Assembly: GCA_054600435.1 (NCBI GenBank)
Contig: BAAIJX010000003.1
Span: forward strand, 1-64,000
Reading direction: 5' to 3'
DNA length: 64,000 nt
Origin: Neophaeotheca triangularis
Lineage: Eukaryota
Shown here in pieces: positions 1-64,000 of the stretch. Every line of letters starts with the position of its first letter. Positions within the stretch are counted from its first letter, which is position 1. Made by a program: the position numbers and the translations under genes. The notes beneath the pieces are model-generated. The model searched no databases and was not told where the DNA came from. It was given only the letters and a program-made list of their open reading frames with translations.

Positions 1-120
1 ACCCTAACCCTAACCCTAACCCTAACCCTAACCCTAACCCTAACCCTAACCCTAACCCTAACCCTAACCCTAACCCTAACCCTAACCCTAACCCTAACCC
101 TAACCCTAACCCTAACCCTA
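1..120 (+). repeat. Telomeric repeat (CCCTAA)n, chromosome end
   Basis: About 20 perfect CCCTAA units from base 1; this is the canonical TTAGGG telomere of filamentous ascomycetes. Confidence 0.99.
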
Positions 121-1379
121 TAGATTACTAGAGTAAGGAACACTAAAGAATCTATAGGATCCGAGCTTATCTACCTAGATAGTAGGCCTCTAAGTACTAA
201 CCTACTAAACATATGTCCTACCTATCTTAAGCTAGTATAGGTCTAGTAGCCTTCTACATTTGCCGATTTACGCGATTCTCTCGTAGAGAGCGCTAGCTAG
301 GACACCTTAACGTAGCCCTATAGACCTTATAATAGTATAAAGGTATAGGAAGTAGAGTATATATAGACTAGGGGAGACATATTAGCTGTCCGCGAATTCG
401 TATAGTACTTTAACTATCTTAGTATCGTCTTTAAACTATATAGTACTACCTCGTATAGAGAGAAGCTATGTCTTAGCCTTTATCGACATAAGTTTTAGGA
501 TATAGCTAGAGTTACTTATAGTGTATTTTGCGAAAGGAATTCTATTATAGGAAAGAAAGTCCTTAAGCTACCTATCTAATGTAGAAACTATCCTAGTAAG
601 GTAGTACTTAGTCGAAGAATTATCGCCCTCGCTACCTATTAGTGTAAACCTACTACCTATAGAATACCTACTACCTATAGAATCGAGGAGCTCTTAGTCT
701 AAGGAGGACCGAGGCCTATAGCGAGTAGTAGTATTAGAGCCTATATTACTAGGAGTCCTATATCGGAGAGGGCTATCTAGTAGAGTCTATTATAGCTTAT
801 ATAGGGACTAGAGCTAGAGTAGGGACTAGAGCTATAGAGCTCATAAAGGTATTATGGTACCTAGTATAACACATATATCGAGGCCTTACTCTCTAGTAAT
901 ATAGCTCGGGGTTCTATCGCTATAGGACCTCGAAGTATATATAGCGAACCCTCTAGTAATAGAAGGTCGTTATAGAACGAGAGCCTCTATACTACTCGTA
1001 AGCGCTACATGTCTTAGGGATTAAGGCTCGCTATATAGTTATGAATGTTAAGTCTCTAGGCTAGCTATAGGGGAAGAAAATCCTTTAGGGATAGTAATAG
1101 TAGGGGTCCTAGTAAGGAATCTATTAACTAATATACATAGTACTATACCCTTCTATTTTCCCCTATCGATAGTAAGCTAGGCTTCCTCTACTAGTCTATA
1201 TATATGTCCTTTATTAGCTTCTACCTTATCCTTATATACCTTTATCGTCTTCTCCTTCCCCTATTCGCTATATTAGAGCTTCTTAGCGAACTAGCCCATT
1301 ACTATGTTAAAGTCCTATAGGATCACTTCTATGTCTCCTTAGATACCTTATCTAGGTCAGATTTTACATCTATAGAGTG

Positions 1380-1917
1380 TCTCGTTAACTTTATACACTA
1401 TCTATCTATATAGTAGTCCTATAGTAGCGTATTTCGAAAGGGTCTTACTAGAGTTCTTGCGTTAGAGTATACATATAACTATAGGTATGTTCTCTAAGCT
1501 ACCCTAGGCTTTAATGTAGTTCTTATAGTATCCTATAAGGTTATCGCGCTACTTAGTACCCTCCTTATATATCTTCGCTACCTTTAGGTACTTTACTACT
1601 AGTGTCCTCTCGTCCTTAATGCCTTAAAAGGAGCGCTAGAGAAGGTATTCTCCTACTAAGTATACTATATCCTCTATAGTATCTATTAACTACTCGTATT
1701 ACTCTACTACATATTCGTATACTAATCTATCTACCTCTAGGTCTATGATATAGTTAAGAGCTTATAAATACTCTACCTAGCTATTTAGAACTTGTTTTAC
1801 CTATTTAAAGAGGCTATTACTAATAGCGCGTACTACTATAAGGTGAAACTTCTAGAGTACGCTGCCTACATTTATAGCTAATAGGAGTACTTCGTTTATA
1901 TCGCTAGATAGACTCAT
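1380..1917 (-). pseudogene. RIP-inactivated ORF of unknown type pointing toward the telomere (read 1917 to ~1380; may extend further)
   Basis: The minus frame from ATG at 1917 (MSLSSDINEVLLL...) is broken only by TAG/TAA stops, as expected from RIP of CAG/CAA/TGG; no TGA over about 180 codons. Confidence 0.5.
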
Positions 1918-1984
1918 ATTATTAGTACTAGTGGCGTTTGTAGCTCACTACGGTTAGCGTAGGGCGTACTCATGTCTCTAGTTA

Positions 1985-2445
1985 GTATAGTTAGTTATGA
2001 AGTTAAGGTTATTAATAGAGGTTATAGAGTTAGGGTCATTAGTAGAGGTTATAGAGTTAGTATTAGCTATAGAGGTTATAGAGTTAGTGTTAGTAGCTAA
2101 GGTTATAGAGTTAGTGTTATTAGTAGAGATGTTATAGGTAATAAAGGTAGTAAAGGTAGTAAAGGTAGTAAAGGTAGTAAAGGTAGTAGAGGTAGTAGAG
2201 GTAGTAGAGGGAGGTGTTATCTACTAATGTGTTATCTACGAATACATAAAGTGAAGATAAATGCTACTAGTATATAAAAGTAAAGGTAAATGCTATAATG
2301 AATAAAGTGAAGATGAATACTACTAGTATGTAAAAGTAAAGGTGAATACTATAATGTATAAAGTAAAGGTAAACGCTATAATGTGTATATAAAGGTAAAT
2401 ACTACTAGCTAATAAATACATAAAGTGAAGGTAAATATAGAAAGC
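1985..2445. repeat. Degenerate tandem arrays (AGAGGTTATAGAGTTAG-type; A(A/G)AGGTAGT 9-mer; AAAGTGAAGGTAAATGCTA-type)
   Basis: Directly visible units, e.g. aaaggtagt x5 followed by agaggtagt x3 at ~2143-2210. Confidence 0.8.
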
Positions 2446-2663
2446 GAATATAGATGTTCATATATAATAGGGAGTACTTATAGTAATAGTATAGGACATC
2501 CCTTACTTCCTATCTCTTACTTCTCATGTCTCGCTACTACATCCCTTACTCCTTATATCTCGTCGCTATTATTTATAGTAGCTTCCCTCTACCTAGTAAC
2601 TATATCTACTTTGTCTTTAGCGTGAATACTAGGTTTTTAATGCTAGATTTTCAACATACCTAT

Positions 2664-3017
2664 TATCGAGTAGCGTAAGTACTCGAGAAGCTAGGAGACT
2701 AGTTTTACTTAGGGAGGTATTATTTATAGTAGTTATAAACAATATAGTAGGATTAGGAATAAGGTATAGTAGGGAATTAGGGATTATTCGTAGTAGTTAC
2801 GAATAATGTAATAGGATTAGAAATCAGTTAAGTCTGTTATAGTAGATAGAGGCTACTTCAATTAGTCATAAATCATTCTATATATGTCTATCTAGATAGA
2901 TATCTAAGATATAAGTACTAGTGTTAGGGAAGGTATAAGTATATGAAGGGAGTAATGATAAAGTAAATACTATAAAACAAACACGTCTATTAATGTAGTA
3001 TAGGAGTCACTATAATA
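2664..3017 (-). mobile_element. Solo LTR (RIP-mutated), inverted copy of 25412-25768
   Basis: Reverse-complement match to 25412-25768 (e.g. tcgagtagcgtaagtactcgagaagc); termini are RIP-altered TGTCG...CGACA. Confidence 0.8.
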
Positions 3018-3104
3018 ATAGTAGTACTAGACGCTAGTAGTGTTAATGTAAGGAGTGTCCTATATAGCGCTTAGTATATAGATAGGTAAAGTGTAATAAT
3101 ACTA

Positions 3105-3200
3105 AAGTGCTAAGGTTAGAAGTACTAAGGTTAGAAGTACTAAGGTTAGAAGTACTAAGGTTAGAAGTGCTAAGGTTAGAAGTGCTAAGGTTAGAAGTAC
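3105..3200. repeat. 15-bp tandem repeat AAGT(A/G)CTAAGGTTAG x6
   Basis: Six consecutive near-identical units. Confidence 0.9.
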
Positions 3201-3629
3201 TACTACTTAGTAGATCTCCCTAGTTATAATACATCTCCCTAGTAGTGAAGGAAGAGAGTAGTCCCTAAAGTCGCTACTTAGCTATACTTATATTAAGAAC
3301 ACTACTTCTTTTCGAAAATCTATTTCTCGATAGTCTATAGTTTAAATGTCCTAAAATTGATTTTTGACTATAGAATTAATTCATAGTCTAAATTGTGAAA
3401 TTATAGGGAAGATCTAAGGTACTAGTAAATAGCAAATTGCTACCTCTTTCTAAATTAAACTGCCCCCTTAGTCAAAATTTGGCGCTAAAATCCTCACCTA
3501 TTTTAAATCAAATTGCCGCAATTTGGTCGTGGCATTATAGTTAGAGTAGGCTACATGTATCTCTTATCAGACTCTATAGCTCTAAACGGGAGACTCTATC
3601 TCGGCTGGCTCGGCTAGCGAGCCTTGAAA

Positions 3630-3656
3630 CGCCGATAAACATTTGATCGGCGACTA
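3630..3656 (+). promoter_or_regulatory. Candidate Zn2Cys6 binding site: inverted repeat CGCCGAT-N9-ATCGGCG containing the shared ATCGGCGACTA motif
   Basis: About 290 bp upstream of the PDO ATG; the same 11-mer recurs at 6781-6791 (minus) and 9157-9167. Confidence 0.55.
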
Positions 3657-3939
3657 TATGTATGTATCGTGAAGCCCGATGTTTCGGTAGCAACTCCGTT
3701 GATCAACACAATGTCAGCAGTCTAGAGCTATCCAGGCTTCGCTACCGTTAAGCATGAGGAGCAATGTGAAGATTACAAAACGCTGTGTCTGCTGCCCCTT
3801 AACGACTAGCGCTCACCAAGTTTTACTCATACTATTGATCAGCCTTATCCACATTACCACCATCATCATTATCATCACCCATTCACCAAACCGGAGCACA
3901 ACATCTATTACCCGACCTTGAAAATCCGCTATCGAAACC

Positions 3940-4899
3940 ATGTCACCGACAGCCACTATCGACAGCGTACACCACCCGGCAACGGGAACGTGGCAGTACC
4001 TCGTCGCCGACCCCAACACATACGACGCTGTCATCATCGACCCGGTCCTCGACTTCGACGTAGCCACGCAGACCATCACCACAGCAAATGCCGAAAACTT
4101 GGTCTCAACGATCAAAGCAAAGGGCTACAACATCGTTCGCATTCTCGAAACACACGCCCATGCAGACCACTTAACCGCATCCGCGTATCTCCAGCAAGTC
4201 CTGGGCAGCATTCAAGGCTCCAAGCCGCCCATCTGCATCGGCAAGCGCATCACCGAGGTCCAGAAGACCTTTGGAGAGAAGTACGGTGTGCCGGCCAGTG
4301 AACTAGAAAATGCCTTCGACCATCTCCTCGAAGACGACGAGACCTTTCAGATCGGAGACATCCAGGCGAAGGTGGTGCATCTCCCCGGCCACACGCCCGA
4401 CCACGTCGGCTACATGATCGGAGGTGAGTTTCCGCAAACAGCAACATTCACAAATCCATTGAATCACACCCACTGATACCACCCAACAGACAATATATTC
4501 TGCGGCGACTCCGTCTTCAACGCCGACCTCGGCGTCGCGCGCTGCGACTTCCCCGGCGGCAGCGCCAAAGCTCTCTATCAGTCCACCCGTAAACTGCTCA
4601 GCCTGCCAGACCACGTCAAGATCTGGACCGGTCACGATTACCCCTCGGCCACCCGTAAGGAACCCGTACCGTTCATGAGCGTCGCGGAGCAAAGAGAGCG
4701 CAACGGCTACCTTCAGGACGAGTTGACAGAGGAGGGTTTCTTGGAGAAGCGCACGCAACGCGACTCCAGCCTCAACGAGCCCAAACTGCTGCACCAGTCT
4801 TTGCAGGTCAACATCCGCGGCGGCCGCCTGTCCAAGCCGTCATCTGAAGGGCAGCGGTTCCTCACGCTTCCGTTGCTAGTTGGCTGTGCCAAGTGGTAG
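3940..4899 (+). CDS. Persulfide (sulfur) dioxygenase-like metallo-beta-lactamase, ETHE1/SdoA/Blh type; intron 4424-4489
   Basis: Motifs TWQYLVAD, IIDPVLD, ETHAHADH and PGHTPDH; after a GT..CTGAT..CAG intron come NIFCGDS, GVARCDFPGG, GHDY and QVNIRGG. Splicing joins ORFs 3940 and 4675 in frame. Confidence 0.9.
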
Positions 4900-5679
4900 G
4901 GTGTTTTGGGTGCGATTAGTGTTGCAGAAATGGTGTTGCGACTTTTTTTTTCCGGGACATGTGTCGGAGTTGTGGATAGATTTGTTACACGAAATGCTTT
5001 TGCTGAATATCTTTCTCCAATTTGATAGGTTCTCGGCTGAATTTGATGATGAATGAAGAGCGATCTCAATGGCCAACCCTTTTCGGCCTCGCAACCTAAT
5101 CCCAACTCTGACCCGTATCATATTACTATGGATCTATCGTTTGAGATACAATTTCTATTAAGCCCACGATATCAACTAGCAGTGTTTGCGTGTACAATAA
5201 TAACTCCTTTCTAGCAGATAATTGAGAAGTATTCTGCATTTATACTACAGGTGGGATAGATTTCAGGTGTTCGAGACGTTTGCATTCATAGCAAGGTTAC
5301 AGTTTGTACTCGCGAGTCTCTGTCAAGCCGAAGTACTACTTACTACATATAATTTTTGAGCCGCCATTTCTTAGCTAACAAGCATCTGCAATTTGGTGAT
5401 TATTGTCAATGTATTAAAGCGTACGTAGCTGGGCAAAACCGGAGGTAATCACAAAGACCGTTTCTCCCGAAAGATCAAGCCGACGGCATATGAAAGAGAC
5501 GGCGAACACACAAAAGGGGCAACGGAGGCCCTCGTACCAGGTCTATCTTGTTGAACGTACATGGAGAAAAAGAAAAGAAAACCGATATATCGAACCACCC
5601 TGATGTCCAGCACTAATAGTCCAACGCCCAAAAGAAAAAAGAAAAGGTGTGAAAAGGGAAAAAAGAGAAATCATTACAA

Positions 5680-6564
5680 TCATGCGAATAGACTCCCCAA
5701 TCGCTCTTTCCACCCAACAGGCTTGGGCATGGCTTGTTGCGTGACAACGCGCATGCCCGCGAGGAAGTCCGACTCACTCGACTTTGCGTGCTTGTTCGCT
5801 GCCGTACATTGCGCCAATGTGTCGCAAGGCAGGGCTTCGCCACTGACATGTCGCCTCTCCCACCAAACACGGGTGTCGCCCGGAAGCGCCAACACGCGCT
5901 GCATCGAAGTAAACGCATCGAGGAAGCTGACGGTGTCTTCTGACGCTCCTGGGGTGGAGTGGGTGTTGTTGACGCCCTCGTCGAGGATGTCCTCGGCCAG
6001 AGTTGCGATTGAATGAGCGCCGAAAAGGTCTTTGCCGACGAGGTACGCGCGGCGATGTGGCGAGCCGAAGCCGGGCATGTGCAAGGTCGTCAGGGAAAGC
6101 CAGCCCAGCGTCACGCTCTCGCCATCGCGAAGGCCAGCGCGGATGGTTGTTGAGAAGGTACTACCGGCGCCGTGCTTACGCTGCCACTGAACTTCCAAAC
6201 CAGAGACGGTGGCTTCATTGCATAGCTGCGGCGGCCATCCTTGATATATAGAAAACTGCATCCGGAGGTACCAGACAGCGGACAGACATTGCGAGCCAAA
6301 GACGTTTGTTTCGAGAATGTAGTCGACGACGTAGCTGTGTTGTTTGACCAGGCTTACGATGGCGTCGGCTGCTTTGGTCGCCATTGCAGCTTGGTCGACG
6401 CAGCGGTCACGGACGGGGTCGAGCACTATGCAGTGCCCGGTGGTGCGATCTGCTACAACGTACTGCCATGTTTGTGTTGATGGGGAGTAGATGTTGTGGA
6501 TGATTGGTGATGCGTCGAAAGCTGCTGTTGGGGGCGGTCCTGAGAAAGCAGGTGAAGCTGCCAT
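5680..6564 (-). CDS. Degenerate PDO-like metallo-beta-lactamase paralog lacking the metal ligands (pseudoenzyme)
   Basis: Intact 294-aa ORF from ATG 6564 (the ORF-track start is TTG). N-terminus TWQYVVAD...VLDPV...YILET matches the neighbouring PDO, but HAHADH is NVFGSQC, HTPDH is FGSPH, GDS is AHS and GHDY is absent. Confidence 0.8.
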   Translation of the reverse strand: MAASPAFSGPPPTAAFDASPIIHNIYSPSTQTWQYVVADRTTGHCIVLDPVRDRCVDQAAMATKAADAIVSLVKQHSYVVDYILETNVFGSQCLSAVWYLRMQFSIYQGWPPQLCNEATVSGLEVQWQRKHGAGSTFSTTIRAGLRDGESVTLGWLSLTTLHMPGFGSPHRRAYLVGKDLFGAHSIATLAEDILDEGVNNTHSTPGASEDTVSFLDAFTSMQRVLALPGDTRVWWERRHVSGEALPCDTLAQCTAANKHAKSSESDFLAGMRVVTQQAMPKPVGWKERLGSLFA

Positions 6565-6779
6565 TGTGGGGGAGAGACCGAGGATTGTTGATATTGCATG
6601 TAGCCAGCGTGAGATGTACAATTGTGTTTGCGAGTGCTGCCGGAGAACGTTCTGGCCAGGAGTTTCGAATGTGATAATAATACAGCAATAGCCTCAAACC
6701 AGCTGGATAAGAATGGAAGTCATGTCACTTTGCCTAAGGGTCAGAATGCCGCTTTCTTGCATTTCTTTAAATGCCGAAG

Positions 6780-6792
6780 GTAGTCGCCGATG
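6780..6792 (-). promoter_or_regulatory. Shared cluster promoter motif CATCGGCGACTAC
   Basis: About 220 bp upstream of the 6564 ATG; 13/13 identical to 9156-9168. Confidence 0.55.
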
Positions 6793-7154
6793 ATCCCTTG
6801 CTGGGGTTACGCAAGACACGACACAGCCGGATCGCTACATGTGATAGTGTCCGATCTTGGTACGGGAGCTTAAATTAGAAAACACTTTGGTGAGCAAAGG
6901 CTGACTTTGGGGAATTACTCTCTCACCGGTGAGATCGCTTTTGGATGTAGAAGCCGAGGATATCACCACAAGGAATGATTTGCACCAGCAAGAGGCAGGC
7001 ATTAGTTGATAGTGGAATTCTCTCACTGGTGCAGTCATCATTTGAATTTACTGAAGCCAATGACACTGCTATAGATAGCGACTCGCAACAACGAGAGACT
7101 AGCATCGAAGAATGCTTCTCTTACTCACACGGTCGCTTTTTGGATGTATTGAAG

Positions 7155-8969
7155 CTAATTTATCTCCCCAGCGAGATGCTGGACATCGAAGAAATTGTTC
7201 TGCATGTTATCCATCGAGAACAAGTCAAACCAGAGAGGATTGCTCGCACCCTCGCCATCGTCCATGGCGCTGTCCAGAAATGAACGAGCTTGCGAAGACG
7301 TGGCACCATCGTCACTGCCTGCAGAGAATACAGTTTCCGCCACAGTCTTCAGACAACGCACCGCGTTCTGGGCTAGAACCCATGTCTCTCCCATCCGCTG
7401 CAATGCGCCAAGCATCAAGACAACTCTATCACGGTGCTGTTGCAGACAATCGAGCCCGCATTGGTGTAAATGAATCGATCCCGCTGCGAGTTGGATGATG
7501 CAGCCTAGTACCAAGCCGCAAACGAAGAAAGGCGAATGTCGTTCCAATGGCCATGGTATGGTGGCAAGGTTCGACAAATTCTTGGAAGCGGCAATCGCTT
7601 TGATGGTATGATGTCTGGATGTCGGGGCTATTTGTGTGTATCCTCTGGCGCAGGCAATATCGTCTGCGGTCGGCACAGTATCAGGTAGTGCAGACCGCGG
7701 AAAGTGCAAAAATATGCTTGCAAATGAGATGAAGCAGCGAGCTTGGAACAGCATCAGGTCGACCTCACCAGACGGACCGACGACGTCTGTGAACAGAGGC
7801 GGTAGGTTGTATTCCCAGCTGGCTATTGCGTTGTCCAGAGATTGAATACTGTCCTGGCTTGCGTCACGTGTAGCAGCGAGGGCCGAGACTCGACCGGCAA
7901 TGCGGATTGCATCTATGCGGAAACACAGAGACGAAAAGTTATTACGCTGGTCTATGGAGAAGACCCTGTTCTCAAAGGCCCGGAGAGAGGGGGGATCGGG
8001 ATCACATTGGCCTTCTTCATACACGCTTTGCGCACACGGCAACAATGGAAGCGGATTTGCGCCGGCAGTTGCTAAGGTAGGATTCCGGTGGATCGCTGAG
8101 ATGTACACATCCACAGTGTATAGTTCCCACCAGGTTCTTCGGAGGCTTTCTTCAACCAATGCCGAGTTCGCCGCATTAGTACGGGCAAAAGACGGTTCGT
8201 TCATTCCCAGCTGAATGGCGATGTTGGCGGCACGTGTGATACACAACACAGCCTCCTTAGGTTGCTGGAGGGAGTGCAGAAATATGGCGTAAAGAACCAG
8301 CGCTTGAACACGATATGGCGTCTGCTCGTCGATACTGGACATGGCAGAATGTGTGGCACTTCGAAAGGCGACAGCGTCGGCCAAAGGCGTTGTAAAGTTA
8401 TGTCCGACAAGGCAGACCATCAGGTCGAGATAGTAAGGGTAATTTTGGGTATGGTAGAACGAGCTCGGTACCAGAAACGGATGAGCAGGGTAGAAGTTGG
8501 TATAAAAGAGAGCGACCAACCGCTCACGGTCGGCGGTGTTGAGTGACCAGGTATATGGGGCGGCTGGGGTCAGACATTGCAAAGATGGCAGGTTGTGGTG
8601 ATCGAGCGACTGCATTGTGTTGACGAGTGGTGAGGCCAGATTGGTGCGGACAGGGTCAATTGTGGTGGCGGCGGGTTGGCTGTCTACAACGTTTCCATTG
8701 TTGTTGCTGTTCCCGTTAAGATTGTCGTTATTGTTGTTATTGTCGCTCTCGTTGGCAGAGTGGTTTGTGTTTGTCGGCATTCCATTACGTTTGCTGCGGC
8801 GGGCACGACCTCGGCGCGAGGCCGTGTACACACACGTGAGGCCTTCCTGGACGCAACGGCGACATATAGGTGAGGAGCCATCGCATTTGAGGTGTTTGCG
8901 GCGGCATTCATCGCATGCCAGGGGTGCCGGGCGATGCGCGCCTGTGCGTGGCGACGATGCGCTGCTCAT
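7155..8969 (-). CDS. Zn(II)2Cys6 transcription factor with fungal-specific middle homology region
   Basis: ACDECRRKHLKCDGSSPICRRCVQEGLTC Zn cluster; FYPAHPFL and EESLRRTWWELY middle-region motifs; likely ATG at 8969. Confidence 0.93.
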   Translation of the reverse strand: MSSASSPRTGAHRPAPLACDECRRKHLKCDGSSPICRRCVQEGLTCVYTASRRGRARRSKRNGMPTNTNHSANESDNNNNNDNLNGNSNNNGNVVDSQPAATTIDPVRTNLASPLVNTMQSLDHHNLPSLQCLTPAAPYTWSLNTADRERLVALFYTNFYPAHPFLVPSSFYHTQNYPYYLDLMVCLVGHNFTTPLADAVAFRSATHSAMSSIDEQTPYRVQALVLYAIFLHSLQQPKEAVLCITRAANIAIQLGMNEPSFARTNAANSALVEESLRRTWWELYTVDVYISAIHRNPTLATAGANPLPLLPCAQSVYEEGQCDPDPPSLRAFENRVFSIDQRNNFSSLCFRIDAIRIAGRVSALAATRDASQDSIQSLDNAIASWEYNLPPLFTDVVGPSGEVDLMLFQARCFISFASIFLHFPRSALPDTVPTADDIACARGYTQIAPTSRHHTIKAIAASKNLSNLATIPWPLERHSPFFVCGLVLGCIIQLAAGSIHLHQCGLDCLQQHRDRVVLMLGALQRMGETWVLAQNAVRCLKTVAETVFSAGSDDGATSSQARSFLDSAMDDGEGASNPLWFDLFSMDNMQNNFFDVQHLAGEIN

Positions 8970-9155
8970 CGACTCTACTCTATTGTAAAAGTACCGTAAA
9001 CGGAGTGCTGATGTAATGAAAGTCCGGACACTGATAATGATGCGGATCGGAATGATCGGTAGGGTACTGGTAGATAGGGAGTGGTATAGTGTTTTGGACA
9101 GTATAGGCAAGTATGGGTCCTAGGGATACTGTAGTTTGCCCGCGGCGATTCCCGC

Positions 9156-9168
9156 CATCGGCGACTAC
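9156..9168 (+). promoter_or_regulatory. Shared cluster promoter motif CATCGGCGACTAC in the divergent TF/microprotein promoter
   Basis: Identical to the reverse complement of 6780-6792; an extra CGGCGA lies at 9143. Confidence 0.55.
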
Positions 9169-9376
9169 TTCTGAGTTCAAATTCATCAGGAGACGCTCGA
9201 ACCACAGTGCGAGTAGAATGTGGCACGAGTAGAATGTGGTACGATCTCCCGATGAGACTTAATCTAGAGGTATTCGTCATCCGCATGGTCTGCAACCCCG
9301 TCAACATCAAGTTTTGTCCTCTACGTCCTTCGACCTCATCCAGCAACGACAACCACCCCATCAATCAACAGCAAGC

Positions 9377-9732
9377 ATGTGCAAGAAAGCAACATGTTCC
9401 GAGTGCGGTTAGTACCTACCTATATCCTCTCATCACTCGCACTGCTTTCGCCATCTCACCCCGCGTTACCTCAAGTCAATAACATAACCATGACCTGTAC
9501 TCACTCTGTTCTCGCAGGCAAGCCATCCTGGTGGGGATGTGGAAATGTATCCTCATCACCCTCTGCAAATCTGCCCGATTCAGCCGACGGCAGACAAACA
9601 ACTACTAACACCCTCCACCAGCACATCCCGAGCGTCATGGACTCGGTTCCCGAAAGTGACAGGTGTCAGTGCGGCCCCAAGGTTGAGGTGGACGGGAAAC
9701 AGTACCCTCGCAAAGCCGAAAAGGCAGACTGA
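9377..9732 (+). CDS. 56-aa Cys-rich microprotein; exons 9377-9407, 9518-9546, 9622-9732
   Basis: Introns GTTAGT..CAG (9408-9517) and GTATCC..CTAAC..CAG (9547-9621) splice to MCKKATCSECGKPSWWGCGNHIPSVMDSVPESDRCQCGPKVEVDGKQYPRKAEKAD*. Confidence 0.8.
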
Positions 9733-10324
9733 GAGCGGGTCTCGTGCCTTGAGAGTGAAATTGACGAGGTGATGATTACTATGTACAGGTACGGGTACGG
9801 TGCGTGTGTGATGTTGGCGTTGTTGCGAGCTTCTAGATTGCAAATCAAGTCTTTCGGAACATCTCACGTTGAGCAGCATCTCATTGGAACATCACGTTGA
9901 TGATTCACTTGAGCTACCGAGAACACTATATGCGAAGGCTTAATCTACATGTAGGTAGTGGCATGCTAAGACAGATTAATGTGCAATTCTTCGGTGTCGC
10001 ACTGGAACTAGTGTATGGTTACTCTACACCAGGTACTGTACCAGAGTCGCTAATGCTACCACATGTGGAAGCTTGACCCAGTGAAGCGGAGAATCTATTA
10101 TTTTGTAGTTCACTAGCATCTCACTACCACTCCCCACGATTGTAATGTGCGAGAGTCGCCGGTCCCACTAGAAACTCCATGTATTTCATCGCGCGCGCTC
10201 TGAGCCGCCACCCATAAAAATCTCGTAACATACGAATCGTCTTTCACAATATGCCCCAACGTCCGGACCCAAGCATTGCTCTCAAGGAAGAAAAAACCGA
10301 TTAAGCATGCATTGGTCTTATGGT

Positions 10325-11185
10325 CTAATTGGACAGCGCCTCCGCACTCAAACCCTCCTCCCGCTCCCCCGGCGAGATCAACATCGCAACAATCACCACC
10401 ATCTTCACCGCCGCAGAAATCATGATAGCATCTGGCGACCCGATCGCCTTTCGAGTGTAAGCCCCAGCAAAGCTCCCCGCAACTAGCGTAGTCAAGAACA
10501 GTGCGCGCCGATTCCTCGGTCTATTATGCCGGGCGAAAAGGTCCTCGTCTATGAGGAAATCCACCCAAGCCGCCGTCGCCATGGCAGTAGTGATCTCAGG
10601 AATCTTGAATGCCCTCGCAGCAGCAACCTGGGACCCCGACGCAAAAGCAAGCAGCGCCAGTGCAGCGCGAGCCCAAGCCCCCGACTGATGCGTTCCATGA
10701 ACGTATTGGATCCAGGCGGAGCCGGCGACCATAAGCGTCTGCGCGAGTGCTATCGCGACCTGCCACGCTCGCCGCTGCTTTTGGACGAATGTTCCCAGAT
10801 GCCCGGTGAACATTGCTCCGGCGAGGAAGGCTCCGAGGCTTACGCCTGTATTTGTGGCGTCGAAGAGGGTTCCTGCCTGGCCTGCCAGGGCGACGGCGAG
10901 GACAACGGTGTTTCCGGTCTGATTCGAGGCGAAGCAGTGGAAGTCTGGGTAAGAGATTGCGTCTTGGATGCCGATTGCGAAGGTCAGGAGGAGGAGTTGG
11001 GCTTCGACGAAGGTGTTGACGTGGAGGTCGACGAGCCAGTAGTTTTTGAAGCCATTCCCGGAGGACGGTGGCTGGTGTTTTCTTGGGTTTAATGTCGCTG
11101 GTTCGCAGTCGGGTTGTTGTAGTTTGTTTTGTTGATAGTCTTGCGGAACCTGCTGATATTTTTCATGTTGTGTCTTGTTGCTCAT
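10325..11185 (-). CDS. DUF1275/YoaK-family membrane protein
   Basis: GIQDAISY..FHCFASNQTGNTV and EITTAMAT motifs with about 6 hydrophobic segments; ATG at 11185 (the ORF-track start is TTG). Confidence 0.85.
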   Translation of the reverse strand: MSNKTQHEKYQQVPQDYQQNKLQQPDCEPATLNPRKHQPPSSGNGFKNYWLVDLHVNTFVEAQLLLLTFAIGIQDAISYPDFHCFASNQTGNTVVLAVALAGQAGTLFDATNTGVSLGAFLAGAMFTGHLGTFVQKQRRAWQVAIALAQTLMVAGSAWIQYVHGTHQSGAWARAALALLAFASGSQVAAARAFKIPEITTAMATAAWVDFLIDEDLFARHNRPRNRRALFLTTLVAGSFAGAYTRKAIGSPDAIMISAAVKMVVIVAMLISPGEREEGLSAEALSN

Positions 11186-11340
11186 GTTCGCTGTCAAGCT
11201 CGATGGTGCAGGTATTCACCCAGCCTGGAAGCGAACGGTTCACATCGCGAGTATATTACTACCCATGCTCGGGACTGCAAAGTCTAACTTCATGCAAGAG
11301 ACGATCATCTTTGACGAGCACGGTACGCCATCTGAGATCC

Positions 11341-11392
11341 CCGTTTTGACGCCGTTTTTGTCGCCGTTCTTAATCGCCGTTTTTGATCGCCG
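11341..11392. promoter_or_regulatory. Tandem (T)CGCCG array in the DUF1275/YeeE bidirectional promoter
   Basis: ccg-ttttga-cgccg-tttttg-tcgccg-ttcttaa-tcgccg-tttttga-tcgccg; the core is the reverse complement of CGGCGA in the shared motif. Confidence 0.45.
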
Positions 11393-11679
11393 AACTCTGC
11401 CTCGAAGCAACCATGGCCCTAAGCGGGACAAGCGAGACTCCATCACCACCCGGGGGCTGCCTCACGCCGACATTTGTAACGCTGAGTGATATGGTGACTA
11501 GGCGATGTCTTAACAAGGGGTTCTGCCCTGCCATGTGTTGTATAAAGTCAAAGCATTGCCACGTATTGGAAGGACTGTATTCATCAACGTCAATCACATC
11601 CCACAACGCATCGGGAAGCACAGAACCAACCAACTAAGAACCCTTCTACAAATCAACAACCGAGATCTCTTACCACATC

Positions 11680-12751
11680 ATGTTGTCCGACTCAGCCGCG
11701 ACAGCGATCACAGGCGCAGCATTTGGTGCGTCCCTGGCAGCATCAGGCGTCTACCTGCCATCCGTTATCATCGATCAGTTTCATCTGACGGACTTCCACA
11801 TGTTCCATGTGTTTGCAACAGCCATGGGATCGAGTGCGTAAGTGTGACCGGACACCCAACATCGAAAAGATTACCTCCAGAAGTTGAATGAAGCTAACTT
11901 GCATCCTCCCTCACAGAATCGCAATGCTCTTTCTCGACAAACTCAACATCGTCCAACGACCAGTCAAATCGAACTCCACGCTCGGATGGTCGTCGTATGA
12001 CGCAAACATCGCGGGTGGTATTTTGGTCGGCGTAGGAATGGCGTTGTCGGGCGCATGTCCCGGCACAGTCCTCGTGCAACTCGCCCAGGGGATCCCTTCT
12101 GCAAACGCCACTGCTCTGGGTGCACTTCTCGGCGCCGGGATTTATGTCCAGACACAAAATCGGCTGAAGAACATGTTCCGACGACAGGGTGCTGCGGAAC
12201 CGTCCACTCGCAATTTGATCATAGCCGAGGCGTTGCGCATCCCGGAAGTAGTGTTGTACCCCTTGTTCGGACTGGCGATCATGGCAGTACTGCGCTTCAC
12301 TGGAGCCAAAATTGGAAACTCTCTCGTGGCGCCTATCATCGGCGGTCTGCTCATCGGATCAGCACAAGCACTGTCACTGGTACTCACATCCAGTCCCCTC
12401 GGCGTGTCATCAGTATACGAGCACTTGAGCAGGCATATAGTCCAAGTCCTCGCAGGGAAATTGGGGAAGTCTGCCCTACCGTCCAAACCCATCATTTTCT
12501 CCTTGGGAGTCATCGCGGGCAGCTTTGCCTTGCTGCAACAAAAGCCCGGCACAAGCCTCGCCGTGTCTGACGCGGGTATTCCGGCCTGGCAGGCGTTTGT
12601 CGGAGGTACCGTTTTGGCGTTTGGTGCAAGATTGGGCGGAGGCTGCACTTCTGGACATGGTCTGTCGGGGCTCAGCGCAATGTCGTTTTCGAGTCTGATT
12701 ACCGTGGCTTGTATGTTCGGCGCTGGAATCTTGACGCGGACGTTGATGTGA
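11680..12751 (+). CDS. YeeE/YedE-family sulfur-compound (thiosulfate-type) transporter; intron 11838-11916
   Basis: Exon 1 MLSDSAATAITGAAFGASLAASGVY... splices in frame (GTAAGT..CTAAC..CAG) to the ORF with GILVGVGMALSGACPGT and FGARLGGGCTSGHG, the conserved Cys motifs of YeeE. Confidence 0.9.
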
Positions 12752-13551
12752 GTGGAGATGTCATGGTGGTGCGTTTGATCCATTCAATACCCGTAAGCGA
12801 TGCTGTAAATGTTAGCGTACATGGTTCACCTCTGAAACATTACAACTTTGGACCGCGTGTGGCGAGTATGGCAATCGCACATTTGGCGTAAGCCATACCT
12901 GCTGGAAGCCGGACAAAGCGGACTAGACATCAATCGCCAGTGCGAAGAAATCCAGATGAGCGGTTTGTACACTGGCATCGTTGGTATCGGTGTTGTGAAT
13001 TGTGAATTGTATATTGTGTATGGGTTGTAAGTTGTAGGTATACACACAAACCAGTTGTATATCAGGTTGGTATTCGGACTTGGTTTACAAGTAAAGGCTC
13101 GTAAGCGCCCCAGCGAGGAGTACATCGGATCGCGTCTGCAAGACACGGTCGACCTGCCTCGTGCAGACTCTCGTGGGCAACGTCGCAAGACAGCGGCGCA
13201 ACGGGGCGCTCGAGATTGCCGGCTCTGAGGACTGCATCCTTCCAATAGACTTTGAATATGGTTAAGGCGCTCCCGGAACAGTTCTAGAGTTCACCCAGCA
13301 CGCGGCGATCTGCGTCAGAGCGACCGAGCGGTCTTCGGTGGACATGCAATCAATGTGTGCGCGTAGGACAAGTCAATCAACACTGTAGACGGGCACGTGA
13401 ACAGTGCATTGTCATCAGCTATGTATAAAAGGATGGTAGTGCTTCAAGCATACAAATATTCTATTAACCCCAATCCTCTTCTCCCTTCCCTACCCTCACG
13501 CAGATTGGTTACCTCACGCATCTACCTTGTCAATCTTTGAAGTCCACTGAC

Positions 13552-14087
13552 ATGACTTCACGTACACCGATCAACAAAGGACCGATCAAGATGCCGGTGC
13601 CCTTCCGTGGAGGAGATGATCTATCGCCATCTCATTTGCATTTGCCCGACCACGAGGGGCCACCCCTGCAGGAGGTGGTGTGTGAAATACGAGAACTCGT
13701 CGCTCGAAGTGTCACAAACGGTGATGCTTGCATCAAGTCGCTGAACGAATGCGGCACGGGAACTGCGAACTGGAACCGGCAGATACAGTATTCGAGCAAC
13801 ACGCGTCCGACCAGACGCTACAACAAGAGTTGATCCCCACAACGAAGAAGCTCGTCAATGCGCGGGTCGCCTTACAGCAGGAAACAGCTATCTGCAACGC
13901 TCTCCGACAAGCAGTCGCGACCGAAAGAGACAAGACAAATGAGATGGCTATCCAATTGAGGATATATATAGAGGCAAACTTGGGCTTCGTAAAACTTGTC
14001 TCGGAGTTGAGCCAGGCGCTATGCAATCTCACCGCCCCCATCACAGTCGCAAGCAGAGGATCTAACACTTTAGATAGCACGTTCTAA
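13552..14087 (+). pseudogene. Possible frameshifted coiled-coil protein gene at the island edge
   Basis: TATAAAA at 13424; two overlapping ORFs (13552-13833 and 13728-14087), the second heptad-like; no obvious intron joins them. Confidence 0.3.
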
Positions 14088-15025
14088 GGAACTACTAGTT
14101 CTTCGCACTAGAAATGGTGGTATCTAGATAACACGGCGCATAGGAAACGGTGGGTTAAGGCTATTCTACTATGTCTCGACATCCTTAATAAGGTAATATG
14201 TCTCTCGTTTACCCTCTAGCTATAAGAGGTCGCTCTACTTCTAGAGGTTAATGAATTACTAGTAGTAAAGGTCTGACCTACTAATAAAGTAGACAATATT
14301 GTGAAGCTTACTAATTAGTCCCTTCTTATACTAGGTAAGGAGCTCTACTTTAGTAGTACTTTAATAGTTATTAACCTTCATCTTTAAAGGTATCTAGATC
14401 TAAGCTAAACATTATAGACTAATGATAAGGTTAAGAATATAGCTACTACAATAGATCTATTACTTATACTAGTTAAAAAAATGCTCTTTACTAAGTTGCT
14501 CTAGATAGGTCTAGTTATTAGATGTATTATTAGTTATAATATTACTAAGTTTAGTACTATAGAGGTTAAATTTAGCGAGGACCTCGCTAATAGTGTCTAT
14601 AATATTCACGCTAGTATAAGAGCCCTTCTACTATAGTATAGTAAGTAAGATAGTTATAGGCTTACTAGAGTTATTAGTAAAGTACATAATAACGTTAAGG
14701 AGTAAGAGCTTATTATTAGAGGTCTAGAGGTTAAAGGAGATATTGATTTTAGTAATAGAGCTACATAACTACTTAGTGACTTTACTAAGTACTTTGTTAT
14801 AGATCTTACCTATTATAGTATTAATAGTTTAGTGACTAAGTATAATAGGTCTAATATATAGATTAAGGTATAGAGTATATATTAGAGCCTTTATGATTCG
14901 AGTTTATTAAAGGAGATATTATTAGTAATAATCTAGTCATATAATAATGTCTCGAATATTAGTAGATTAAAGGTAATAGTAGCTATATTATAAGTCTCTA
15001 TAACTATATCTATACTATTATAGAG

Positions 15026-15248
15026 TGTAAGACCGAGACTATAACTCGGTTAGGATCACGGTATAGCGAGGGCGGAACGTAATAATAGTAATAATAGTAA
15101 TAGTCCTTTAATATAGAAACTATTCGATAGTAGACAGGAGACTTCACTATTAGCTATCTCATATACTTTTATAGTATATATGCTTAGTACTCCTAAGCTA
15201 CTCTATAGCTTAGGCCGCTAATATCTTACTAGCGCTATGGTCATAACA
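15026..15248 (-). repeat. 3' LTR of the Gypsy element
   Basis: TGTAAGACCG...CATAACA; matches 22575-22797. Confidence 0.92.
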
Positions 15249-15965
15249 ATTGCCTCCCTCTCTAGTAGCTCGTCCTCGAGCTAGTACTCGTAAACATAGT
15301 TATGTAGGACCCTAGTATAGTACGTATGTTAGTATCCTCATTAAAAACCTTAGTAGTGTTTTCACTAAGGAAAAGAGTGATACTATATACTACTATTACA
15401 CTATTAGGTCCCTAGAGTGAATTTACCCTAAACCTAAGTTCGCTATAGCGAAGTGCGTTATCATCGCGATAAGCAGTATTAACGGCTATGTGGCGGTGAT
15501 CTAGTAGGGCGGTAATTACTAGTAGAGCCTTAGCGTGATTATGCTATAATTATATAGAGATGACCTACTAGCTACTTCTCTTTCGAAGACTTCCTCCTTT
15601 TAACCATAATAATAATAACAGTCTCTACTCCGTCGTAGTCCCTTTAGCGTACTAGTCTGCCTTTTAACAAGATAACCTTCTTTATTAGTAAGTAAACTTT
15701 AGTTCTTTATGTACGTACTACTATTAGTCTATATATAGTTCCTATTATTCTTTGACAATAAAACTAACCTTACCTAGTTTCCTATTATTACCTACTTCTA
15801 GTAACCTTTCGAAAACCTTACCTAGCGCGGTTTAATAAAAAGGCGCTCCTTATACCTCTAATACCTTCTTTCCTTCTTTATCGACCACTTTTTTTCGCGA
15901 TCTCGCTATCGCCCTTTTTTCGCTAGCTTTATTCACTACCTTCATTACTCTACTACTATTCTATC

Positions 15966-17312
15966 ATGTCTCTATATGTTAGTAAGTGTCTAAAGGCGCT
16001 AGTCGACTATAGTATTAGCGCTATAGCCGTTAATAGTAAGGGTGCCTTTACTATAGATAGAGCGATTATCGCTAAGGGAGTCTTTATAACTAAGGGCTAC
16101 TATCGGATCGATACTAGTAGTTTTATAGAGGAGGAGTTAAAGGATCTAGTTAACGAGTCAAAGTCTATTAAGAAGGATTTGAAGTTAGAGGGTATCGGTA
16201 CAAAGCGCGCTATAGCTATTAAGGGCGCGGGCTCGAAACGTAAGCATGCTATAGGTAATAATAGTAAGGAGAGTAAGTCTAATAAGGGCGCGCTAGCGTT
16301 CCGTCGCTTCGCTAACATTAATAAGGGTAAGGAGCTTACTCTTATCGATGTTAATCGCCCTCGTTATTCGCGCTACATTAAGGAGCTCTTAAGTAACATT
16401 CTCGAGGGGTCTATCGACTTTATCCCGCTATGTAAGATAGTGCCTTCTATGACTAGATCAGTATACAACACTTATTCTAACATGAAGTAATCATGCCTCG
16501 AGGTAAGCCTACTATAGCTCTATTATCATTACGAGTTTTCACTAATGTCTCTTTAGATCATTCCTAACCTCATGAGCTAGCGTAGTTACTATGTCTAGAT
16601 AAATCATGCCGCTATACTCTATTACGCTAATCGCGCTAGTAGTAGCGCTACTAGTTCGCTAATATACCTTAAGGTCTTAGAAGTTAACACTAAGGTCTCC
16701 TAGTACTTCTATAAGAACAACTACGCCGTTATTCTAATAGGGGGCCTTTATCGTTCTAGTCCTAATAACGATAAGATCTTAACTCTACACAACATAGTAT
16801 GCCTAATCATAGATTAAACTCGCGACTTCGCCATGATCGTTACCGATACTATCGAGAGGCTTATTACTATCTACTACGTAGAAATGTCTATACTTATTAG
16901 CGAGATGTCTAGCCGCTATCACGCCGCGCCTTCTTCTTTACCGATATGCGATATACCTAGTCTTAGTAAGTCGCCGCCTTACGATAAGACTATTAGTACG
17001 CTAGCGCTAGTAGTAGCTCCTAAGGTACTAGTAGTAGGGACTAAGGGTCTAGTTTAGAAGAGTAGTAGGGACGATGCTAGTATGCCGCTAGAGGTGTCTT
17101 CTAGTAGAAGTTCTTCTTCTTCGCTAGAGTCGGATAATAAGGAGGATAAGGCTCCGAAGAAGCCTTCTAGTCTCTTAGGCTTCCTTAGGATTCGCCGTAG
17201 GGACGACGTCGCTCTATTAGTAAGAGAGAATGTAGAGGAGTCTATTAGTACTAAAGATTAGCTAGAGGCTAATATTACTAAGGTTTCGAAGGAGTTAGAT
17301 ACTAGGGCTTAA
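15966..17312 (+). pseudogene. RIP-mutated antisense gene inside the Gypsy element; intron 16503-16556; Zn-cluster-like Cys motif
   Basis: ORF 15966 plus a GTAAGC..CTAAT..TAG intron continues in frame into ORF 16833 with only TAA/TAG stops. YxxY-x18-C-x10-YxxY-x6-C reverts to a six-Cys motif under G>A RIP. Confidence 0.65.
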
Positions 17313-20300
17313 GCGTTTATTAGATCATTTATGTACTCTCTATAAGCGCCGTTATCCTATCGCTAGCCTATCTATAGTAGCTATTAATTAAGAAGCTTAT
17401 GTACTATGTCCTTTTCCTATAGTTTTCTTCTTTTTCCCTAGCTATATATTCTCGACATTCTTTTTCTTTAGGCTTTATGTTTTCTTTCTATGCTTCTTTT
17501 TCGCGCTACTATAGGTCTACTAGTGTTACTTAAAGTCTATAATCGCTTCTTTTATGTTATTTAGATACTTCTCTTTCTCCTAGGTTCCCTCTTCTATTAG
17601 CTAATCTTTCTAAAGAACATAGTATGTCTTATTACTATTATCGTTAAGACCGGATGCCGTTATTTCGTCGACGACCTATTTATCGCCTCTATTGACTTCT
17701 CGCTCTACTAGTAGTATAAAGTCAGTATGTTAGTAGTATAGTTCGAGGAGAGAGACATGGAAGATGTTATAGATCTTTCTAAGGTATAGAGGTAGGGCTA
17801 ATTAGTATACTTGTTTTCAGACCCTTATTATGATTTAGAAGGGCCCTATATAACGCGAGGAGTACTTTTTTGTTAGTCTTAATGTTTTCAGGTTTTTCGC
17901 GGAAATAAGAACCTTATCGTCGATACTAAATACTATAAGATCGTGTTTTCAGTTATAGTATTCCGCCTACTTACTAATAGTATACCGAATGTTGTCCTCG
18001 ACGACTTCGCGAATTGCTTTCTAGTTTTTAGTTCTTTCTTAGAGGTTAGGGATTGTCAGTTCGCTACCTCCCTCTCTAACGATGTTATCCATAATACTAC
18101 TAGGCCGTTAGGGCTCTACCCTATAGATAGTAAAGAATAGCGACACTTTAGTCAATACGCTTATACTATTATTATAGGTAAATTCGGCCTATATAAGGTA
18201 ATAAGGCTAATCTGTCTATATAAAGTTAACAAAACATCATAGATACTATTCTATTATTTAGTTTTGCCTCTCTATCTACCTATCGGACTAAGAGTAGTAT
18301 GCTGTCGATAACTTATGCTTAGTTTTCTAATACTAAAGGAGCTCTATCTAAAATATAGAAGTGAATATACTACCTCTATTAGTTACAATCGAATTTAGCT
18401 TACCGAACTTAGTAAGAATTTCGTGCTCGAAAATATTAGCTAGTTAGTAGGCCCCTATCGCTTCATTAATAGGGATATACCTCGCGAACTTTAAGAAGCG
18501 GTTAATAATAACTAATATAGAATCGACTATTTCGCCCTTATATGTCTCTACGATAGGCAACTTAACTACTATGTCTATAGACTAATGCTTAAAGATCTCA
18601 TTAGTACCTAGAACTCTTAGCGATTATAATATGCTATAGGGCTAGTAGTAGCGCGACTTATGTCTTTAGTAGGTATTACACCTAAGGACATACTCTTCGA
18701 CATCCTTAGTCTACTTAGACTACCAAAACTCCTTATAGAAGATAGCTTTAGTCTTCCCTACTCCTAGGTGTCCTACTAATAGGTCCTCGTAGTAGTAGCT
18801 TAGTATAGTAGCCTATAGGCTTTCTACTAGTAGTACATACACCTTTCTATTAATCTTAAGAAGTCCTATAAAACTAACCGACTACATAGGCGTAGCGCTA
18901 TTAGTATCTCTATAGTACTATCCCTCGTCGATCTCTTTACGAATACGTTTAGTAAAGGGGTCTCCCTACTATATACATAACATATCCGCTCTAAGGTCAA
19001 TTCGGTCTACTACTATGTTAGGCTCTCTAATGTCTAGCTCGGTAATAGTAAGTATACCTAGCTACTTACCTATAGGGTCATAATAGGTTAGCGCTACTAT
19101 AGCGATAGAGCTAGTCAGGTTTAGTTCACCTCCCCCTTAGAGCGTTCGCTTAGTGTATACGGTATTATTACTCTAAAGCTTATTGTTTAGAGGACTAGTG
19201 TCTCTAGTAGCTATCGTGTAGCCTACTAGCGAGGTAGCTAATGCCTAGTAGTTTACTAGCGTAGCATACCCTAGCGACATAGATAGGATCTCTACTCTAT
19301 CTTTAGTAGCTATCGTGTAGCTACTCGCTAGAACTTTAGCGGCCTTATAGAGGCCTACTAGGGGAGCGAAAAGCCTAGTTAATGTAGGTAGTATTTCCGC
19401 CCTACTTAGTTCTCTATTAGCCTCTATGTTAGGACGGCGCGAGAGCCTATCTACTCTAGGGTTTAATTTACCTTTATAGTATATGATCTTGATGTCGTAT
19501 TACGATAGCTCTTCTACGGTATATGCTTAGTAGCCTAACAATTTCTTTATTAATAGGAAGTATTTCAGATTATTATGATCTATAAGTACCTAAACTTTAC
19601 TCTTAGCTAACAATATGTAGTGCTACTATTAGCGTATCGCCTCGACAATAGCGAGTAGTTCCTAATCATGTACTAGATATCGTAACTCTAGCCCTTTAAG
19701 CTTCTTAGAGTAGTATACGACCGGATGCTATAGCGTGTCTAAGTACTTCTATATAAGTATACCTCCTAATATGTATTCTAATATATCGGTCTTAAGGTAG
19801 GTCTCTAGTATAGTATTAAAGTGCTGTAGTACTAGTGCTAAAATGAAGCTATACTTTAACCTTTTAAAGGATTTTTAGGCATCTTTACCTAGTAGCTACT
19901 ATTTACTACTACTACACTATAGGTAGTCCATAAGGGGAGTAGTAATCTTTATATATCCCTCGATAAAGCAATAATAGAAATTCGCGAATCCTAGGAATAC
20001 TTAGAGTTCTTTTAAGGACTTTAGTATTAGCTAATCTTAGACTATAGCTACCTATAGGGGCTCTATCGCTACTCTAGTAGAGTTAATGACGAAACTAAGG
20101 AATCTAATCTCTTAGACTATGAACTCGCATTTCTCGAGACTAGTATACAGCTTAGTATTAGCGAGCTAATAGTAGACTGCTCAAATGTGTTCATAGTATT
20201 CTACTTCGGTATAGGAATAGATAAGAACGTCATCTATATATACTATGTAGTAGTGGTTAACTAGCTCTATAAGTACCTTATTAATAAAGGCCTAAAACGA

Positions 20301-22574
20301 CGCTAGTACATTAGCGAGTCTAAAAGGCATGACCTTATATTAGAAATAGCTATACTAATAGTAGAACGCTATCTTCTACTTATCGCCCTAGGCGATACGT
20401 AAATAGTAGTATGCTTTAACTAAGTCGATTTTTGAAAACCATGTTAATCTGTAGACTCTATCTAAGAGTTCACTAATAAGTAGTAAAGGATACTTGTTCT
20501 TAATAGTGATTTCGTTTAAGCCTTAGTAATCGACGTATATACGGAGTTTACCGTTTTTCTTCTTAACAAATAGTAATAGTACGCTAGTAGGGCTAGTACT
20601 AGGCTTAATACAGTCTGTCGCGAGCAGGTTATTAATCTATAACTACATTTCCTCGAGCTCTAGCTCGGAACATGGGTAGATTAGTCTACTAGGAGGATTC
20701 TTCCTCTCGACTAGTTCGACATAGTAGTCATAAAGCGTATATAGAGGTAACTCTTTTGCCTTCTCCGATTCAAACACCTCAGTATACTCTACTAACCACT
20801 TAGGTACCTATAGCTCTACTAGGGTCCTATATAGGTCTTCTATACTAATAGCGAGGATAGATGCTTTACTATTAATATCTCGGGCTAGTTCTTTAGCCTC
20901 GATGATTTCGACTTCTTCTTTATTATATATACTACTATAGCGCTACTATACTAGTAGCGACGCGAAATTAAGCTATGCTTTTATGGATCGGATCTAAGGC
21001 ATTCTAAGAATCATTTCGTAATCCTTCTAATTCACTACCTCGAACATTTGTAGAATAATCTGAACTATATTGTCTAAATTAGCAACTTTAGTATAGAGTC
21101 GACATTAGCCCACTATTAGGGCTTCGACATCACTAAAGGCTCGTAGCCTACGAATCCGGTCACCCTTTATTAGTAGGTTATACTAGACCGCGATGTCTTC
21201 TAAGATAACATTATAATACGCTCCTATGTCGATAAGCCTATAGGCCTTAAAGCGTAGCCTATTGCGGGTTTAATCACATATCTTTATGATAGCCTATAGG
21301 CGCTCTATTAACGTACTGTCTACTTACTACCCTAAGCCTTTAAGGCTAACAATTAAATGACCTAGGGCTAAGCTTTTCCCTTTTAGCAATTTTCTTACTA
21401 GTAGCCTTTATTACTATACTTGAAACAAAGGTTTTCTTCGAGGGCTTTATTATTTCGTTCGCTACTATTAGTTAGACCTATACAGTTCACACTAGTCGCT
21501 AGTGTCCTATCGATATGCTAGTAGCGTGGTTTAGAGTTATTATCGCTTATACTCTAGTTTTGTTCTCTTTTCTTATAGCTAGAACCTCTTAAGTCGGTCT
21601 TATATAGCTTATCTACTATCTTATCTCTAGTATCCTAGCTACTATAGCTAGTATTGTCGAGGCGCGTATAAAGCGCGATGAGGTCATACTAGTTGTCTAG
21701 TACTATTAGCTAGGCATTTAGCTTAGCCTTAAGGTTTTCCTATAGACTAGTCTTAATAAGGGTAAGGAGTATATACTCTAGTAGCGGGGCGACGTCGGCC
21801 TTATAGAGGGAGTCTTCAACATACGAGAGGTAGTCATAGATAGATTAGGTTAGTCCCTAAACATGTCTAAAACCTCGGAATACTATATTCATGATACGGT
21901 TTTTAGGGTCGAGGATCTGATCTAGTAGCTATTCTTTAAACATAGGCTATTTTATCTCTTCGCATTCGAGTCGTAACTCTTTACTCTCCTAGTTCTAGCC
22001 GATATGGCTATATAGGCAGCCCATAGCATACTAGACACACTCGTACTAATTAAAGTAAACATAAGGGTATGTCTTAAACACACGCTCGTATTACTAGATA
22101 AATGTCTATGCTTTTAGGAGGTTAGGGTAACTCCTATAAACCGCTAGTTCGGCTAAATGAAAAGCTTTCTTGATATTAATGTGAGACTTTCGCTCCTTTA
22201 TCGTTATACTAGTAGGTAGATCTTCGTCTACTATCTACTTACATACTACTAGGGTAGGGGTAATGTCTACTAGGTCCTCTAGTTCGATATGTCCTCTTTT
22301 AGACTCATTATAGGGGACTATCGCTCTATTAGCGGCTCGCTAAATAGACGCTATACACTCTACTAATTGTTGTCGGAGTTCTATAATAGTAGTAGTAAGG
22401 ACCGTGTATTAGTCTATAGCTGCCTCTTCTTATTCTTATAGGGTATTAACTCTAGTAGTAGTGTTAGGGGAGTCCGCTAGGTTAGCGTCGTCGACCTATA
22501 GGTATAGCGAGCGCGATAGTGCTATGATGTCCGAGCGAATCTTAACCTAAGAAGGTTCTAAGATCGAATAGAAT

Positions 22575-22797
22575 TATAAGACCGAGACTATAACTTAGTT
22601 AGGATTACGGCATAGCGAGGGCGGAACATAATAATGGTAATAATAGTAATAGTCCTTTTATATAGAAACTATTTAATAGTAGATAGGAGACTTCACTATT
22701 AGCTATCTTATATACTTTCGTAGTATGTATACTTAGTACTCCCGAGCTACTCTATAGCTTAGGCCGCCGATGTCCTACTAGCGCTACGGTCGTGACA
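22575..22797 (-). repeat. 5' LTR of the Gypsy element
   Basis: T(G>A)TAAGACCG...CGTGACA followed by TSD TAGAG. Confidence 0.92.
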
Positions 22798-23329
22798 TAG
22801 AGGTAGTTATCTAGTAGGCTAACCTTCTTCTTAAGAGAGCCTTCTTTACTAATATAGTAGTGTCGCTCTATATAGTGTATACTAGTAGTTAAGGCTTTAT
22901 CTGTTTTAAAGAGGTGTTTTTTACTAGTATAGTTTTAGTAATACCTCTTATATAGCTAGAATTCCTTCTATCTTTATTTACTCTAATTAGTAGCTATAGC
23001 TATATGTATAGATCTAGCTCTCTACCTTTTAGTTATGTTGTAGTATATAGAAGCCTTAAAGTCGCGACTAAATAAGGCCTTTATATCCTATAAGGTCATG
23101 TCTAACTAGCTATTTTCATTTTTAAGCTTATATATATAATTAGTAATGTCTATCTCTCTTAACTAAGGAACTATAGTAGAGATATAGTCGTTAAGACTAT
23201 ATACTTTATTAGTATCTTTAGTAGTATTACATCCTACCTATTAGATGTCGTTAGCTTCTACTTAGAAAAAGTCATTCTTCTTTAATACTTACCTCTTATG
23301 ATTCTCTAGTATATCCTAGTAGGCTACCT

Positions 23330-23800
23330 TATAACACTACTATTACTTTCTAACCTTAAAAGAATTACTAGTAAGATAATTTTCTATCTAGATCTTATTA
23401 CTTATATATAGCCTTTTTATATAGACATTACCCTTTTGTTTCTATCGATTAACCTAATAGTGTTTTTACTTATAGTGTCTCTACATTAGATATAGTATAT
23501 AGTATATATATAAATAGAGATCTCCTTAACTACTAGTCTTAGTATATCTTAGCCTATTAAAGTAGACTAGGAGGCTAAATACTAGAGACATATTAGGCTA
23601 TAGGTAAATAATATCCTTATAGTCTTTAGCTAGCTTAACAACATTTTTGACCTTAGAGATAATGTCTTGATGTTACTATAGGGTAAGGCATTTATTATAG
23701 ACTTATAAATACATCTTTATCTATAAAGGAATTACTACATATTGATAAGCTAAGCATATAATGGCTTAATAGTAGACATCGATCTTAAAAGGAAAGTAGG
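23330..23800 (-). pseudogene. RIP-degraded DUF3505-domain gene (N-terminus of telomere-linked helicase-type proteins)
   Basis: Minus frame reads AIICLAYQYVVIP..IKMYL...HQDIISKV...LLVYFNRLRY...LM*RHYK*KHY*VNR*KQKG, which de-RIPs to the DUF3505 pattern IC..CQYAV.P...HL...LPVY.GL.C...MQRHC...H.WVN. Confidence 0.6.
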
Positions 23801-24354
23801 AGTTGTCTATTTTAAAAGTAATAGTGTCTTCTACTATTTATCATCTATAAATAGACCTACTTATTATACGAGCTATTATAACTAACTAATATGTCAAGAA
23901 CCTTTATGTAATCTACTAAGTACTAATATTATCACGCTATATAATAGCTTATGTGGTTTAGAGAGGGGCTTAAGATAGAAGTCAATAAGGGTTAACTATA
24001 GAGGAATTACTTATATATAGTAGCTAATTACATTATTTAGCGTTAATATTATAGTCGACTTGTTATACTATTATTATGTATATGTAACCAAAATTAAGTG
24101 TGTAATGAAATACTAACTAATACAATTAGTAATCGAGATCTAAGTATTTTTTAATAATATTAAGGTAAACACTTTAACTCTAGTATTATAAACACTTCGA
24201 CTTACTTTATCTAACTCTTAGGGTTGTTCCTAATATAAAAGTAAACACTTTAACTCGAAATTTTTGTCTTCTAATAGTAGGGACCTAATATAGGCCCTAA
24301 CGTGGGCCCTAACGTAGTGTCTCTATATATCTTTATCTTAAATTTAAGGGTACT

Positions 24355-24800
24355 AAGAACCCTACTATAGCTAGAGTTTAATAAATTAGTTAGAAGCTAG
24401 GAAGTTTTTTAGCCTTAGTTATAAGTTTTTATAGATGTATAGAATCTATATAGCTTATAGATAGAGGGGAAACCTTAGACTAGTACTCTAAAATCCTAGG
24501 GCCTCTTATAAAGATCTCTACTATAGCTAGACTTTAATGAATTATTTTAGAAGCTATAGAGATTCTTAGCCCTAGCTATAGATTTTCCTAGAGTCTATAT
24601 AGTCTATAGATATAGGAAAAACCTATTACTAGCCCACTAAAATTCTAAGGCCTCTTAGAGAACCTAGAGTACTAAGATCTCTACTATAGCTAAACTTTAA
24701 CAAATTGCTTTTAAAGCTAGGAAGTTTTTTAGCCTTAGCTATAAGTTTTCCTAGATACCTTAGGATGTTTAGATATAGAGAGATCTTATTAGAAGGTCGT
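24355..24800. repeat. Three diverged tandem copies of a ~160-bp unit
   Basis: Units start near 24362, 24518 and 24683 with ctactatagcta(g/a)a..ttta...aagcta...ttagcc.tag.tata. Confidence 0.7.
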
Positions 24801-25411
24801 AGAAATTCTATTTACTATACTAAATTTAGTAAAAAATCCCTACTAGTAAAAGTATACTTATACTAGCTATACTATATAGTAGAGTATTAAAGTAGAAATA
24901 GTTAAAGAAATTAGGTTATATCTTTTAAAGAAAATTGCCCTCCCTATAAGAATTTCGCCTCTAAATCCCTACTAAGGAACTTATAAATTAGGGCAATTTG
25001 TCTATATTATTATTATTAGCTAGTACTATGTTATAGATAACATATGATTAGGATAGGAAGAAGATATCATGAGATGAAGACTAAAAGCGCTAATAGTAGG
25101 ACTCTAAGACTAAGTATATAAAGCTGACTAAGAACTAAGTACGCTAAGAACTAAGTAGTCTAGTAAAACTTAGTTAAACTAATTACTACTAATTAGTCTT
25201 AAGTACTAAGTAGCTTCCTACTTACTAATACTTAAAAGGACTAAGTATTACTAATAAGGATAATTAATATGAATCTTTTTTTTATATCTAGCTAGTAATG
25301 TTTCCTAGATAGAGATTTATGTTTAACTTATATTATAGTCTTACTAAAAGGTCTATAGCGATACTTCACATATCTTTAAAATCCTTATAATAAAGGAAAA
25401 ACCCTTACTAG

Positions 25412-25768
25412 TGTCGTGGTGACTCCCATATTACATTTATAGGCGTACTTATTCTTATAGTATTTGCTTTATCATTACCCCCTTCATATACCTATACCTC
25501 CCCTAACACTAGTACTTATATCTTAGACACCTACCTACCTAGAGAGATATATAGAATGAATTACGACTGACTAAAGTAGCCTCTATCTACTATAACTAAC
25601 CTGACTAATTTCTAATCCTAGCGTATTGTTCATAACCATTACGAATAATCCCTAATTCCTAACTATACCTAATTCCTAATCCTACTACATTATTTATAAC
25701 CGTTACGAATAATACCTCCCTAAGTAAAACTAGTCTCCCGGCTTCTCGAGTACTTACGCTACTCGACA
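25412..25768 (+). mobile_element. Solo LTR of a second LTR family (357 bp)
   Basis: TGTCG...CGACA inverted termini flanked by a 4-bp direct repeat CTAG (25408-25411 and 25769-25772); second copy at 2664-3017. Confidence 0.8.
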
Positions 25769-27654
25769 CTAGCCTTCTTTAATATCTCTCCTCTTCTACT
25801 ATAAGACCCTAACCTATAAGACTACCTTATAGTATTATAACACTTACTAAGGGTAGCCCTAAAATCCCTATATAGCTATACCTACTTAAAGAACATCATA
25901 AATATTTGAAAATCCATTACTTAACTATACCTTACTTAAATGTTCTAAAATTGTAGGTTTACGCTCGAAATAAATCATTGTTTAAACTATACAATTTTTA
26001 GAGTATTTTACCTAGATCTTATGAATAAATTTGCCTCTAAATAGTAAATAAGATTACTATCCCTATTAAGATTTTACGCTAAAATCCTCACCTTATTTAA
26101 ACGAAAATGCCCTAGTTTAGTGTAGTATTATCGTTAGATTATTAGGAGATTAATATTAGATTATTACTAGGAGAAATGGTTATAAGTAGGAACTAGTATA
26201 GGAAAAAGTTCTTATAGGATTTTTATTAGATTTTTATTAGACTACTATTAATCTATAGTTTAGGGATATAATTCATTCTATACCTAGTAGGCTCTATTAA
26301 GAAGAGAGGAGAGATAGCTAAGTAATATATATTGTGTTATTAGATTAATGTTAGGAGTATAAGGGATAATATCATGATATATTAACATACTTAGAAGTAC
26401 TAAGAGATACCTAAAGATTTCTATAACTTCTATAGATAGTTTAGAAATTAGATATAGATAAGAATAGGAATAGGTGTTTCTATTAGGTAAGAAATAATTA
26501 CTATTAGATTTTTATTAGATATACAGTATATAAGGGGAGCGTAGATAGCGTTAGGGCCTAGGTAATATGATCTACAATTGTTTACTATTAGATTTCTATT
26601 AGGTATACTATATATTGTTTACTATTACATTTCTATTCGATATATAGTATATAAGAGGAAGAGTAGACAGTATATAAGCCTAGGTAATATTTCCTACGTT
26701 TATTCACTATTAGATTTCTACTAGATAAACGGTATAATAAGGAAGATATAGAAGGGTAAAGGGCATAGGAGCCTAGGTAACATAACCTAAAAGTCACGTT
26801 ATAATGACTTTTGAACTTAGAACGAGATCTAATCATTCAAGGTACATAGCTAAAGCGTCTTGTAAGAATACTAGTATTAAAGCCTAAGGCAAGCTCGGGT
26901 AATGAGTTGTAGTGTAGAGCTTACTACTTGTCTAGTTAAGTAAGGGACAAGCTCTACAAGCATCATGAAGACACCGGAGCGGATGTGGAGGCGGCCGCTT
27001 TTGTCATCGCCGAATAAGTACCGACATTAGGTCTTTCAGCTAGGAAGGCGAAATCCTAATCTAGAGAGCCTCGTCTGGGGAATGCTGTAACTAAATGGTA
27101 ATGCTTAGCGTAAGAATGGCAGACTGCGCGCAAATCGGTGAGTCCTTCAGGCCATTGTGTTCCCGGCACGCGAGGATGTGAGTGAAGACCGTGAGTGAAG
27201 ATGTGGTCATGATCGAGGTGTTGCTGTCGTCGCCAAGTGGTAAGACCGAAGCGTTTGCCGAGAAAAATCAAGCAATCGGGCCGACGCTAGAAAACGCCCC
27301 TCCCTCGAGTATACGCTAGCGGAGTATCGAACATCCTTCTCTATCCTTCATGCCCCCGACTGGGCGACGAATGATCCACCTCCTCCAGCAACCCCGTTGC
27401 CGTCGCTGGCCGACTCCATGGTTTGGAGATCACACGCTGGACGATGCTCGGGCTACACGGACGTGCGCATACTGCCATGCTTGTCCCGTGGGGACGCCAG
27501 ATTCGCCCATGGTCGCGTAGAGGTTGTAAAGTTTTATAAAGCTGGAGGTGATCTCCGTAGAGAGCCAGGTAAGTCTCCGTCTTTCCAGCATCTCCTCACT
27601 TCCCTCTTTCTTTTCTCATCAACTCTACTCGTCCCTACGCCACCGGGCTTCACC

Positions 27655-29586
27655 ATGACGGAAAAGGATTCCAAGTCGTCCTCCTTCACGGACAGCGACC
27701 ACCAACACCACGAAGCAACCTACGATGAGCGACGCAACATGTCCTCAGCCTCAGTCAAGGACGCCATCCGCTCCGGTAGCGTACCCAAAGGCTTGAGCGA
27801 GAAAGAAGCACTCGACATCGCGCACGCCGGAGGTTGGGAAGCCGACGCGTTAGTCGAGCAGTACGAGAAGCGCATTGCGGATGAAGGCGTCAAGAAAGGC
27901 ATCTTCGATCTCGAGTTCGCCAATCCGAAGACCTTTACCATGCTACTGGTCATCTTCGCTTCCATGGGTGGCTTGCTTTCTGGTCTCGATCAGTCGCTCA
28001 TCTCGGGTGCTAACTTGTTCCTTCCGGGCGATTTGGGTCTGACTGATAGGCAGAACAGCTTGGTCAACAGCGGTATGCCGCTTGGTGCTGTCGGCGGTGC
28101 TCTGCTGCTGTCGCCTAGTAACGAGTACTTCGGCAGGCGCTGGAGTATCATCATTGCCTGCATTCTGAACGTTATCGGTGCCATTCTCGAGGCTGCGTCA
28201 ATGAATTATGGTGAGACTTCTTTCCAACACACAACTGAGACGCCGCAAGCTGACAGTCATCACAGGCATGATCATCGCCGCCCGTGTAGTCCTCGGCTTC
28301 GGGATCGGTCTCGAAGGAGGTACCGTCCCCGTCTACGTCGCAGAAACCGTCGAGCGCCGCCTTCGAGGCAACATGGTCTCTCTCTACCAGTTCAACATCG
28401 CGCTCGGCGAAGTGCTCGGATATGCTGTCGCCGCCATGTTTGTCACTGTGCCCGGAAACTGGCGCTACATTCTCGGCAGCAGTGGTGTTTTCGCCATAAT
28501 TATGGGCGTGGGCATGCTCTTCATGCCCGAGAGCCCGCGCTTCTACATGCACGTTGGGAAACCATACGAGGCGTTCAAGGTGTGGAAGCGGATTCGTGGA
28601 ACCGAGACCTTGGAGTCCCGAGAGGAGTTCTTCTTGGCCAAGGTGTCCACTGAGGAAGAAGAAGCTGTGGTCAAGGCTGGTCGCACGAGCAAGTACCCGT
28701 GGATGGACTTCTTCACCAAGCCGAGAGCTCGAAGAGCCATCATCTACGCCAACATCATGATCTTCCTCGGCCAATTCACCGGCATCAACGCCATCATGTT
28801 AGCGTTTACCCTTTCATACTTCCCCTAACGTTATGCTGACATTAGCCAGGTACTACATGTCCACCCTGATGAAAAGCCAAGGCTTCAATGATCTCGATGC
28901 CAACTACATGTCTCTCGTCGGCGGCGGCGCGCTACTTATCGGAACCATTCCCGCCATCTTCCTGATGGAAACCTGCGGTCGTCGCTTCTGGGCCAACGCA
29001 ACGCTTCCTTGCTTCTTCATCGGCCTCGTCCTCGTTGGCGTTAGCTACCACTTAGGTACTGGCACGCCCGCGGCTCTTGGCGTCTACTTCACGGTTCTTA
29101 TCATATATGAAGTCTTCTTCGGTTCCTACGCCTGCTTGACCTGGGTGAGCATTCACGAACTCCAACGCTACCCTTTCTTTACTGACACCGCTTCTTCAGG
29201 TCATCCCAGCAGAAGTCTACCCAACTTACCTCCGCTCCTACGGCATGACGACCTCTGACGGTTGGCTCTTCCTCTCCTCCTTCATCGTCACCTACAATTT
29301 CACGGGAATGCAAAAGGCTTTCACGCCCACGGGTCTCACCCTCGGCTTCTACGGCGGCATCGCAGTACTCGGGTGGTTCTACCAGCTGGTCTTCATGTAC
29401 GAGACCAAGGACAAGACGCTGGAAGAGATTGACGAGCTGTTCCACCAGCCTACGAGCAAGATCGCGAAGCAGAATTTGGAGGGCGTGAAGGAGACGACGG
29501 CGGACTTGTTAGCGTTTAGGTGGAAGAAGGTGTTTATCACGGGTCATAGCGCGAGGAGGGCTAGTATTACTGATACTGTGAATTAG
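27655..29586 (+). CDS. MFS sugar porter (polyol/inositol-type); introns 28211-28265, 28798-28849, 29145-29199
   Basis: GGLLSGLDQSLISGA, FGRRW, PESPR, LGQFTGINAIM and ETKDKTLEEID sugar-porter motifs; the introns join the ORFs in frame. Confidence 0.92.
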
Positions 29587-30758
29587 AAGGGGGTGTTAGT
29601 AGTTCTGACAGGTCGCTAATTGCGGAAGTAGCCGGGAAGCTTGTGTACTTGGCACATGTAAATGCGTAACTACTGTCGGCAGAGTCGTGAACGAGACGCA
29701 TGACCGTTACTGCTTCTACGATTGTTTTCCAGCGCGAGTCCTCGCTCAAAGCAACTCGCCGTCCGGTAATGTTACAGCTGCGTGGTGGCATTGTGCATCC
29801 CATTCCGCCCCGCGTTGCTTGGGAGTCGTCAGTTCTCAGGTCCCAGTCGGCAATGGCCTTGAAGCAACGGTGATCTGTACATCTGGACATTGGCAAGGGA
29901 AGTTCGTGCTTACGGCCACCCACCTTTGCTCTCCCGCTTTGCACGCTCCAAGACTCGGTATGATCTGCATCTCTTCTCGGCTCGCTAGCAGGTAAGCTCG
30001 GCCGCGCACTCTCCCTTGGATCGACGCGATGATTGCCGTGGGAGCTCTCCCAATCTATAGTATCGTGTCGGAGAGACTGCGAGGGAGACCAAGTGAGCCC
30101 CCCACTTCAAAGCACCGCCAAGTGGCCGAGATCTACTCTGGCATTCCCATCTTTTGCTGAGCGAGGCTCTCGACAGGCTCCTCCGGCATTGCATGAAGGT
30201 TGACTTGGCTCCCTGGGTAGCAGTGTATAATATTGCCTCCGGGCTCTTCGCCTCGCCCTGTAGTCATCTATTTGACCGATACAAGAGTCCGGCTGCCCTT
30301 CAGCAAGCCCTTCGACTGCGGGTGGAACTCCTTCCTATTATCGAAAAGCCGTGTGGACCGACGTTCGAATATTAATACGAAAATTCGATACGAAAAGTCG
30401 ATACGCAAAGCTCACTTGGGCAAGTCGGGCGAGCTCAACTACAGTCAGTAGGTAGTCGCTAATAAAATTCGAGAACTCCAGCTCAAACACCACTCCCGGT
30501 CTGCTTTCAGCCACAGCGCATGCTTCAGCATTCTTGTAAATCATCTGTCGTACCGTACTTGGAGCATGACGTGTCACCAGACATTAGCGGAGCCCTTTTT
30601 CGTACGAGGGCGAGGTCCAAACGCATCTCTGGCTTGCGTGAGGCCGTACAGCCCAGTGCGTTGTCGCTCACGTACATATATATATGTATACAACGTTCCC
30701 AACATGTCGACGGAATCATTCTATTCTCCATTCGTAGAGCATACCCCTCGCATTTGTC

Positions 30759-32661
30759 ATGCATTTCCTACAAACGCTCCTACTGGGCTGCCTAAGCCCA
30801 CTCGCATCCGCAGCCTTCACCTCATCCAACACCACCACCGCTGGACGCCAATGCAAAGCTAACCCCCTCGACTCAACTTGGCCGCGGCACTCTCACTGGC
30901 TCGCGCTGAACGAAAGCATAGCCGGCTCGCTAATTGCCACATCTCCAGTAGCCTCATCGTGCTGGAACACATCAGCCTTCGACTCGCCTTACTCTTGCCA
31001 AACAGTGCAGTCCAACTGGTCCTCCAGCATCTTTCACGCAGCGCAGCCGGAATCCATAGGCGCTTGGATCTTTGCGAACAACTCTTGCGTCCCGCCAGTT
31101 GCCTCGGGATACACGGAGAGTCAGGGATGTAGGCTCGGTGGTTTGCCCTCGTATGTCGTCAACGCAACGGACGAGTGTCAGGTCGCGACGGCGATGAGGT
31201 GGGCCGCTGAAATGGATGTGAGGGTTGTTGTGAAAGGGACCGGGCACGACCTGAACGGCCGGTGAGTCATTCGTTGAGGATGCCATTTGGGTTTGGTGGT
31301 TGTGTCGGACTAATCGGTTTGACAGATCGAGTGGTGCCTTCGCGCTCTCCATCTGGACCCGCTACTTCCGGCGGTTGGAACGTGATACGGCCTGGAAAGT
31401 CCCGGGTGCAATGAACCTTACCGAAGATGTGATCATAGCAGGAAGCGGACACGGCTGGGGCGACGTCCTTGGGTTTGCTCTGAGCCAAGGGCGAGTCGTC
31501 ACGACGGGACAATCACCAAGTGTGGGACTGGGTGGATACATTCAAGGTGGCGGACATGGTCCATTGTCCAGTACGTACGGACTCGCAGCGCAGCAAGTCC
31601 TCCAGGCTAGAGTTGTGACGACAGAGGGCAAAGTTCTCGTCGCCAACGCAGTCAACAACACCGACCTCTTTTGGGCCATCCGTGGCGGCGGCGGCGGTCA
31701 GTACGGCGTAGTGACCGAGTATGTGATCCGACACTACCCAGAACCCGCGACTGTGAACTTTGGCAGCATCACGCTGTCTCCGGTGAATGAAGGCGGGGCC
31801 AACGCTTCTTGGGACGCGGCTGCAGAACTCTTGCACGCGTTGTCTGACCTCATGGACGCCGGAGTCGCAGGGGCACTGTCAGTGGCGACTAAGTCATCGG
31901 CACAGAGTTTTAATCCCGCGGCGCCAAACACCTCGGGGGCTGTTATCGTGCATGCTCTCTGGAGCTATAACATGTCAATGGAGACGCTGGACAGCTTGAT
32001 TGCCCCCGTCGTGGGTAAAATGCAAAACCATGGCAACAACGAATCAATTTCCGTGTCCTACTCGGCGTCTCCATCCGCCAATTACAGCACCTTCTACGAC
32101 GGCATCTCAGGAACCAACGTAGCTGGAAGCGGTGGCGTCCTCTCGAGTCGTCTACTGGGTCGTCGCCATTTGGATATTCCACGCGATTCTTTGAAAGGCT
32201 ATCTTCAGCGTGCATTGGAGTCACAGAACGAGACGGCGGGCACTTACATGACAGTTGGACTCTCCGGAGGCAAGGGGGTCATGGACAAACCAGACACTGA
32301 GTTCGGAGCCCTGATTCCAGCCTGGAAGTCCGCCTACCTACATATGTTCGTCGGCGGAGGATCAGGGTCTCCCAACGCCACGATAACTCCCAGCATGGCG
32401 CTCGCCAATTCTGCCGAGTGGATTGACGGGACCAAGGAGAAGTTGTGGCATGACTGGGCTCCGGATTCGGGCTCGTATATGAACGAGGGCAATCCTTACG
32501 CGACTTCCTTCAAGGCTGATTTTTACGGTTCGCATTATGAGCGCTTGATGGAGGTGAAGCGCAAATATGATCCAAGTGAGACCCTCTTCGTGCTGTCGGG
32601 TGTTGGGAGCGATGAGTGGGCCTATGATCTCGATACAGGAAGGCTTTGTAGGGTTGACTGA
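30759..32661 (+). CDS. Secreted FAD-linked oxidoreductase (berberine-bridge-enzyme-like); intron ~31262-31325
   Basis: Signal peptide, VKGTGHDLNGRSSG FAD-binding motif, DLFWAIRGGGG, and C-terminal SYMNE...FYGSHYERLMEVKRKYDP. Confidence 0.92.
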
Positions 32662-32998
32662 AATGCTCGAAGCGAACAATTATGTCTGCACAGATGTTAG
32701 CAAAAGACTAATCAACACACATTGAGTAGAACGGAGCAGGATTGATGAATAGATAGATTACGTTATAGATTTTCTGACACGAGTCGTTTGGTATGAGTAC
32801 GTGATATCATGAATCGGCAACTGTCTAATAAGCCAAGTCTCAGGAGTGAGAGCACAGCTGAGTTGAGACGACCTTCCGCCCGCTCGCTTATTAGATGTCA
32901 TGGAATTCACCGCTCGACGGAAGTCGTCTTCGAAAACTGCTGTCGTATAGATACTTCTAGATAAGCCGCCACGGAAAAGCAGCCGGACCTCCGATACG

Positions 32999-34261
32999 TT
33001 AAGCCCAAGCCCCAATCAAACTCATACAAAAGGCGCCAAAGATCAAAATACTCATCGCGATGACGCGCTTCTTGCCCCGAAGCGTCCGCCAGCTGTGGTC
33101 GCTTAGAAAGTCTTCGTTAAGCAAATCCACTAGACTGGTGTAAGTCAGTAAGCCGCCGGAGAAAGCGTTAAAAGTACCGACGACGATCAGACCGGTCGCG
33201 CTGTCCGGGTCGTAGAGATTGCGCGTCGCGATACCGATGGCTTGCCCCAAAGGCGTCGTACACCCGTACGCGAGAGCCATTAACCAGGGCTGCAGGGCGC
33301 GAGGTTTCCAACCGACGACGGCGATGCGGGAGCCTAGGGCGAGGCCTTCGAAGGTTTGGTGGAAGGCGATGGCGATTAGGAGGATGACTTGCTCTTTGCC
33401 GACGGCGACGGCCAGCGCAAGACCGATGAAGATGCTATGGAACAGGATGCCGCATTCGAGGAGCAGGCATTGCATTAGTAGCTTCTTGCGTTCTTGCTCG
33501 GCTTCCTTTTCTTCGAACATGGTCAAACTATCGTCGCTTTCGCGGGCGGTTGGGAGGTTTCCCGCGACTGCGGCTGGGGTTTGGGCTGTTTGGGGTGCTG
33601 CGGGCTCGGGGTTGACGGCAGTTGCGGTACCGGTGTAGGCCATGTGATCGGCTGGCGTGGGTTTCATGGTGCTGTGAGAGCGACCGGAGCGGCTTCGACC
33701 GAACTGAGGCGTTGACTGGGCTGGCGGTTGCGTTAGTGGTTGATCGCAGTTGTAACCCCTTGTTTGAGACCCGCGCCGTGATAACTCACCAGGTGTTATC
33801 TCATCCTGGACGAAGCTGTTCCTCGTCGACATGGTCCGAAGATTCACCTGTGGCTGCTCCCTGTCCCCTTCACCACCGTCGTTACTCCGTGGGCCAGAGC
33901 AAAGCGACCGGCCAGGACTAAATATCATCTCCGCGATGGTGATGATGAAGACAGCCGCCAACGCTATGGCGCCGCCGAGAGCTTCATACTGAACATTGAA
34001 GAATTCTGGAAGACACGGGTCAAGTAGAGACAGAAAGGCAGTCGGTAAAAGATGGACAAACGCCGTTGCGATCAGCACACCCGTCCCAAAGTGCCTGAAA
34101 GCAAAATGTGCTTTTGCGGGAATGCGAAGCTGTGGGACGCGAATGGCGATGATCGGGAATGCGCAAGCGCCTGCAGAAACCCCGAGGATGATGAAGAGGG
34201 CACCGACGTGGAGAGGGAGATTGTAGTCTTCGGCGCGCCTGCCAGAGCCACAGGTCGACAT
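32999..34261 (-). CDS. ZIP-family zinc/iron transporter (Zrt-like)
   Basis: YNLPLHVGALF, HFGTGVLIATAFVHLLP, LLECGILFHSIFIG, FHQTFEGLALG; start chosen at MSTCGSG (an upstream in-frame ATG at 34498 is possible). Confidence 0.92.
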   Translation of the reverse strand: MSTCGSGRRAEDYNLPLHVGALFIILGVSAGACAFPIIAIRVPQLRIPAKAHFAFRHFGTGVLIATAFVHLLPTAFLSLLDPCLPEFFNVQYEALGGAIALAAVFIITIAEMIFSPGRSLCSGPRSNDGGEGDREQPQVNLRTMSTRNSFVQDEITPGELSRRGSQTRGYNCDQPLTQPPAQSTPQFGRSRSGRSHSTMKPTPADHMAYTGTATAVNPEPAAPQTAQTPAAVAGNLPTARESDDSLTMFEEKEAEQERKKLLMQCLLLECGILFHSIFIGLALAVAVGKEQVILLIAIAFHQTFEGLALGSRIAVVGWKPRALQPWLMALAYGCTTPLGQAIGIATRNLYDPDSATGLIVVGTFNAFSGGLLTYTSLVDLLNEDFLSDHSWRTLRGKKRVIAMSILIFGAFCMSLIGAWA

Positions 34262-34594
34262 GGCGGATAGAGACGAAGGAGCGGCCTGCCGCTTTGGGAA
34301 TGGATCCTGCGAAGGGTAGATGGGGAGGTCACTCGGACTGGAGATTATTTTGATCTGAAATCTGGTCTGGTATCCGGATTTCTCGTGCGATGCTAGAACT
34401 ACGTTCGTCCGACATGGGGCGAGCGCGGCCACGTACGGATTGATGCGAGGTCCAGTCTCAAAAATAATCCCGGTACGGTATTTGGAGGCGTTATGCACCC
34501 GGGACTACTGAGTCGGTAGTATGAAGTTCTCGGGGCGGGGAGAAGCGAGCGTAAAGCAGGGCGGCGGTGGCGGTGAACAATTGGGAGGAGGGAC

Positions 34595-34596
<2 letters not shown>

Positions 34597-34633
<37 letters not shown>
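34597..34633. repeat. (AGT)n microsatellite
   Basis: About 12 AGT units upstream of the ZIP gene. Confidence 0.9.
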
Positions 34634-35407
34634 CGGAGGTAGTGGAGGTAGTGCGCCAGCAACACCTCGGAGGGCAGTAAGGTATGCTTGGTATTTTTGC
34701 GGGCGTCTTGGCAATTACGAAAAGAGCGGACAAAACCGGAACAGCGCCGGTTGACCGCCAACTCGGGACAGCGAGAGGGTGGGTGGCGATCAGTTATTAT
34801 CATGCTATGACACTGCAAGTGTTACTGTAAGAAAGTCACATGAGCAGCATATGCAGTGCTTGTCGAAATCCGTCATGAGTTCTACCTTAGTAGTACCGCT
34901 CGAGGAAATGACGAGAATGGGAGGGGAGGACGTCTCCTCTCTAGAACGGGCATGCAGGTGCAGGACCAATCTGGAAGAACGACGGGGAGGCCCGTCTTGG
35001 CTCAGCCCTACACTACCGCGATAACCCTGGATACCTACCTAGGTAAGGTTGCATCTTGCATATCCCCCACTGCCCCGCATCTCTACCAAGGTACTTGGCC
35101 GTCTACTTTTAGTGTCTCATTTTCTTAATAAGGAGGTAGAAAGGTCTACTTATTAGGTATGTTAGGTATGTTATTAGGTACCGTACCTGGCTTCTAATAA
35201 TATGTACCAAGACGGCCGAGGATAGGCAGAACCCTCCTCAATCTCACTCAACCGTCACTAATAAATCCACGAGCGAGCCATCACTCTGCGCTCGGGGCGC
35301 ATTGCAAACCGCGTGGCTTACGTGGCTTGGTGTATAAGCATTAGAACAAAGACGAGCGAGCGGTAGGAGATTTGGTCTTCGTCTTGGTCCTAATTCTCAA
35401 CCTTCCA

Positions 35408-36747
35408 TTATGACTTCCCTTTCTTCCCCTCAACCTCAGCAACCAACCCCAGAACCTCCTGCTCCGCCATCCAAGCCCTAACACTCTTCATAACACGCTC
35501 CAAAGCCAATCCCCCCTCCAAAACCTCATCCAAATTCCTAACATCCAACCCACTCCTATGATCACTGACCCTCTGCTGCCCCCAATTATACGTCCGCACC
35601 TTATGCTCCCTGCCCACTCTCCCAGCACCAGCACCCCGTCTCGCCTTGGCCGCCTCCTCTTCCCTTGCCTCCCTTTTCCCTTGCGCCAATCTTGATCGCA
35701 GCAGCTGCCAAGCTTTCTCCCGGTTCTTGGGTTGTGAGCGGAACTCTTGCATAGCCACCACCGTCCCCGTGGGCAAGTGCGTCAGCCGCACGGCCGAGTC
35801 GGTGGTATTGACGTGTTGCCCTCCCGCGCCGCGTGAGCGCATAGTCTCCGAGCGCACAGTTGTCGGGTCGACGTAGTAATCGCTGTTGGGGTCGTTCTCC
35901 GCCAGATCCTCCGCGCCGTTGGACGGTATCGAAGGCAGCACGAGCACACTAGCGGCACTTGTGTGTGTTCGCCCTTTACTCTCCGTAGCCGGCACGCGCT
36001 GAACGCGGTGGACGCCAGCCTCACAACGCAAGACCCCATACGCGCCCGGTGTGTCTATCTCTAGCACGGCTTCCTGCACATGCTCGCTCCCTGAAGCGCC
36101 CGAGGAGCTGCTGCCAACTCCATCGGCCGTCTCATATTTCAGCCGCGCGCTGCGGAGGTTGTTGGCGGCGCAGTAGGCCTCGTACATGCGGACGAGGTCG
36201 CTAGCAAAGAGGGCAGCCTCGTCGCCGCCAGCGCCGGGGCGGATTTCGATGAGGCAGGGAAGGTGGGCGAAAGGGTGGACGGGGATGAGGCTGGTTTTGA
36301 GGGCTGTGGTTGCTGCTTCGATGCTCTCGTGGGTGGGTTGGACATCGTCTTCGGCCAGTTCGCGAAGTTCTTTGTCTTTGGATTTAAGTAAAGTTTGTAG
36401 CTCTTCTAGTGTCGACAGGGCCTTCTCGTAGTCTTTCAAGGCGGTGGTCGTTGAGACTGTCTCGCCCAACTTCTTCGCTGCGGTGGCATCGTAGTCGGAT
36501 GCGAGCTTTTCCGTGAGGGCCGCATTCTCTTCTGCAATCGCTCGTGCTCTAGAGAGCAAGGCTGGTGATATGCCACCATTGGCCGTTGCTATGGGGGGAG
36601 TGTCAGTACGATTTCCTCGTGTCGATGTGAGCGTCGCATTGACGTACATGAACTTTGCTGACGCGCTATTTGCCAACGGCGGCCGAGCGACGGCCTGAGA
36701 CGGCGCATGCATTGAGCGCATGTCCAGGGAATGCTGACAGTAGACAT
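35408..36747 (-). CDS. MRF1: Mitochondrial peptide chain release factor 1; intron 36589-36647
   Basis: EIRPGAGGDEA, EAGVHRVQRVPATE (PxT), GAGGQHVNTTDSAVR (GGQ); spliced Arg-rich presequence MSTVSIPWTCAQCMRRLR. Confidence 0.9.
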
Positions 36748-37225
36748 TGTGTTGCGAGTTGTAAGAAGGAAGCTGGATCGGGGAAGAAACACGCATTAGG
36801 GTTAGAGTTACGAAGTACGACATTAGAGACGCAGGAAAACCATCGATTACAGCAGGGCAAATAACTATCTAAGTGGGCCATCTTCAGTGAAGACTAACTC
36901 TAGCGCAGAAGGGGGTTATAACACCTGGATTTGACAACCCAGAATAAACAATGTTCTCACAGCGAGGTTAGGCGAGTGGCTCAAGACTTGAAAGCTGAGG
37001 CGAAGAAAGAATGGTTAATACAGCACACTTAACTTGAAAACAACATTCATTAACAATTATCCACATCCCCACTCCCATACAATGCCCAAGACCCGCAGCA
37101 ATGGTATACCAAAACAAGTAACGAGCCCTCGCAAAAAGAAACGACTGGTACACAACTCTCCCCCGATGACAACAAAACAGCGCCACCCAGCGACCTCGAC
37201 TCATCAATCCCACCTGCCTACCTTC

Positions 37226-37785
37226 TCACTTCCCCAAAATAGATCTTCTTGCTGGCGAGAAATCCCAATCTAAACCCGAGGTCGGAAGATCCACACCCAG
37301 CCGATCAGGCGCCGGGACCGAGACAAGTGACGAGGGAGACTGTCCAGACTGGGAAGGTGAAGGGGAGCGTAGTGGCGATTGAGATGGCGATGCGGAGGGA
37401 CGATGAAGAAAACTCGCGAACTCGTCGAAATTGGGAGCCGGGACAGGGGAATACTGGGAAGGGAGTTGCTGGGATTTGGTTTCGGGAGTTCGGGGTTCGG
37501 GATTGGAAGGAACAGGTTCCGCAGCGGGCGATGAAGGGCGTGTAGGAGGTTCAGGTTCGGTGAGTCGGGACGTCGAGCGTGCAAGCCATCGCCGAAGTTT
37601 TGAACGTGGAGTTGCGTCAGCATGGGCCGTCGAAGATGTCGCTGATGGCTGTAGGCTATCGGTACTAAACCCAACCGAACAGCCTTGCTCGCGATCATCA
37701 ACATCAACTTCCGACTCCTCCACAACTGCCTCTTTGCCGCGAGAGCTTTTTGAACGACCAGACAGTCTGAAACGTGAAGCCGGCA
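37226..37785 (-). CDS. Ser/Pro-rich reading frame, probably an alternative last exon of the CBM48 gene
   Basis: No ATG start; preceded by CTGAC branch site and TAG acceptor; phase matches the GTAAGC donor at 38107. Confidence 0.5.
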
Positions 37786-37910
37786 CTAGTCAGCCAAAGA
37801 CCAGCGAAACCGTACTCCATACTGCGACAAAGCAAAGAAGAGGGGATAAATTATGCAGTACCGGACAGAAAAGGAGAAGATAGATATACAAGGCCAAGAT
37901 GGGTCAGAAT

Positions 37911-40900
37911 CTAGGACTTGAGCTTATCTTTGATCCTGCCGAACAAGCTGCGCCTCTTGTCTTTCTTGCTGTCATTGTTGCTCCTGTTGCTGCTAGCTGT
38001 GCGCTGGCTCGCCGGACTATCCTTGGGCTTGCTGTTGTCTGGGAGCTGGCTCTTTTGCTTTTGAGGCGTCGAGGCTTCGGCGGCTGGTGGATCGTTTTCT
38101 TGCTTACCGAAGGGGTGAGCGTTGGCGAGTGTCTCTTTGGTGTTGGCAGACGTCTCCTTGGCAGGAGTCTTGCTAGAGTCGACGCCGGTGGTCACGGTAG
38201 GCTCCTCTTGCTGTGGTTGGCTTTGATTGGTTGCAGGGCGGGACATGGGAGAGACATCACGGCTGTCTTGGGGCTGTTGTTGCTCTGGTGTCTCGAGGCC
38301 GCCAGTTGTGGCGACAGGGACCTTGGCAGGAGTCTCAGCCGAAGCGTTCAGTGCAGAGTCATCACCTTGCTTGCCGCTCTCCATGGAGATTGGCGCAACG
38401 CTGGCGGTTGGGTCGTCCAGCTGGGGTGCGCCAGAATCCGCGGGAGCCTTGCTTGATTCAACGCCGGTAGTAACCACAGGCTGGCTCTGTGTCATGGTGT
38501 CGGTGGTCTTTTCAGGCATTTGGGAAACGATACGGTCCTCCTGTTGCATCGGGGTCTCCAGACCGCCAGTGGTCGCTACTGGAACCCTGGCAGGGTCTTC
38601 GGCCGAGGCGTTGAGGGCGCTAGATTCTACAGCAGGAGCGGTTGCGGTAACGGAAATGGGAGCTTTGCTGGACTCGACACCGGTGGTGATGACAGGCTCT
38701 CTCTGCGTAGTGGTGTCGGTGGCCCTCTCTGGCATCTGCGAAACGATGCGGTCCTCCTGTTGCAGTGGTGTATCAAGACCGCTTGTGGTCGCGACGGGGA
38801 CCCTGGCAGGCGTCTCGGAGGAGGCGTTGAGGCCAGTTCCCTGGGCAGCCTTCTCGTTGTCCATCGATAGGGGTGCGACACCGGAGGTAGGGTCGTTAAG
38901 CTGAGGAGCACCCGAGCCTTCTACTGGTGCACCTGGGGCAGTGGCAGACAAAGCAGCCGATGTTGTGGGTGCCGGCTCTCCAGCTTCATCCGCGGGCGGA
39001 ACTCTGGCAGCCAACTCCCGCTCCATGTCGTTCTTCTCCCTGACCATTTCCGGGTCGGCAGAGGCCTCTGGCGAGAACCCAGCTTCCTTCTGCGATGTAA
39101 CCACCTCTTCTGGTACGCCAGTGACTGCATCCGTTGTCTGTCCCGCTGGCGCAGTAATGCCTCCTCCGACTTCGGTCTGCCGTGGGATGTTGCTCTCGCT
39201 GGTGAGGTGGGATAGCACAGGAGCACCTGCGCCCACATCCGCCGACTTCTTGTTCATGCCGTCGATGCTCTGCTGTACAGACTCCGGAAGGACAGATACT
39301 GGGTCTCTGCCGGTGGTCTCGGTGGTCTTCTCACGCAGAGTATGCGCAGCGCCAGTGGCAGCATCAGCGGCGATGGCAGCTCCCCCAGCGGCCACACCCG
39401 CAATCCCATGCTCGCTCTTACCAAGGAGACCGGACTCGCTTGTTGACGGCTCTTTTGGCACCTTCTGCTTAAGCTCCGTCTCAAAGTCCTTCTTTTCAGC
39501 CACGGCCTCGCTGTTCGCGGCAGCTTCACGTCCTTGTCCAGCTTTGTCCTGACTGTCTTCAACAAGCCCCGGCACACCACGAGCCTGCAGTGGCTGTTCG
39601 CCCGCCAGTTGAGCGGTGGTACTGCCCGGGGCAGCAGAGAAGACACCGTACTCGCTCTTGCCAATGATGCCCGACTCGCTCGTCGAGGGCTGTTCTGGCA
39701 CCTTTTGCTTCAACTCTGCCTCCATGTCTTGCTTGTCGACGACAGTGTCCTCGTTGCCGGAAGCTTCACGCGCGCTTCCAGCCTTGTCCTGGCTCTCGCC
39801 TACTCGCTCCGGTGCACTGAGAGCTTCCAATGGCTGTTGACCAGCAAGCTGAGCAGTGGTACTACCGGAAGCTGCAGAGACGACACCGTACTCGCTCTTA
39901 CCCATAGCACCCGACTCGCTTGTAGAGGGTTGCTCTTGCACGCTCTGCTTCAACTCAGCCTCCATATCCTTCTTGTCGGCCACAGCATCCTCGTTGCCAG
40001 AGGCTTCACGCGCGCTCCCAGCCTTGTCCTGGCTCTCGCCAACACGCTCAGGGACGCTAAGAGCCTCCAATGGCTGCTGACCGGCAAGCTGAGCTGTAGT
40101 ACTACCGGGAGCAGCAGAAGAGATGGTGGGTCCAGCGTCGAGTTGGCCAGCCGCGGTACTGCCCATTGGCAAGCTTGACTCTGGGATCATGTTAGTGGTC
40201 TGAGGTCCGAGGCCGAACATGCCGACGCCGCCAGCTTCGCGCTCGCTTTGAGGGCTCAGGACCGGTGGCAGAACGGGAGCGCCGCTGATACTGTGGGTCG
40301 TCTCCGTCTCCTTACCAGTCTCGGCGGGTGTTTCTGGGAACGCACCGGGAGGAGAGCTCCTAGATTCAAGGGGCTGTTGGCCTGCCATTTCGGTTGTGCT
40401 GGGAAAGAGTCAGCAGATGACAAATGAGTCGGACATTGGTAGACCTACGAAGCACCAGGGGCGACAGAAGACATCATGCCAACACCAGATGTGGAAAGAT
40501 TGCCGGGGTACAGCACATTGTTCACGTTGCCCTCGGCATCCGGCTCAGTCTGGGCGCTATGGTCGGTGTTCCAGACGTCGTCGGCGACAAACTACGGGAG
40601 AAGTGTCAGCAGGTTCCCAGACCCTCATTGTCCCTTCACACGGCATGCCCCTCGTCCAACCCCGAATCTTACACACCTTGTAGAAGATCTTGTCCTCGGA
40701 GGGCAGCTCGACGGTCTTCTGGAACACGCCGTTGTTCTCGTCGAGCTTGACGGTCTTTCCCCAGTTGTCGAAGGTTCCGGTCACATAAACTTCTTTGGCG
40801 GGATGTTCCCTAGTAGCGGTGCGTCAGTACGGATGCCGAGAGGAGGTAGTAGTGCCAGGAGAGTAGGCGGAAGCTCCAGGCAGAAACGCGCGCAATTTTC

Positions 40901-40975
40901 TAAGCCTTCCAGCTTCCCCTCGTCCTGTCCGGCTAAGAGTTACGGTACTCACCACCTGAACGTGTAGCTACCCAT
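37911..40975 (-). CDS. AMPK1_CBM/CBM48 glycogen-binding-domain protein (Crp1/Mdg1-like) with a long repetitive tail; multi-exon
   Basis: Spliced N-terminus MGSYTFRW-EHPAKEVYVTGTFDNW...IFYK-FVADDVWNTD...GNVNNVL; repeated STTAQLAGQQPLE; C-terminal KKDKRRSLFGRIKDKLKS. Confidence 0.85.
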
Positions 40976-41886
40976 GGTAGTAGCTACTCGTGGCTTGTGC
41001 GGTGTGTTGGAAGTTGACTTGGTCGCTGTTGGTGGTGGTGGTGGTGGTTGTGGTTGTGGTTGTGGTGGAGATGGTGGTGACGGTGACGGTGAGGGCGGTG
41101 AACGCTCCCGAATGAATGCGCGACGGTAAGCAAACAGGCAGTAGAGCAGTTGAAGTAATATGTACAGGGGTATGAGGCGCAGGAGGTATGAAGTTGCAGA
41201 GTTGGCAGGCTGACCAGGAGGGAACAGAAGAGTCGAAAGCGAAAGCTTCACGTTTCGTGCTGGAGCTCGGATCACTTGGTTACGCCATAAGCGAGCGGCT
41301 ACCTCTAGTACGCGGGGCGAAGAGGAAGATGACATTGGATGGTGGTTTCGTGCGAGATAGTAGTAGTAATAAAGACGACGGATGCGGGCATGGTTCTGTG
41401 GTAGGTGGTAAGGTAATATTCAGAGATATTCGGGACTTGTTCCTTGTAACAGTAGGTAGTAGTAGGTATGGGAAAAGATATCACAAATAATGTACGGCCA
41501 TTGGATACTGCTAGACATGCTGCTCAAGCGGTGAGTAGTAAAAACAAGAACAAGTTATCTACTACTTACAGTAAGTTACCTACCTACCTACTAACTAGTA
41601 GGTGGACGGGCTGGGAAGTCTGACGTCTCCCGTCGTTACCCATACAGACGCATACCTACCTTACCCCTCTAAATCCCCTCTCATCCCGAGGTTTAGATTC
41701 CACACGGCGAATGTGAGACTACACCGAGAAGGGATACATGTCGCTTTCGGGCATACTTTAGCGGTTGAGGAGTCACATCCACACGAAAAACAACCGCCTC
41801 ACCCCGAGGGCGAGCTGATCATACATACTATTCAACGAAAAGTCCATTGATTGCCCCCCTTCCATCTACACACGAACCAATTTCAT

Positions 41887-43013
41887 TCACACCCACTCAG
41901 CATGCCAACTCAGCTTTCCCCTCCGAAAAGGTACAACCTCAACCTCCTTGCTCCCACTCTGCAACAAGTTCGGAATCTGCACCTTCTTACTCTTCAGCGC
42001 AATTCGCTCCTGCGTATCCGGCGCCCGGTAAAACCCCCTGCCAAACGCCCCCAAAAAGCCCTCCAACTTCTCCTGAGTCACATCCTCTGCATCGATAACC
42101 TTCATCTCCACCGCCATCTCCAGCGCATCGATGACTAAACCGACGGCATTGGGTTGCGTGAACACGCCCGCGGCTACTTTGTCGCCGCGCTTGGAAATGG
42201 CTGGGTGAGGGGCGGAATCTGTGCCTAGGAAGAATTTCGGGTTGCCGGACACGGCTGTTCTGAGCAGGGCTCTGCGGTCGGCAGGTGTCTTGGCCACGGG
42301 TTTGCAGAAGCAGTGCGGGTCACCTGCCCAATCATCGACGGTCATGAAGAGATGATGAGCAGTGAGAGTAGCGACGACGTTTGGACCGCAGGACTTTACC
42401 GCCTCGATGGCCGCTTCTGAAGTGCAGTGTTCGAGAATAATGCGGAGGTCTGGGAAGCGTTTGTGCAGGTCTAGTAGAGTGGGAAGAAAGGACTCTTCGG
42501 CGTTGAGAACGGTAATGTCTTTGCCCGAGGTCGGAGGGAGCTCGCCGTGAAGGTTCAAGACTATGTTTTGGCGTTGCATTTCCTCGAAGACGGGGTAGAA
42601 CTGTTCGTAGGAGACCACCCCGTGCGAAGAGTTGGTCGTGACTCCGTGCGGGTAAGACTTGATACCAATGATACCACGTTGTTTCGCTTCGATTACGGTC
42701 TCGGGGGAGATGTTGGGGTGGAGGTAAAGGGACATGAGGAAGGTGACGCCTGGTGCTAGTTCCTCCAGGCGCTGCTTGTAATCGAGAGCGTGCGGGACGG
42801 TGGTGATGGGTGGCACGAGGTTTGGCATCACATAGACTGTGTTGACGCCTCCCTGGCGGATCGTAGGTCTAACGAAAGTCAGTGTGGATTTCTAGCTGGA
42901 GCTGAACTGAGTGAGACTCACGCCACCAATTCCATCATTTCACCGTCTCGAAGGTGTACGTGCATGTCAGCAGCACCCGGGAGTTCTACACCTTCGAGCT
43001 TCTCCAATGCCAT
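41887..43013 (-). CDS. URA4: Dihydroorotase (homodimeric type); intron 42869-42921
   Basis: DMHVHLRDG, VMPNLVPP, LNLHGE, LEHC, CKPVAK, FFLGTDSAPH; an alternative ATG lies at 43046. Confidence 0.93.
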
Positions 43014-43582
43014 TCCTAACGATTTCTTGCCCGGCGGTGACAGCATCTTGCTTGGTTTTGTGAAGATAGGCTATTAAAGGGGATTCTTGTGAGGTTTATC
43101 AGAGTCGGGCTGGATCTCCAAATACCGAGTAAGCCTCGAGGCTGAAAAGGGACGGCACAACGAGTGTGAGGCAGCTCTTGTTGACGATGATGATACTCGG
43201 CCTACCTGGACTGCCAAAGGAGGAGGAAGGAGTGTATGTATGTATGTATGTATGTACGTACATATACCTGTCTCTAGAGCTCCTACGTGCGATCGAATGA
43301 AGTCTTGTGGAGATGCGGCGGGATGGGATTCCAGCGCCAAGCCTCGTTGGTCGGTCGGTTGCAAGTGGTTCCTTCGCTTCCTTCGCTTTCCTTCGTCTCC
43401 GCTTCCAACTATTGTTAGTACGTACCTAGGTACTAGTACTCGGGTTGTTATTGTTGCTGCGTCTTGTGAAACCATCACGAAAAGGGGTAGAGATGTTCAG
43501 GAGGTAGTTAGGGTAAGTTGTAATAGTAACAATGAACTCCCCCCGTCCCAGCTTGTGCCCTCGTCTCAAGACAGCGACAACA

Positions 43583-43609
43583 ACGACGACGACGACGACG
43601 ACGACGACG
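43583..43609. repeat. (GAC)n microsatellite
   Basis: About 8 GAC units just upstream of the CorA-like ORF. Confidence 0.85.
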
Positions 43610-43625
43610 TCTACTACTTTCAAAA

Positions 43626-45449
43626 ATGTATCCCCGACAGCCGCCAAAACAAGCCAAAAACTACGAGGCAGATCCTCTATGGAACAGGAAGCTATTCACA
43701 CCCGCCCAACTCCTGGTCAACGACATACGACTCGAAACGTTCAGACCTCAAGGTGGACCACTCCTGGAGGTCGTAGAGCGTCTACCTTCCGATCTCGTAC
43801 CTTCAACCGCCGCCTTGACGCCATCTTCGGGCATCATTCGAGCCTCGGAGGCGGCTAGGAATCCCATAGAGCGACAACGCTTTACCGAACTCGAAGAGCA
43901 ATATGGCTGGCTCAAACACCTCAGACTGCAAAGCTATCAGCAGCATCAGTCCGACTCTGAACACGCGGCCAAGGTTCGCTGGATTCATTGCTCGTTCAAG
44001 GACCCAGAGTACATCCAAGGCTTCCTATTTGCCCTCTCTGGAGACCTGTCTACCATTTCTGAGTCGATGCGAATGCTACATCACGCCGTACAGCGGCACA
44101 CCCGATTCTCCAAGCACGGGGACTGCTTCGCGCCCTTTTTCCAATTGCTGCGAAGTGATGCGCACGATGGTACTGACCAATATCCTATGCTACTAAGTGT
44201 TCCATTCCTTGACTGGACCACTGAAGGTGAACCGCCGCCACTCCGTTTCCAAGCCGACAAGCGTGAGGGTCATGTGCGTCAGAAGCTTCACCCGATACGC
44301 TCTGTATTACAGCACCACTACCGGCTCGAGGACACTTCCGATAGGGAGAAGTCGCAGGTCTTTACCAAGCATCGGCCGTGGACCACTAACCGGGAAATGG
44401 ACCTCAAAACCAGACAATGGTATGGTCAGTATCCGAGCAGTTTGAATGTAGACGAGTTGTGGGTGCTTGCCATAGACGAGCAGCATTGCGTGACCTTTTC
44501 CACAAACCAGACATGGAAGTCAATATGGCCACCGTTTCAACTTCCAGCGCGCATTTCAGATGTCTCCTTCCGTGATATGAGAAACAATTTCTATTCGTCT
44601 TCAGACAAACGGGAATATACGGCCATGACACATGTACTGACCAGCTTGAGTGGCGCTGTGGGCATCACGATGCGCAATTTTTGGCCGGATTTGACTTTTT
44701 CCATCACCGATAGGTACGCTGGGTATCTGGAACATCTGCAATATCGCTTGCATCGGTCACCAAGTACCAAGCTGGTCATGGACCTCATCTCCTGTCAAGA
44801 GGAACTAAGCATTGTGATCGGGATTACACAACGGCAAATCGATATGATCACTGAACTTCAGTTGGCTTTGAGCGCGTGGGCAGCAACAAGAACAGTTCCA
44901 GAGGCTGCCGCTCTACCACACTCGCGCAGGCCATCGTCTTCGACGAACAATCGCCATCAGGCTGTTCACCGACAAATGTCATCGTCCCCGCTAACAGACC
45001 CTATCGCTCGTCTCCTCGACAACTTACAACGTGAACTGGTCGACCTCAGCGAACTCCGCGACAACACGGACAAACAAGTCACTCGCACCATTCAACTAGT
45101 CAATATCCGCCTGGAAGACCACGGTAAAGCCATCATCATCTTCACAATCGTGACCATCGTCTTCCTGCCCCTGAATTTTGTCACGAGCTTCTTTGGCATG
45201 AATTTCAGCGACATCCGCGACATGGCACAGACACAATCGCTTTTCTGGGCGGTTGCAGTATCTGTGACGGCTGTTGTTGTCGGTGGTTCGATGTTTTTGG
45301 CCTTTTATGGAGGCGACTTGGTCGAGAAGGTTGTCATTTGGAGGGACTCGCGGAGGGAGCGGCGAGGCAAATCCCCACTGACCCTCAAGCGTAGCAACAG
45401 ACGTGTAGGCGGCTCAAGGGCGAAAACAGACTCCAAGTCCCTGTGTTGA
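43626..45449 (+). CDS. Fungal CorA-like (GMN-motif) Mg2+ transporter family protein
   Basis: C-terminal coiled stalk plus FTIVTIVFLPLNFVTSFFGMN and a second TM helix; the 5' end is uncertain. Confidence 0.82.
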   Translation: MYPRQPPKQAKNYEADPLWNRKLFTPAQLLVNDIRLETFRPQGGPLLEVVERLPSDLVPSTAALTPSSGIIRASEAARNPIERQRFTELEEQYGWLKHLRLQSYQQHQSDSEHAAKVRWIHCSFKDPEYIQGFLFALSGDLSTISESMRMLHHAVQRHTRFSKHGDCFAPFFQLLRSDAHDGTDQYPMLLSVPFLDWTTEGEPPPLRFQADKREGHVRQKLHPIRSVLQHHYRLEDTSDREKSQVFTKHRPWTTNREMDLKTRQWYGQYPSSLNVDELWVLAIDEQHCVTFSTNQTWKSIWPPFQLPARISDVSFRDMRNNFYSSSDKREYTAMTHVLTSLSGAVGITMRNFWPDLTFSITDRYAGYLEHLQYRLHRSPSTKLVMDLISCQEELSIVIGITQRQIDMITELQLALSAWAATRTVPEAAALPHSRRPSSSTNNRHQAVHRQMSSSPLTDPIARLLDNLQRELVDLSELRDNTDKQVTRTIQLVNIRLEDHGKAIIIFTIVTIVFLPLNFVTSFFGMNFSDIRDMAQTQSLFWAVAVSVTAVVVGGSMFLAFYGGDLVEKVVIWRDSRRERRGKSPLTLKRSNRRVGGSRAKTDSKSLC

Positions 45450-45840
45450 GTGCGGACATAGTATCGGATACCTTGCCCGGGATAGTACCCAGTCCATTCC
45501 CCTAGATGATTGGCCGTCAGGGTGCCTGCATCTTGCCGACATTCTTGACCGCAATGTCCTGTAGCCAGCCGCCCTGCATAGCGCCAACGGATTCCTTTCC
45601 AAGACGCCGCACAGGCAAAGATGAAAGAACAGTAAACTTCAGGAGTAACGTTGCGCCAGAGACAAGCGACCGTTTTGCAGCAAATAATACCCCAAAGGAA
45701 CCCATTGCCTCATGGACACCATGCGGCAAAGGCAAGTTTGTCTAAGACAAATAAGTCCAAGCTTTATTCGCCATCATCCTTCCGCAGGAGACCTGAGCCT
45801 GTCTGGCACCATTATAATACCACATTCCCTCAGCCATCGT

Positions 45841-47904
45841 ATGCCAGAGGTTCAATCTCCAGGCAATTCTTCGTCTACCAACAGTCAAGCCATAGTATAC
45901 GACATGCTATCCATTCACGACCGCTTCAGCCAAGGCAGCCACTCCAAACAGTACGACCAACCCCATCTTGTTAAGAACGCAACACCCCCAATGCATCATC
46001 CTGTCTCCCATTCCGCACCCTACCTATCCTATTTCATCTCCCGCACCAACGGCCCCCTCGTGCCTCTCATTCCAGCCGACGAGCTGCCCTTCAATGTTCG
46101 CCTCCAAGGTGTGCCGCGTGTCTTGACTTTCGATCAGACCTACGGCATGCAGCATGTCGGTACTGCACCCTACACCGGACAGGTCTTCAAGCAAGATCCT
46201 CAGTCGACCACGCATCCTTCCATCAGTCAACCCGGCAGCAGCGCGACTCCCGAGCATTCCCTAGAGGCAGGCTACTCCACTCCGTACTCTCATCATCGCG
46301 GCGCCAGTGGGGAAAACCACAGACCATTCACGGCCCCCGATGCTCTCGTACGCAAGGCTCTAGGTCACCCGAGCTCTCCAACCCCAGCTTTCCGCCATGT
46401 CTTGCCCGAGCGTCCCACGACGGAAAGTGCATCTTCCGCAGCCACCTCCTGGCGCCGTCCGGCAAGCGAACCCGTCGACAAAACTCAAGCCGTCATCGAC
46501 GCCATCCTCGAATCTGATCCCGCCGCGGCAGCTCGCACTGGCTATGTCCCCAAGGGAGCTCCACCGCCATCCGGCAAAATCCCCGACTCCGACAAGAAAG
46601 AGTACTGCACCTACTGGATGCGTACCGGCGAATGCGACTACATCCAACAAGGCTGCTTGTACAAGCATGAGATGCCGGACAGGGAGATGTTGGCGAAACT
46701 TGGTTTCCGAACTGTGCCGCGCTGGTGGCAGGAGAGAAACGCCATCAAGATGCCGGATGCTAAGCCTATGCTTGTTGGGGATGGGAAAAAGCCGCATGAA
46801 TGGTTGAAGGCCAGGGAGACTACTGGCGGCAAAGGCACGTTCAAGGACTCCGACTCTGGCTCTGACTCGGACAGCAGTGTTGAGTCGGGCAAGGGTAAGG
46901 TCACGACTATGCAAAAGCCGACTATTCTCAAACGCCCCATTCCAGCTGTCAAGTCGCAGCCCGTGGATAGCATCACCACCACCAAGAAAAAAGAGTCTGC
47001 TACCGAGAAAGTCACCTCCTCGGAAGACCGCAAAGCTTCCATCGCCAACAGCGATCTCATCGACTTCCAACCTCTTCTTCCAACTCCGCCTTCGTCAGCT
47101 ACTTCGGTCTCTCCCCCACCCTCTACGACCTCCTCCGGAAGCAAGAAAACGAATACGCCTACTTCAGATGCAAAAGATACTTCACCTAGCAGCAGCGGCG
47201 CAAAGTCCAGCAAAAAGTCCAAGATCTTCGTTCCCGCTGGCGAGTCACCAGACCACCACATTGCCGACCACCACAGTCGCAAACGCGTGCCGCGAGCCAG
47301 CCCCAACGTCAACCCCAGCTCGCATTCGACCAACCACACCAGCCAATACACTCACCAGCAACAGCAGGCTCACAACCCACCCTACCACCAGCAAACCCAC
47401 CAGCAAGTTTCCACACACTCTGCAAACCCGAACAATCCAAACCCCAACAACCTCAACAAACAACCCCAGGCCCCCGAACCCCTTCGCAAACAACCTCAAC
47501 CCCAGCAACCCTACCTCCGCGTTCCCCGCAGACAGCCCCCAGGTCTCGAAGCCTCAAAGTTCGCTCCGAGCAACTTCCACCACCAGAAAATTTCCGGGGA
47601 AACCTTCAGCCCGCGCTCCTCCATTTCCTCCACCGTCGCCAACGTAGGCGGTTACGCCGGCGGCAACAAGACCGTGCACACTGGCGACGATAACGGTCAT
47701 GGCGCTATGGATGCTGGGAAGACGAGAGCGGCGGGTGCTCATCAGCATCAGCAAGCCACGAAGGGGAAAGTCGGCGGCAGCGTCGCGGGTTCCGAGAGGG
47801 ACAGGGGGAAAGGTGCTACGAGGACCAGAAGGGCGGCTGTGGTTTCGATCCCCGCTGGGGCTGTGGGTGTGGGCGCGAGCCAGAGCGGGAAGAAGGAGGG
47901 TTGA
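45841..47904 (+). CDS. CCCH zinc-finger protein with low-complexity tail
   Basis: YCTYWMRTGECDYIQQGCLYKHEMP; N-terminal YFISR.NG.LVPLIPADELP; start uncertain (45712/45841/45991). Confidence 0.8.
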   Translation: MPEVQSPGNSSSTNSQAIVYDMLSIHDRFSQGSHSKQYDQPHLVKNATPPMHHPVSHSAPYLSYFISRTNGPLVPLIPADELPFNVRLQGVPRVLTFDQTYGMQHVGTAPYTGQVFKQDPQSTTHPSISQPGSSATPEHSLEAGYSTPYSHHRGASGENHRPFTAPDALVRKALGHPSSPTPAFRHVLPERPTTESASSAATSWRRPASEPVDKTQAVIDAILESDPAAAARTGYVPKGAPPPSGKIPDSDKKEYCTYWMRTGECDYIQQGCLYKHEMPDREMLAKLGFRTVPRWWQERNAIKMPDAKPMLVGDGKKPHEWLKARETTGGKGTFKDSDSGSDSDSSVESGKGKVTTMQKPTILKRPIPAVKSQPVDSITTTKKKESATEKVTSSEDRKASIANSDLIDFQPLLPTPPSSATSVSPPPSTTSSGSKKTNTPTSDAKDTSPSSSGAKSSKKSKIFVPAGESPDHHIADHHSRKRVPRASPNVNPSSHSTNHTSQYTHQQQQAHNPPYHQQTHQQVSTHSANPNNPNPNNLNKQPQAPEPLRKQPQPQQPYLRVPRRQPPGLEASKFAPSNFHHQKISGETFSPRSSISSTVANVGGYAGGNKTVHTGDDNGHGAMDAGKTRAAGAHQHQQATKGKVGGSVAGSERDRGKGATRTRRAAVVSIPAGAVGVGASQSGKKEG

Positions 47905-48381
47905 AGGGGTAATAGGGGTTTGAGAGATGAGGTGCGGGGTGGCGGGAAGGGAGTCTGTAACAACAAGTCCGGCTTGTGATGAGCGAGCGACTGGGCTGGA
48001 TGGAACTGTGGGTCTTTCTCGAAGACGTTGTGGTGCTTCCCCTTTTCCACATGCTAGGTTTCGACTTGGTTGGAGAAGGCTTGTGCTTGTGACAGATGAG
48101 CGCTGGTGCTAGTTTTCTGGCACGCTTCTTTCCGAGTGTTTCTCTCTCGGGTCATAAACTAGCATAGAATAGCGGTATCACTTTGACATGGACTTCGATC
48201 TCTCATCTCAAGCCGCAATCCGCAAACTACCCAGTGCCTCTGAAGAAAGCAACTCGACAAAAGCTACATTCTTGCCACCTCCAACGAGTGTCATCATTCA
48301 TTACCTTATCAAAACAACACAGCATCCCCCCGTCAAGTCGACGACCCAGCCACAACACAAGCCCTGCCCATCGCTCCCACC

Positions 48382-50784
48382 TCAAAGAATCCTAAACTCC
48401 CCACTAACCCCCTCAAACCCGGTCAACCCCCCACCAATCCCCTTAGCATCCCCAAAGTACCTCAAACGATACAACCCTTTCAAGTCCGGCTCCTGCCTCT
48501 TCCCAGCCCGCAGATCCGTCTTCCCTTCACCCCTACCCTCCCCACCCACCTTCAATCCCGGTGTCCCATCCCTCCATCCTCCAGTCTCCCACCCTACCTC
48601 CCACGCGACTCGAACCTCACTAGTCCCCACAACAGTGCTCGTCCGCGTCCACTCGAAAACTAGACTCCAATCCCCATCGTCTCTAATAGTTTTCCAGACC
48701 TTGACGACCGGGTCGAAGAACTCGACAGCCGCGTAGGTAGCCCCTAGTCGAAGATTATTCCTCGGATTTGCGGCGACAAAAACCGCTTCGATAGTCTCTC
48801 CAACTTGATAGCTGGGGCGGACGTCTTGCTTGACTTGCCCGAAAGATTTAAAAATGGGAGGACGGTCGAAGGCGATGGGCGGGAGGAAGGAGTAGGAGGT
48901 ATTTGTCTGGATCGGGGGGAAGGGTTGGTGGGAGTGGGGTGGGAGATCGGGAGGGTGGGTTGAGAGATAGGGCAGGAGTGAGAGGGATTGGTTTATGTGT
49001 GCTGCAAGGGTATGCGGGCCGTAGAGCGTGCTGGCGCCTTCGTAGCGTTGGATACCGTATTCGTGAGAGGTAGCGATATAGTGGGCATAGGTGTTTGCGG
49101 GGCCGCCTAGGAGAACGATGGGGGTTTGGGAACTTCCTCGGTTTTGGGTGGAGGAGAATTCAGGAAGTGTGACTACAGCGGCGTCGTGTAGGGCTTCTCG
49201 CCAGCGTCGGCCGGACATTGTTGTTGCTTCGCCTGGAGAGATGATTATGAATAAAGGTCCTACGCGTAAGGTCTGCACGTCGACGATGTTGGGGGACCAG
49301 GCGTAGGGGCTGTCGCTTTCGCCTACATCCAGGAGGATGGCTTTGTCACCATGACATGCGCGTTGGGTGTCGTTTGGCGTCGCTATACGATTACCGACGA
49401 GACTCCAGAGAGGGTTGGCGTGCGGGTCTCCTGGCTGCGCTTGTTTGAAATCAAAAGCCCCAGGTCCGTCAGTGGTGCCAGCGGCGAAACTATAGCCCAA
49501 GGCTGCTGGGCAAGTATGAGCGAGGGTGCCGTTGGCGAGTGTGAAGTTGAGATTGCTGAAGTCGGCGAAGCGGTGAACGCTCTTGACCGTGCTGTCCCAT
49601 AGACTCGTGAAGGCTGTATCGTTGAGGAACAACTCGTGAGCTGCGTCGAATTGGCGTCGTCCGATTTCAAAGGCGGAGGCGGTGCCAACGTCGTCGCGGC
49701 CGTAGTAGGGTCCCCTTCCATGACAAGGTTGGGTTTTGTTCCCGCAGAGGCTGGTTTTGAAGTCACAAGTCTCGCCTGCATGGGGACCGTACTCGCAGTA
49801 GGCGCCGAGGACGTTGGGTGAAGTATCGCCTACGTTTGCCTGGCTGAAACCTGCTATGAATGAAGGATTGTTCATCTGGCTCGATTCGAAGAGCTTGGCA
49901 GCTACTCCCTTGTTGTCGCCAGTCACGAGAGTGTTGTTGCCGAGCATGCTCGTGCCGTGAACGGGGAACCACGTCAAGATGCCGATATCTTTCGAACCCC
50001 CTTTATGGCGATGAGCGAAGCGCAGCATGGTCAAGGTCTTGTCTACATTGTGTTTGTATCGTTGACGTTCTTCTTCAGGGTTGGCCAGGTAGGCATAGGG
50101 ACTGCGATTGATATTGGCGTCTAGAATGTCAATGCTACCCACGCTAAGCTCGCCAGGTGCAAGACCTTGGTGGGCTTGCTTGATCGATGCTACTGCTCCG
50201 TCAACGATGGCCCGATATGATTGCTTGCTGAAACCTCTACTGGTGATCTGCGGCAAGAGATAGTTCAACCAAGCGCCAGGTCCAGAATGAGAATGTGTGC
50301 CCGTAACCGCAACATTCTGTTGCCCGTATACCGCGTACTCGCCTCCCATATTTGACAATGCCTCGAGAATGCCATGCCTCACAGCCGTATCGCCCGATTG
50401 CGTGTCCAGAACCAAGTATACCCATCGATCCTTGGGCTTCTCAGAGCTGGCCACAACGAAAGCCCTCGAGTACAGCCTTTGTCTCACGCCACTGCCCAAC
50501 TGCGCAGGATCCGCATAGCCCATAAAGTTGACTTCGACAACGGGGCCAGTGATGTCCGCCTTGCCCACGCCGACAAGATAAGACGAGGCATCGTTGCTGG
50601 CAATTGCCCCGAGCTTGTCGTTCTCGATTGGCGAGTTGATGTGTACCGTCTCTTCATAGTTGATACCATCCTTTCCATGCCATTGTAGTAAGATCTCGAA
50701 GCCCAGCAGGTAAGCTAGAGGGAGGAGTGAGATGAGGACCAAGACGCTGCCCGTCACGGCGAGAAGGTGTGCTGTACGAGCCAT
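48382..50784 (-). CDS. Neutral/alkaline non-lysosomal ceramidase
   Basis: N-terminal TM; GVGKADITGP, GTHSHSGPG, WFPVHGTS, GDNKG, GDTSPN, PGEATTMSGRRW, QRYEGASTLYGP. Confidence 0.95.
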   Translation of the reverse strand: MARTAHLLAVTGSVLVLISLLPLAYLLGFEILLQWHGKDGINYEETVHINSPIENDKLGAIASNDASSYLVGVGKADITGPVVEVNFMGYADPAQLGSGVRQRLYSRAFVVASSEKPKDRWVYLVLDTQSGDTAVRHGILEALSNMGGEYAVYGQQNVAVTGTHSHSGPGAWLNYLLPQITSRGFSKQSYRAIVDGAVASIKQAHQGLAPGELSVGSIDILDANINRSPYAYLANPEEERQRYKHNVDKTLTMLRFAHRHKGGSKDIGILTWFPVHGTSMLGNNTLVTGDNKGVAAKLFESSQMNNPSFIAGFSQANVGDTSPNVLGAYCEYGPHAGETCDFKTSLCGNKTQPCHGRGPYYGRDDVGTASAFEIGRRQFDAAHELFLNDTAFTSLWDSTVKSVHRFADFSNLNFTLANGTLAHTCPAALGYSFAAGTTDGPGAFDFKQAQPGDPHANPLWSLVGNRIATPNDTQRACHGDKAILLDVGESDSPYAWSPNIVDVQTLRVGPLFIIISPGEATTMSGRRWREALHDAAVVTLPEFSSTQNRGSSQTPIVLLGGPANTYAHYIATSHEYGIQRYEGASTLYGPHTLAAHINQSLSLLPYLSTHPPDLPPHSHQPFPPIQTNTSYSFLPPIAFDRPPIFKSFGQVKQDVRPSYQVGETIEAVFVAANPRNNLRLGATYAAVEFFDPVVKVWKTIRDDGDWSLVFEWTRTSTVVGTSEVRVAWEVGWETGGWRDGTPGLKVGGEGRGEGKTDLRAGKRQEPDLKGLYRLRYFGDAKGIGGGLTGFEGVSGEFRIL

Positions 50785-51079
50785 TCTCGGAGTAAAACTT
50801 CAATGTTAGGTTGACTCATTGAACTTTCTTCATTCCCTAACGAAATGGAAGGTCTACGCTGGGAGCCGAAGGGTTCCAAGGTTCCCGTCCGCTGCTGCCT
50901 TGACGATATGATGTCGTCGATGCTGATGTTGGCCTGAGGCTCCATCGAGAAGGCTTGATGAGTCAGCATTGAAGATTCGGCTCCCACTCCAGCGACCCCG
51001 ACATGCCCTGCTTCCTCTTTTGCGCCAAAGACCACACTACCACCCCCTCCACCTCTACGACTTTACCACAAACGTCACC

Positions 51080-51682
51080 ATGGCCGCCCACCTCCCTTAC
51101 ATTGACGCGCAGCCCGCAGCACCCGCCATTTCGGCCGCGCAAAACCTCGTCCTGGCCGAAGTCCACACCGACCACCAAACAACCACCCACCCCTCTCTTC
51201 CTGCAGCCTACGAACCCAACTTCACTCCAGCTCTGGCGGCAGAAATCGACCGACTCGCAAATGGCGAAGCGAAACCTCCCGGCATAGACATGACCCGCTA
51301 CGACTCGCTCGACGCACCCGAAAACGCCGACACCACAGCCTGGACAAGCGTTCTCCGCCAAGCTTATGCTTCCCGCGAGTACCTCCAGACATGGCAGACG
51401 AATCTCAGTTTGATGGAGGTCTACGGCAAGAATGCTTGGTTGATTGGCAACGATGCGCTGGAGCAGGAGTTGAGGGCGTTGGAGAGGGAGGTTGAGGCTG
51501 TGAAGATTGAGAGGGAGAGGCTGGAGCAGGAGCGGAGAACGGAGCAGGCTGGTGTACTGGAGGAGTTGAGAATTCTGGAAGATGGGTGGAGGCGAGGTAT
51601 AAGCAGGTTGATTGAGACACAGGTTGCAGGCGAGAGGCTGCGGTTGGAGGGTTTGAACAAAATGAGGATGGGGGCGAAGTGA
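51080..51682 (+). CDS. SPF27: Pre-mRNA splicing factor SPF27/BCAS2 (Prp19 complex)
   Basis: LPYID, GIDMTRY, NLSLMEVYGKNAWLIGN followed by a coiled coil. Confidence 0.85.
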   Translation: MAAHLPYIDAQPAAPAISAAQNLVLAEVHTDHQTTTHPSLPAAYEPNFTPALAAEIDRLANGEAKPPGIDMTRYDSLDAPENADTTAWTSVLRQAYASREYLQTWQTNLSLMEVYGKNAWLIGNDALEQELRALEREVEAVKIERERLEQERRTEQAGVLEELRILEDGWRRGISRLIETQVAGERLRLEGLNKMRMGAK

Positions 51683-52529
51683 AGCCTTAATAGATCATGG
51701 CATTATAAGGGGCCACGTGATCATGACCTCGGATGAGAATGACAACTTGCTGGATCCACACTGTACACGGAAACAGATTCTCGGCGACATGCAACGTACG
51801 AGCGCACTGGGCTTTGGACGGGATGCGCTATGATCGCTATCGTTGCGACACCTTTGCGGTAGCAGCTGTCCGAGCTGGGAAGGAGGACATGCTCCGCCCG
51901 GAGTCTGGACAATACCTGGGTATTTTTCACAATGACCCGAGTACGGCGAAATGAGTGTGAATTCTATTCGACAAAAGAACACTATCTGCATACGATAGCA
52001 CGGCAAGACTGCCACTTCTAACATGGCGGAGGCACAGCGCTCGAATAAGTGAGATGTGTGGTAGCCCGATGCTGGTGGACTCTAACACTATCGAATCTCC
52101 AACGGCAAAGTTTTGCTTAGAAACATCACGAAAACGAAAGCAGCGCCGATGGCTTCATTCACAATCATTGCCATGACATAATTCCGCTTGCAAGTTCATG
52201 CAATTTCCAGTGAGATTCAACGGTCCTGGAGTAAGCCCTTTTTATTCGCACACTCCCCTAAAAGTGCTTTGATCTTTTGCGGGCCCTTCCTACAGTATAA
52301 ACGTGTTATTTCACGTGCTGGCTACACCGGCCAGTTGGCACTCGTATAAAGTACAAGGCAGCAAGATGAACGCCACGTCACACAATCAGATGTCTTTCTT
52401 GCGGCTTCGAGTATATGTTGCTTTGGCTTGGGACCTTTGCCCGACTACATCAAGACAACAGCGAGAGAGCTTCTCGACCTCTCTTCGACACTTCTTTTGA
52501 CCTGATCAAGGGCACTACAATCAGAGACC

Positions 52530-54482
52530 ATGCCGGAACACATCTCGATAGCTCCTCCAAGTCGGGACACCCTTTACATCTATCCAAAAGACTTTGAGAA
52601 CGTCAACAGCATCTTTCAGGACTGGAAGCAACCCCAACCCAGCTCTCGCTTCTCAACCCCGAGTCCTCCGCCAGCAAAACCGAAGCTGAACTTCTTGCGC
52701 CGGCCTAAATTCTCCTTCAAGAAACTCTCAAAGAAGCGCAGCAAACCCCGCGCCCAAGATCCCCTTAGCCAACCCCTCAAAATTTCCGGTCCCATCAGCG
52801 GAAGTCTAGGTCAATACCTGGCTCCAGCTTTCCACGAACCCGTGGTTCCTTCACCCACTCATCCCATCCCTTCTCTTCCAAACCCAACCCTCAAACCCCG
52901 CGTCTTCCGCGAGTCCTTCTTTCCCCGAAAAAGCTCCTCCTTCCGTAGCAACACCAGCACGCGCCGCTCCTTCGCTGTCCCAAGCCAGCCGCCCAAAATC
53001 CGCGCCTTCCGCGAATCTTTCTTCCCGAGAAAAAGCTCCTATTTCCACAGCATCCCCAGCAAGCCCCGCTCCCCTACCCCGAAACCCAACTCCCACACCG
53101 ATCGCCCACGCCCCTCCCGTTTCCTCTCAGGCTTCCATCTAAGCCGCCACCCCTCGACCAAATCCAAATTCAAATCCAACCCCTCCCGCCAACCCCAACG
53201 TCCTCAAAGGCCACCCCAACTTTCCGAACCCCTGCCCTCGAATTGGCGGACTTCGGACCCCACGGAGGAGGGGAAGCCGAAGTTGAAGTTTAAAAGTCAG
53301 GGGGCTTACGGAAGGAATCTGATGCTTTCGTTGATCAATGATGTTAGGCTGCAGGTGAGCGAGGAGGCTGAGGGAGAGGCGAAGTTGGGGGTGTTGAGAT
53401 TGGATTCAGCTTTGGTTGGAAGATGTGTTGGGTTTGCTCGGAAGCTGGAGGGGAGTGGGCGAAGTGAGAGAGTTGGATCTGGGGGCTTGGAGCTTTTGAG
53501 GGATGAGGAAGAGTGCGACTTCGTGTCTGGTGAAAGAGGAGAGGTCGCAAGACTTGTGCCGAAGAACCCCTATACGCGGGCGGGGAGAAGGGGTACTGGA
53601 CCCACGAGCCAGTACTCTGAGATATCGGCGTCTTCGGAGTATACCGGAAGGACTTCAGCCATTTCGTCGACGCCCGTGGCTGACCAATTCCTAAGGGACA
53701 CTTTGTATACGAATCCAGCCCATACGATGGAACAGCCTGGGAAGCACATCTCGGGCGATTCCTCTAATTACGGGACCGAGACCGGCAACTTCGCAGGTCG
53801 AAGTGACCCTGCAAGCGTGGTGCTCTCACACTACCCTTCAAATCTCCCAAAAGAGTACTCGGTAGCCAGCCTAACCCCCGCGCCACTCTCTCTCCGCTCG
53901 TCAAAGCAGACCTCAACAGCCTCCGAAAGCCCGTACCTCCCAATCAACCCAGACTCAGACGCCACTACCCGAAGCCACTCTACCTCACTTTCAATCGGGC
54001 AACGTCAACGATCTGCCTTACAGCTCCCATCAGCCCCTTACCCAACCACTGCCCGGCTAATCTCCCCACCTTCCGTCTCCGCCCACGAAGCTGTTGAGTA
54101 CTGGTACAGCGGAAAGTTCACCGCGCACGACCAAATCAACCGCTCGCATAAATTGCCTAGTAGGCGAGTCGGTAGTGGCGCTTCCAGCACAAGTGGTGTG
54201 GGTGAGAGCGGGTACAGGGCGAACAATGGCGCTTTTGGGAGTGGAGGTGAGGAATTTTGTGAGTGTAAGAGGAGAGAGGATTGGGCTGTGTTGATTTTTG
54301 AGGGGTGGGAGGCTGTTGGGGTTGGGAGGACTGGCAGGGGGGAGTGGGTTGTTGAATTTGGGGGAAAGGGGGAGGAGGTGGTTACAGGTGGGGTGTGGGA
54401 AGGGGATGGGAAGAAGGATAGGGGGGCGAGTTTGCCTAGGAGTAGGAAATGGAGGCAGTTGGATGGGAAGGAGGGCATCTAA
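52530..54482 (+). CDS. Hypothetical protein, largely disordered, with possible split CAP/SCP-like domain
   Basis: 650-codon ORF; Pro/Ser-rich N-terminus with duplicated FRESFFPRKSS; CAP-like segments LSLINDVR...LRLDSAL and EAVEYWY...WEAVGVG...WVVEF. Confidence 0.6.
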   Translation: MPEHISIAPPSRDTLYIYPKDFENVNSIFQDWKQPQPSSRFSTPSPPPAKPKLNFLRRPKFSFKKLSKKRSKPRAQDPLSQPLKISGPISGSLGQYLAPAFHEPVVPSPTHPIPSLPNPTLKPRVFRESFFPRKSSSFRSNTSTRRSFAVPSQPPKIRAFRESFFPRKSSYFHSIPSKPRSPTPKPNSHTDRPRPSRFLSGFHLSRHPSTKSKFKSNPSRQPQRPQRPPQLSEPLPSNWRTSDPTEEGKPKLKFKSQGAYGRNLMLSLINDVRLQVSEEAEGEAKLGVLRLDSALVGRCVGFARKLEGSGRSERVGSGGLELLRDEEECDFVSGERGEVARLVPKNPYTRAGRRGTGPTSQYSEISASSEYTGRTSAISSTPVADQFLRDTLYTNPAHTMEQPGKHISGDSSNYGTETGNFAGRSDPASVVLSHYPSNLPKEYSVASLTPAPLSLRSSKQTSTASESPYLPINPDSDATTRSHSTSLSIGQRQRSALQLPSAPYPTTARLISPPSVSAHEAVEYWYSGKFTAHDQINRSHKLPSRRVGSGASSTSGVGESGYRANNGAFGSGGEEFCECKRREDWAVLIFEGWEAVGVGRTGRGEWVVEFGGKGEEVVTGGVWEGDGKKDRGASLPRSRKWRQLDGKEGI

Positions 54483-55090
54483 GGTGGAGGACCTTCTTGA
54501 GGATCAGGGTTCGATAGACAAAGGATGAACGCCGTGGCGTTAGCGGACATAAGCTTAGCCGGGATGATGTGCTTGTTGGGGCTTCTTTTGGTACTGAAAC
54601 TTTAGATTTTATTTGGCTCGGTCTGGAGAGATGGATTTCTTGATAGTAGGAGAAGGATGTCATGAGCGGAGAGTGAAGAGGGAATACGTTTCTGCTTCTC
54701 ATGTGACAAATTGGGCTTCCACAGTCTGCCTCGTGGGTAAAAATGCCTTAGCAATATTCTATCCTTTCATCAAGTCCAGATTTGTGACGCTCCGGTCAGA
54801 TTGACACGATAGACATTCGGTCTTGTCCACGTCGAATTTTCCACTTTCGATTTCAAATCGATAATGCCTTCCTCTACGTACCAATGGTCTTGGCGGCTGA
54901 CGGAGAGAACGTTCAACAAGCTGAAGAGAGAGACTGTGTAACTTATATCCATGAATAGCTTCATCGTCTACAAGCCTCCAAGTCGACAGTAACTTTGTGG
55001 TGACCTCTAGACCTCAGCTTCCCAAGGCCCTCGCGTTGAGCTTCCTCATCGAAACATACCAGGCCGGACGATCGTGATAAAGCAGCTGCT

Positions 55091-56038
55091 ATGGCCATCG
55101 CAGCATCGGCCGCAAAACAGTACGAAGATGTTGCACAAGTTTCTGACACCTGCACCCTTCCAGACGGTCGTAAGTTGGGCTTCGCTCACTACGGCAACAA
55201 AGACGAACCTCAACTCTTCTACCTGCACCGCTTACCCGGATCTCGTTTCGAAGGCAAAGCTTTCTATGAGAAACATCTGGACAAATACAATGCCGGACTG
55301 ATCTGTGTCGAGCGACCTGGCATTGGTCTGAGCTCGCCACACCCTGGGCCAACAGCTTGCGACCACACCCGAGACGTGCTATACCTGGCGACTCACCTGA
55401 GTCTGAACGAGTGGCGAGTCATCGGCATCAGTGGCGGCGCACCATACGCACTTGCCTGCGCTCTCATTCACCCATCTGATCGCTTGCGAGGAGTGACAAT
55501 TTGCTCCGGCAGTGGACCATACCACTTTGGCTACCATGGAATGGCGTTCGGCACCAAAGCCATGCTGCTGGTCTTTCGTTTCGCCCCTTAGCTCCATCAC
55601 ATCTTCCCTCGGCCAATATTCGCACTGCAGAGGATGGTCTCGGACGAAACGGCCGTGGGAATGATGCAGAAACAATTCGCCAAGCCTAGCAGAATGCTAC
55701 AAATCCAACCGGCAGACGTAGAAGCGTTCAAAGACCTCGATCTCCTGGTGGCTTTCAATGCTTCCACAAAAGAGCACTTCCGCCAGGGCTTTTGCGGTTA
55801 CATGCAGGATGGGAAATGCATTGCCAACGACTGGGATTTCGAGCTAGAGGATATCACGTTCCGTCGCATACATATCTGGCATGGCACGCAGGATCTCAAT
55901 TGTCCGTTGCACATGGCGGAGAAGCTTGCAGACGTATTAGGGGATGGTGCTCGGTTGAACGTTGTTGATGGGACGCATATGAGTACTACGGTTGATTGCG
56001 CTGAAGGAGTGTTGAGAGACTTGTTGAAGAGTGATTAG
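55091..56038 (+). pseudogene. Alpha/beta hydrolase interrupted by one in-frame TAG (55589-55591)
   Basis: LPDGRKLG, ERPGIGLS, GISGG nucleophile elbow, WHGTQDLNCP, GTH; ORFs 55091 and 55634 are in the same frame. Confidence 0.75.
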
Positions 56039-56716
56039 GAGAGGTTGCAGCGGACTGGTATGGGAAGGCTACCATTTCGTTCTTCTTACACGAGATTCGT
56101 TAATCTTTCACTGTCCGAGGGTCAGGGATTCATTAGCTAGAAGCCCGCAATTTAACTGCCAACGACATGGGATCATGGACGTAGCGTGAAGGCAAATGTG
56201 TACCTGGCGTAGACCAAAAGTTCGGCCCAGGACACCTAGTTCTATGCCCCTTTATCACAATGCAGGTGGCGTCTGGTATGAAAGGGGAAGCTCTTAAAAA
56301 GGCTTAGATGTCAGAAAGCAATACTGACTTTTTGATCTACTACGAGTAAAGCAAATCGACTCGTCCGCTAGCGGTCCTCGACGGGACAATACTTCCCTAC
56401 AAGGATTTTTCTATAATCTCAAATGAAGGTGAGGATCTTCAGCAAATGTACCTTAGTGATGTAGATTGAATATAAGAAACGAAAGTCGAGGAGCGCCTGG
56501 GCAGATACGGGGACCTTAAGTTCGAGTCTGGCTGACTCAGCCTTCGAGGATTCCACTTCACTTCGACAAGAGACTCACTCCCTGCATATATGACAAGATA
56601 TAGAGTATCCGCCCGAGTCGCCCGTGACCTCGAAGACTGCCTGTCTTCTACAATACCGCAAGAAAAGTGTTTGCGCCATCCCAGATTTACAGGAACCCCC
56701 TGCACATCTGCTCGTC

Positions 56717-57682
56717 ATGGAAGAGCTTCAGGCACGGCACAAGAAAGAGCAGAAAGACTTACAGGGCAAGATCACGCAGAAGAAGAAGCAGGCGAACAAA
56801 AAGACGCGGAAGGGTGTAAACGACGAATGCGACAGACTTGAGGCGGAATTGAAAGAGCGGCAAGCAGCTGAATTGGCAGAACTCAACGGCGATGCAACTG
56901 CGACTACGGCTGAGGATCCCCCTGAAGATGCGCTGGACGGCCTGAATCTGAACCGCGACGACGATGATAACACTCTGGATCAGCCAAATGGCCCCACAAA
57001 CCCCTCACCACAGCCCTCCGAACCCACAAACAGCACAAATCCAGCCCAATCCCAACCAACAACAAAAAAACCCAATCGCCAAAAAGCCCGCTTAGCCCGC
57101 CGACAAGCAGAGCAAGAAGACGCAGCGGCACAAGCGGCAGCGGAAGCGAAGAACCTTCCCGATCTAAAAACGCAAGAGCGCGAACGCATGCTGGCGTATA
57201 TGAAGGAGCGGGGGTTGGTGGAGAAGGAGATACGGGCGGATGGGCATTGTCTTTACTCGGCTTTTGCGGATCAGTTGGAGCAGAGGCGGATTCCTTTGAT
57301 GAAGGAATTGGAGGCGCTTGGAGGCGGTGGTAATGGGGAAGATGGCAGCGGGAAAGAGGCTTATAAGGTTGTGCGGGCGAAGGCGGCGGAGTACATCGAG
57401 CAGCATGGGGAGGACTTTGAGCCGTTTTTGGAGGAAGGGCTTTCGGAGTACGTGCGCAAGATCCGGGATACGGGGGAATGGGGTGGCCAGCTGGAGTTGC
57501 TGGCGCTGGCAAAGAGCTTCGGGGTGGATATCAATGTCTTGCAAGATTTTGGGAGAATCGAGAAGATTGAGGGTGTTGAGGACAAAAGTGAGGAAGGTAG
57601 AGAGGTTTGGCTCGGGTATTACAAGCATGGCTTCGGGCTTGGGGAGCACTACAACAGTCTGAGAAGAGCACAGCCGAGTTGA
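56717..57682 (+). CDS. OTU2: OTU-domain deubiquitinase (OTUD6/Otu2)
   Basis: MEELQARHKKEQKDLQ N-terminus, DGHCLY, WGGQLEL, GEHYNSL. Confidence 0.92.
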   Translation: MEELQARHKKEQKDLQGKITQKKKQANKKTRKGVNDECDRLEAELKERQAAELAELNGDATATTAEDPPEDALDGLNLNRDDDDNTLDQPNGPTNPSPQPSEPTNSTNPAQSQPTTKKPNRQKARLARRQAEQEDAAAQAAAEAKNLPDLKTQERERMLAYMKERGLVEKEIRADGHCLYSAFADQLEQRRIPLMKELEALGGGGNGEDGSGKEAYKVVRAKAAEYIEQHGEDFEPFLEEGLSEYVRKIRDTGEWGGQLELLALAKSFGVDINVLQDFGRIEKIEGVEDKSEEGREVWLGYYKHGFGLGEHYNSLRRAQPS

Positions 57683-58144
57683 GCGTTCCGTCCTGGATTT
57701 TTCGTGAGCGTTGGCGCTGGGAGCTCCACTTCGTGGTTCTTGATCAAGATACTATATGACTAAAGAAGCTTCACATCTGGGACCTTGTCTCCCGTCGACA
57801 GTTGGCAGGCATTGGCAATGAAATCAAGAAAAATAGCAGTTTTTCAGCTAAGAGGAGGCTGAAACATTTCTCGTAGCTCTGCAGAGAAGCAGAGACTATA
57901 GCAGCATTCTGCCACTGGGCATCGATACTCGGATTCCACGCTCCTTCCCGGGCCTGCAAATGCTTGAAGGGAAACAGACCGCACTTGAAAACAACAGGAA
58001 TTAACCCATACCGAAACGACTGCTCACTGCCAATGACAGAGCAGAAGATTCCTCTTTATCGCTGATCTCCTTTGGACCTGCGCCCATTTGCTCCGCGAGC
58101 GTGAAACGAGCGTGCTCCCAATTTGCCTTTGCTGCAACGCTGAA

Positions 58145-61100
58145 CTAAAACGTGGCCCTTGTTGCGAGTACTCTGCTGTGCTTGAAGGCGTGAAGATCCG
58201 CTCGAATCTCGTCTGAGGGCGCCACCGCCCTGTCGCTAGAGCTTTCGAACTCCGCCGAGGAAGTCTGTTCGCTCGGCTCAGCCTTGCTCGAATTCTCACT
58301 ACCACCGCCCGATTCCAAACCGCCTGAGTTGTCGATCACCGTTAGGGAAGCCTGATCGCCAGGAGTATCCTCGTCCAAAGACCTCGTATCACCGCCCATG
58401 GGCCTCTCAGAACCGTACTCTTCAGCCTCTCTTTCAGCCTCTGTTACGTCGATGATCCGCATTGTGACCTCTGCATCCGCGTCTTCACTGCACTTCTCGA
58501 CTTCAACACGCATCTCAAGGTCATCTAAGATTGACTGCCAGTCGTACAGCTCGCTGTCCCGAGGGAGATAAGTTTTCAATGTGAACAGGGGATTTGTGTC
58601 GCCTATGAAAAACACTTCTGGCTCTTGGCCGTACCCCTCGCCTATTTGCTTGTAACGATTCGTGTTTCGCACGTGCGCAAGGTCCGGTGGTTCACCTGAT
58701 ACAACGCTGACTCCAGAATCGAGCATGAGTTTGATGGCATGTTGTGTGTTTGCGTCGGAAAATGTCTCCCAATCTGCGGCTGTTGTGCCCAGATCTGTTG
58801 GCGCTCCGAACCGCGAGCTCGTTGCTTTCCCCGCTGCGTGCTGCTCGTTCTCAACGACCTTCTGGAGGAAAGCTCGCCATGGAGTTGACCACTCACACCA
58901 GTTGGCTCTGTATTCCTTGCGCTCTCTGAGTTGGCAAAGTCGATCTGGATTGGCACCGGCGTCGAGTAGCATTGCTAAAAAGTCCGTGTCAGACCGCGTA
59001 GGAACTTCACGCACATCGTCACGAATTCCCAGACTGTAAAGAATACACTGGGGTCTTAATGCCGCGTTCCAATTGTCTTCGAAAAGCTTGTCGTTGATGA
59101 GGAGTTCGGGGTGTTGCTCTAGGATGAACTTGGTGAGGTTATACAAGCGATGTCGCGTAAGTCCGCAGCATACGGCAGGCAGGTATGGAACAGCCCTGCC
59201 TACGTCCTTGTCAAATTCCCCGAAGCATCTTCGCACATGGAATGTAGCAACTGTTTCGACCTCAGCGATAAGCTCTGAATTCATTAATAACCCATCTTGA
59301 CCGCTCCGGCATGTGAAAAATGGAATCAGCCTTGAGAGGTTTTTAATACAATCAATGGAATCTTCCCTGACATCAAAGCCAAGAGAAAATGTGACTAGTT
59401 TCCATCTAGTGATCTCGAGCCTTTTTGCGAATGATGCGTCGAAAAAGTGTTCCGGTGCATGTCTGCGCAAGAGCACAAGCATGTCGGTCGTTTGAAGAAA
59501 ATCGAAGACTGTGCGATGAGAGAACTCTATCAATCCTCTGCGGAAACGCATCTCGATTGTGCTTGCGATTCTGTGCGCGCGCCAATCTCTCATCATGCGA
59601 TCCTTTGACTCAAAGCGAAGCAGATCTCGGCAGCACGTATCAAGATACTCCATCGTCTCTAATATCATCTCTTGTTTACGAGCCACACTGTGGGTTGTTA
59701 TCGGTGTATCAAACACAAAATCGGGGTTCACAAGCATGGACTCTCCCGTTTCGGAACACTCGCGGAGCATCCAGAAGTCGCAAAGGAAACCGCCATCTAG
59801 TGCAATCTTCAATGCCATAGCCGTGTCAGAAACGAGCGTGCCATGCATCCTGTCGAGAATCATCTTCTTGAAATACTCTTCCAGCTCTTTGGGAAGCTCG
59901 CGGACGTAGTTTCGCGAGGCTGGGATGGAATTCTTTGCCTGGAGCTGTTTACAAACCGCATCCAGCACGAGCTTCACCCAGAGGAAGTTGCCGTCAGCCT
60001 TGCGAATGATGTCTTGGGCAAGGTAATGGGCATCCGAGTGGTCAAGCGTTTTGCATCTCAGCCATGTCCCACGCGCACACTCGCAGTCCCACTGCACTTC
60101 CGAAATCACGAGGCGACGTCCCAGTACATCTTTGAGTCTGCTCCGAACGTTGGTAAGGATGGGCCTGTTGTTAACGCTTTCCATGCACAAGGTCTTTCTG
60201 GGTGCAGAAAATGGCTCAAAAACTTTCCACGGCCGAGATGACACCACCAGCCTACTTTTTTTGTAAGACGCCAGCTTCTCGAGTATGCTGACGAGTTTAC
60301 CGTGTTCAGTCTCTGGTTGACACTCGTCCAGGCCGTCGATGAAGAAGTCAATGCGTCGATCACTAGCTGCGACTGCAGCTTGTAAAGAAGACCGCAATTC
60401 GTTGACGGACCACGAAGAGCTTTCGATCCGACGTGTCCATCGGGTAGGACACACTCGCTTCACAAGATCCGGGTCTGCTTTGAGTACCTGGTGCAAGAGC
60501 GACTGCAACATGCCCTGCAGCGAGTTCTGCGTTTTGGTGCCTGGCGTCCAGAACCAGTGGCTGGCAATCGTGCATTGTTCTGAGGGCGGCTGTTCTTCTA
60601 GCAAATCGTCGAGACGAGCAGGGTCGGCAAGGAACTTGGTGAAGACCGATTTGCCTGAAGCTGGCTTGCCTAGGATCCAGAACAGGCCCGATCCCGCTTG
60701 CAAGAAGCTTAGAAGATTGGCGATTTGTGGCTCCTGCGACTCAAATGCCAAAAGCCAGTCACGGGTCTGATCTTCGTCTGCATCCGGAATATCTTCCCAG
60801 CGCCTTTGTAGCTCGGGGTTCTTGAGGCTGCTCAGAATGGCTTGCGCCCTCTGCTTCTCTGCGGCATCGTCCAAGGAGGCTTGTATCGCGTCAGTCGCAT
60901 CTTTCGTGGTCATTTTCAGGTCTTCCAAGCCCGCTTCAAGGGTCGACACGCCCGCGACGATCTTATCGTCCACGTCGCGGATGTTTTCAACGCTCCTGGC
61001 GCCAATATTCACTCCCAGTAGGTTGAGTGCCAACTGCAGTCCGTCCTGGCAACTCTTGACATTGTGTGCCAGTCCTGAAACGGTCTCTTTCTTGAACGGA

Positions 61101-61423
61101 ACCGATTTGCGACCAAAGGTTTTGAGCTTGGACGCCAAAGACTTTACTTTGGGCTCTTCAGCCTTGATCTTTCCCAACTCCTCTCGAAGCTCGGTTGCAG
61201 CTTTTGAGCACCTTGAAATAGCCGCATCGACAGCTGCATGCGACTCCGAGTCTGCGCCGTCGCGTTTAAGGGTGGTCGTCAGGGCATCCGATAAAGTCTG
61301 CAGGCTCAACAACTGGATTCGGAAGTCTTTGATATCGTCGTCGGCGTGCTTCACAGCTTGGTAGTAGGTATAGAGGTCTTTTGCGACACCCCAGGCAGCA
61401 CCGGCAACGCCGAAAGCGTCCAT
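58145..61423 (-). CDS. NACHT-domain (fungal NLR-like) protein with N-terminal HeLo-like/SesA-type helical domain
   Basis: Walker A GKPASGKS, Walker B FFIDGLDEC, VSSRPW, ADGNFLWVKL, FSHRTVFDFL. Confidence 0.88.
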   Translation of the reverse strand: MDAFGVAGAAWGVAKDLYTYYQAVKHADDDIKDFRIQLLSLQTLSDALTTTLKRDGADSESHAAVDAAISRCSKAATELREELGKIKAEEPKVKSLASKLKTFGRKSVPFKKETVSGLAHNVKSCQDGLQLALNLLGVNIGARSVENIRDVDDKIVAGVSTLEAGLEDLKMTTKDATDAIQASLDDAAEKQRAQAILSSLKNPELQRRWEDIPDADEDQTRDWLLAFESQEPQIANLLSFLQAGSGLFWILGKPASGKSVFTKFLADPARLDDLLEEQPPSEQCTIASHWFWTPGTKTQNSLQGMLQSLLHQVLKADPDLVKRVCPTRWTRRIESSSWSVNELRSSLQAAVAASDRRIDFFIDGLDECQPETEHGKLVSILEKLASYKKSRLVVSSRPWKVFEPFSAPRKTLCMESVNNRPILTNVRSRLKDVLGRRLVISEVQWDCECARGTWLRCKTLDHSDAHYLAQDIIRKADGNFLWVKLVLDAVCKQLQAKNSIPASRNYVRELPKELEEYFKKMILDRMHGTLVSDTAMALKIALDGGFLCDFWMLRECSETGESMLVNPDFVFDTPITTHSVARKQEMILETMEYLDTCCRDLLRFESKDRMMRDWRAHRIASTIEMRFRRGLIEFSHRTVFDFLQTTDMLVLLRRHAPEHFFDASFAKRLEITRWKLVTFSLGFDVREDSIDCIKNLSRLIPFFTCRSGQDGLLMNSELIAEVETVATFHVRRCFGEFDKDVGRAVPYLPAVCCGLTRHRLYNLTKFILEQHPELLINDKLFEDNWNAALRPQCILYSLGIRDDVREVPTRSDTDFLAMLLDAGANPDRLCQLRERKEYRANWCEWSTPWRAFLQKVVENEQHAAGKATSSRFGAPTDLGTTAADWETFSDANTQHAIKLMLDSGVSVVSGEPPDLAHVRNTNRYKQIGEGYGQEPEVFFIGDTNPLFTLKTYLPRDSELYDWQSILDDLEMRVEVEKCSEDADAEVTMRIIDVTEAEREAEEYGSERPMGGDTRSLDEDTPGDQASLTVIDNSGGLESGGGSENSSKAEPSEQTSSAEFESSSDRAVAPSDEIRADLHAFKHSRVLATRATF

Positions 61424-62232
61424 TTCTTCTCCTTTCCCTGCTGTTTCAGGTGATCAAGACACCCTCTGTAGACCTTTCATTGTCGATTGGCAGCAAGTAG
61501 CAAAAGCAAAGTAGAAATGAGTCCGACAAGGCTGAGCTTATTTACATGGCCCTTTCGACATGTCATGTGCTTCACTCGGCGTGACGAGCGTTGCTGACTG
61601 CATGAAGTCGCATGCATTGCAGCGGCCAAGTGGCATGCACCTCGACAAGGACCAATCATCGTACTCCGCGGCCCAACAATATCATGCATGGCGTGTCGTT
61701 CGCATCTGTTTTCGAGAATTGTATTGGAGCTGTCGAGAACCGGTGAATTTGGTTTCCAGTAGAGCTGATAGCACCCAGTCTACTTCGTCGGAGCGCTTCT
61801 TCTTCCTGTTCGTTCCGAAGCCTTCCAGACCTCCTCGTCCGCTGGGTTGATTCTTTTCTCGGCGACATCCGCTGTCAAGCTGAAAGGGGTCGCTCTAGCG
61901 CCACAAAGAGATGGTCCATGGTGTCTGCCTAGAAAAGCTATTGTCTAGTGATCAACAAGAGACACGCAGATACTGGATTGCAAGGCTTGACGGCTCCTGG
62001 GCCCTTTGGGTTGTCGTGAACGATAGAGCTTGCGTTCCTCTTCACCTTCAAACGCTCACTTACGACTATTCGCCACCGGCCGTCTCAACTTGCGCACTCG
62101 GTGCTGGCGCTTCCTTTCTCTGACTCTGCAAGCGGCAAAGTCCCTGCTACCGACTGGTTGAACTTGGTTGGTCGCAAAGCAAAGACTTCGGCCTTCAAGA
62201 TTCATGCAGTAAGTCGGAGGCGAGTAGACGGA

Positions 62233-62945
62233 TCATGTCTGCTTAGGCCGCTGTCTCCACGACGAGTCGAAATAATCCGACAAGCGCTTCTCGACGACAT
62301 CCTCTGAATCCTCCACCGTGATGATAAAAACAATGATGACGCAGAAAAAGCTACATGCCAAAGCGAGTATGGCAATGAAAAAGCCGGCAGCGCTCAAAAA
62401 GTCATTGTCCGACTTGCTGACGGCGAGTGAACCCTGCGTCACGAGACCAAGAGAGACAGAAAGGGAACCAACGAGGGCACAAACTGTGTGGCGTGTCAGC
62501 ATTTCTAACCTTGGTAAATCGATTCAGCCCTCTTCCACAGCAAAGGCGAGAAGCGAAACGTACCTGCTTCGGTCTTACGCCTCCCCCGTCCAGCATTGTG
62601 CAAAATAACCTTGACATCCTTATAAACGATCCGACCATCCTCGTCTCCAAAAATCTCCGCGTATCTCTTGACCGACCACGCATCCATCTCGTGCCCATTG
62701 CCAATCGTCCACCGCGCCGCTATGCTCCGGGCATGGTCAACGTCCAGAGATCGCTTCGCCACCAGCAGCTGTGCGATAAACGTGCGGACTTGTTGCGGTG
62801 TCGCCTGTTTATCAGGAATTGCGATGGAGCCGTCAGGTTCCCGCCCAAGGGTGTCCGTGTACAGCGGTTGATTTTCATTGGTCTCGCTTGGAGGGTCTCC
62901 ATCGTGGGTTTTGCCCGTTTTGTGGACAACTTCAGCACTTCCCAT
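62233..62945 (-). CDS. Small hypothetical membrane protein; intron 62505-62563
   Basis: Exon 1 (ATPQQVRTFIAQLL...ARWTIGNG...IFG) splices GTACGT..TAG in phase to an exon with two hydrophobic helices. Confidence 0.6.
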
Positions 62946-63348
62946 TTCAGCGGTCCTTGTTTTGGGGTTGAGTGGTTGATGGTGTTCGATTCGGATGCTG
63001 GGTGTTTTGAGTGAGGTGCTCTCGTGCTTTCGGTTCTTAAAGCAAGTTGACACGCCGTGGCAAATGAGCGGGCGCTTTACTTGATGAAGTTTTAGGGTCA
63101 TGGCTACTACTTGGCGTAATGTGTTGTTCACTTCACGCCTGGATTGAACCGAAGAGAGTCGACTACAAAGAAATATGGAGACAAACGTCAAACCAAAGCA
63201 GGTGTACTTACTTATCTACTTTTTTTGTATATAGACGGGAGATCCGTTATGTACTCATCTGTGCTTCCAAGCTGAAGTAGCGAAGCCACTGAGCTCACAC
63301 CTCGAGCACTCAGTAGTAGAAGCGTCCCTTCAGTCTTACAAAGGAACC

Positions 63349-64000
63349 TTACACGTCACAAACCCCATCCACACTCTCAACACCCACCTCCCGCTCCACC
63401 TCGCCATCAACTCCAAACCTCAACATCCTCCCACTCTGATACGGCGGCCAACCAGCCTCCCTCGGCCCACTCTCCGGATCCCTCATAAAAGCCAAAAGCA
63501 AATCCTGCATCCTGTCGCTAACCTCATAAGCCCGTGGCGGGGACTCACCCTGGCCGTTAGTATAGTCCGGATGCGTGCCAAACAATATGGGCAAATCAGC
63601 GCCATGGAAAGCGCCCGCCCAGGGAAGGGGGGAGACATTGCTGAAATTGCCAGAGTAGAGGTAACGGTAGGTGGTTAGGCCAAGCTTCTGGCGCATCTGG
63701 GAAGCAGTGGCAGCCGGGCAGAGGAAGCCGTTCCGCGTGAAAGCATCCGCTTCGGTTTGGTTGACACCCTCGACGTCGTAGGGGATGAGCGTCGCACCTT
63801 CGTTCTCGCACGTGGAGAAGATGGTGGGGCCCTGAGAGATTTTCCCTGCGTCGTAACGGGCGCTGTAGTTTGAGAAGACCAATTCTTCGTCCGGGACTGG
63901 GCTGAATGAGATGGCGGGCTGGGTGCCGTTGTCGCCGTATTCGCCGACGAAGTCCTCGATAGTTTCCCAGTCGAGGTTGCGCATGCAGTCGATTTCTGCC
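63349..64000 (-). CDS. Type-B carboxylesterase, C-terminal part (5' end outside the window)
   Basis: FSPVPDE, ENEG, FLCPA, YRYLY.GNF, GAFHGADLPILFG, FMRDP, GWPPY. Confidence 0.88.
   Translation of the reverse strand, partial: AEIDCMRNLDWETIEDFVGEYGDNGTQPAISFSPVPDEELVFSNYSARYDAGKISQGPTIFSTCENEGATLIPYDVEGVNQTEADAFTRNGFLCPAATASQMRQKLGLTTYRYLYSGNFSNVSPLPWAGAFHGADLPILFGTHPDYTNGQGESPPRAYEVSDRMQDLLLAFMRDPESGPREAGWPPYQSGRMLRFGVDGEVEREVGVESVDGVCDV

Follow-up and report, generated by a model that had tools for sequence, protein, structure and literature searches.

A recurrent CGG-containing promoter word in a fungal sulfur-handling gene cluster and its putative recognition by the resident Zn2Cys6 factor

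The window, by which we mean the whole 64-kb stretch of DNA analysed, carries a cluster of genes, g1 to g6, with a transcription factor (TF) gene, g3, among them (Table 1). For comparison we used 80 metagenome loci (L001 and so on) with relatives of this Zn2Cys6 factor; the cluster is syntenic in the Cladosporium-like fungi among them. The g1 protein has the motifs HAHADH, PGH, CGD and GHDY (HxHxDH and the later His/Asp ligands), which we take to be metal ligands as in ETHE1. Its two exons matched the NCBIfam model NF040641 (Blh) with 131.5 and 135.5 bits over profile positions 142-420, the cut-off for this two-domain model being 625 bits, and g1 is without the DUF442 sulfur-transferase domain. 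The best solved chains were 9g8t, 4ysk and 4efz (E from 2e-30 to 2e-26), and human ETHE1 (4chl) was matched at 1.6e-7. The g2 protein is ~30% identical to g1. At the HxHxDH position it has NVFGSQ in the window and HA(S/T/A)(G/S)(S/P)Q in 6 orthologs, and PGH and CGD are changed to PGF and FGA. The g2 orthologs are 55-82% identical to g2 of the window and lie directly downstream of the TF gene in L001, L002 and L004-L008.

The DNA-binding region of g3 is conserved across the Cladosporium-like loci, the Lecanoromycete-like loci and a third group of loci (L015 and L018). By eye, no obvious coiled-coil segment was seen after the zinc cluster in the sequence of g3. The microprotein encoded by g4 matched nothing in Pfam or the Atlas; exon 3 of its gene is conserved in 16 loci. 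The single intron of g6 ends at 11916, with a donor at ~11835 or 11839, and g6 matched the TsuA equivalog weakly (27.6 bits, cut-off 400).

Table 1. Genes of the cluster and copies of the motif in the window
Feature	Position	Strand	Remarks
g1, MBL-fold sulfur/persulfide-dioxygenase-like	3940..4899	+	exons 3940-4423, 4490-4899; Pfam Lactamase_B PF00753, 39.3 bits
g2, diverged g1 paralog without metal-ligand motifs	5680..6564	-	matches Blh dioxygenase domain model NF040641
g3, Zn2Cys6 + Fungal_trans transcription factor, 604 aa	7155..8969	-	PF00172 42.5 bits, PF04082 52 bits, both above cut-offs
g4, Cys-rich microprotein, ~56 aa	9377..9732	+	two introns; exons ~9377-9407, 9518-9546, 9622-9732
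g5, DUF1275 membrane protein	10325..11185	-	PF06912, 123.7 bits
g6, YeeE/YedE-type Sulf_transp membrane protein	11680..12751	+	PF04143, 100.2 bits (cut-off 27)
Site 1, ATCGGCGACTA	3646..3656	+	284 bp 5' of g1 ATG
Partial inverted copy	3630..3636	-	minus strand reads ATCGGCG; with site 1 makes CGCCGAT-N9-ATCGGCG
Site 2, ATCGGCGACTA	6781..6791	-	217 bp 5' of g2 ATG
Weak second half-site, TTCGGCA	6772..6778	-	13 bp past CGG of site 2
Site 3, ATCGGCGACTA	9157..9167	+	divergent TF/microprotein promoter; oriented toward g4
Extra unit, CGGCGATT	9143..9150	+	direct repeat, 16 bp 5' of site 3 CGG
Four-unit array (CGGCGT, then 3x CGGCGA)	11349..11392	-	divergent g5/g6 promoter (DUF1275/YeeE); oriented toward g5

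The 11-mer ATCGGCGACTA was found at 3646(+), 6781(-) and 9157(+), exactly at the coordinates and on the strands reported by the first-pass annotation, and at no other place on either strand of the 64 kb. The inverted repeat reported around site 1 is present at 3630-3652, and sites 2 and 3 do have 13 bp in common (CATCGGCGACTAC). The distances to the ATG had been put at about 190-290 bp; we measured 284 bp for g1 (ATG 3940), 217 bp for g2 (ATG 6564) and, from site 3, 188 bp for the TF (ATG 8969) and 210 bp for the microprotein (ATG 9377). Each copy is oriented toward a downstream gene (g1, g2 or g4) at 210-284 bp, and the flanks of the three copies have no likeness past 11-13 bp. Site 1 lies ~100 bp from the border of a multi-copy repeat; no ortholog of its promoter was recovered among the relatives, and the statements on conservation below cover the other promoters. 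L001, L002 and L003 have the exact 11-mer at the position aligned with site 2, within a conserved block of ~90 bp. The counterpart of the weak half-site in relatives is TTCGGCG or GTCGGCG, at a variable distance. The units of the array at 11349-11392 are spaced by 12, 13 and 13 bp with A-rich spacers, and the array has counterparts in L002 and L005.

Three copies of ATCGGCGACTA compare with an expected 0.04, and none of 100 dinucleotide shuffles gave three. This 11-mer was, however, chosen post hoc, after inspection of the window. Among Markov shuffles of the 10.7-kb island 3400-14100 (300 for each order), 6% at order 1 and 12% at order 3 contained some 11-mer at least three times, counting both strands, and the island has a second real triple 11-mer, CAAATGAGATG, at 7721, 13628 and 13936. 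Therefore the significance obtained from the window by itself is only moderate once the choice of the word is corrected for.

The related loci gave a stronger result. The core CGGCGACT, defined from the window, was counted in the 10 non-window Cladosporium-clade loci, which were not used to define it. It occurred 20 times in the 16,948 bp between cluster genes, with copies in 9 of the 10 loci, and once in 72,664 bp elsewhere, and it ranked first among 1120 8-mers of the same composition (mean 0.46, sd 1.3; best unrelated word 6). With the window included, the degenerate word CGG[CG]GACT was counted 37 times within the 20.8 kb of intergenic DNA of the clusters and 5 times in the remaining 132.8 kb, a 47-fold enrichment over 11 loci (binomial 3e-27). 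It was present in 21 of the 24 cluster promoters, where ~1.5% would be expected from the background. Both the C/G degeneracy and the length of 8 bp were tuned on these same loci, which the CGGCGACT test avoids, and orthologous sites in all these statistics are not independent events. The first-pass annotation had noted that its proposal would be refuted if the word were common genome-wide or not conserved in orthologous promoters. The word is kept in orthologous promoters, as the exact 11-mer at the g2 site and as the core in most others, and the 5 matches outside cluster intergenic DNA mark it as uncommon against a background formed by this window and ~73 kb of related loci.

An unbiased scan of 8-mers in the 400 bp 5' of the TF gene, with 3459 words tested, placed TCGGCGAC first, with p 7.7e-8 and presence in 7 of 11 loci. 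Between the window and L002, L003 and L011, where the TF identity is 79-85%, the TF/g4 intergenic region can barely be aligned; each of them has copies at a different place. At least one core copy is present in this region of every Cladosporium-clade locus save L005, where just a CTCGGG x3 run was found, and L068 (TF 54%), whose TF/g4 promoter has no motif. The clusters of L012 and L066 were free of the 8-mer throughout. The TF gene was linked with motif-bearing promoters in all 11 Cladosporium-clade loci.

The collected sites, 58 in number, all have the core CGG(C/G)GAC by construction; a T precedes it in 39 and follows it in 44, and the outer bases of the 11-13-mer showed no preference. The element proposed originally holds as a non-random and cluster-specific promoter element, but its length does not: across these sites the conserved unit is the inner 8-9 bp, TCGG(C/G)GACT, usually arrayed. 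Most cluster promoters have tandem or paired copies, the tandem arrays often with a period of 8-13 bp; in the window, site 1 forms an inverted pair with an N9 spacer, site 3 belongs to a direct pair 16 bp apart, and the units at 11349-11392 follow one another at 12-13 bp. The number of copies, their spacing (8, 9, 12-13, 16 or 21-23 bp) and their orientation (direct or everted) vary freely between species. For example, L002 has opposite orientations in one intergenic region (9620+ against 9836-/9844-), and the g2 promoters of L006-L008 have everted pairs, GTCCCCG...CGGGGAC.

A looser version of the cluster is present in a second clade, for which a Lecanoromycete is the closest named relative. 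Its TF-like gene (~30% identity; orthology assumed from linkage) has PDO, DUF1275 and YeeE genes 3-5 kb away, and the closest named relative of the PDO is that of Stereocaulon virgatum (Lecanoromycete, 72%). Tandems of CGG(G/A)GACT-CGGGGAC were found ~200 bp 5' of YeeE in L032, L038, L039, L042 and L048, and L080 has five tandem copies 5' of YeeE and a triple 5' of PDO. In this clade 8 copies lay in 28.65 kb inside and 2 in 56.8 kb outside (p 3.6e-3). Of 6 non-redundant loci of this clade, 5 have no motif 5' of the TF-like gene itself. In the third group (TF 36-38%), CGGCGACC is present 5' of g4 and a pair of CGGCG(A/T) units, 21 bp apart, 5' of the TF gene. The upstreams of distant TF paralogs without linked cluster genes had mostly 0-1 CGGSGAC. 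Clusters of the 8-mer were present at three unrelated TF-paralog loci, L034, L052 and L073.

These comparisons make it very likely that TCGG(C/G)GACT serves as a cis-element specific to this cluster, within a small conserved regulon. We favour the reading that the resident factor g3 recognizes this word and activates the cluster in response to a sulfur signal, and give this whole explanation, binding included, a probability of about two in three. The three exact 11-mers of the window would then be the best copies of the regulon word, which would mark the promoters of g1, g2 and the TF/microprotein pair, with the looser CGGCGA array serving the DUF1275/YeeE pair. The zinc cluster of g3 would contact CGG, and the following (C/G)GACT would provide specificity. 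Because copy number, spacing and orientation vary so freely, g3 may bind as monomers or loosely coupled units on arrays rather than as a rigid dimer of fixed spacing. The presumed signal for switching the cluster on would be sulfur-related, such as sulfide, persulfide, thiosulfate or sulfite.

The proposal of a single regulon agrees with the motif in the g1, g2 and TF/g4 promoters, but its extent was drawn too narrowly, since the DUF1275/YeeE promoter has the CGGCGA array. g3 would probably also feed back on its own or the microprotein promoter. As for the autoregulation proposed earlier, a site is indeed in the TF promoter, but site 3 is ambiguous between autoregulation and control of the microprotein gene because the divergent promoter is common to both genes and the site is oriented toward the microprotein; the lack of the motif upstream of the TF-like gene in 5 of 6 Lecanoromycete-like loci also weakens this claim.

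Zn2Cys6 regulators dedicated to one pathway, with sites in each promoter of their gene cluster, are familiar, for example AflR (aflatoxin cluster) and Gal4 (GAL UAS). As in these, the regulator gene lies within the cluster, a short CGG/CG-containing word is repeated in the co-clustered promoters, including the divergent one beside the regulator gene, and the sites are 150-300 bp from the ATG. Unlike them, the sites here form arrays of free spacing, with no palindrome of fixed spacing, and the genes handle sulfur rather than belonging to a secondary-metabolite or sugar pathway. This variability of spacing and orientation differs from the classical dimer sites and would count against recognition by g3. 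Other zinc-cluster factors, Hap1, AlcR, Rgt1 and Aro80, use direct repeats or multiple monomer sites; the direct tandem units with a period of 8-13 bp, the variable copy number and the direct and everted pairs resemble theirs, although the half-site sequence is different. To our knowledge, TCGG(C/G)GACT matches none of the Zn2Cys6 site forms.

The word could instead be a real element of the regulon that is read by a factor encoded elsewhere, the resident TF binding another word or acting indirectly. The Lecanoromycete-like TF-like gene is 3-5 kb from the motif-bearing genes with its own upstream mostly free of the motif, and the 8-mer clusters at L034, L052 and L073 suggest that related words may be in use by other members of the family. 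Against this stand the linkage of the TF gene with motif-bearing promoters in 11 of 11 Cladosporium-clade loci and in the second clade, that is, a linkage of a Zn2Cys6/Fungal_trans factor to these genes that persists in two fungal classes, and the CGG in the motif, as expected of a zinc-cluster site. The recognition words of general sulfur or stress factors (CYS3/MetR-type bZIP, STRE, CreA) presumably cannot accommodate the C and the G variant alike. We consider a reader other than g3 unlikely, at a chance that still carries some weight.

Two further explanations are less likely. In the window the three copies, and the g5/g6 array with them, are all oriented alike with respect to a gene downstream, which would suit a 5'-UTR element acting on transcripts, but both orientations in one L002 intergenic region and the everted pairs of L006-L008 fit double-stranded recognition, and fungal 5' UTRs are seldom as long as the 190-290 bp that separate the copies from the ATG; we regard action on transcripts as very improbable. 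Chance recurrence, or a functionless remnant either of the duplication behind g1 and g2 or of a mobile element, draws on the frequency of triple 11-mers in island shuffles (6-12%) and the other real one, on the paralogy of g1 and g2 and on the repeat border ~100 bp from site 1. This reading appears disfavoured already and its probability is slighter still: the enrichment over 11 loci and the first rank among 1120 words in loci outside the definition set argue against chance, the word is also in the promoters of non-paralogous genes (TF/g4 and g5/g6), the flanks of the window copies are unlike, and with g1 and g2 ~30% identical, neutral promoter DNA would have decayed.

The sensing and regulation of sulfide, persulfide and thiosulfate handling in filamentous fungi are poorly described, and our full-text literature search turned up no account of a fungal cluster with this composition or of its regulator. 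A cluster regulator with its sites is an ordinary type of system, of which this would be a new instance. The motif makes the neighbouring gene set a testable regulon; it supplies a defined probe for EMSA, DAP-seq and reporter assays, and a search word with which unlinked regulon members could be sought in any Pezizomycotina genome. Over two fungal classes it is conserved while its sites turn over rapidly, a clean case of binding-site turnover under selection.

Among bacterial operons that respond to sulfide or persulfide, the one governed by BigR in Xylella and Agrobacterium places a Blh/ETHE1-type sulfur dioxygenase and a membrane transporter of sulfur compounds under a regulator of their own; BigR is a winged-helix repressor on the -10 region that is released by cysteine oxidation (PMC5823870). 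The operon resembles the present cluster in that g1 and g2 match the Blh dioxygenase domain model NF040641 and a membrane transporter of a sulfur-transport family is present, and differs in that the regulator here is a eukaryotic Zn2Cys6 factor with upstream arrays, g1 has no DUF442 and the transporter is YeeE-type rather than TauE-type.

The g2 protein may add a further parallel. In Gal3-Gal80-Gal4 logic, a non-catalytic enzyme paralog is the ligand sensor for a Zn2Cys6 factor; g2 is likewise a conserved paralog of the pathway enzyme, here with its metal ligands lost, and its gene adjoins the TF gene and carries the motif. Unlike that system, no Gal80-like partner was seen. The cluster might conceivably be a eukaryotic counterpart of bacterial persulfide-sensing operons in which g2, as a Gal3-like sensor of a ligand such as glutathione persulfide, contacts the regulatory domain of the Zn2Cys6 factor, which then activates the arrays of the dioxygenase, YeeE/DUF1275 and microprotein genes; we rate this model as rather improbable. 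Its one direct hint is a predicted complex of TF residues 130-604 with g2, which scored 0.59 (runs 0.00, 0.68, 0.59; best of 3 controls 0.02), a weak pass of a mark that 51 of 78 solved complexes also reached, as did 2 of 108 mismatched pairs, with just 5 of the 78 solved complexes and all 4 passing mismatches at 0.60 or below. Contact agreement between the runs was at least 0%, and the pLDDT of the partners was at least 66.

The first-pass annotation had singled out an exact 11-mer, ATCGGCGACTA, in three promoters of a gene cluster. Exact copies were found at 3646 (+), 6781 (-) and 9157 (+) (sites 1 to 3), with no fourth in the 64 kb. The N9 inverted repeat claimed for site 1 and the 13-mer claimed as common to sites 2 and 3 were also present, and the distances to the ATGs, measured as 188-284 bp, agreed with those claimed. 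Each copy faces a downstream gene (g1, g2 or g4). The sites lie in a 10.7-kb island (3400-14100) with normal G+C (~52%) and AT-rich stretches on both sides (1-3500 and about 14100-27000). From reading frames and Pfam, six linked genes, g1 to g6, were called in the island.

Genes of the island and reading frames compared in metagenome loci
Locus	Feature	Coordinates	Strand	Description
window	g1	3940-4899	+	MBL-fold dioxygenase-like, one intron
window	g2	5680-6564	-	diverged paralog of g1; g2 sequence compared
window	g3 (TF)	7155-8969	-	Zn2Cys6 plus Fungal_trans factor
window	g4	9377-9732	+	Cys-rich microprotein, about 56 aa, two introns
window	g5	10325-11185	-	DUF1275 membrane protein
window	g6	11680-12751	+	YeeE-type Sulf_transp protein
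window	g7	13552-13833	+	93-aa open frame, island edge
L002	g2	12557-13312		g2 sequence compared
L004	g2	2845-3747		g2 sequence compared
L005	g2	4581-5462		g2 sequence compared
L006	g2	12124-13023		g2 sequence compared
L007	g2	6270-7169		g2 sequence compared
L008	g2	12110-13000		g2 sequence compared
L034	Zn_clus ORF	7069-8382		TF paralog
L034	Fungal_trans ORF	9749-11509		TF paralog

Three copies compare with 0.04 expected, and this number was reached in 0 of 100 shuffles. The 11-mer had been picked post hoc, and we therefore computed how often any 11-mer occurs at least three times in the island. This was so in 6% (order 1) and 12% (order 3) of Markov shuffles (n = 300); order-5 shuffles, 54% of which had a triple 11-mer, were discarded as over-fitted to a 10.7-kb sequence. 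The island also holds a second triple 11-mer, CAAATGAGATG (7721, 13628 and 13936), so the naive expectation was too optimistic. One of its copies is within the TF coding region and two, oppositely oriented, are in the g7 region; its triple occurrence is probably due to chance. The shuffles and this second triple thus make the evidence from the window suggestive, not decisive. We rejected the idea that sites 1 and 2 are remnants of a g1/g2 duplication, as no similarity was seen outside the 11-mer.

For comparison, 26 TF orthologs were aligned, and metagenome contigs were scanned, giving 131 stretches that encode a relative, of which 80 loci (L001-L080) were kept. Searches by tblastn with the window proteins brought out three groups among these. 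The window is from a fungus, and the named proteins closest to its TF are all from Cladosporium (C. allicinum 85%, C. inversicolor 62%, C. fusiforme 57%). The Cladosporium clade (L001-L011, L026, L068 and L076; TF identity 54-91%) has the gene order g6-g5-g4-TF-g2 within contig reach; none of its contigs reached a g1 ortholog.

The motif was conserved in orthologous promoters of this clade. The exact 11-mer was present in 3 of the 80 loci (L001, L002 and L003), at the aligned position upstream of g2 within a conserved block of ~90 bp, and the core was present in the TF/g4 intergenic region of almost every locus, mostly in tandem. For example, two abutting CGGCGACT units were seen in L001, L002, L003, L011, L026 and L076, CGGGGACT followed by CGGGGACC in L006 and L007, three units and one more in L009, and a mixed triple in L008. 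This region of the window was barely alignable with those of L002, L003 and L011 (TF 79-85% identical), and the positions of the copies differed; the word is retained as its flanks and position turn over. At ~2310-2340 of L005, where relatives have the tandem core, CTCGGG was repeated three times with a 6-bp period, possibly an array that has decayed or a variant of one.

Further units were found at other promoters. A search with a shorter core detected a minus-strand array in the divergent g5/g6 promoter of the window (11349-11392; three CGGCGA at 13-bp steps and a fourth unit, CGGCGT, 12 bp off), and the g5/g6 promoters of L002 and L005 carry similar arrays with A-rich spacers. A CGGCGATT unit lies 16 bp upstream of site 3, and everted pairs, GTCCCCG...CGGGGAC, occur at the g2 promoter in L006-L008. 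The consensus of 58 sites was T (39/58), CGG, C/G (26/27; A 4), GAC, T (44/58). Because the positions outside TCGG(C/G)GACT showed no base preference in these sites, the unit is 8-9 bp long, shorter than the 11-13 bp originally claimed.

The core CGGCGACT, defined from the window alone, was then counted in 10 non-redundant loci other than the window, leaving out L001, L076 and L026 (near-copies of L002, L003 and L011) and L010 (TF fragment). Cluster intergenic DNA (16,948 bp) held 20 copies, spread over 9 of 10 loci, versus 1 in the remaining 72,664 bp. In this and the following counts, orthologous sites have common ancestry and the background takes in coding DNA. It ranked first of 1120 same-composition 8-mers (mean 0.46, sd 1.3), the best non-overlapping word reaching 6. 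For the 8-mer with C/G degeneracy (CGG[CG]GACT), which was refined on these very data, there were 37 copies in 20.8 kb versus 5 in 132.8 kb, window included (binomial 3e-27), and 21 of 24 hand-delimited promoter regions had it, versus ~1.5% expected at the background rate. An unbiased scan of every 8-mer over 400 bp of TF upstream sequence placed TCGGCGAC first among 3459 words (7 of 11 loci, p 7.7e-8). Other copies of the 8-mer in the window were assigned to chance: that at 4503 is within g1 exon 2, coding C-G-D-S; that at 10154 is in the g4/g5 3' intergenic region, with no L002 counterpart; that at 16969 is surrounded by AT-rich DNA; and those at 44117 and 63538 are both inside long open frames.

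In a second clade (L032, L033, L038, L039, L042, L048, L066 and L080), genes for DUF1275, a dioxygenase (50-57% identical) and YeeE lie 3-5 kb from a TF-like gene (~30% identical). In L012, the last of the tblastn groups, these three adjoin a TF ~42% identical. Among named relatives, the L080 dioxygenase is closest to one from the Lecanoromycete Stereocaulon virgatum (72%), and the linkage thus extends across two classes of Pezizomycotina. In the second clade, ~200 bp before YeeE, CGGAGACT-CGGGGACC was found in L032, L038 and L039, and CGGGGACT-CGGGGACC in L042 and L048. L080 has five abutting CGGGGACT units there (10114-10153, -), against two units in its sisters L042 and L048, and a CGGCGAC triple upstream of the dioxygenase; in this five-copy array, a putative binding site has expanded in the manner of a microsatellite. 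In six loci (L012, L032, L039, L042, L066 and L080; without the near-copies L033, L038, L040 and L048), cluster intergenic DNA (28.65 kb) held 8 copies of the 8-mer versus 2 in the other 56.8 kb (p 3.6e-3). L012 and L066 had none; the g1/g6 promoter of L012 had a run of TCGGGGTT-like units instead. The region upstream of the TF-like gene itself lacked the word in 5 of 6 second-clade loci.

In a further group (L015 and L018; TF 36-38%), g4 is downstream of the TF, with CGGCGACC ~250-300 bp upstream of g4 and two CGGCG(A/T) units, 21 bp apart, upstream of the TF. More distant TF paralogs that lack cluster genes had, in most cases, 0-1 CGGSGAC upstream, with L060/L061 (3) and L069 (2) as exceptions. 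Five loci with no cluster genes nearby (L034, L036, L052, L073 and L031) had 4-8 copies of the 8-mer each; in L034 these are at 8306-8768, and several of the copies lie between the Zn_clus ORF and the Fungal_trans ORF of a TF paralog.

On this comparative evidence, the word very probably functions as a cis-element specific to the cluster. The first-pass annotation had gone further and read it as the operator of the resident TF, autoregulation included. That reading has partial support: enrichment and conservation bear out the cluster-specific element, g3 is the best candidate reader, and possible autoregulation is inseparable from control of g4. The candidacy of g3 rests on its being a zinc-cluster protein, on the presence in the word of the CGG that such proteins contact, on the continued linkage of TF gene and word across clades, and on the conservation of the DNA-binding region across clades. 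Binding by a fixed dimer is less favoured than monomer-like units on arrays because spacing and orientation are free.

Cluster regulators that act through CGG-type sites are well known as a kind of system. What seems new is the word, together with the regulon and how widely it occurs: full-text literature searches yielded neither a fungal persulfide-dioxygenase/YeeE/DUF1275 cluster nor its regulator, and the 8-mer as text gave primer-like matches only.

In the bacterial BigR operon, Blh is the sulfur transferase/dioxygenase; both g1 and g2 matched its NCBIfam model over the dioxygenase half. The solved chains nearest to g1 exon 1 (9g8t, 4ysk and 4efz) have the MBL fold, human ETHE1 being a weaker match. 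The apparent theme of the cluster, a sulfur dioxygenase with sulfur-compound membrane proteins, is drawn from family assignments and, by analogy, from the BigR operon as described in PMC5823870.

In all seven g2 sequences compared, the metal-ligand motifs were lost: NVFGSQ or HA(S/T/A)(G/S)(S/P)Q stands in place of HxHxDH, PGF in place of PGH and FGA in place of CGD. The gene is nonetheless conserved (55-82%), bears the motif, and in every case immediately follows the TF on the downstream side. Its product is likely a non-catalytic MBL-fold protein. Gal3 is a precedent for a sensor paralog; by analogy, g2 might act as such a sensor, which we consider improbable. Complex prediction of TF residues 130-604 with g2 lent this weak support, at 0.59 (runs 0.00, 0.68 and 0.59; best control 0.02), a range (0.60 or under) in which only 5 of 78 solved complexes and all 4 passing mismatches passed. 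Of the 78 solved complexes, 51 attained the calibration mark, as did 2 of 108 mismatched pairs; run-to-run contact agreement was at least 0% and partner pLDDT at least 66.

The microprotein g4 had no Pfam match and no usable match in an Atlas search. Its exon 3 had matches in 16 loci, and its linkage to the TF was seen in three clades, divergent in the Cladosporium clade and L039 and in downstream tandem in L014, L015 and L018. The open frame g7 had no Pfam match and no tblastn match among the 80 loci, and is therefore probably outside the conserved cluster.

Three DNA sequencing runs (X1-X3) compared with 3400-13399 gave no further ortholog of site 1. The whole interval was covered by X1, a possible source of the window, and none of it by X3; X2 covered only 3400-3545 (repeat), ~50 bases near 10900, and 12051-13399. 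Gaps in this coverage carry no weight as evidence. At 3400-3545, many X1 and several X2 contigs pile up with C>T and G>A differences, and this is the border of a multi-copy, RIP-like repeat ~100 bp from site 1. From 3515 onward, the island is carried by a single contig.

Follow-up and report, generated by a model that had tools for sequence, protein, structure and literature searches.

Gene Content of the Island

In the window (the whole 64-kb stretch of DNA from Neophaeotheca triangularis that was analysed) a GC-rich gene island lies at 3.6–14.1 kb, flanked by a (CCCTAA)20 telomere and by RIP-like AT-rich blocks (Table 1). Titles and abstracts of the literature describe the host as a halotolerant black yeast. 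A sequence-only reading had placed here a telomere-proximal cluster of six genes, two divergent pairs among them. This description holds: bases 1–120 are (CCCTAA)n, all six genes (G1 to G6) lie where they were first placed, with coordinates that were then refined, and the divergent pairs G3/G4 and G5/G6 are 408 and 494 bp apart, respectively. G1 and G2 are convergent. A check by profile searches, Pfam included, upheld the family calls, namely a PDO-type enzyme (PDO for persulfide dioxygenase), a ligand-less paralog, a Zn2Cys6 factor, a DUF1275 protein and a YeeE/YedE protein. Genes for a rhodanese, SQR or a sulfite oxidase were found neither in the island nor in the remaining window.

Table 1. 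Features of the subtelomeric island and its borders (window coordinates).
Feature	Position	Strand	Remarks
Telomere repeat (CCCTAA)n, 20 units	1..120	.	Read directly; regex run = 120
RIP-like AT-rich block, telomere to island	121..3600	.	GC 0.345, TpA/ApT 1.93, (CpA+TpG)/(ApC+GpT) 0.31
Promoter element ATCGGCGACTA	3646..3656	+	~285 bp upstream of G1 ATG
G1, predicted type II persulfide dioxygenase, MBL/PDO, 297 aa	3940-4423 + 4490-4899	+	Identical to database protein P0241
G2, ligand-less PDO paralog, 294 aa	5680-6564	-	~25% identical to G1; PDB match 9g8t at 7.9e-14
Promoter element ATCGGCGACTA	6781..6791	-	~220 bp upstream of G2 ATG
G3, Zn2Cys6 transcription factor, 604 aa	7155-8969	-	Pfam Zn_clus 7.9e-11, Fungal_trans 8.1e-14
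Promoter element ATCGGCGACTA, G3/G4 divergent promoter	9157..9167	+	188 bp from G3 ATG, 210 bp from G4 ATG
G4, putative 56-aa protein, 6 Cys	9377-9407, 9518-9546, 9622-9732	+	Three-exon model, no internal stop
G5, DUF1275/YoaK-family membrane protein, 286 aa	10325-11185	-	Identical to P0121; Pfam DUF1275 1.2e-35, 123.5 bits
Four tandem (G/A)(A/T)CGCCG cores, G5/G6 divergent promoter	11348..11392	+	12-13 bp apart; read from sequence
G6, YeeE/YedE (Sulf_transp) membrane protein, 330 aa	11680-11837 + 11917-12751	+	Identical to P0001
RIP-like AT-rich block closing the island, centromere side	14101..27000	.	GC 0.344, TpA/ApT 1.79, (CpA+TpG)/(ApC+GpT) 0.36

The Predicted Persulfide Dioxygenase and Its Paralog

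G1 is predicted to be a type II persulfide dioxygenase. It matches Pfam Lactamase_B (8.9e-10), and the best PDB matches of its exons (E 2e-30 to 1e-26 per exon) are 9g8t, 4ysk and 4efz, among them the biochemically characterised enzymes PaPDO of P. aeruginosa (9g8t) and SdoA (PpPDO2) of P. putida (4ysk). ETHE1 matches the two exons at 1.6e-7 and 5.6e-3, and G1 matches the dioxygenase half of NCBIfam Blh. The ligands of PaPDO are His71, His146 and Asp163 and its GSH arginines are 174, 244 and 247 (excerpts of PMC12856154); in the alignment G1 is identical to PaPDO at every one of these positions, which among 22 fungal homologs are invariant or nearly so. G1 resembles SdoA and PaPDO in its fold, in the 2-His-1-carboxylate triad and the trio of GSH arginines, and in retaining the C-terminal extension typical of type II; it differs from them in being fungal, in having one intron and in having as neighbour a protein of the same fold with zero ligands.

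In this neighbour, G2, the HxHxDH, PGH, GD and HDY positions are all substituted, so that no metal ligand is left. A Foldseek search with its predicted structure (pLDDT 85) gave 4ysk, 9g8t and 4efz as top matches (E ~2e-16), and 21 representatives at E ≤ 1e-30 make it a member of a conserved ligand-less family. G2 is presumably non-catalytic, a conserved PDO fold devoid of the metal site.

The Membrane Proteins and the Small Open Reading Frame

By its sequence G6 is a YeeE/YedE protein (Pfam Sulf_transp, 2.3e-29, 103.4 bits). Its C100 and C296, invariant in 18 homologs, align to C91 and C293 of StYeeE, both of which are essential (PMC7449682). Two of the three pathway cysteines are thus kept; the equivalent of the third, cytoplasmic one, C22, which is essential in E. 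coli YeeE (PMC7449682), is a Tyr. With the YeeE/TsuA importer of Spirochaeta thermophila (6LEO), G6 shares both its Pfam family and the central pair of pathway cysteines, as it does with YedE1E2 of Cupriavidus, a split protein that imports zero-valent sulfur directionally, the sulfur then being oxidised by PDO (excerpts of PMC10812762). It differs from YeeE/TsuA, which takes up thiosulfate for growth (PMC7449682), in that it matches 6LEO weakly (E 1e-4), in that its score with the NCBIfam TsuA equivalog, 27.8 bits, is far under the cut-off of 400, and in that no YeeD/TusA partner was found.

Nearly all of the 50 structural matches listed for the predicted structure of G5 (pLDDT 75) are MFS transporters, aligned over one half each (Z 14.4 to 9.8); as modelled, G5 would be one six-helix MFS-like half.

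G4 has two introns of the GT..CAG type (GTTAGT..CAG and GTATCC..CAG) and a TACTAAC branch site at 9603–9609. Searches of Pfam, NCBIfam, the PDB sequences and the 80 fetched loci described below gave no homolog, and judged by the locus-tag numbering (g3837..g3841) the gene is apparently unannotated. G4 is therefore the weak point of the cluster, and its status as a gene is putative.

Linkage in Other Genomes

Thirteen of the 80 fetched loci were classed as fungal-type and 67 otherwise; 10 of the fungal-type loci, all metagenomic, have at least 5 kb of flank. YeeE adjoins PDO and/or DUF1275 in 4 of these 10: L005 and L010 have YeeE, PDO, DUF1275 and a G3-like factor inside ~9 kb (the two are 84% identical over 2 kb and hence not fully independent of each other), L008 has a G3-like factor, a SulP permease, PDO, YeeE and TPMT, and L003 has DUF1275 and YeeE. 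In the other six (L004, L006, L007, L009, L011 and L039) YeeE is without any partner, so that the linkage is facultative. DUF1275 occurs in 3 of the 80 loci, fungal ones only. The G3 homologs adjoin PDO and YeeE in L005 (5e-58), L010 (1e-55) and L008 (1e-38), i.e., in all three fungal-type loci that combine PDO with YeeE; the Fungal_trans gene next to YeeE in L009 has no match to G3 and is unrelated.

Among the six named fungal assemblies present in both match lists, YeeE and DUF1275 have locus tags at most 3 apart, on contigs of matching size, in five (Elasticomyces, Meristemomyces, Umbelopsis vinacea, U. isabellina and Cryoendolithus), the exception being Recurvomyces. The named YeeE/DUF1275 matches are found mainly among black fungi of oligotrophic rock, ice and salt habitats. 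Homologs are thus linked in other fungi, and the co-occurrence first suggested for six genes holds for the PDO, YeeE, DUF1275 and G3-like parts; it fails for G4 and for G2, of which no separate homolog was found in any related locus, and for the six loci with YeeE alone. In a FastTree phylogeny of 123 sequences the cluster-linked PDOs do not form one clade (3 changes).

Of the YeeE relatives fetched, the nearest prokaryotic ones consist of a split YedE pair directly downstream of an MBL-rhodanese (PDO-type) gene. Of the 67 loci that are not fungal-type, 24 have, by profile search, an MBL open reading frame directly upstream of YeeE; five of the 24 were sampled, and in each this frame encodes an MBL-rhodanese fusion, with split YedE halves after it.

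Promoter Elements

The exact 11-mer ATCGGCGACTA has three matches in 64 kb, all in cluster promoters (0.04 expected; none of 100 shuffles reaches three). In the G5/G6 promoter the other strand of the four tandem cores reads CGGCG(A/T)(C/T), with a TCGGCGA match at 11387(-). L008 has 5 copies of the core TCGGCGAC (0.83 expected), of which four lie between SulP and PDO or between PDO and YeeE, and TCGGGGTCT is present twice ~100 bp upstream of PDO in L005 and likewise in L010. The motif was identified post hoc, and two lineages served to fit its degenerate form; the degenerate 9-mer has one match in L008, which is chance level. These elements suggest that the cluster genes are co-regulated. G3 is the probable regulator and may bind the element.

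Comparison with Known Systems

The sequence-only reading saw in the island a eukaryotic counterpart of the bacterial operon. What it has in common with bacterial PDO-YedE/YeeE operons (BigR-blh of Xylella/Agrobacterium, yedE1-yedE2-pdo2 of Acinetobacter and CstR-type cst) is a PDO linked to a Sulf_transp protein and a dedicated regulator; to this extent, the PDO-YedE pairing together with a Zn2Cys6 factor, the comparison stands. It does not extend to the rhodanese or to an ArsR/BigR-type repressor, neither of which is present in the cluster. Unlike the operons, the island consists of separate eukaryotic genes with introns and divergent promoters, its regulator is a fungal Zn2Cys6 factor rather than an ArsR/CsoR-type persulfide sensor, its YeeE is a single fused chain, and it has, in addition, a DUF1275 protein and a ligand-less PDO paralog. 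Fungal pathway-specific clusters resemble it in the embedded Zn2Cys6 gene, the divergent promoters, the repeated CGG-containing promoter site and the subtelomeric location; they differ in content, which here would be inorganic sulfur handling, not secondary metabolism or nutrient catabolism. Literature searches found no described fungal cluster of such gene content.

Proposed Function and Alternatives

We consider it probable, with some reserve, that the genes of the island form a co-regulated module by which the fungus handles sulfane sulfur and thiosulfate. What is observed is that the proteins belong to these families, that catalytic and pathway residues are conserved, that the linkage recurs and that a promoter element is shared; from this we infer the substrates, the direction of transport and the roles of the proteins, those of G5, G2 and G4 included. 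G6 would move zero-valent sulfur or thiosulfate across the membrane via its two conserved loop cysteines, and in the cytosol the transported sulfur would end on glutathione as GSSH, which G1, as a non-heme-iron type II persulfide dioxygenase, would oxidise with O2 to sulfite and GSH. The G5 half, presumably paired with itself, may carry a small sulfur anion, most simply the product sulfite or thiosulfate. G3 would turn on the set, itself included, via TCGG(C/G)G(A/T)C-type sites, and G2, non-catalytic, may be a binder or a regulatory partner.

As to the physiological purpose, the data are equally compatible with sulfur scavenging and with detoxification. A role against plant sulfur defences, put forward earlier, has no particular support, since the host is, by the titles and abstracts, a halotolerant black yeast. 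It is possible, if rather unlikely, that detoxification is secondary and that the same parts scavenge thiosulfate, polysulfide or elemental sulfur in nutrient-poor habitats, YeeE importing and PDO yielding sulfite for sulfite reductase and cysteine synthesis. The characterised YeeE/YedE proteins are indeed importers (PMC7449682; excerpts of PMC10812762), a SulP sulfate-permease gene joins the set in L008, the named homologs concentrate in oligotrophic habitats, and elemental sulfur is reported to enter yeast rapidly (excerpts of PMC8945482), so that defence would not obviously call for an importer. Bacterial operons of PDO with YedE, however, have been attributed to sulfide/persulfide stress (excerpts of PMC10812762 and PMC5823870), and a subtelomeric set of genes with a pathway-specific factor of its own could as well consist of conditional stress genes as of nutrient genes.

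The other readings are far less probable. PDOs and glyoxalases II have the same fold and the same HxHxDH motif, and homologs of G1 are named 'glyoxylase-like' or 'Glyoxylase B2' in databases; G1 could in vivo be a glyoxalase-II-like thioesterase or other MBL hydrolase, and the island would then handle another glutathione conjugate. This is improbable: proven PDOs match the exons at up to 2e-30, whereas glyoxalase II chains do no better than E 2e-4; G1 keeps the triad, each of the three GSH arginines and the C-terminal extension of type II; and its linkage to YeeE parallels the bacterial PDO-YedE arrangement. That the six genes are chance neighbours between repeat-degraded blocks, with no common function, is suggested by the partnerless YeeE in six of ten loci, the absence of G2 and G4 from related loci and the non-monophyly of the linked PDOs; yet the same families are linked again in distant fungi, a mucoromycete genus included, the same Zn2Cys6 lineage, to which the L009 gene does not belong, recurs in all three PDO+YeeE loci, and the exact 11-mer is common to three cluster promoters and found nowhere else in 64 kb, which makes mere coincidence equally improbable. 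Least probable of all is that the module handles selenium or tellurium oxyanions instead of sulfur: one YedE branch is tied to selenium metabolism, G6 weakly matches NCBIfam selen_YedE_FdhT (8.7e-5), and the TPMT-family methyltransferase next to YeeE in L008 belongs to a family that includes tellurite and selenite methylases, but the selenium-family score is far under its cut-off (21.8 bits versus 350), TPMT is found in only one of the four linked loci, and we know of no role of PDO in selenium metabolism.

The reading of the island as a sulfane sulfur and thiosulfate module is therefore preferred. With parts of the set found together in other fungi as well, this appears to be a genuine and hitherto undescribed fungal module for the handling of sulfur.

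Chromosomal Setting and Gene Models

Between two AT-rich blocks lies a gene island of 10.5 kb with normal composition (GC 0.523, TpA/ApT 0.65, (CpA+TpG)/(ApC+GpT) 1.20). The dinucleotide indices of the two blocks, the first of which adjoins the telomere repeat, have the values expected from repeat-induced point mutation (RIP), by which the island is unaffected. The coordinates are collected in the table.

Features of the telomere-proximal island and its surroundings (PDO, persulfide dioxygenase)
Feature	Position	Strand	Remarks
Telomere repeat	1-120		(CCCTAA)n, 20 units
RIP-like AT-rich block	121-3600		~3.5 kb; GC 0.345, TpA/ApT 1.93, (CpA+TpG)/(ApC+GpT) 0.31
Short minisatellites	about 2000-2220 and 3100-3200		within the first AT-rich block
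ATCGGCGACTA	3646	+	upstream of G1
G1, predicted PDO	3940-4423, 4490-4899	+	297 aa, identical to database protein P0241; model checked by script
G2, PDO-like protein lacking the ligands	5680-6564	-	single open frame, 294 aa
ATCGGCGACTA	6781	-	upstream of G2
G3, predicted Zn2Cys6 factor	7155-8969	-	604 aa
ATCGGCGACTA	9157	+	within the G3/G4 promoter
G4, putative Cys-rich ORF	9377-9407, 9518-9546, 9622-9732	+	our own three-exon model, 56 aa, six Cys
G5, DUF1275 protein	10325-11185	-	286 aa, identical to P0121
Tandem (G/A)(A/T)CGCCG cores	11348-11392		four, 12-13 bp apart; G5/G6 promoter
G6, YeeE/YedE (Sulf_transp) protein	11680-11837, 11917-12751	+	330 aa, identical to P0001
G7, two overlapping open frames	13553-14087		93 and 120 aa; inner edge of the island
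RIP-like AT-rich block	14101-27000		GC 0.344, TpA/ApT 1.79, (CpA+TpG)/(ApC+GpT) 0.36
NPHP3_N + DUF7791 open frame	58148-61453		1102 aa

The gene models, read and checked by script, bear out the sequence-only reading in that G3 and G4, like G5 and G6, form a divergent pair. In the public annotation the locus tags extend from g3837 (G1) to g3841 (G6), which fits five genes only, so that G4 appears to be unannotated. Its putative introns (GTTAGT..CAG and GTATCC..CAG) are accompanied by a TACTAAC branch site at 9603-9609; the predicted peptide had no match in Pfam, NCBIfam or the PDB sequences, and tblastn at E<=1 returned nothing beyond one chance-level match. The two G7 frames could belong to a single spliced gene; Pfam does not match them, and a homolog is absent from the metagenome loci fetched for comparison.

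The genes at 27-64 kb (sugar transporter, BBE oxidase, ZIP transporter, RF-1, CorA, ceramidase and others) include none that is sulfur-related. The long open frame near the end of the window combines NPHP3_N, a NACHT-type NTPase domain, with DUF7791, the usual composition of fungal NLR-like proteins.

A Predicted Type II Persulfide Dioxygenase

On every sequence test available G1 is a type II PDO. It has the metallo-beta-lactamase (MBL) fold (Pfam Lactamase_B, 8.9e-10) and an HxHxDH motif (H72, H74, D76, H77) that does not vary among 22 aligned fungal homologs. The best PDB matches of exon 1 are 9g8t (PaPDO from P. aeruginosa, 2e-30), 4ysk (SdoA from P. putida, 6.5e-30) and 4efz (1.9e-26), followed by much weaker matches to the next chain (1.3e-8), human ETHE1 (1.6e-7) and the glyoxalases II (no better than 2e-4); exon 2 ranks the same three chains alike (2.3e-29, 2.3e-29 and 1.1e-26, with GloB at 5.5e-4). 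The alignment extends to residues 285-295 of these three chains and includes the long C-terminal extension, which is the dimer-forming part of type II PDOs. Of the NCBIfam Blh profile G1 matches the dioxygenase half alone (positions 142-420 of 423), the rhodanese part being absent. The family is very large in Ascomycota, with 5351 of 6120 scored candidates at E<=1e-5.

For PaPDO, GSSH dioxygenase activity and a H2S phenotype have been reported, and the accessible text names His71, His146 and Asp163 as metal ligands and Arg174, Arg244 and Arg247 as GSH-binding residues (PMC12856154). Counted along the printed alignments, G1 has the identical residue at all six positions, i.e., the 2-His-1-carboxylate triad and the three GSH arginines. 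Among the 22 fungal homologs these positions are invariant or nearly so, the arginines (R179, R249 and R252 in G1) being nearly invariant.

A Conserved PDO-Fold Family Lacking the Metal Ligands

G2 shares only about 25% identity with G1 but matches the same PDB chains, 9g8t, 4ysk and 4efz, at 7.9e-14 to 2.5e-10, and these are also the structures nearest to its predicted model (pLDDT 85; Foldseek E about 2e-16). In the alignment both the metal triad and the HxHxDH motif are lost: G2 reads 'TNVFGSQ' instead of 'THAHADH', 'PGF' instead of 'PGH' and 'GAH' instead of 'CGD', where a His takes the place of the ligand Asp; 'HDY' is gone and the C-terminal extension is missing. Judged from sequence and predicted model, G2 is a protein with a PDO-like fold and not a PDO.

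We rejected the explanation that G2 is a decaying pseudogene: the 294-aa frame is open, the promoter 11-mer described below is present and the relatives of G2 have conserved motifs of their own. The full HMMER scan gave 491 representatives at E<=1e-3, 21 of them also at E<=1e-30, with identities of 33-64% in the top 21. The 12 sequences nearest to G2 among 17 aligned have the same losses together with motifs such as 'SAAWYLRMQ' and 'FGAHS', and the motif losses of G2 recur in relatives P0361-P0382. Because the relatives share both the losses and motifs of their own, we take G2 to belong to a conserved, probably non-catalytic PDO-fold family.

Within this family (P0361-P0382) a conserved His, that of 'FGAHS', stands exactly at the position of the metal-binding Asp of true PDOs, and a conserved Arg-Arg follows the former 'PGH' loop. 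These residues hint at a retained or altered ligand site.

The Transporter-Like Proteins and the Probable Regulator

G6 scores 103.4 bits against Pfam Sulf_transp (PF04143; cut-off 27). Its C100 ('GACPG') and C296 ('GGCTSGHG') are invariant in 18 fungal and metagenomic homologs and align with C91 and C293 of YeeE from Spirochaeta thermophila (StYeeE), the position of StYeeE C22 being Tyr in G6. In the available text on StYeeE, C91 and C293 are described as essential and C22 as dispensable, C22 being essential in E. coli (Tanaka et al., PMC7449682). We did not classify G6 as a TsuA thiosulfate importer because its scores are far below the NCBIfam TsuA equivalog cut-offs (27.8 bits versus 400 and 17.8 versus 645).

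G5 belongs to Pfam DUF1275 (PF06912, DUF1275/YoaK; 123.5 bits, cut-off 25.4). When its predicted model (pLDDT 75) was aligned to 48,161 chains, nearly all of the 50 matches listed (Z 14.4 to 9.8) were MFS transporters, each aligned along just one six-helix half; the model thus resembles an MFS half, which is a statement on the fold only, since helical bundles score high by arrangement alone. Titles and abstracts of the 12 papers found to mention DUF1275 assign no function to the domain.

G3, with Zn_clus (42.3 bits) and Fungal_trans (51.8 bits) in Pfam, is by its domains a fungal Zn2Cys6 transcription factor with the fungal-specific middle homology domain.

Linkage in Other Fungi

Linkage of the same families recurs both in named assemblies and in metagenome loci of fungal type, and it is facultative.

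Locus tags were compared in the six named assemblies common to the top-120 matches of G6 and G5; the comparison covers the YeeE-DUF1275 pair, the top-120 PDO matches having no assembly in common with these. Among the top-120 matches the YeeE and DUF1275 tags are within three of each other, on contigs of equal length, in five of the six: Elasticomyces elasticus (LTS10_010847 and 010846), Meristemomyces frigidus (LTR62_000889 and 000888, plus 000892), Umbelopsis vinacea (INT44_004723 and 004724), Umbelopsis isabellina (INT43_002202 and 002205) and Cryoendolithus antarcticus (B0A48_18660 and 18658). The exception is Recurvomyces mirabilis, in which the two genes are far apart. Ten more pairs from these top-120 matches agree in the length of the longest contig.

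From metagenomes the loci of the best 80 of at least 563 YeeE matches (alignment-based scan) were searched by tblastn, with profile HMMs from our own alignments and with Pfam. A locus was called fungal-type when its YeeE gene had an intron or fungal neighbours, and ten such loci had at least 5 kb of flank. Four of the ten keep one or more partners of YeeE, three of them a PDO and a G3-like factor. L005 and L010 contain YeeE, PDO, DUF1275 and a G3 homolog within about 9 kb, their PDOs being 54-57% identical to G1 exon 1; the two loci are interrelated, blastn aligning just 2 kb between them at 84%. L008 contains a G3 homolog, a SulP permease gene, a TPMT-family gene and, in divergent arrangement, PDO and YeeE, and in L003 DUF1275 adjoins YeeE. 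The G3 homologs match at 5e-58 (L005), 1e-55 (L010) and 1e-38 (L008), and since G3 did not match the unrelated Fungal_trans gene beside the YeeE gene of L009, the three matches are specific. The other six (L004, L006, L007, L009, L011 and L039) have YeeE without any partner, and no separate gene resembling G2 or G4 was found in any of the fetched metagenome loci.

In L008 the SulP-family sulfate permease gene (4412-6394) and the TPMT-family methyltransferase gene (12115-12785) flank the PDO-YeeE pair, so that the sulfur theme reaches beyond the genes seen in the window. In L004, fragments of retroelement integrase and SH3-like type (3350-4598) precede the lone YeeE gene by a few kb and lie beside a DUF1264 gene.

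In a FastTree of 123 PDO sequences the cluster-linked PDOs do not form one clade (three changes), from which it follows that the linkage is either old and often lost or was assembled more than once. Nor does this tree split cleanly into short and long forms, and it yields no origin story.

A Shared Promoter Element

When the island's four promoter regions were compared for shared k-mers, ATCGGCGACTA emerged, which occurs exactly three times in the 64-kb window; 0.04 copies are expected and none of 100 shuffles reached three. This exact triple is hard to explain by chance. The 8-mer core of this element, TCGGCGAC, as derived from the window, is present in L008 in five copies (0.83 expected), four of them in the SulP-PDO and PDO-YeeE intergenic regions; the core is missing from the L005 and L010 promoters. 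What these two loci share is TCGGGGTCT: each has it twice, about 100 bp upstream of the PDO gene, and L005 has one more copy upstream of YeeE. The merged pattern TCGGSGWCT, fitted post hoc, has one match only in L008, and among classical CGG-Nx-CCG dyads no spacing was prominent in 13 promoter regions. A promoter motif common to these lineages is suggestive, not established. G3 is the putative protein that would bind it.

Comparison with the Bacterial Operons

The sequence-only reading had seen in the six genes a fungal counterpart of the BigR-regulated sulfide/persulfide operon of bacteria. In BigR/Cst-type operons a persulfide-sensing repressor of the ArsR or CsoR type is encoded, whereas by Pfam the island ORFs have no such domain and the regulator is a Zn2Cys6 protein; the bacterial operons also have a rhodanese fused to or beside the PDO, whereas Pfam found none in the island or the rest of the window. 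Of the 67 loci in the same metagenome sample (best 80 of at least 563 YeeE matches) that were not assigned to the fungal type, 24 have by profile search an MBL ORF directly upstream of YeeE; in all five of these that were scanned, the ORF is an MBL-rhodanese fusion, and a pair of half-size Sulf_transp genes comes after it. DUF1275 was found in 0 of these 67 loci.

The literature search turned up no paper on a fungal cluster of such composition. Its sole trace was a remark in the accessible part of one paper, based on a STRING view, that mentions joint occurrence with sulfur genes "in bacteria and fungi" (PMC10812762).

Possible Function and Meaning

According to the same partial text, split YedE1E2 proteins import zero-valent sulfur, which yields GSSH that is oxidized by a co-expressed PDO (PMC10812762); for yeast, the formation of GSSH from elemental sulfur and GSH is described in an excerpt (PMC8945482). 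The simplest reading of the island would be that G6 moves sulfane sulfur or thiosulfate across a membrane, that G1 oxidizes GSSH to sulfite, that G5 carries a sulfur anion and that the set is co-regulated by G3.

What purpose this scheme would serve depends on which comparison is given weight. A leaning toward scavenging of reduced sulfur comes from the known YeeE-type proteins, which are importers, and from the added sulfate-permease gene of L008; the stress induction of the bacterial operons would, by analogy, lean toward defence against sulfide or polysulfide. A bolder proposal, which we consider improbable, is a persulfide-responsive fungal regulon without a bacterial-type sensor, in which the G2 family would bind GSSH as sensor or co-regulator and control G3 at TCGG(C/G)G(A/T)C, and DUF1275 would be the long-sought sulfite/thiosulfate exporter. 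If true, DUF1275, a domain that is widespread and functionally uncharacterized, would thereby gain a first role.

What is known of sulfide and persulfide handling in fungi concerns mainly the SQR step in mitochondria. For S. pombe the steps beyond Hmt2 are called unknown in the accessible part of a review (PMC8310684). A conserved PDO-YeeE-DUF1275 module with its regulator would hand fungi a defined downstream route and would be the first genomic context for eukaryotic YeeE proteins; it would yield a testable function for DUF1275, offer a candidate transcription factor together with its putative binding site, and delimit a conserved family of metal-less PDO-fold proteins.
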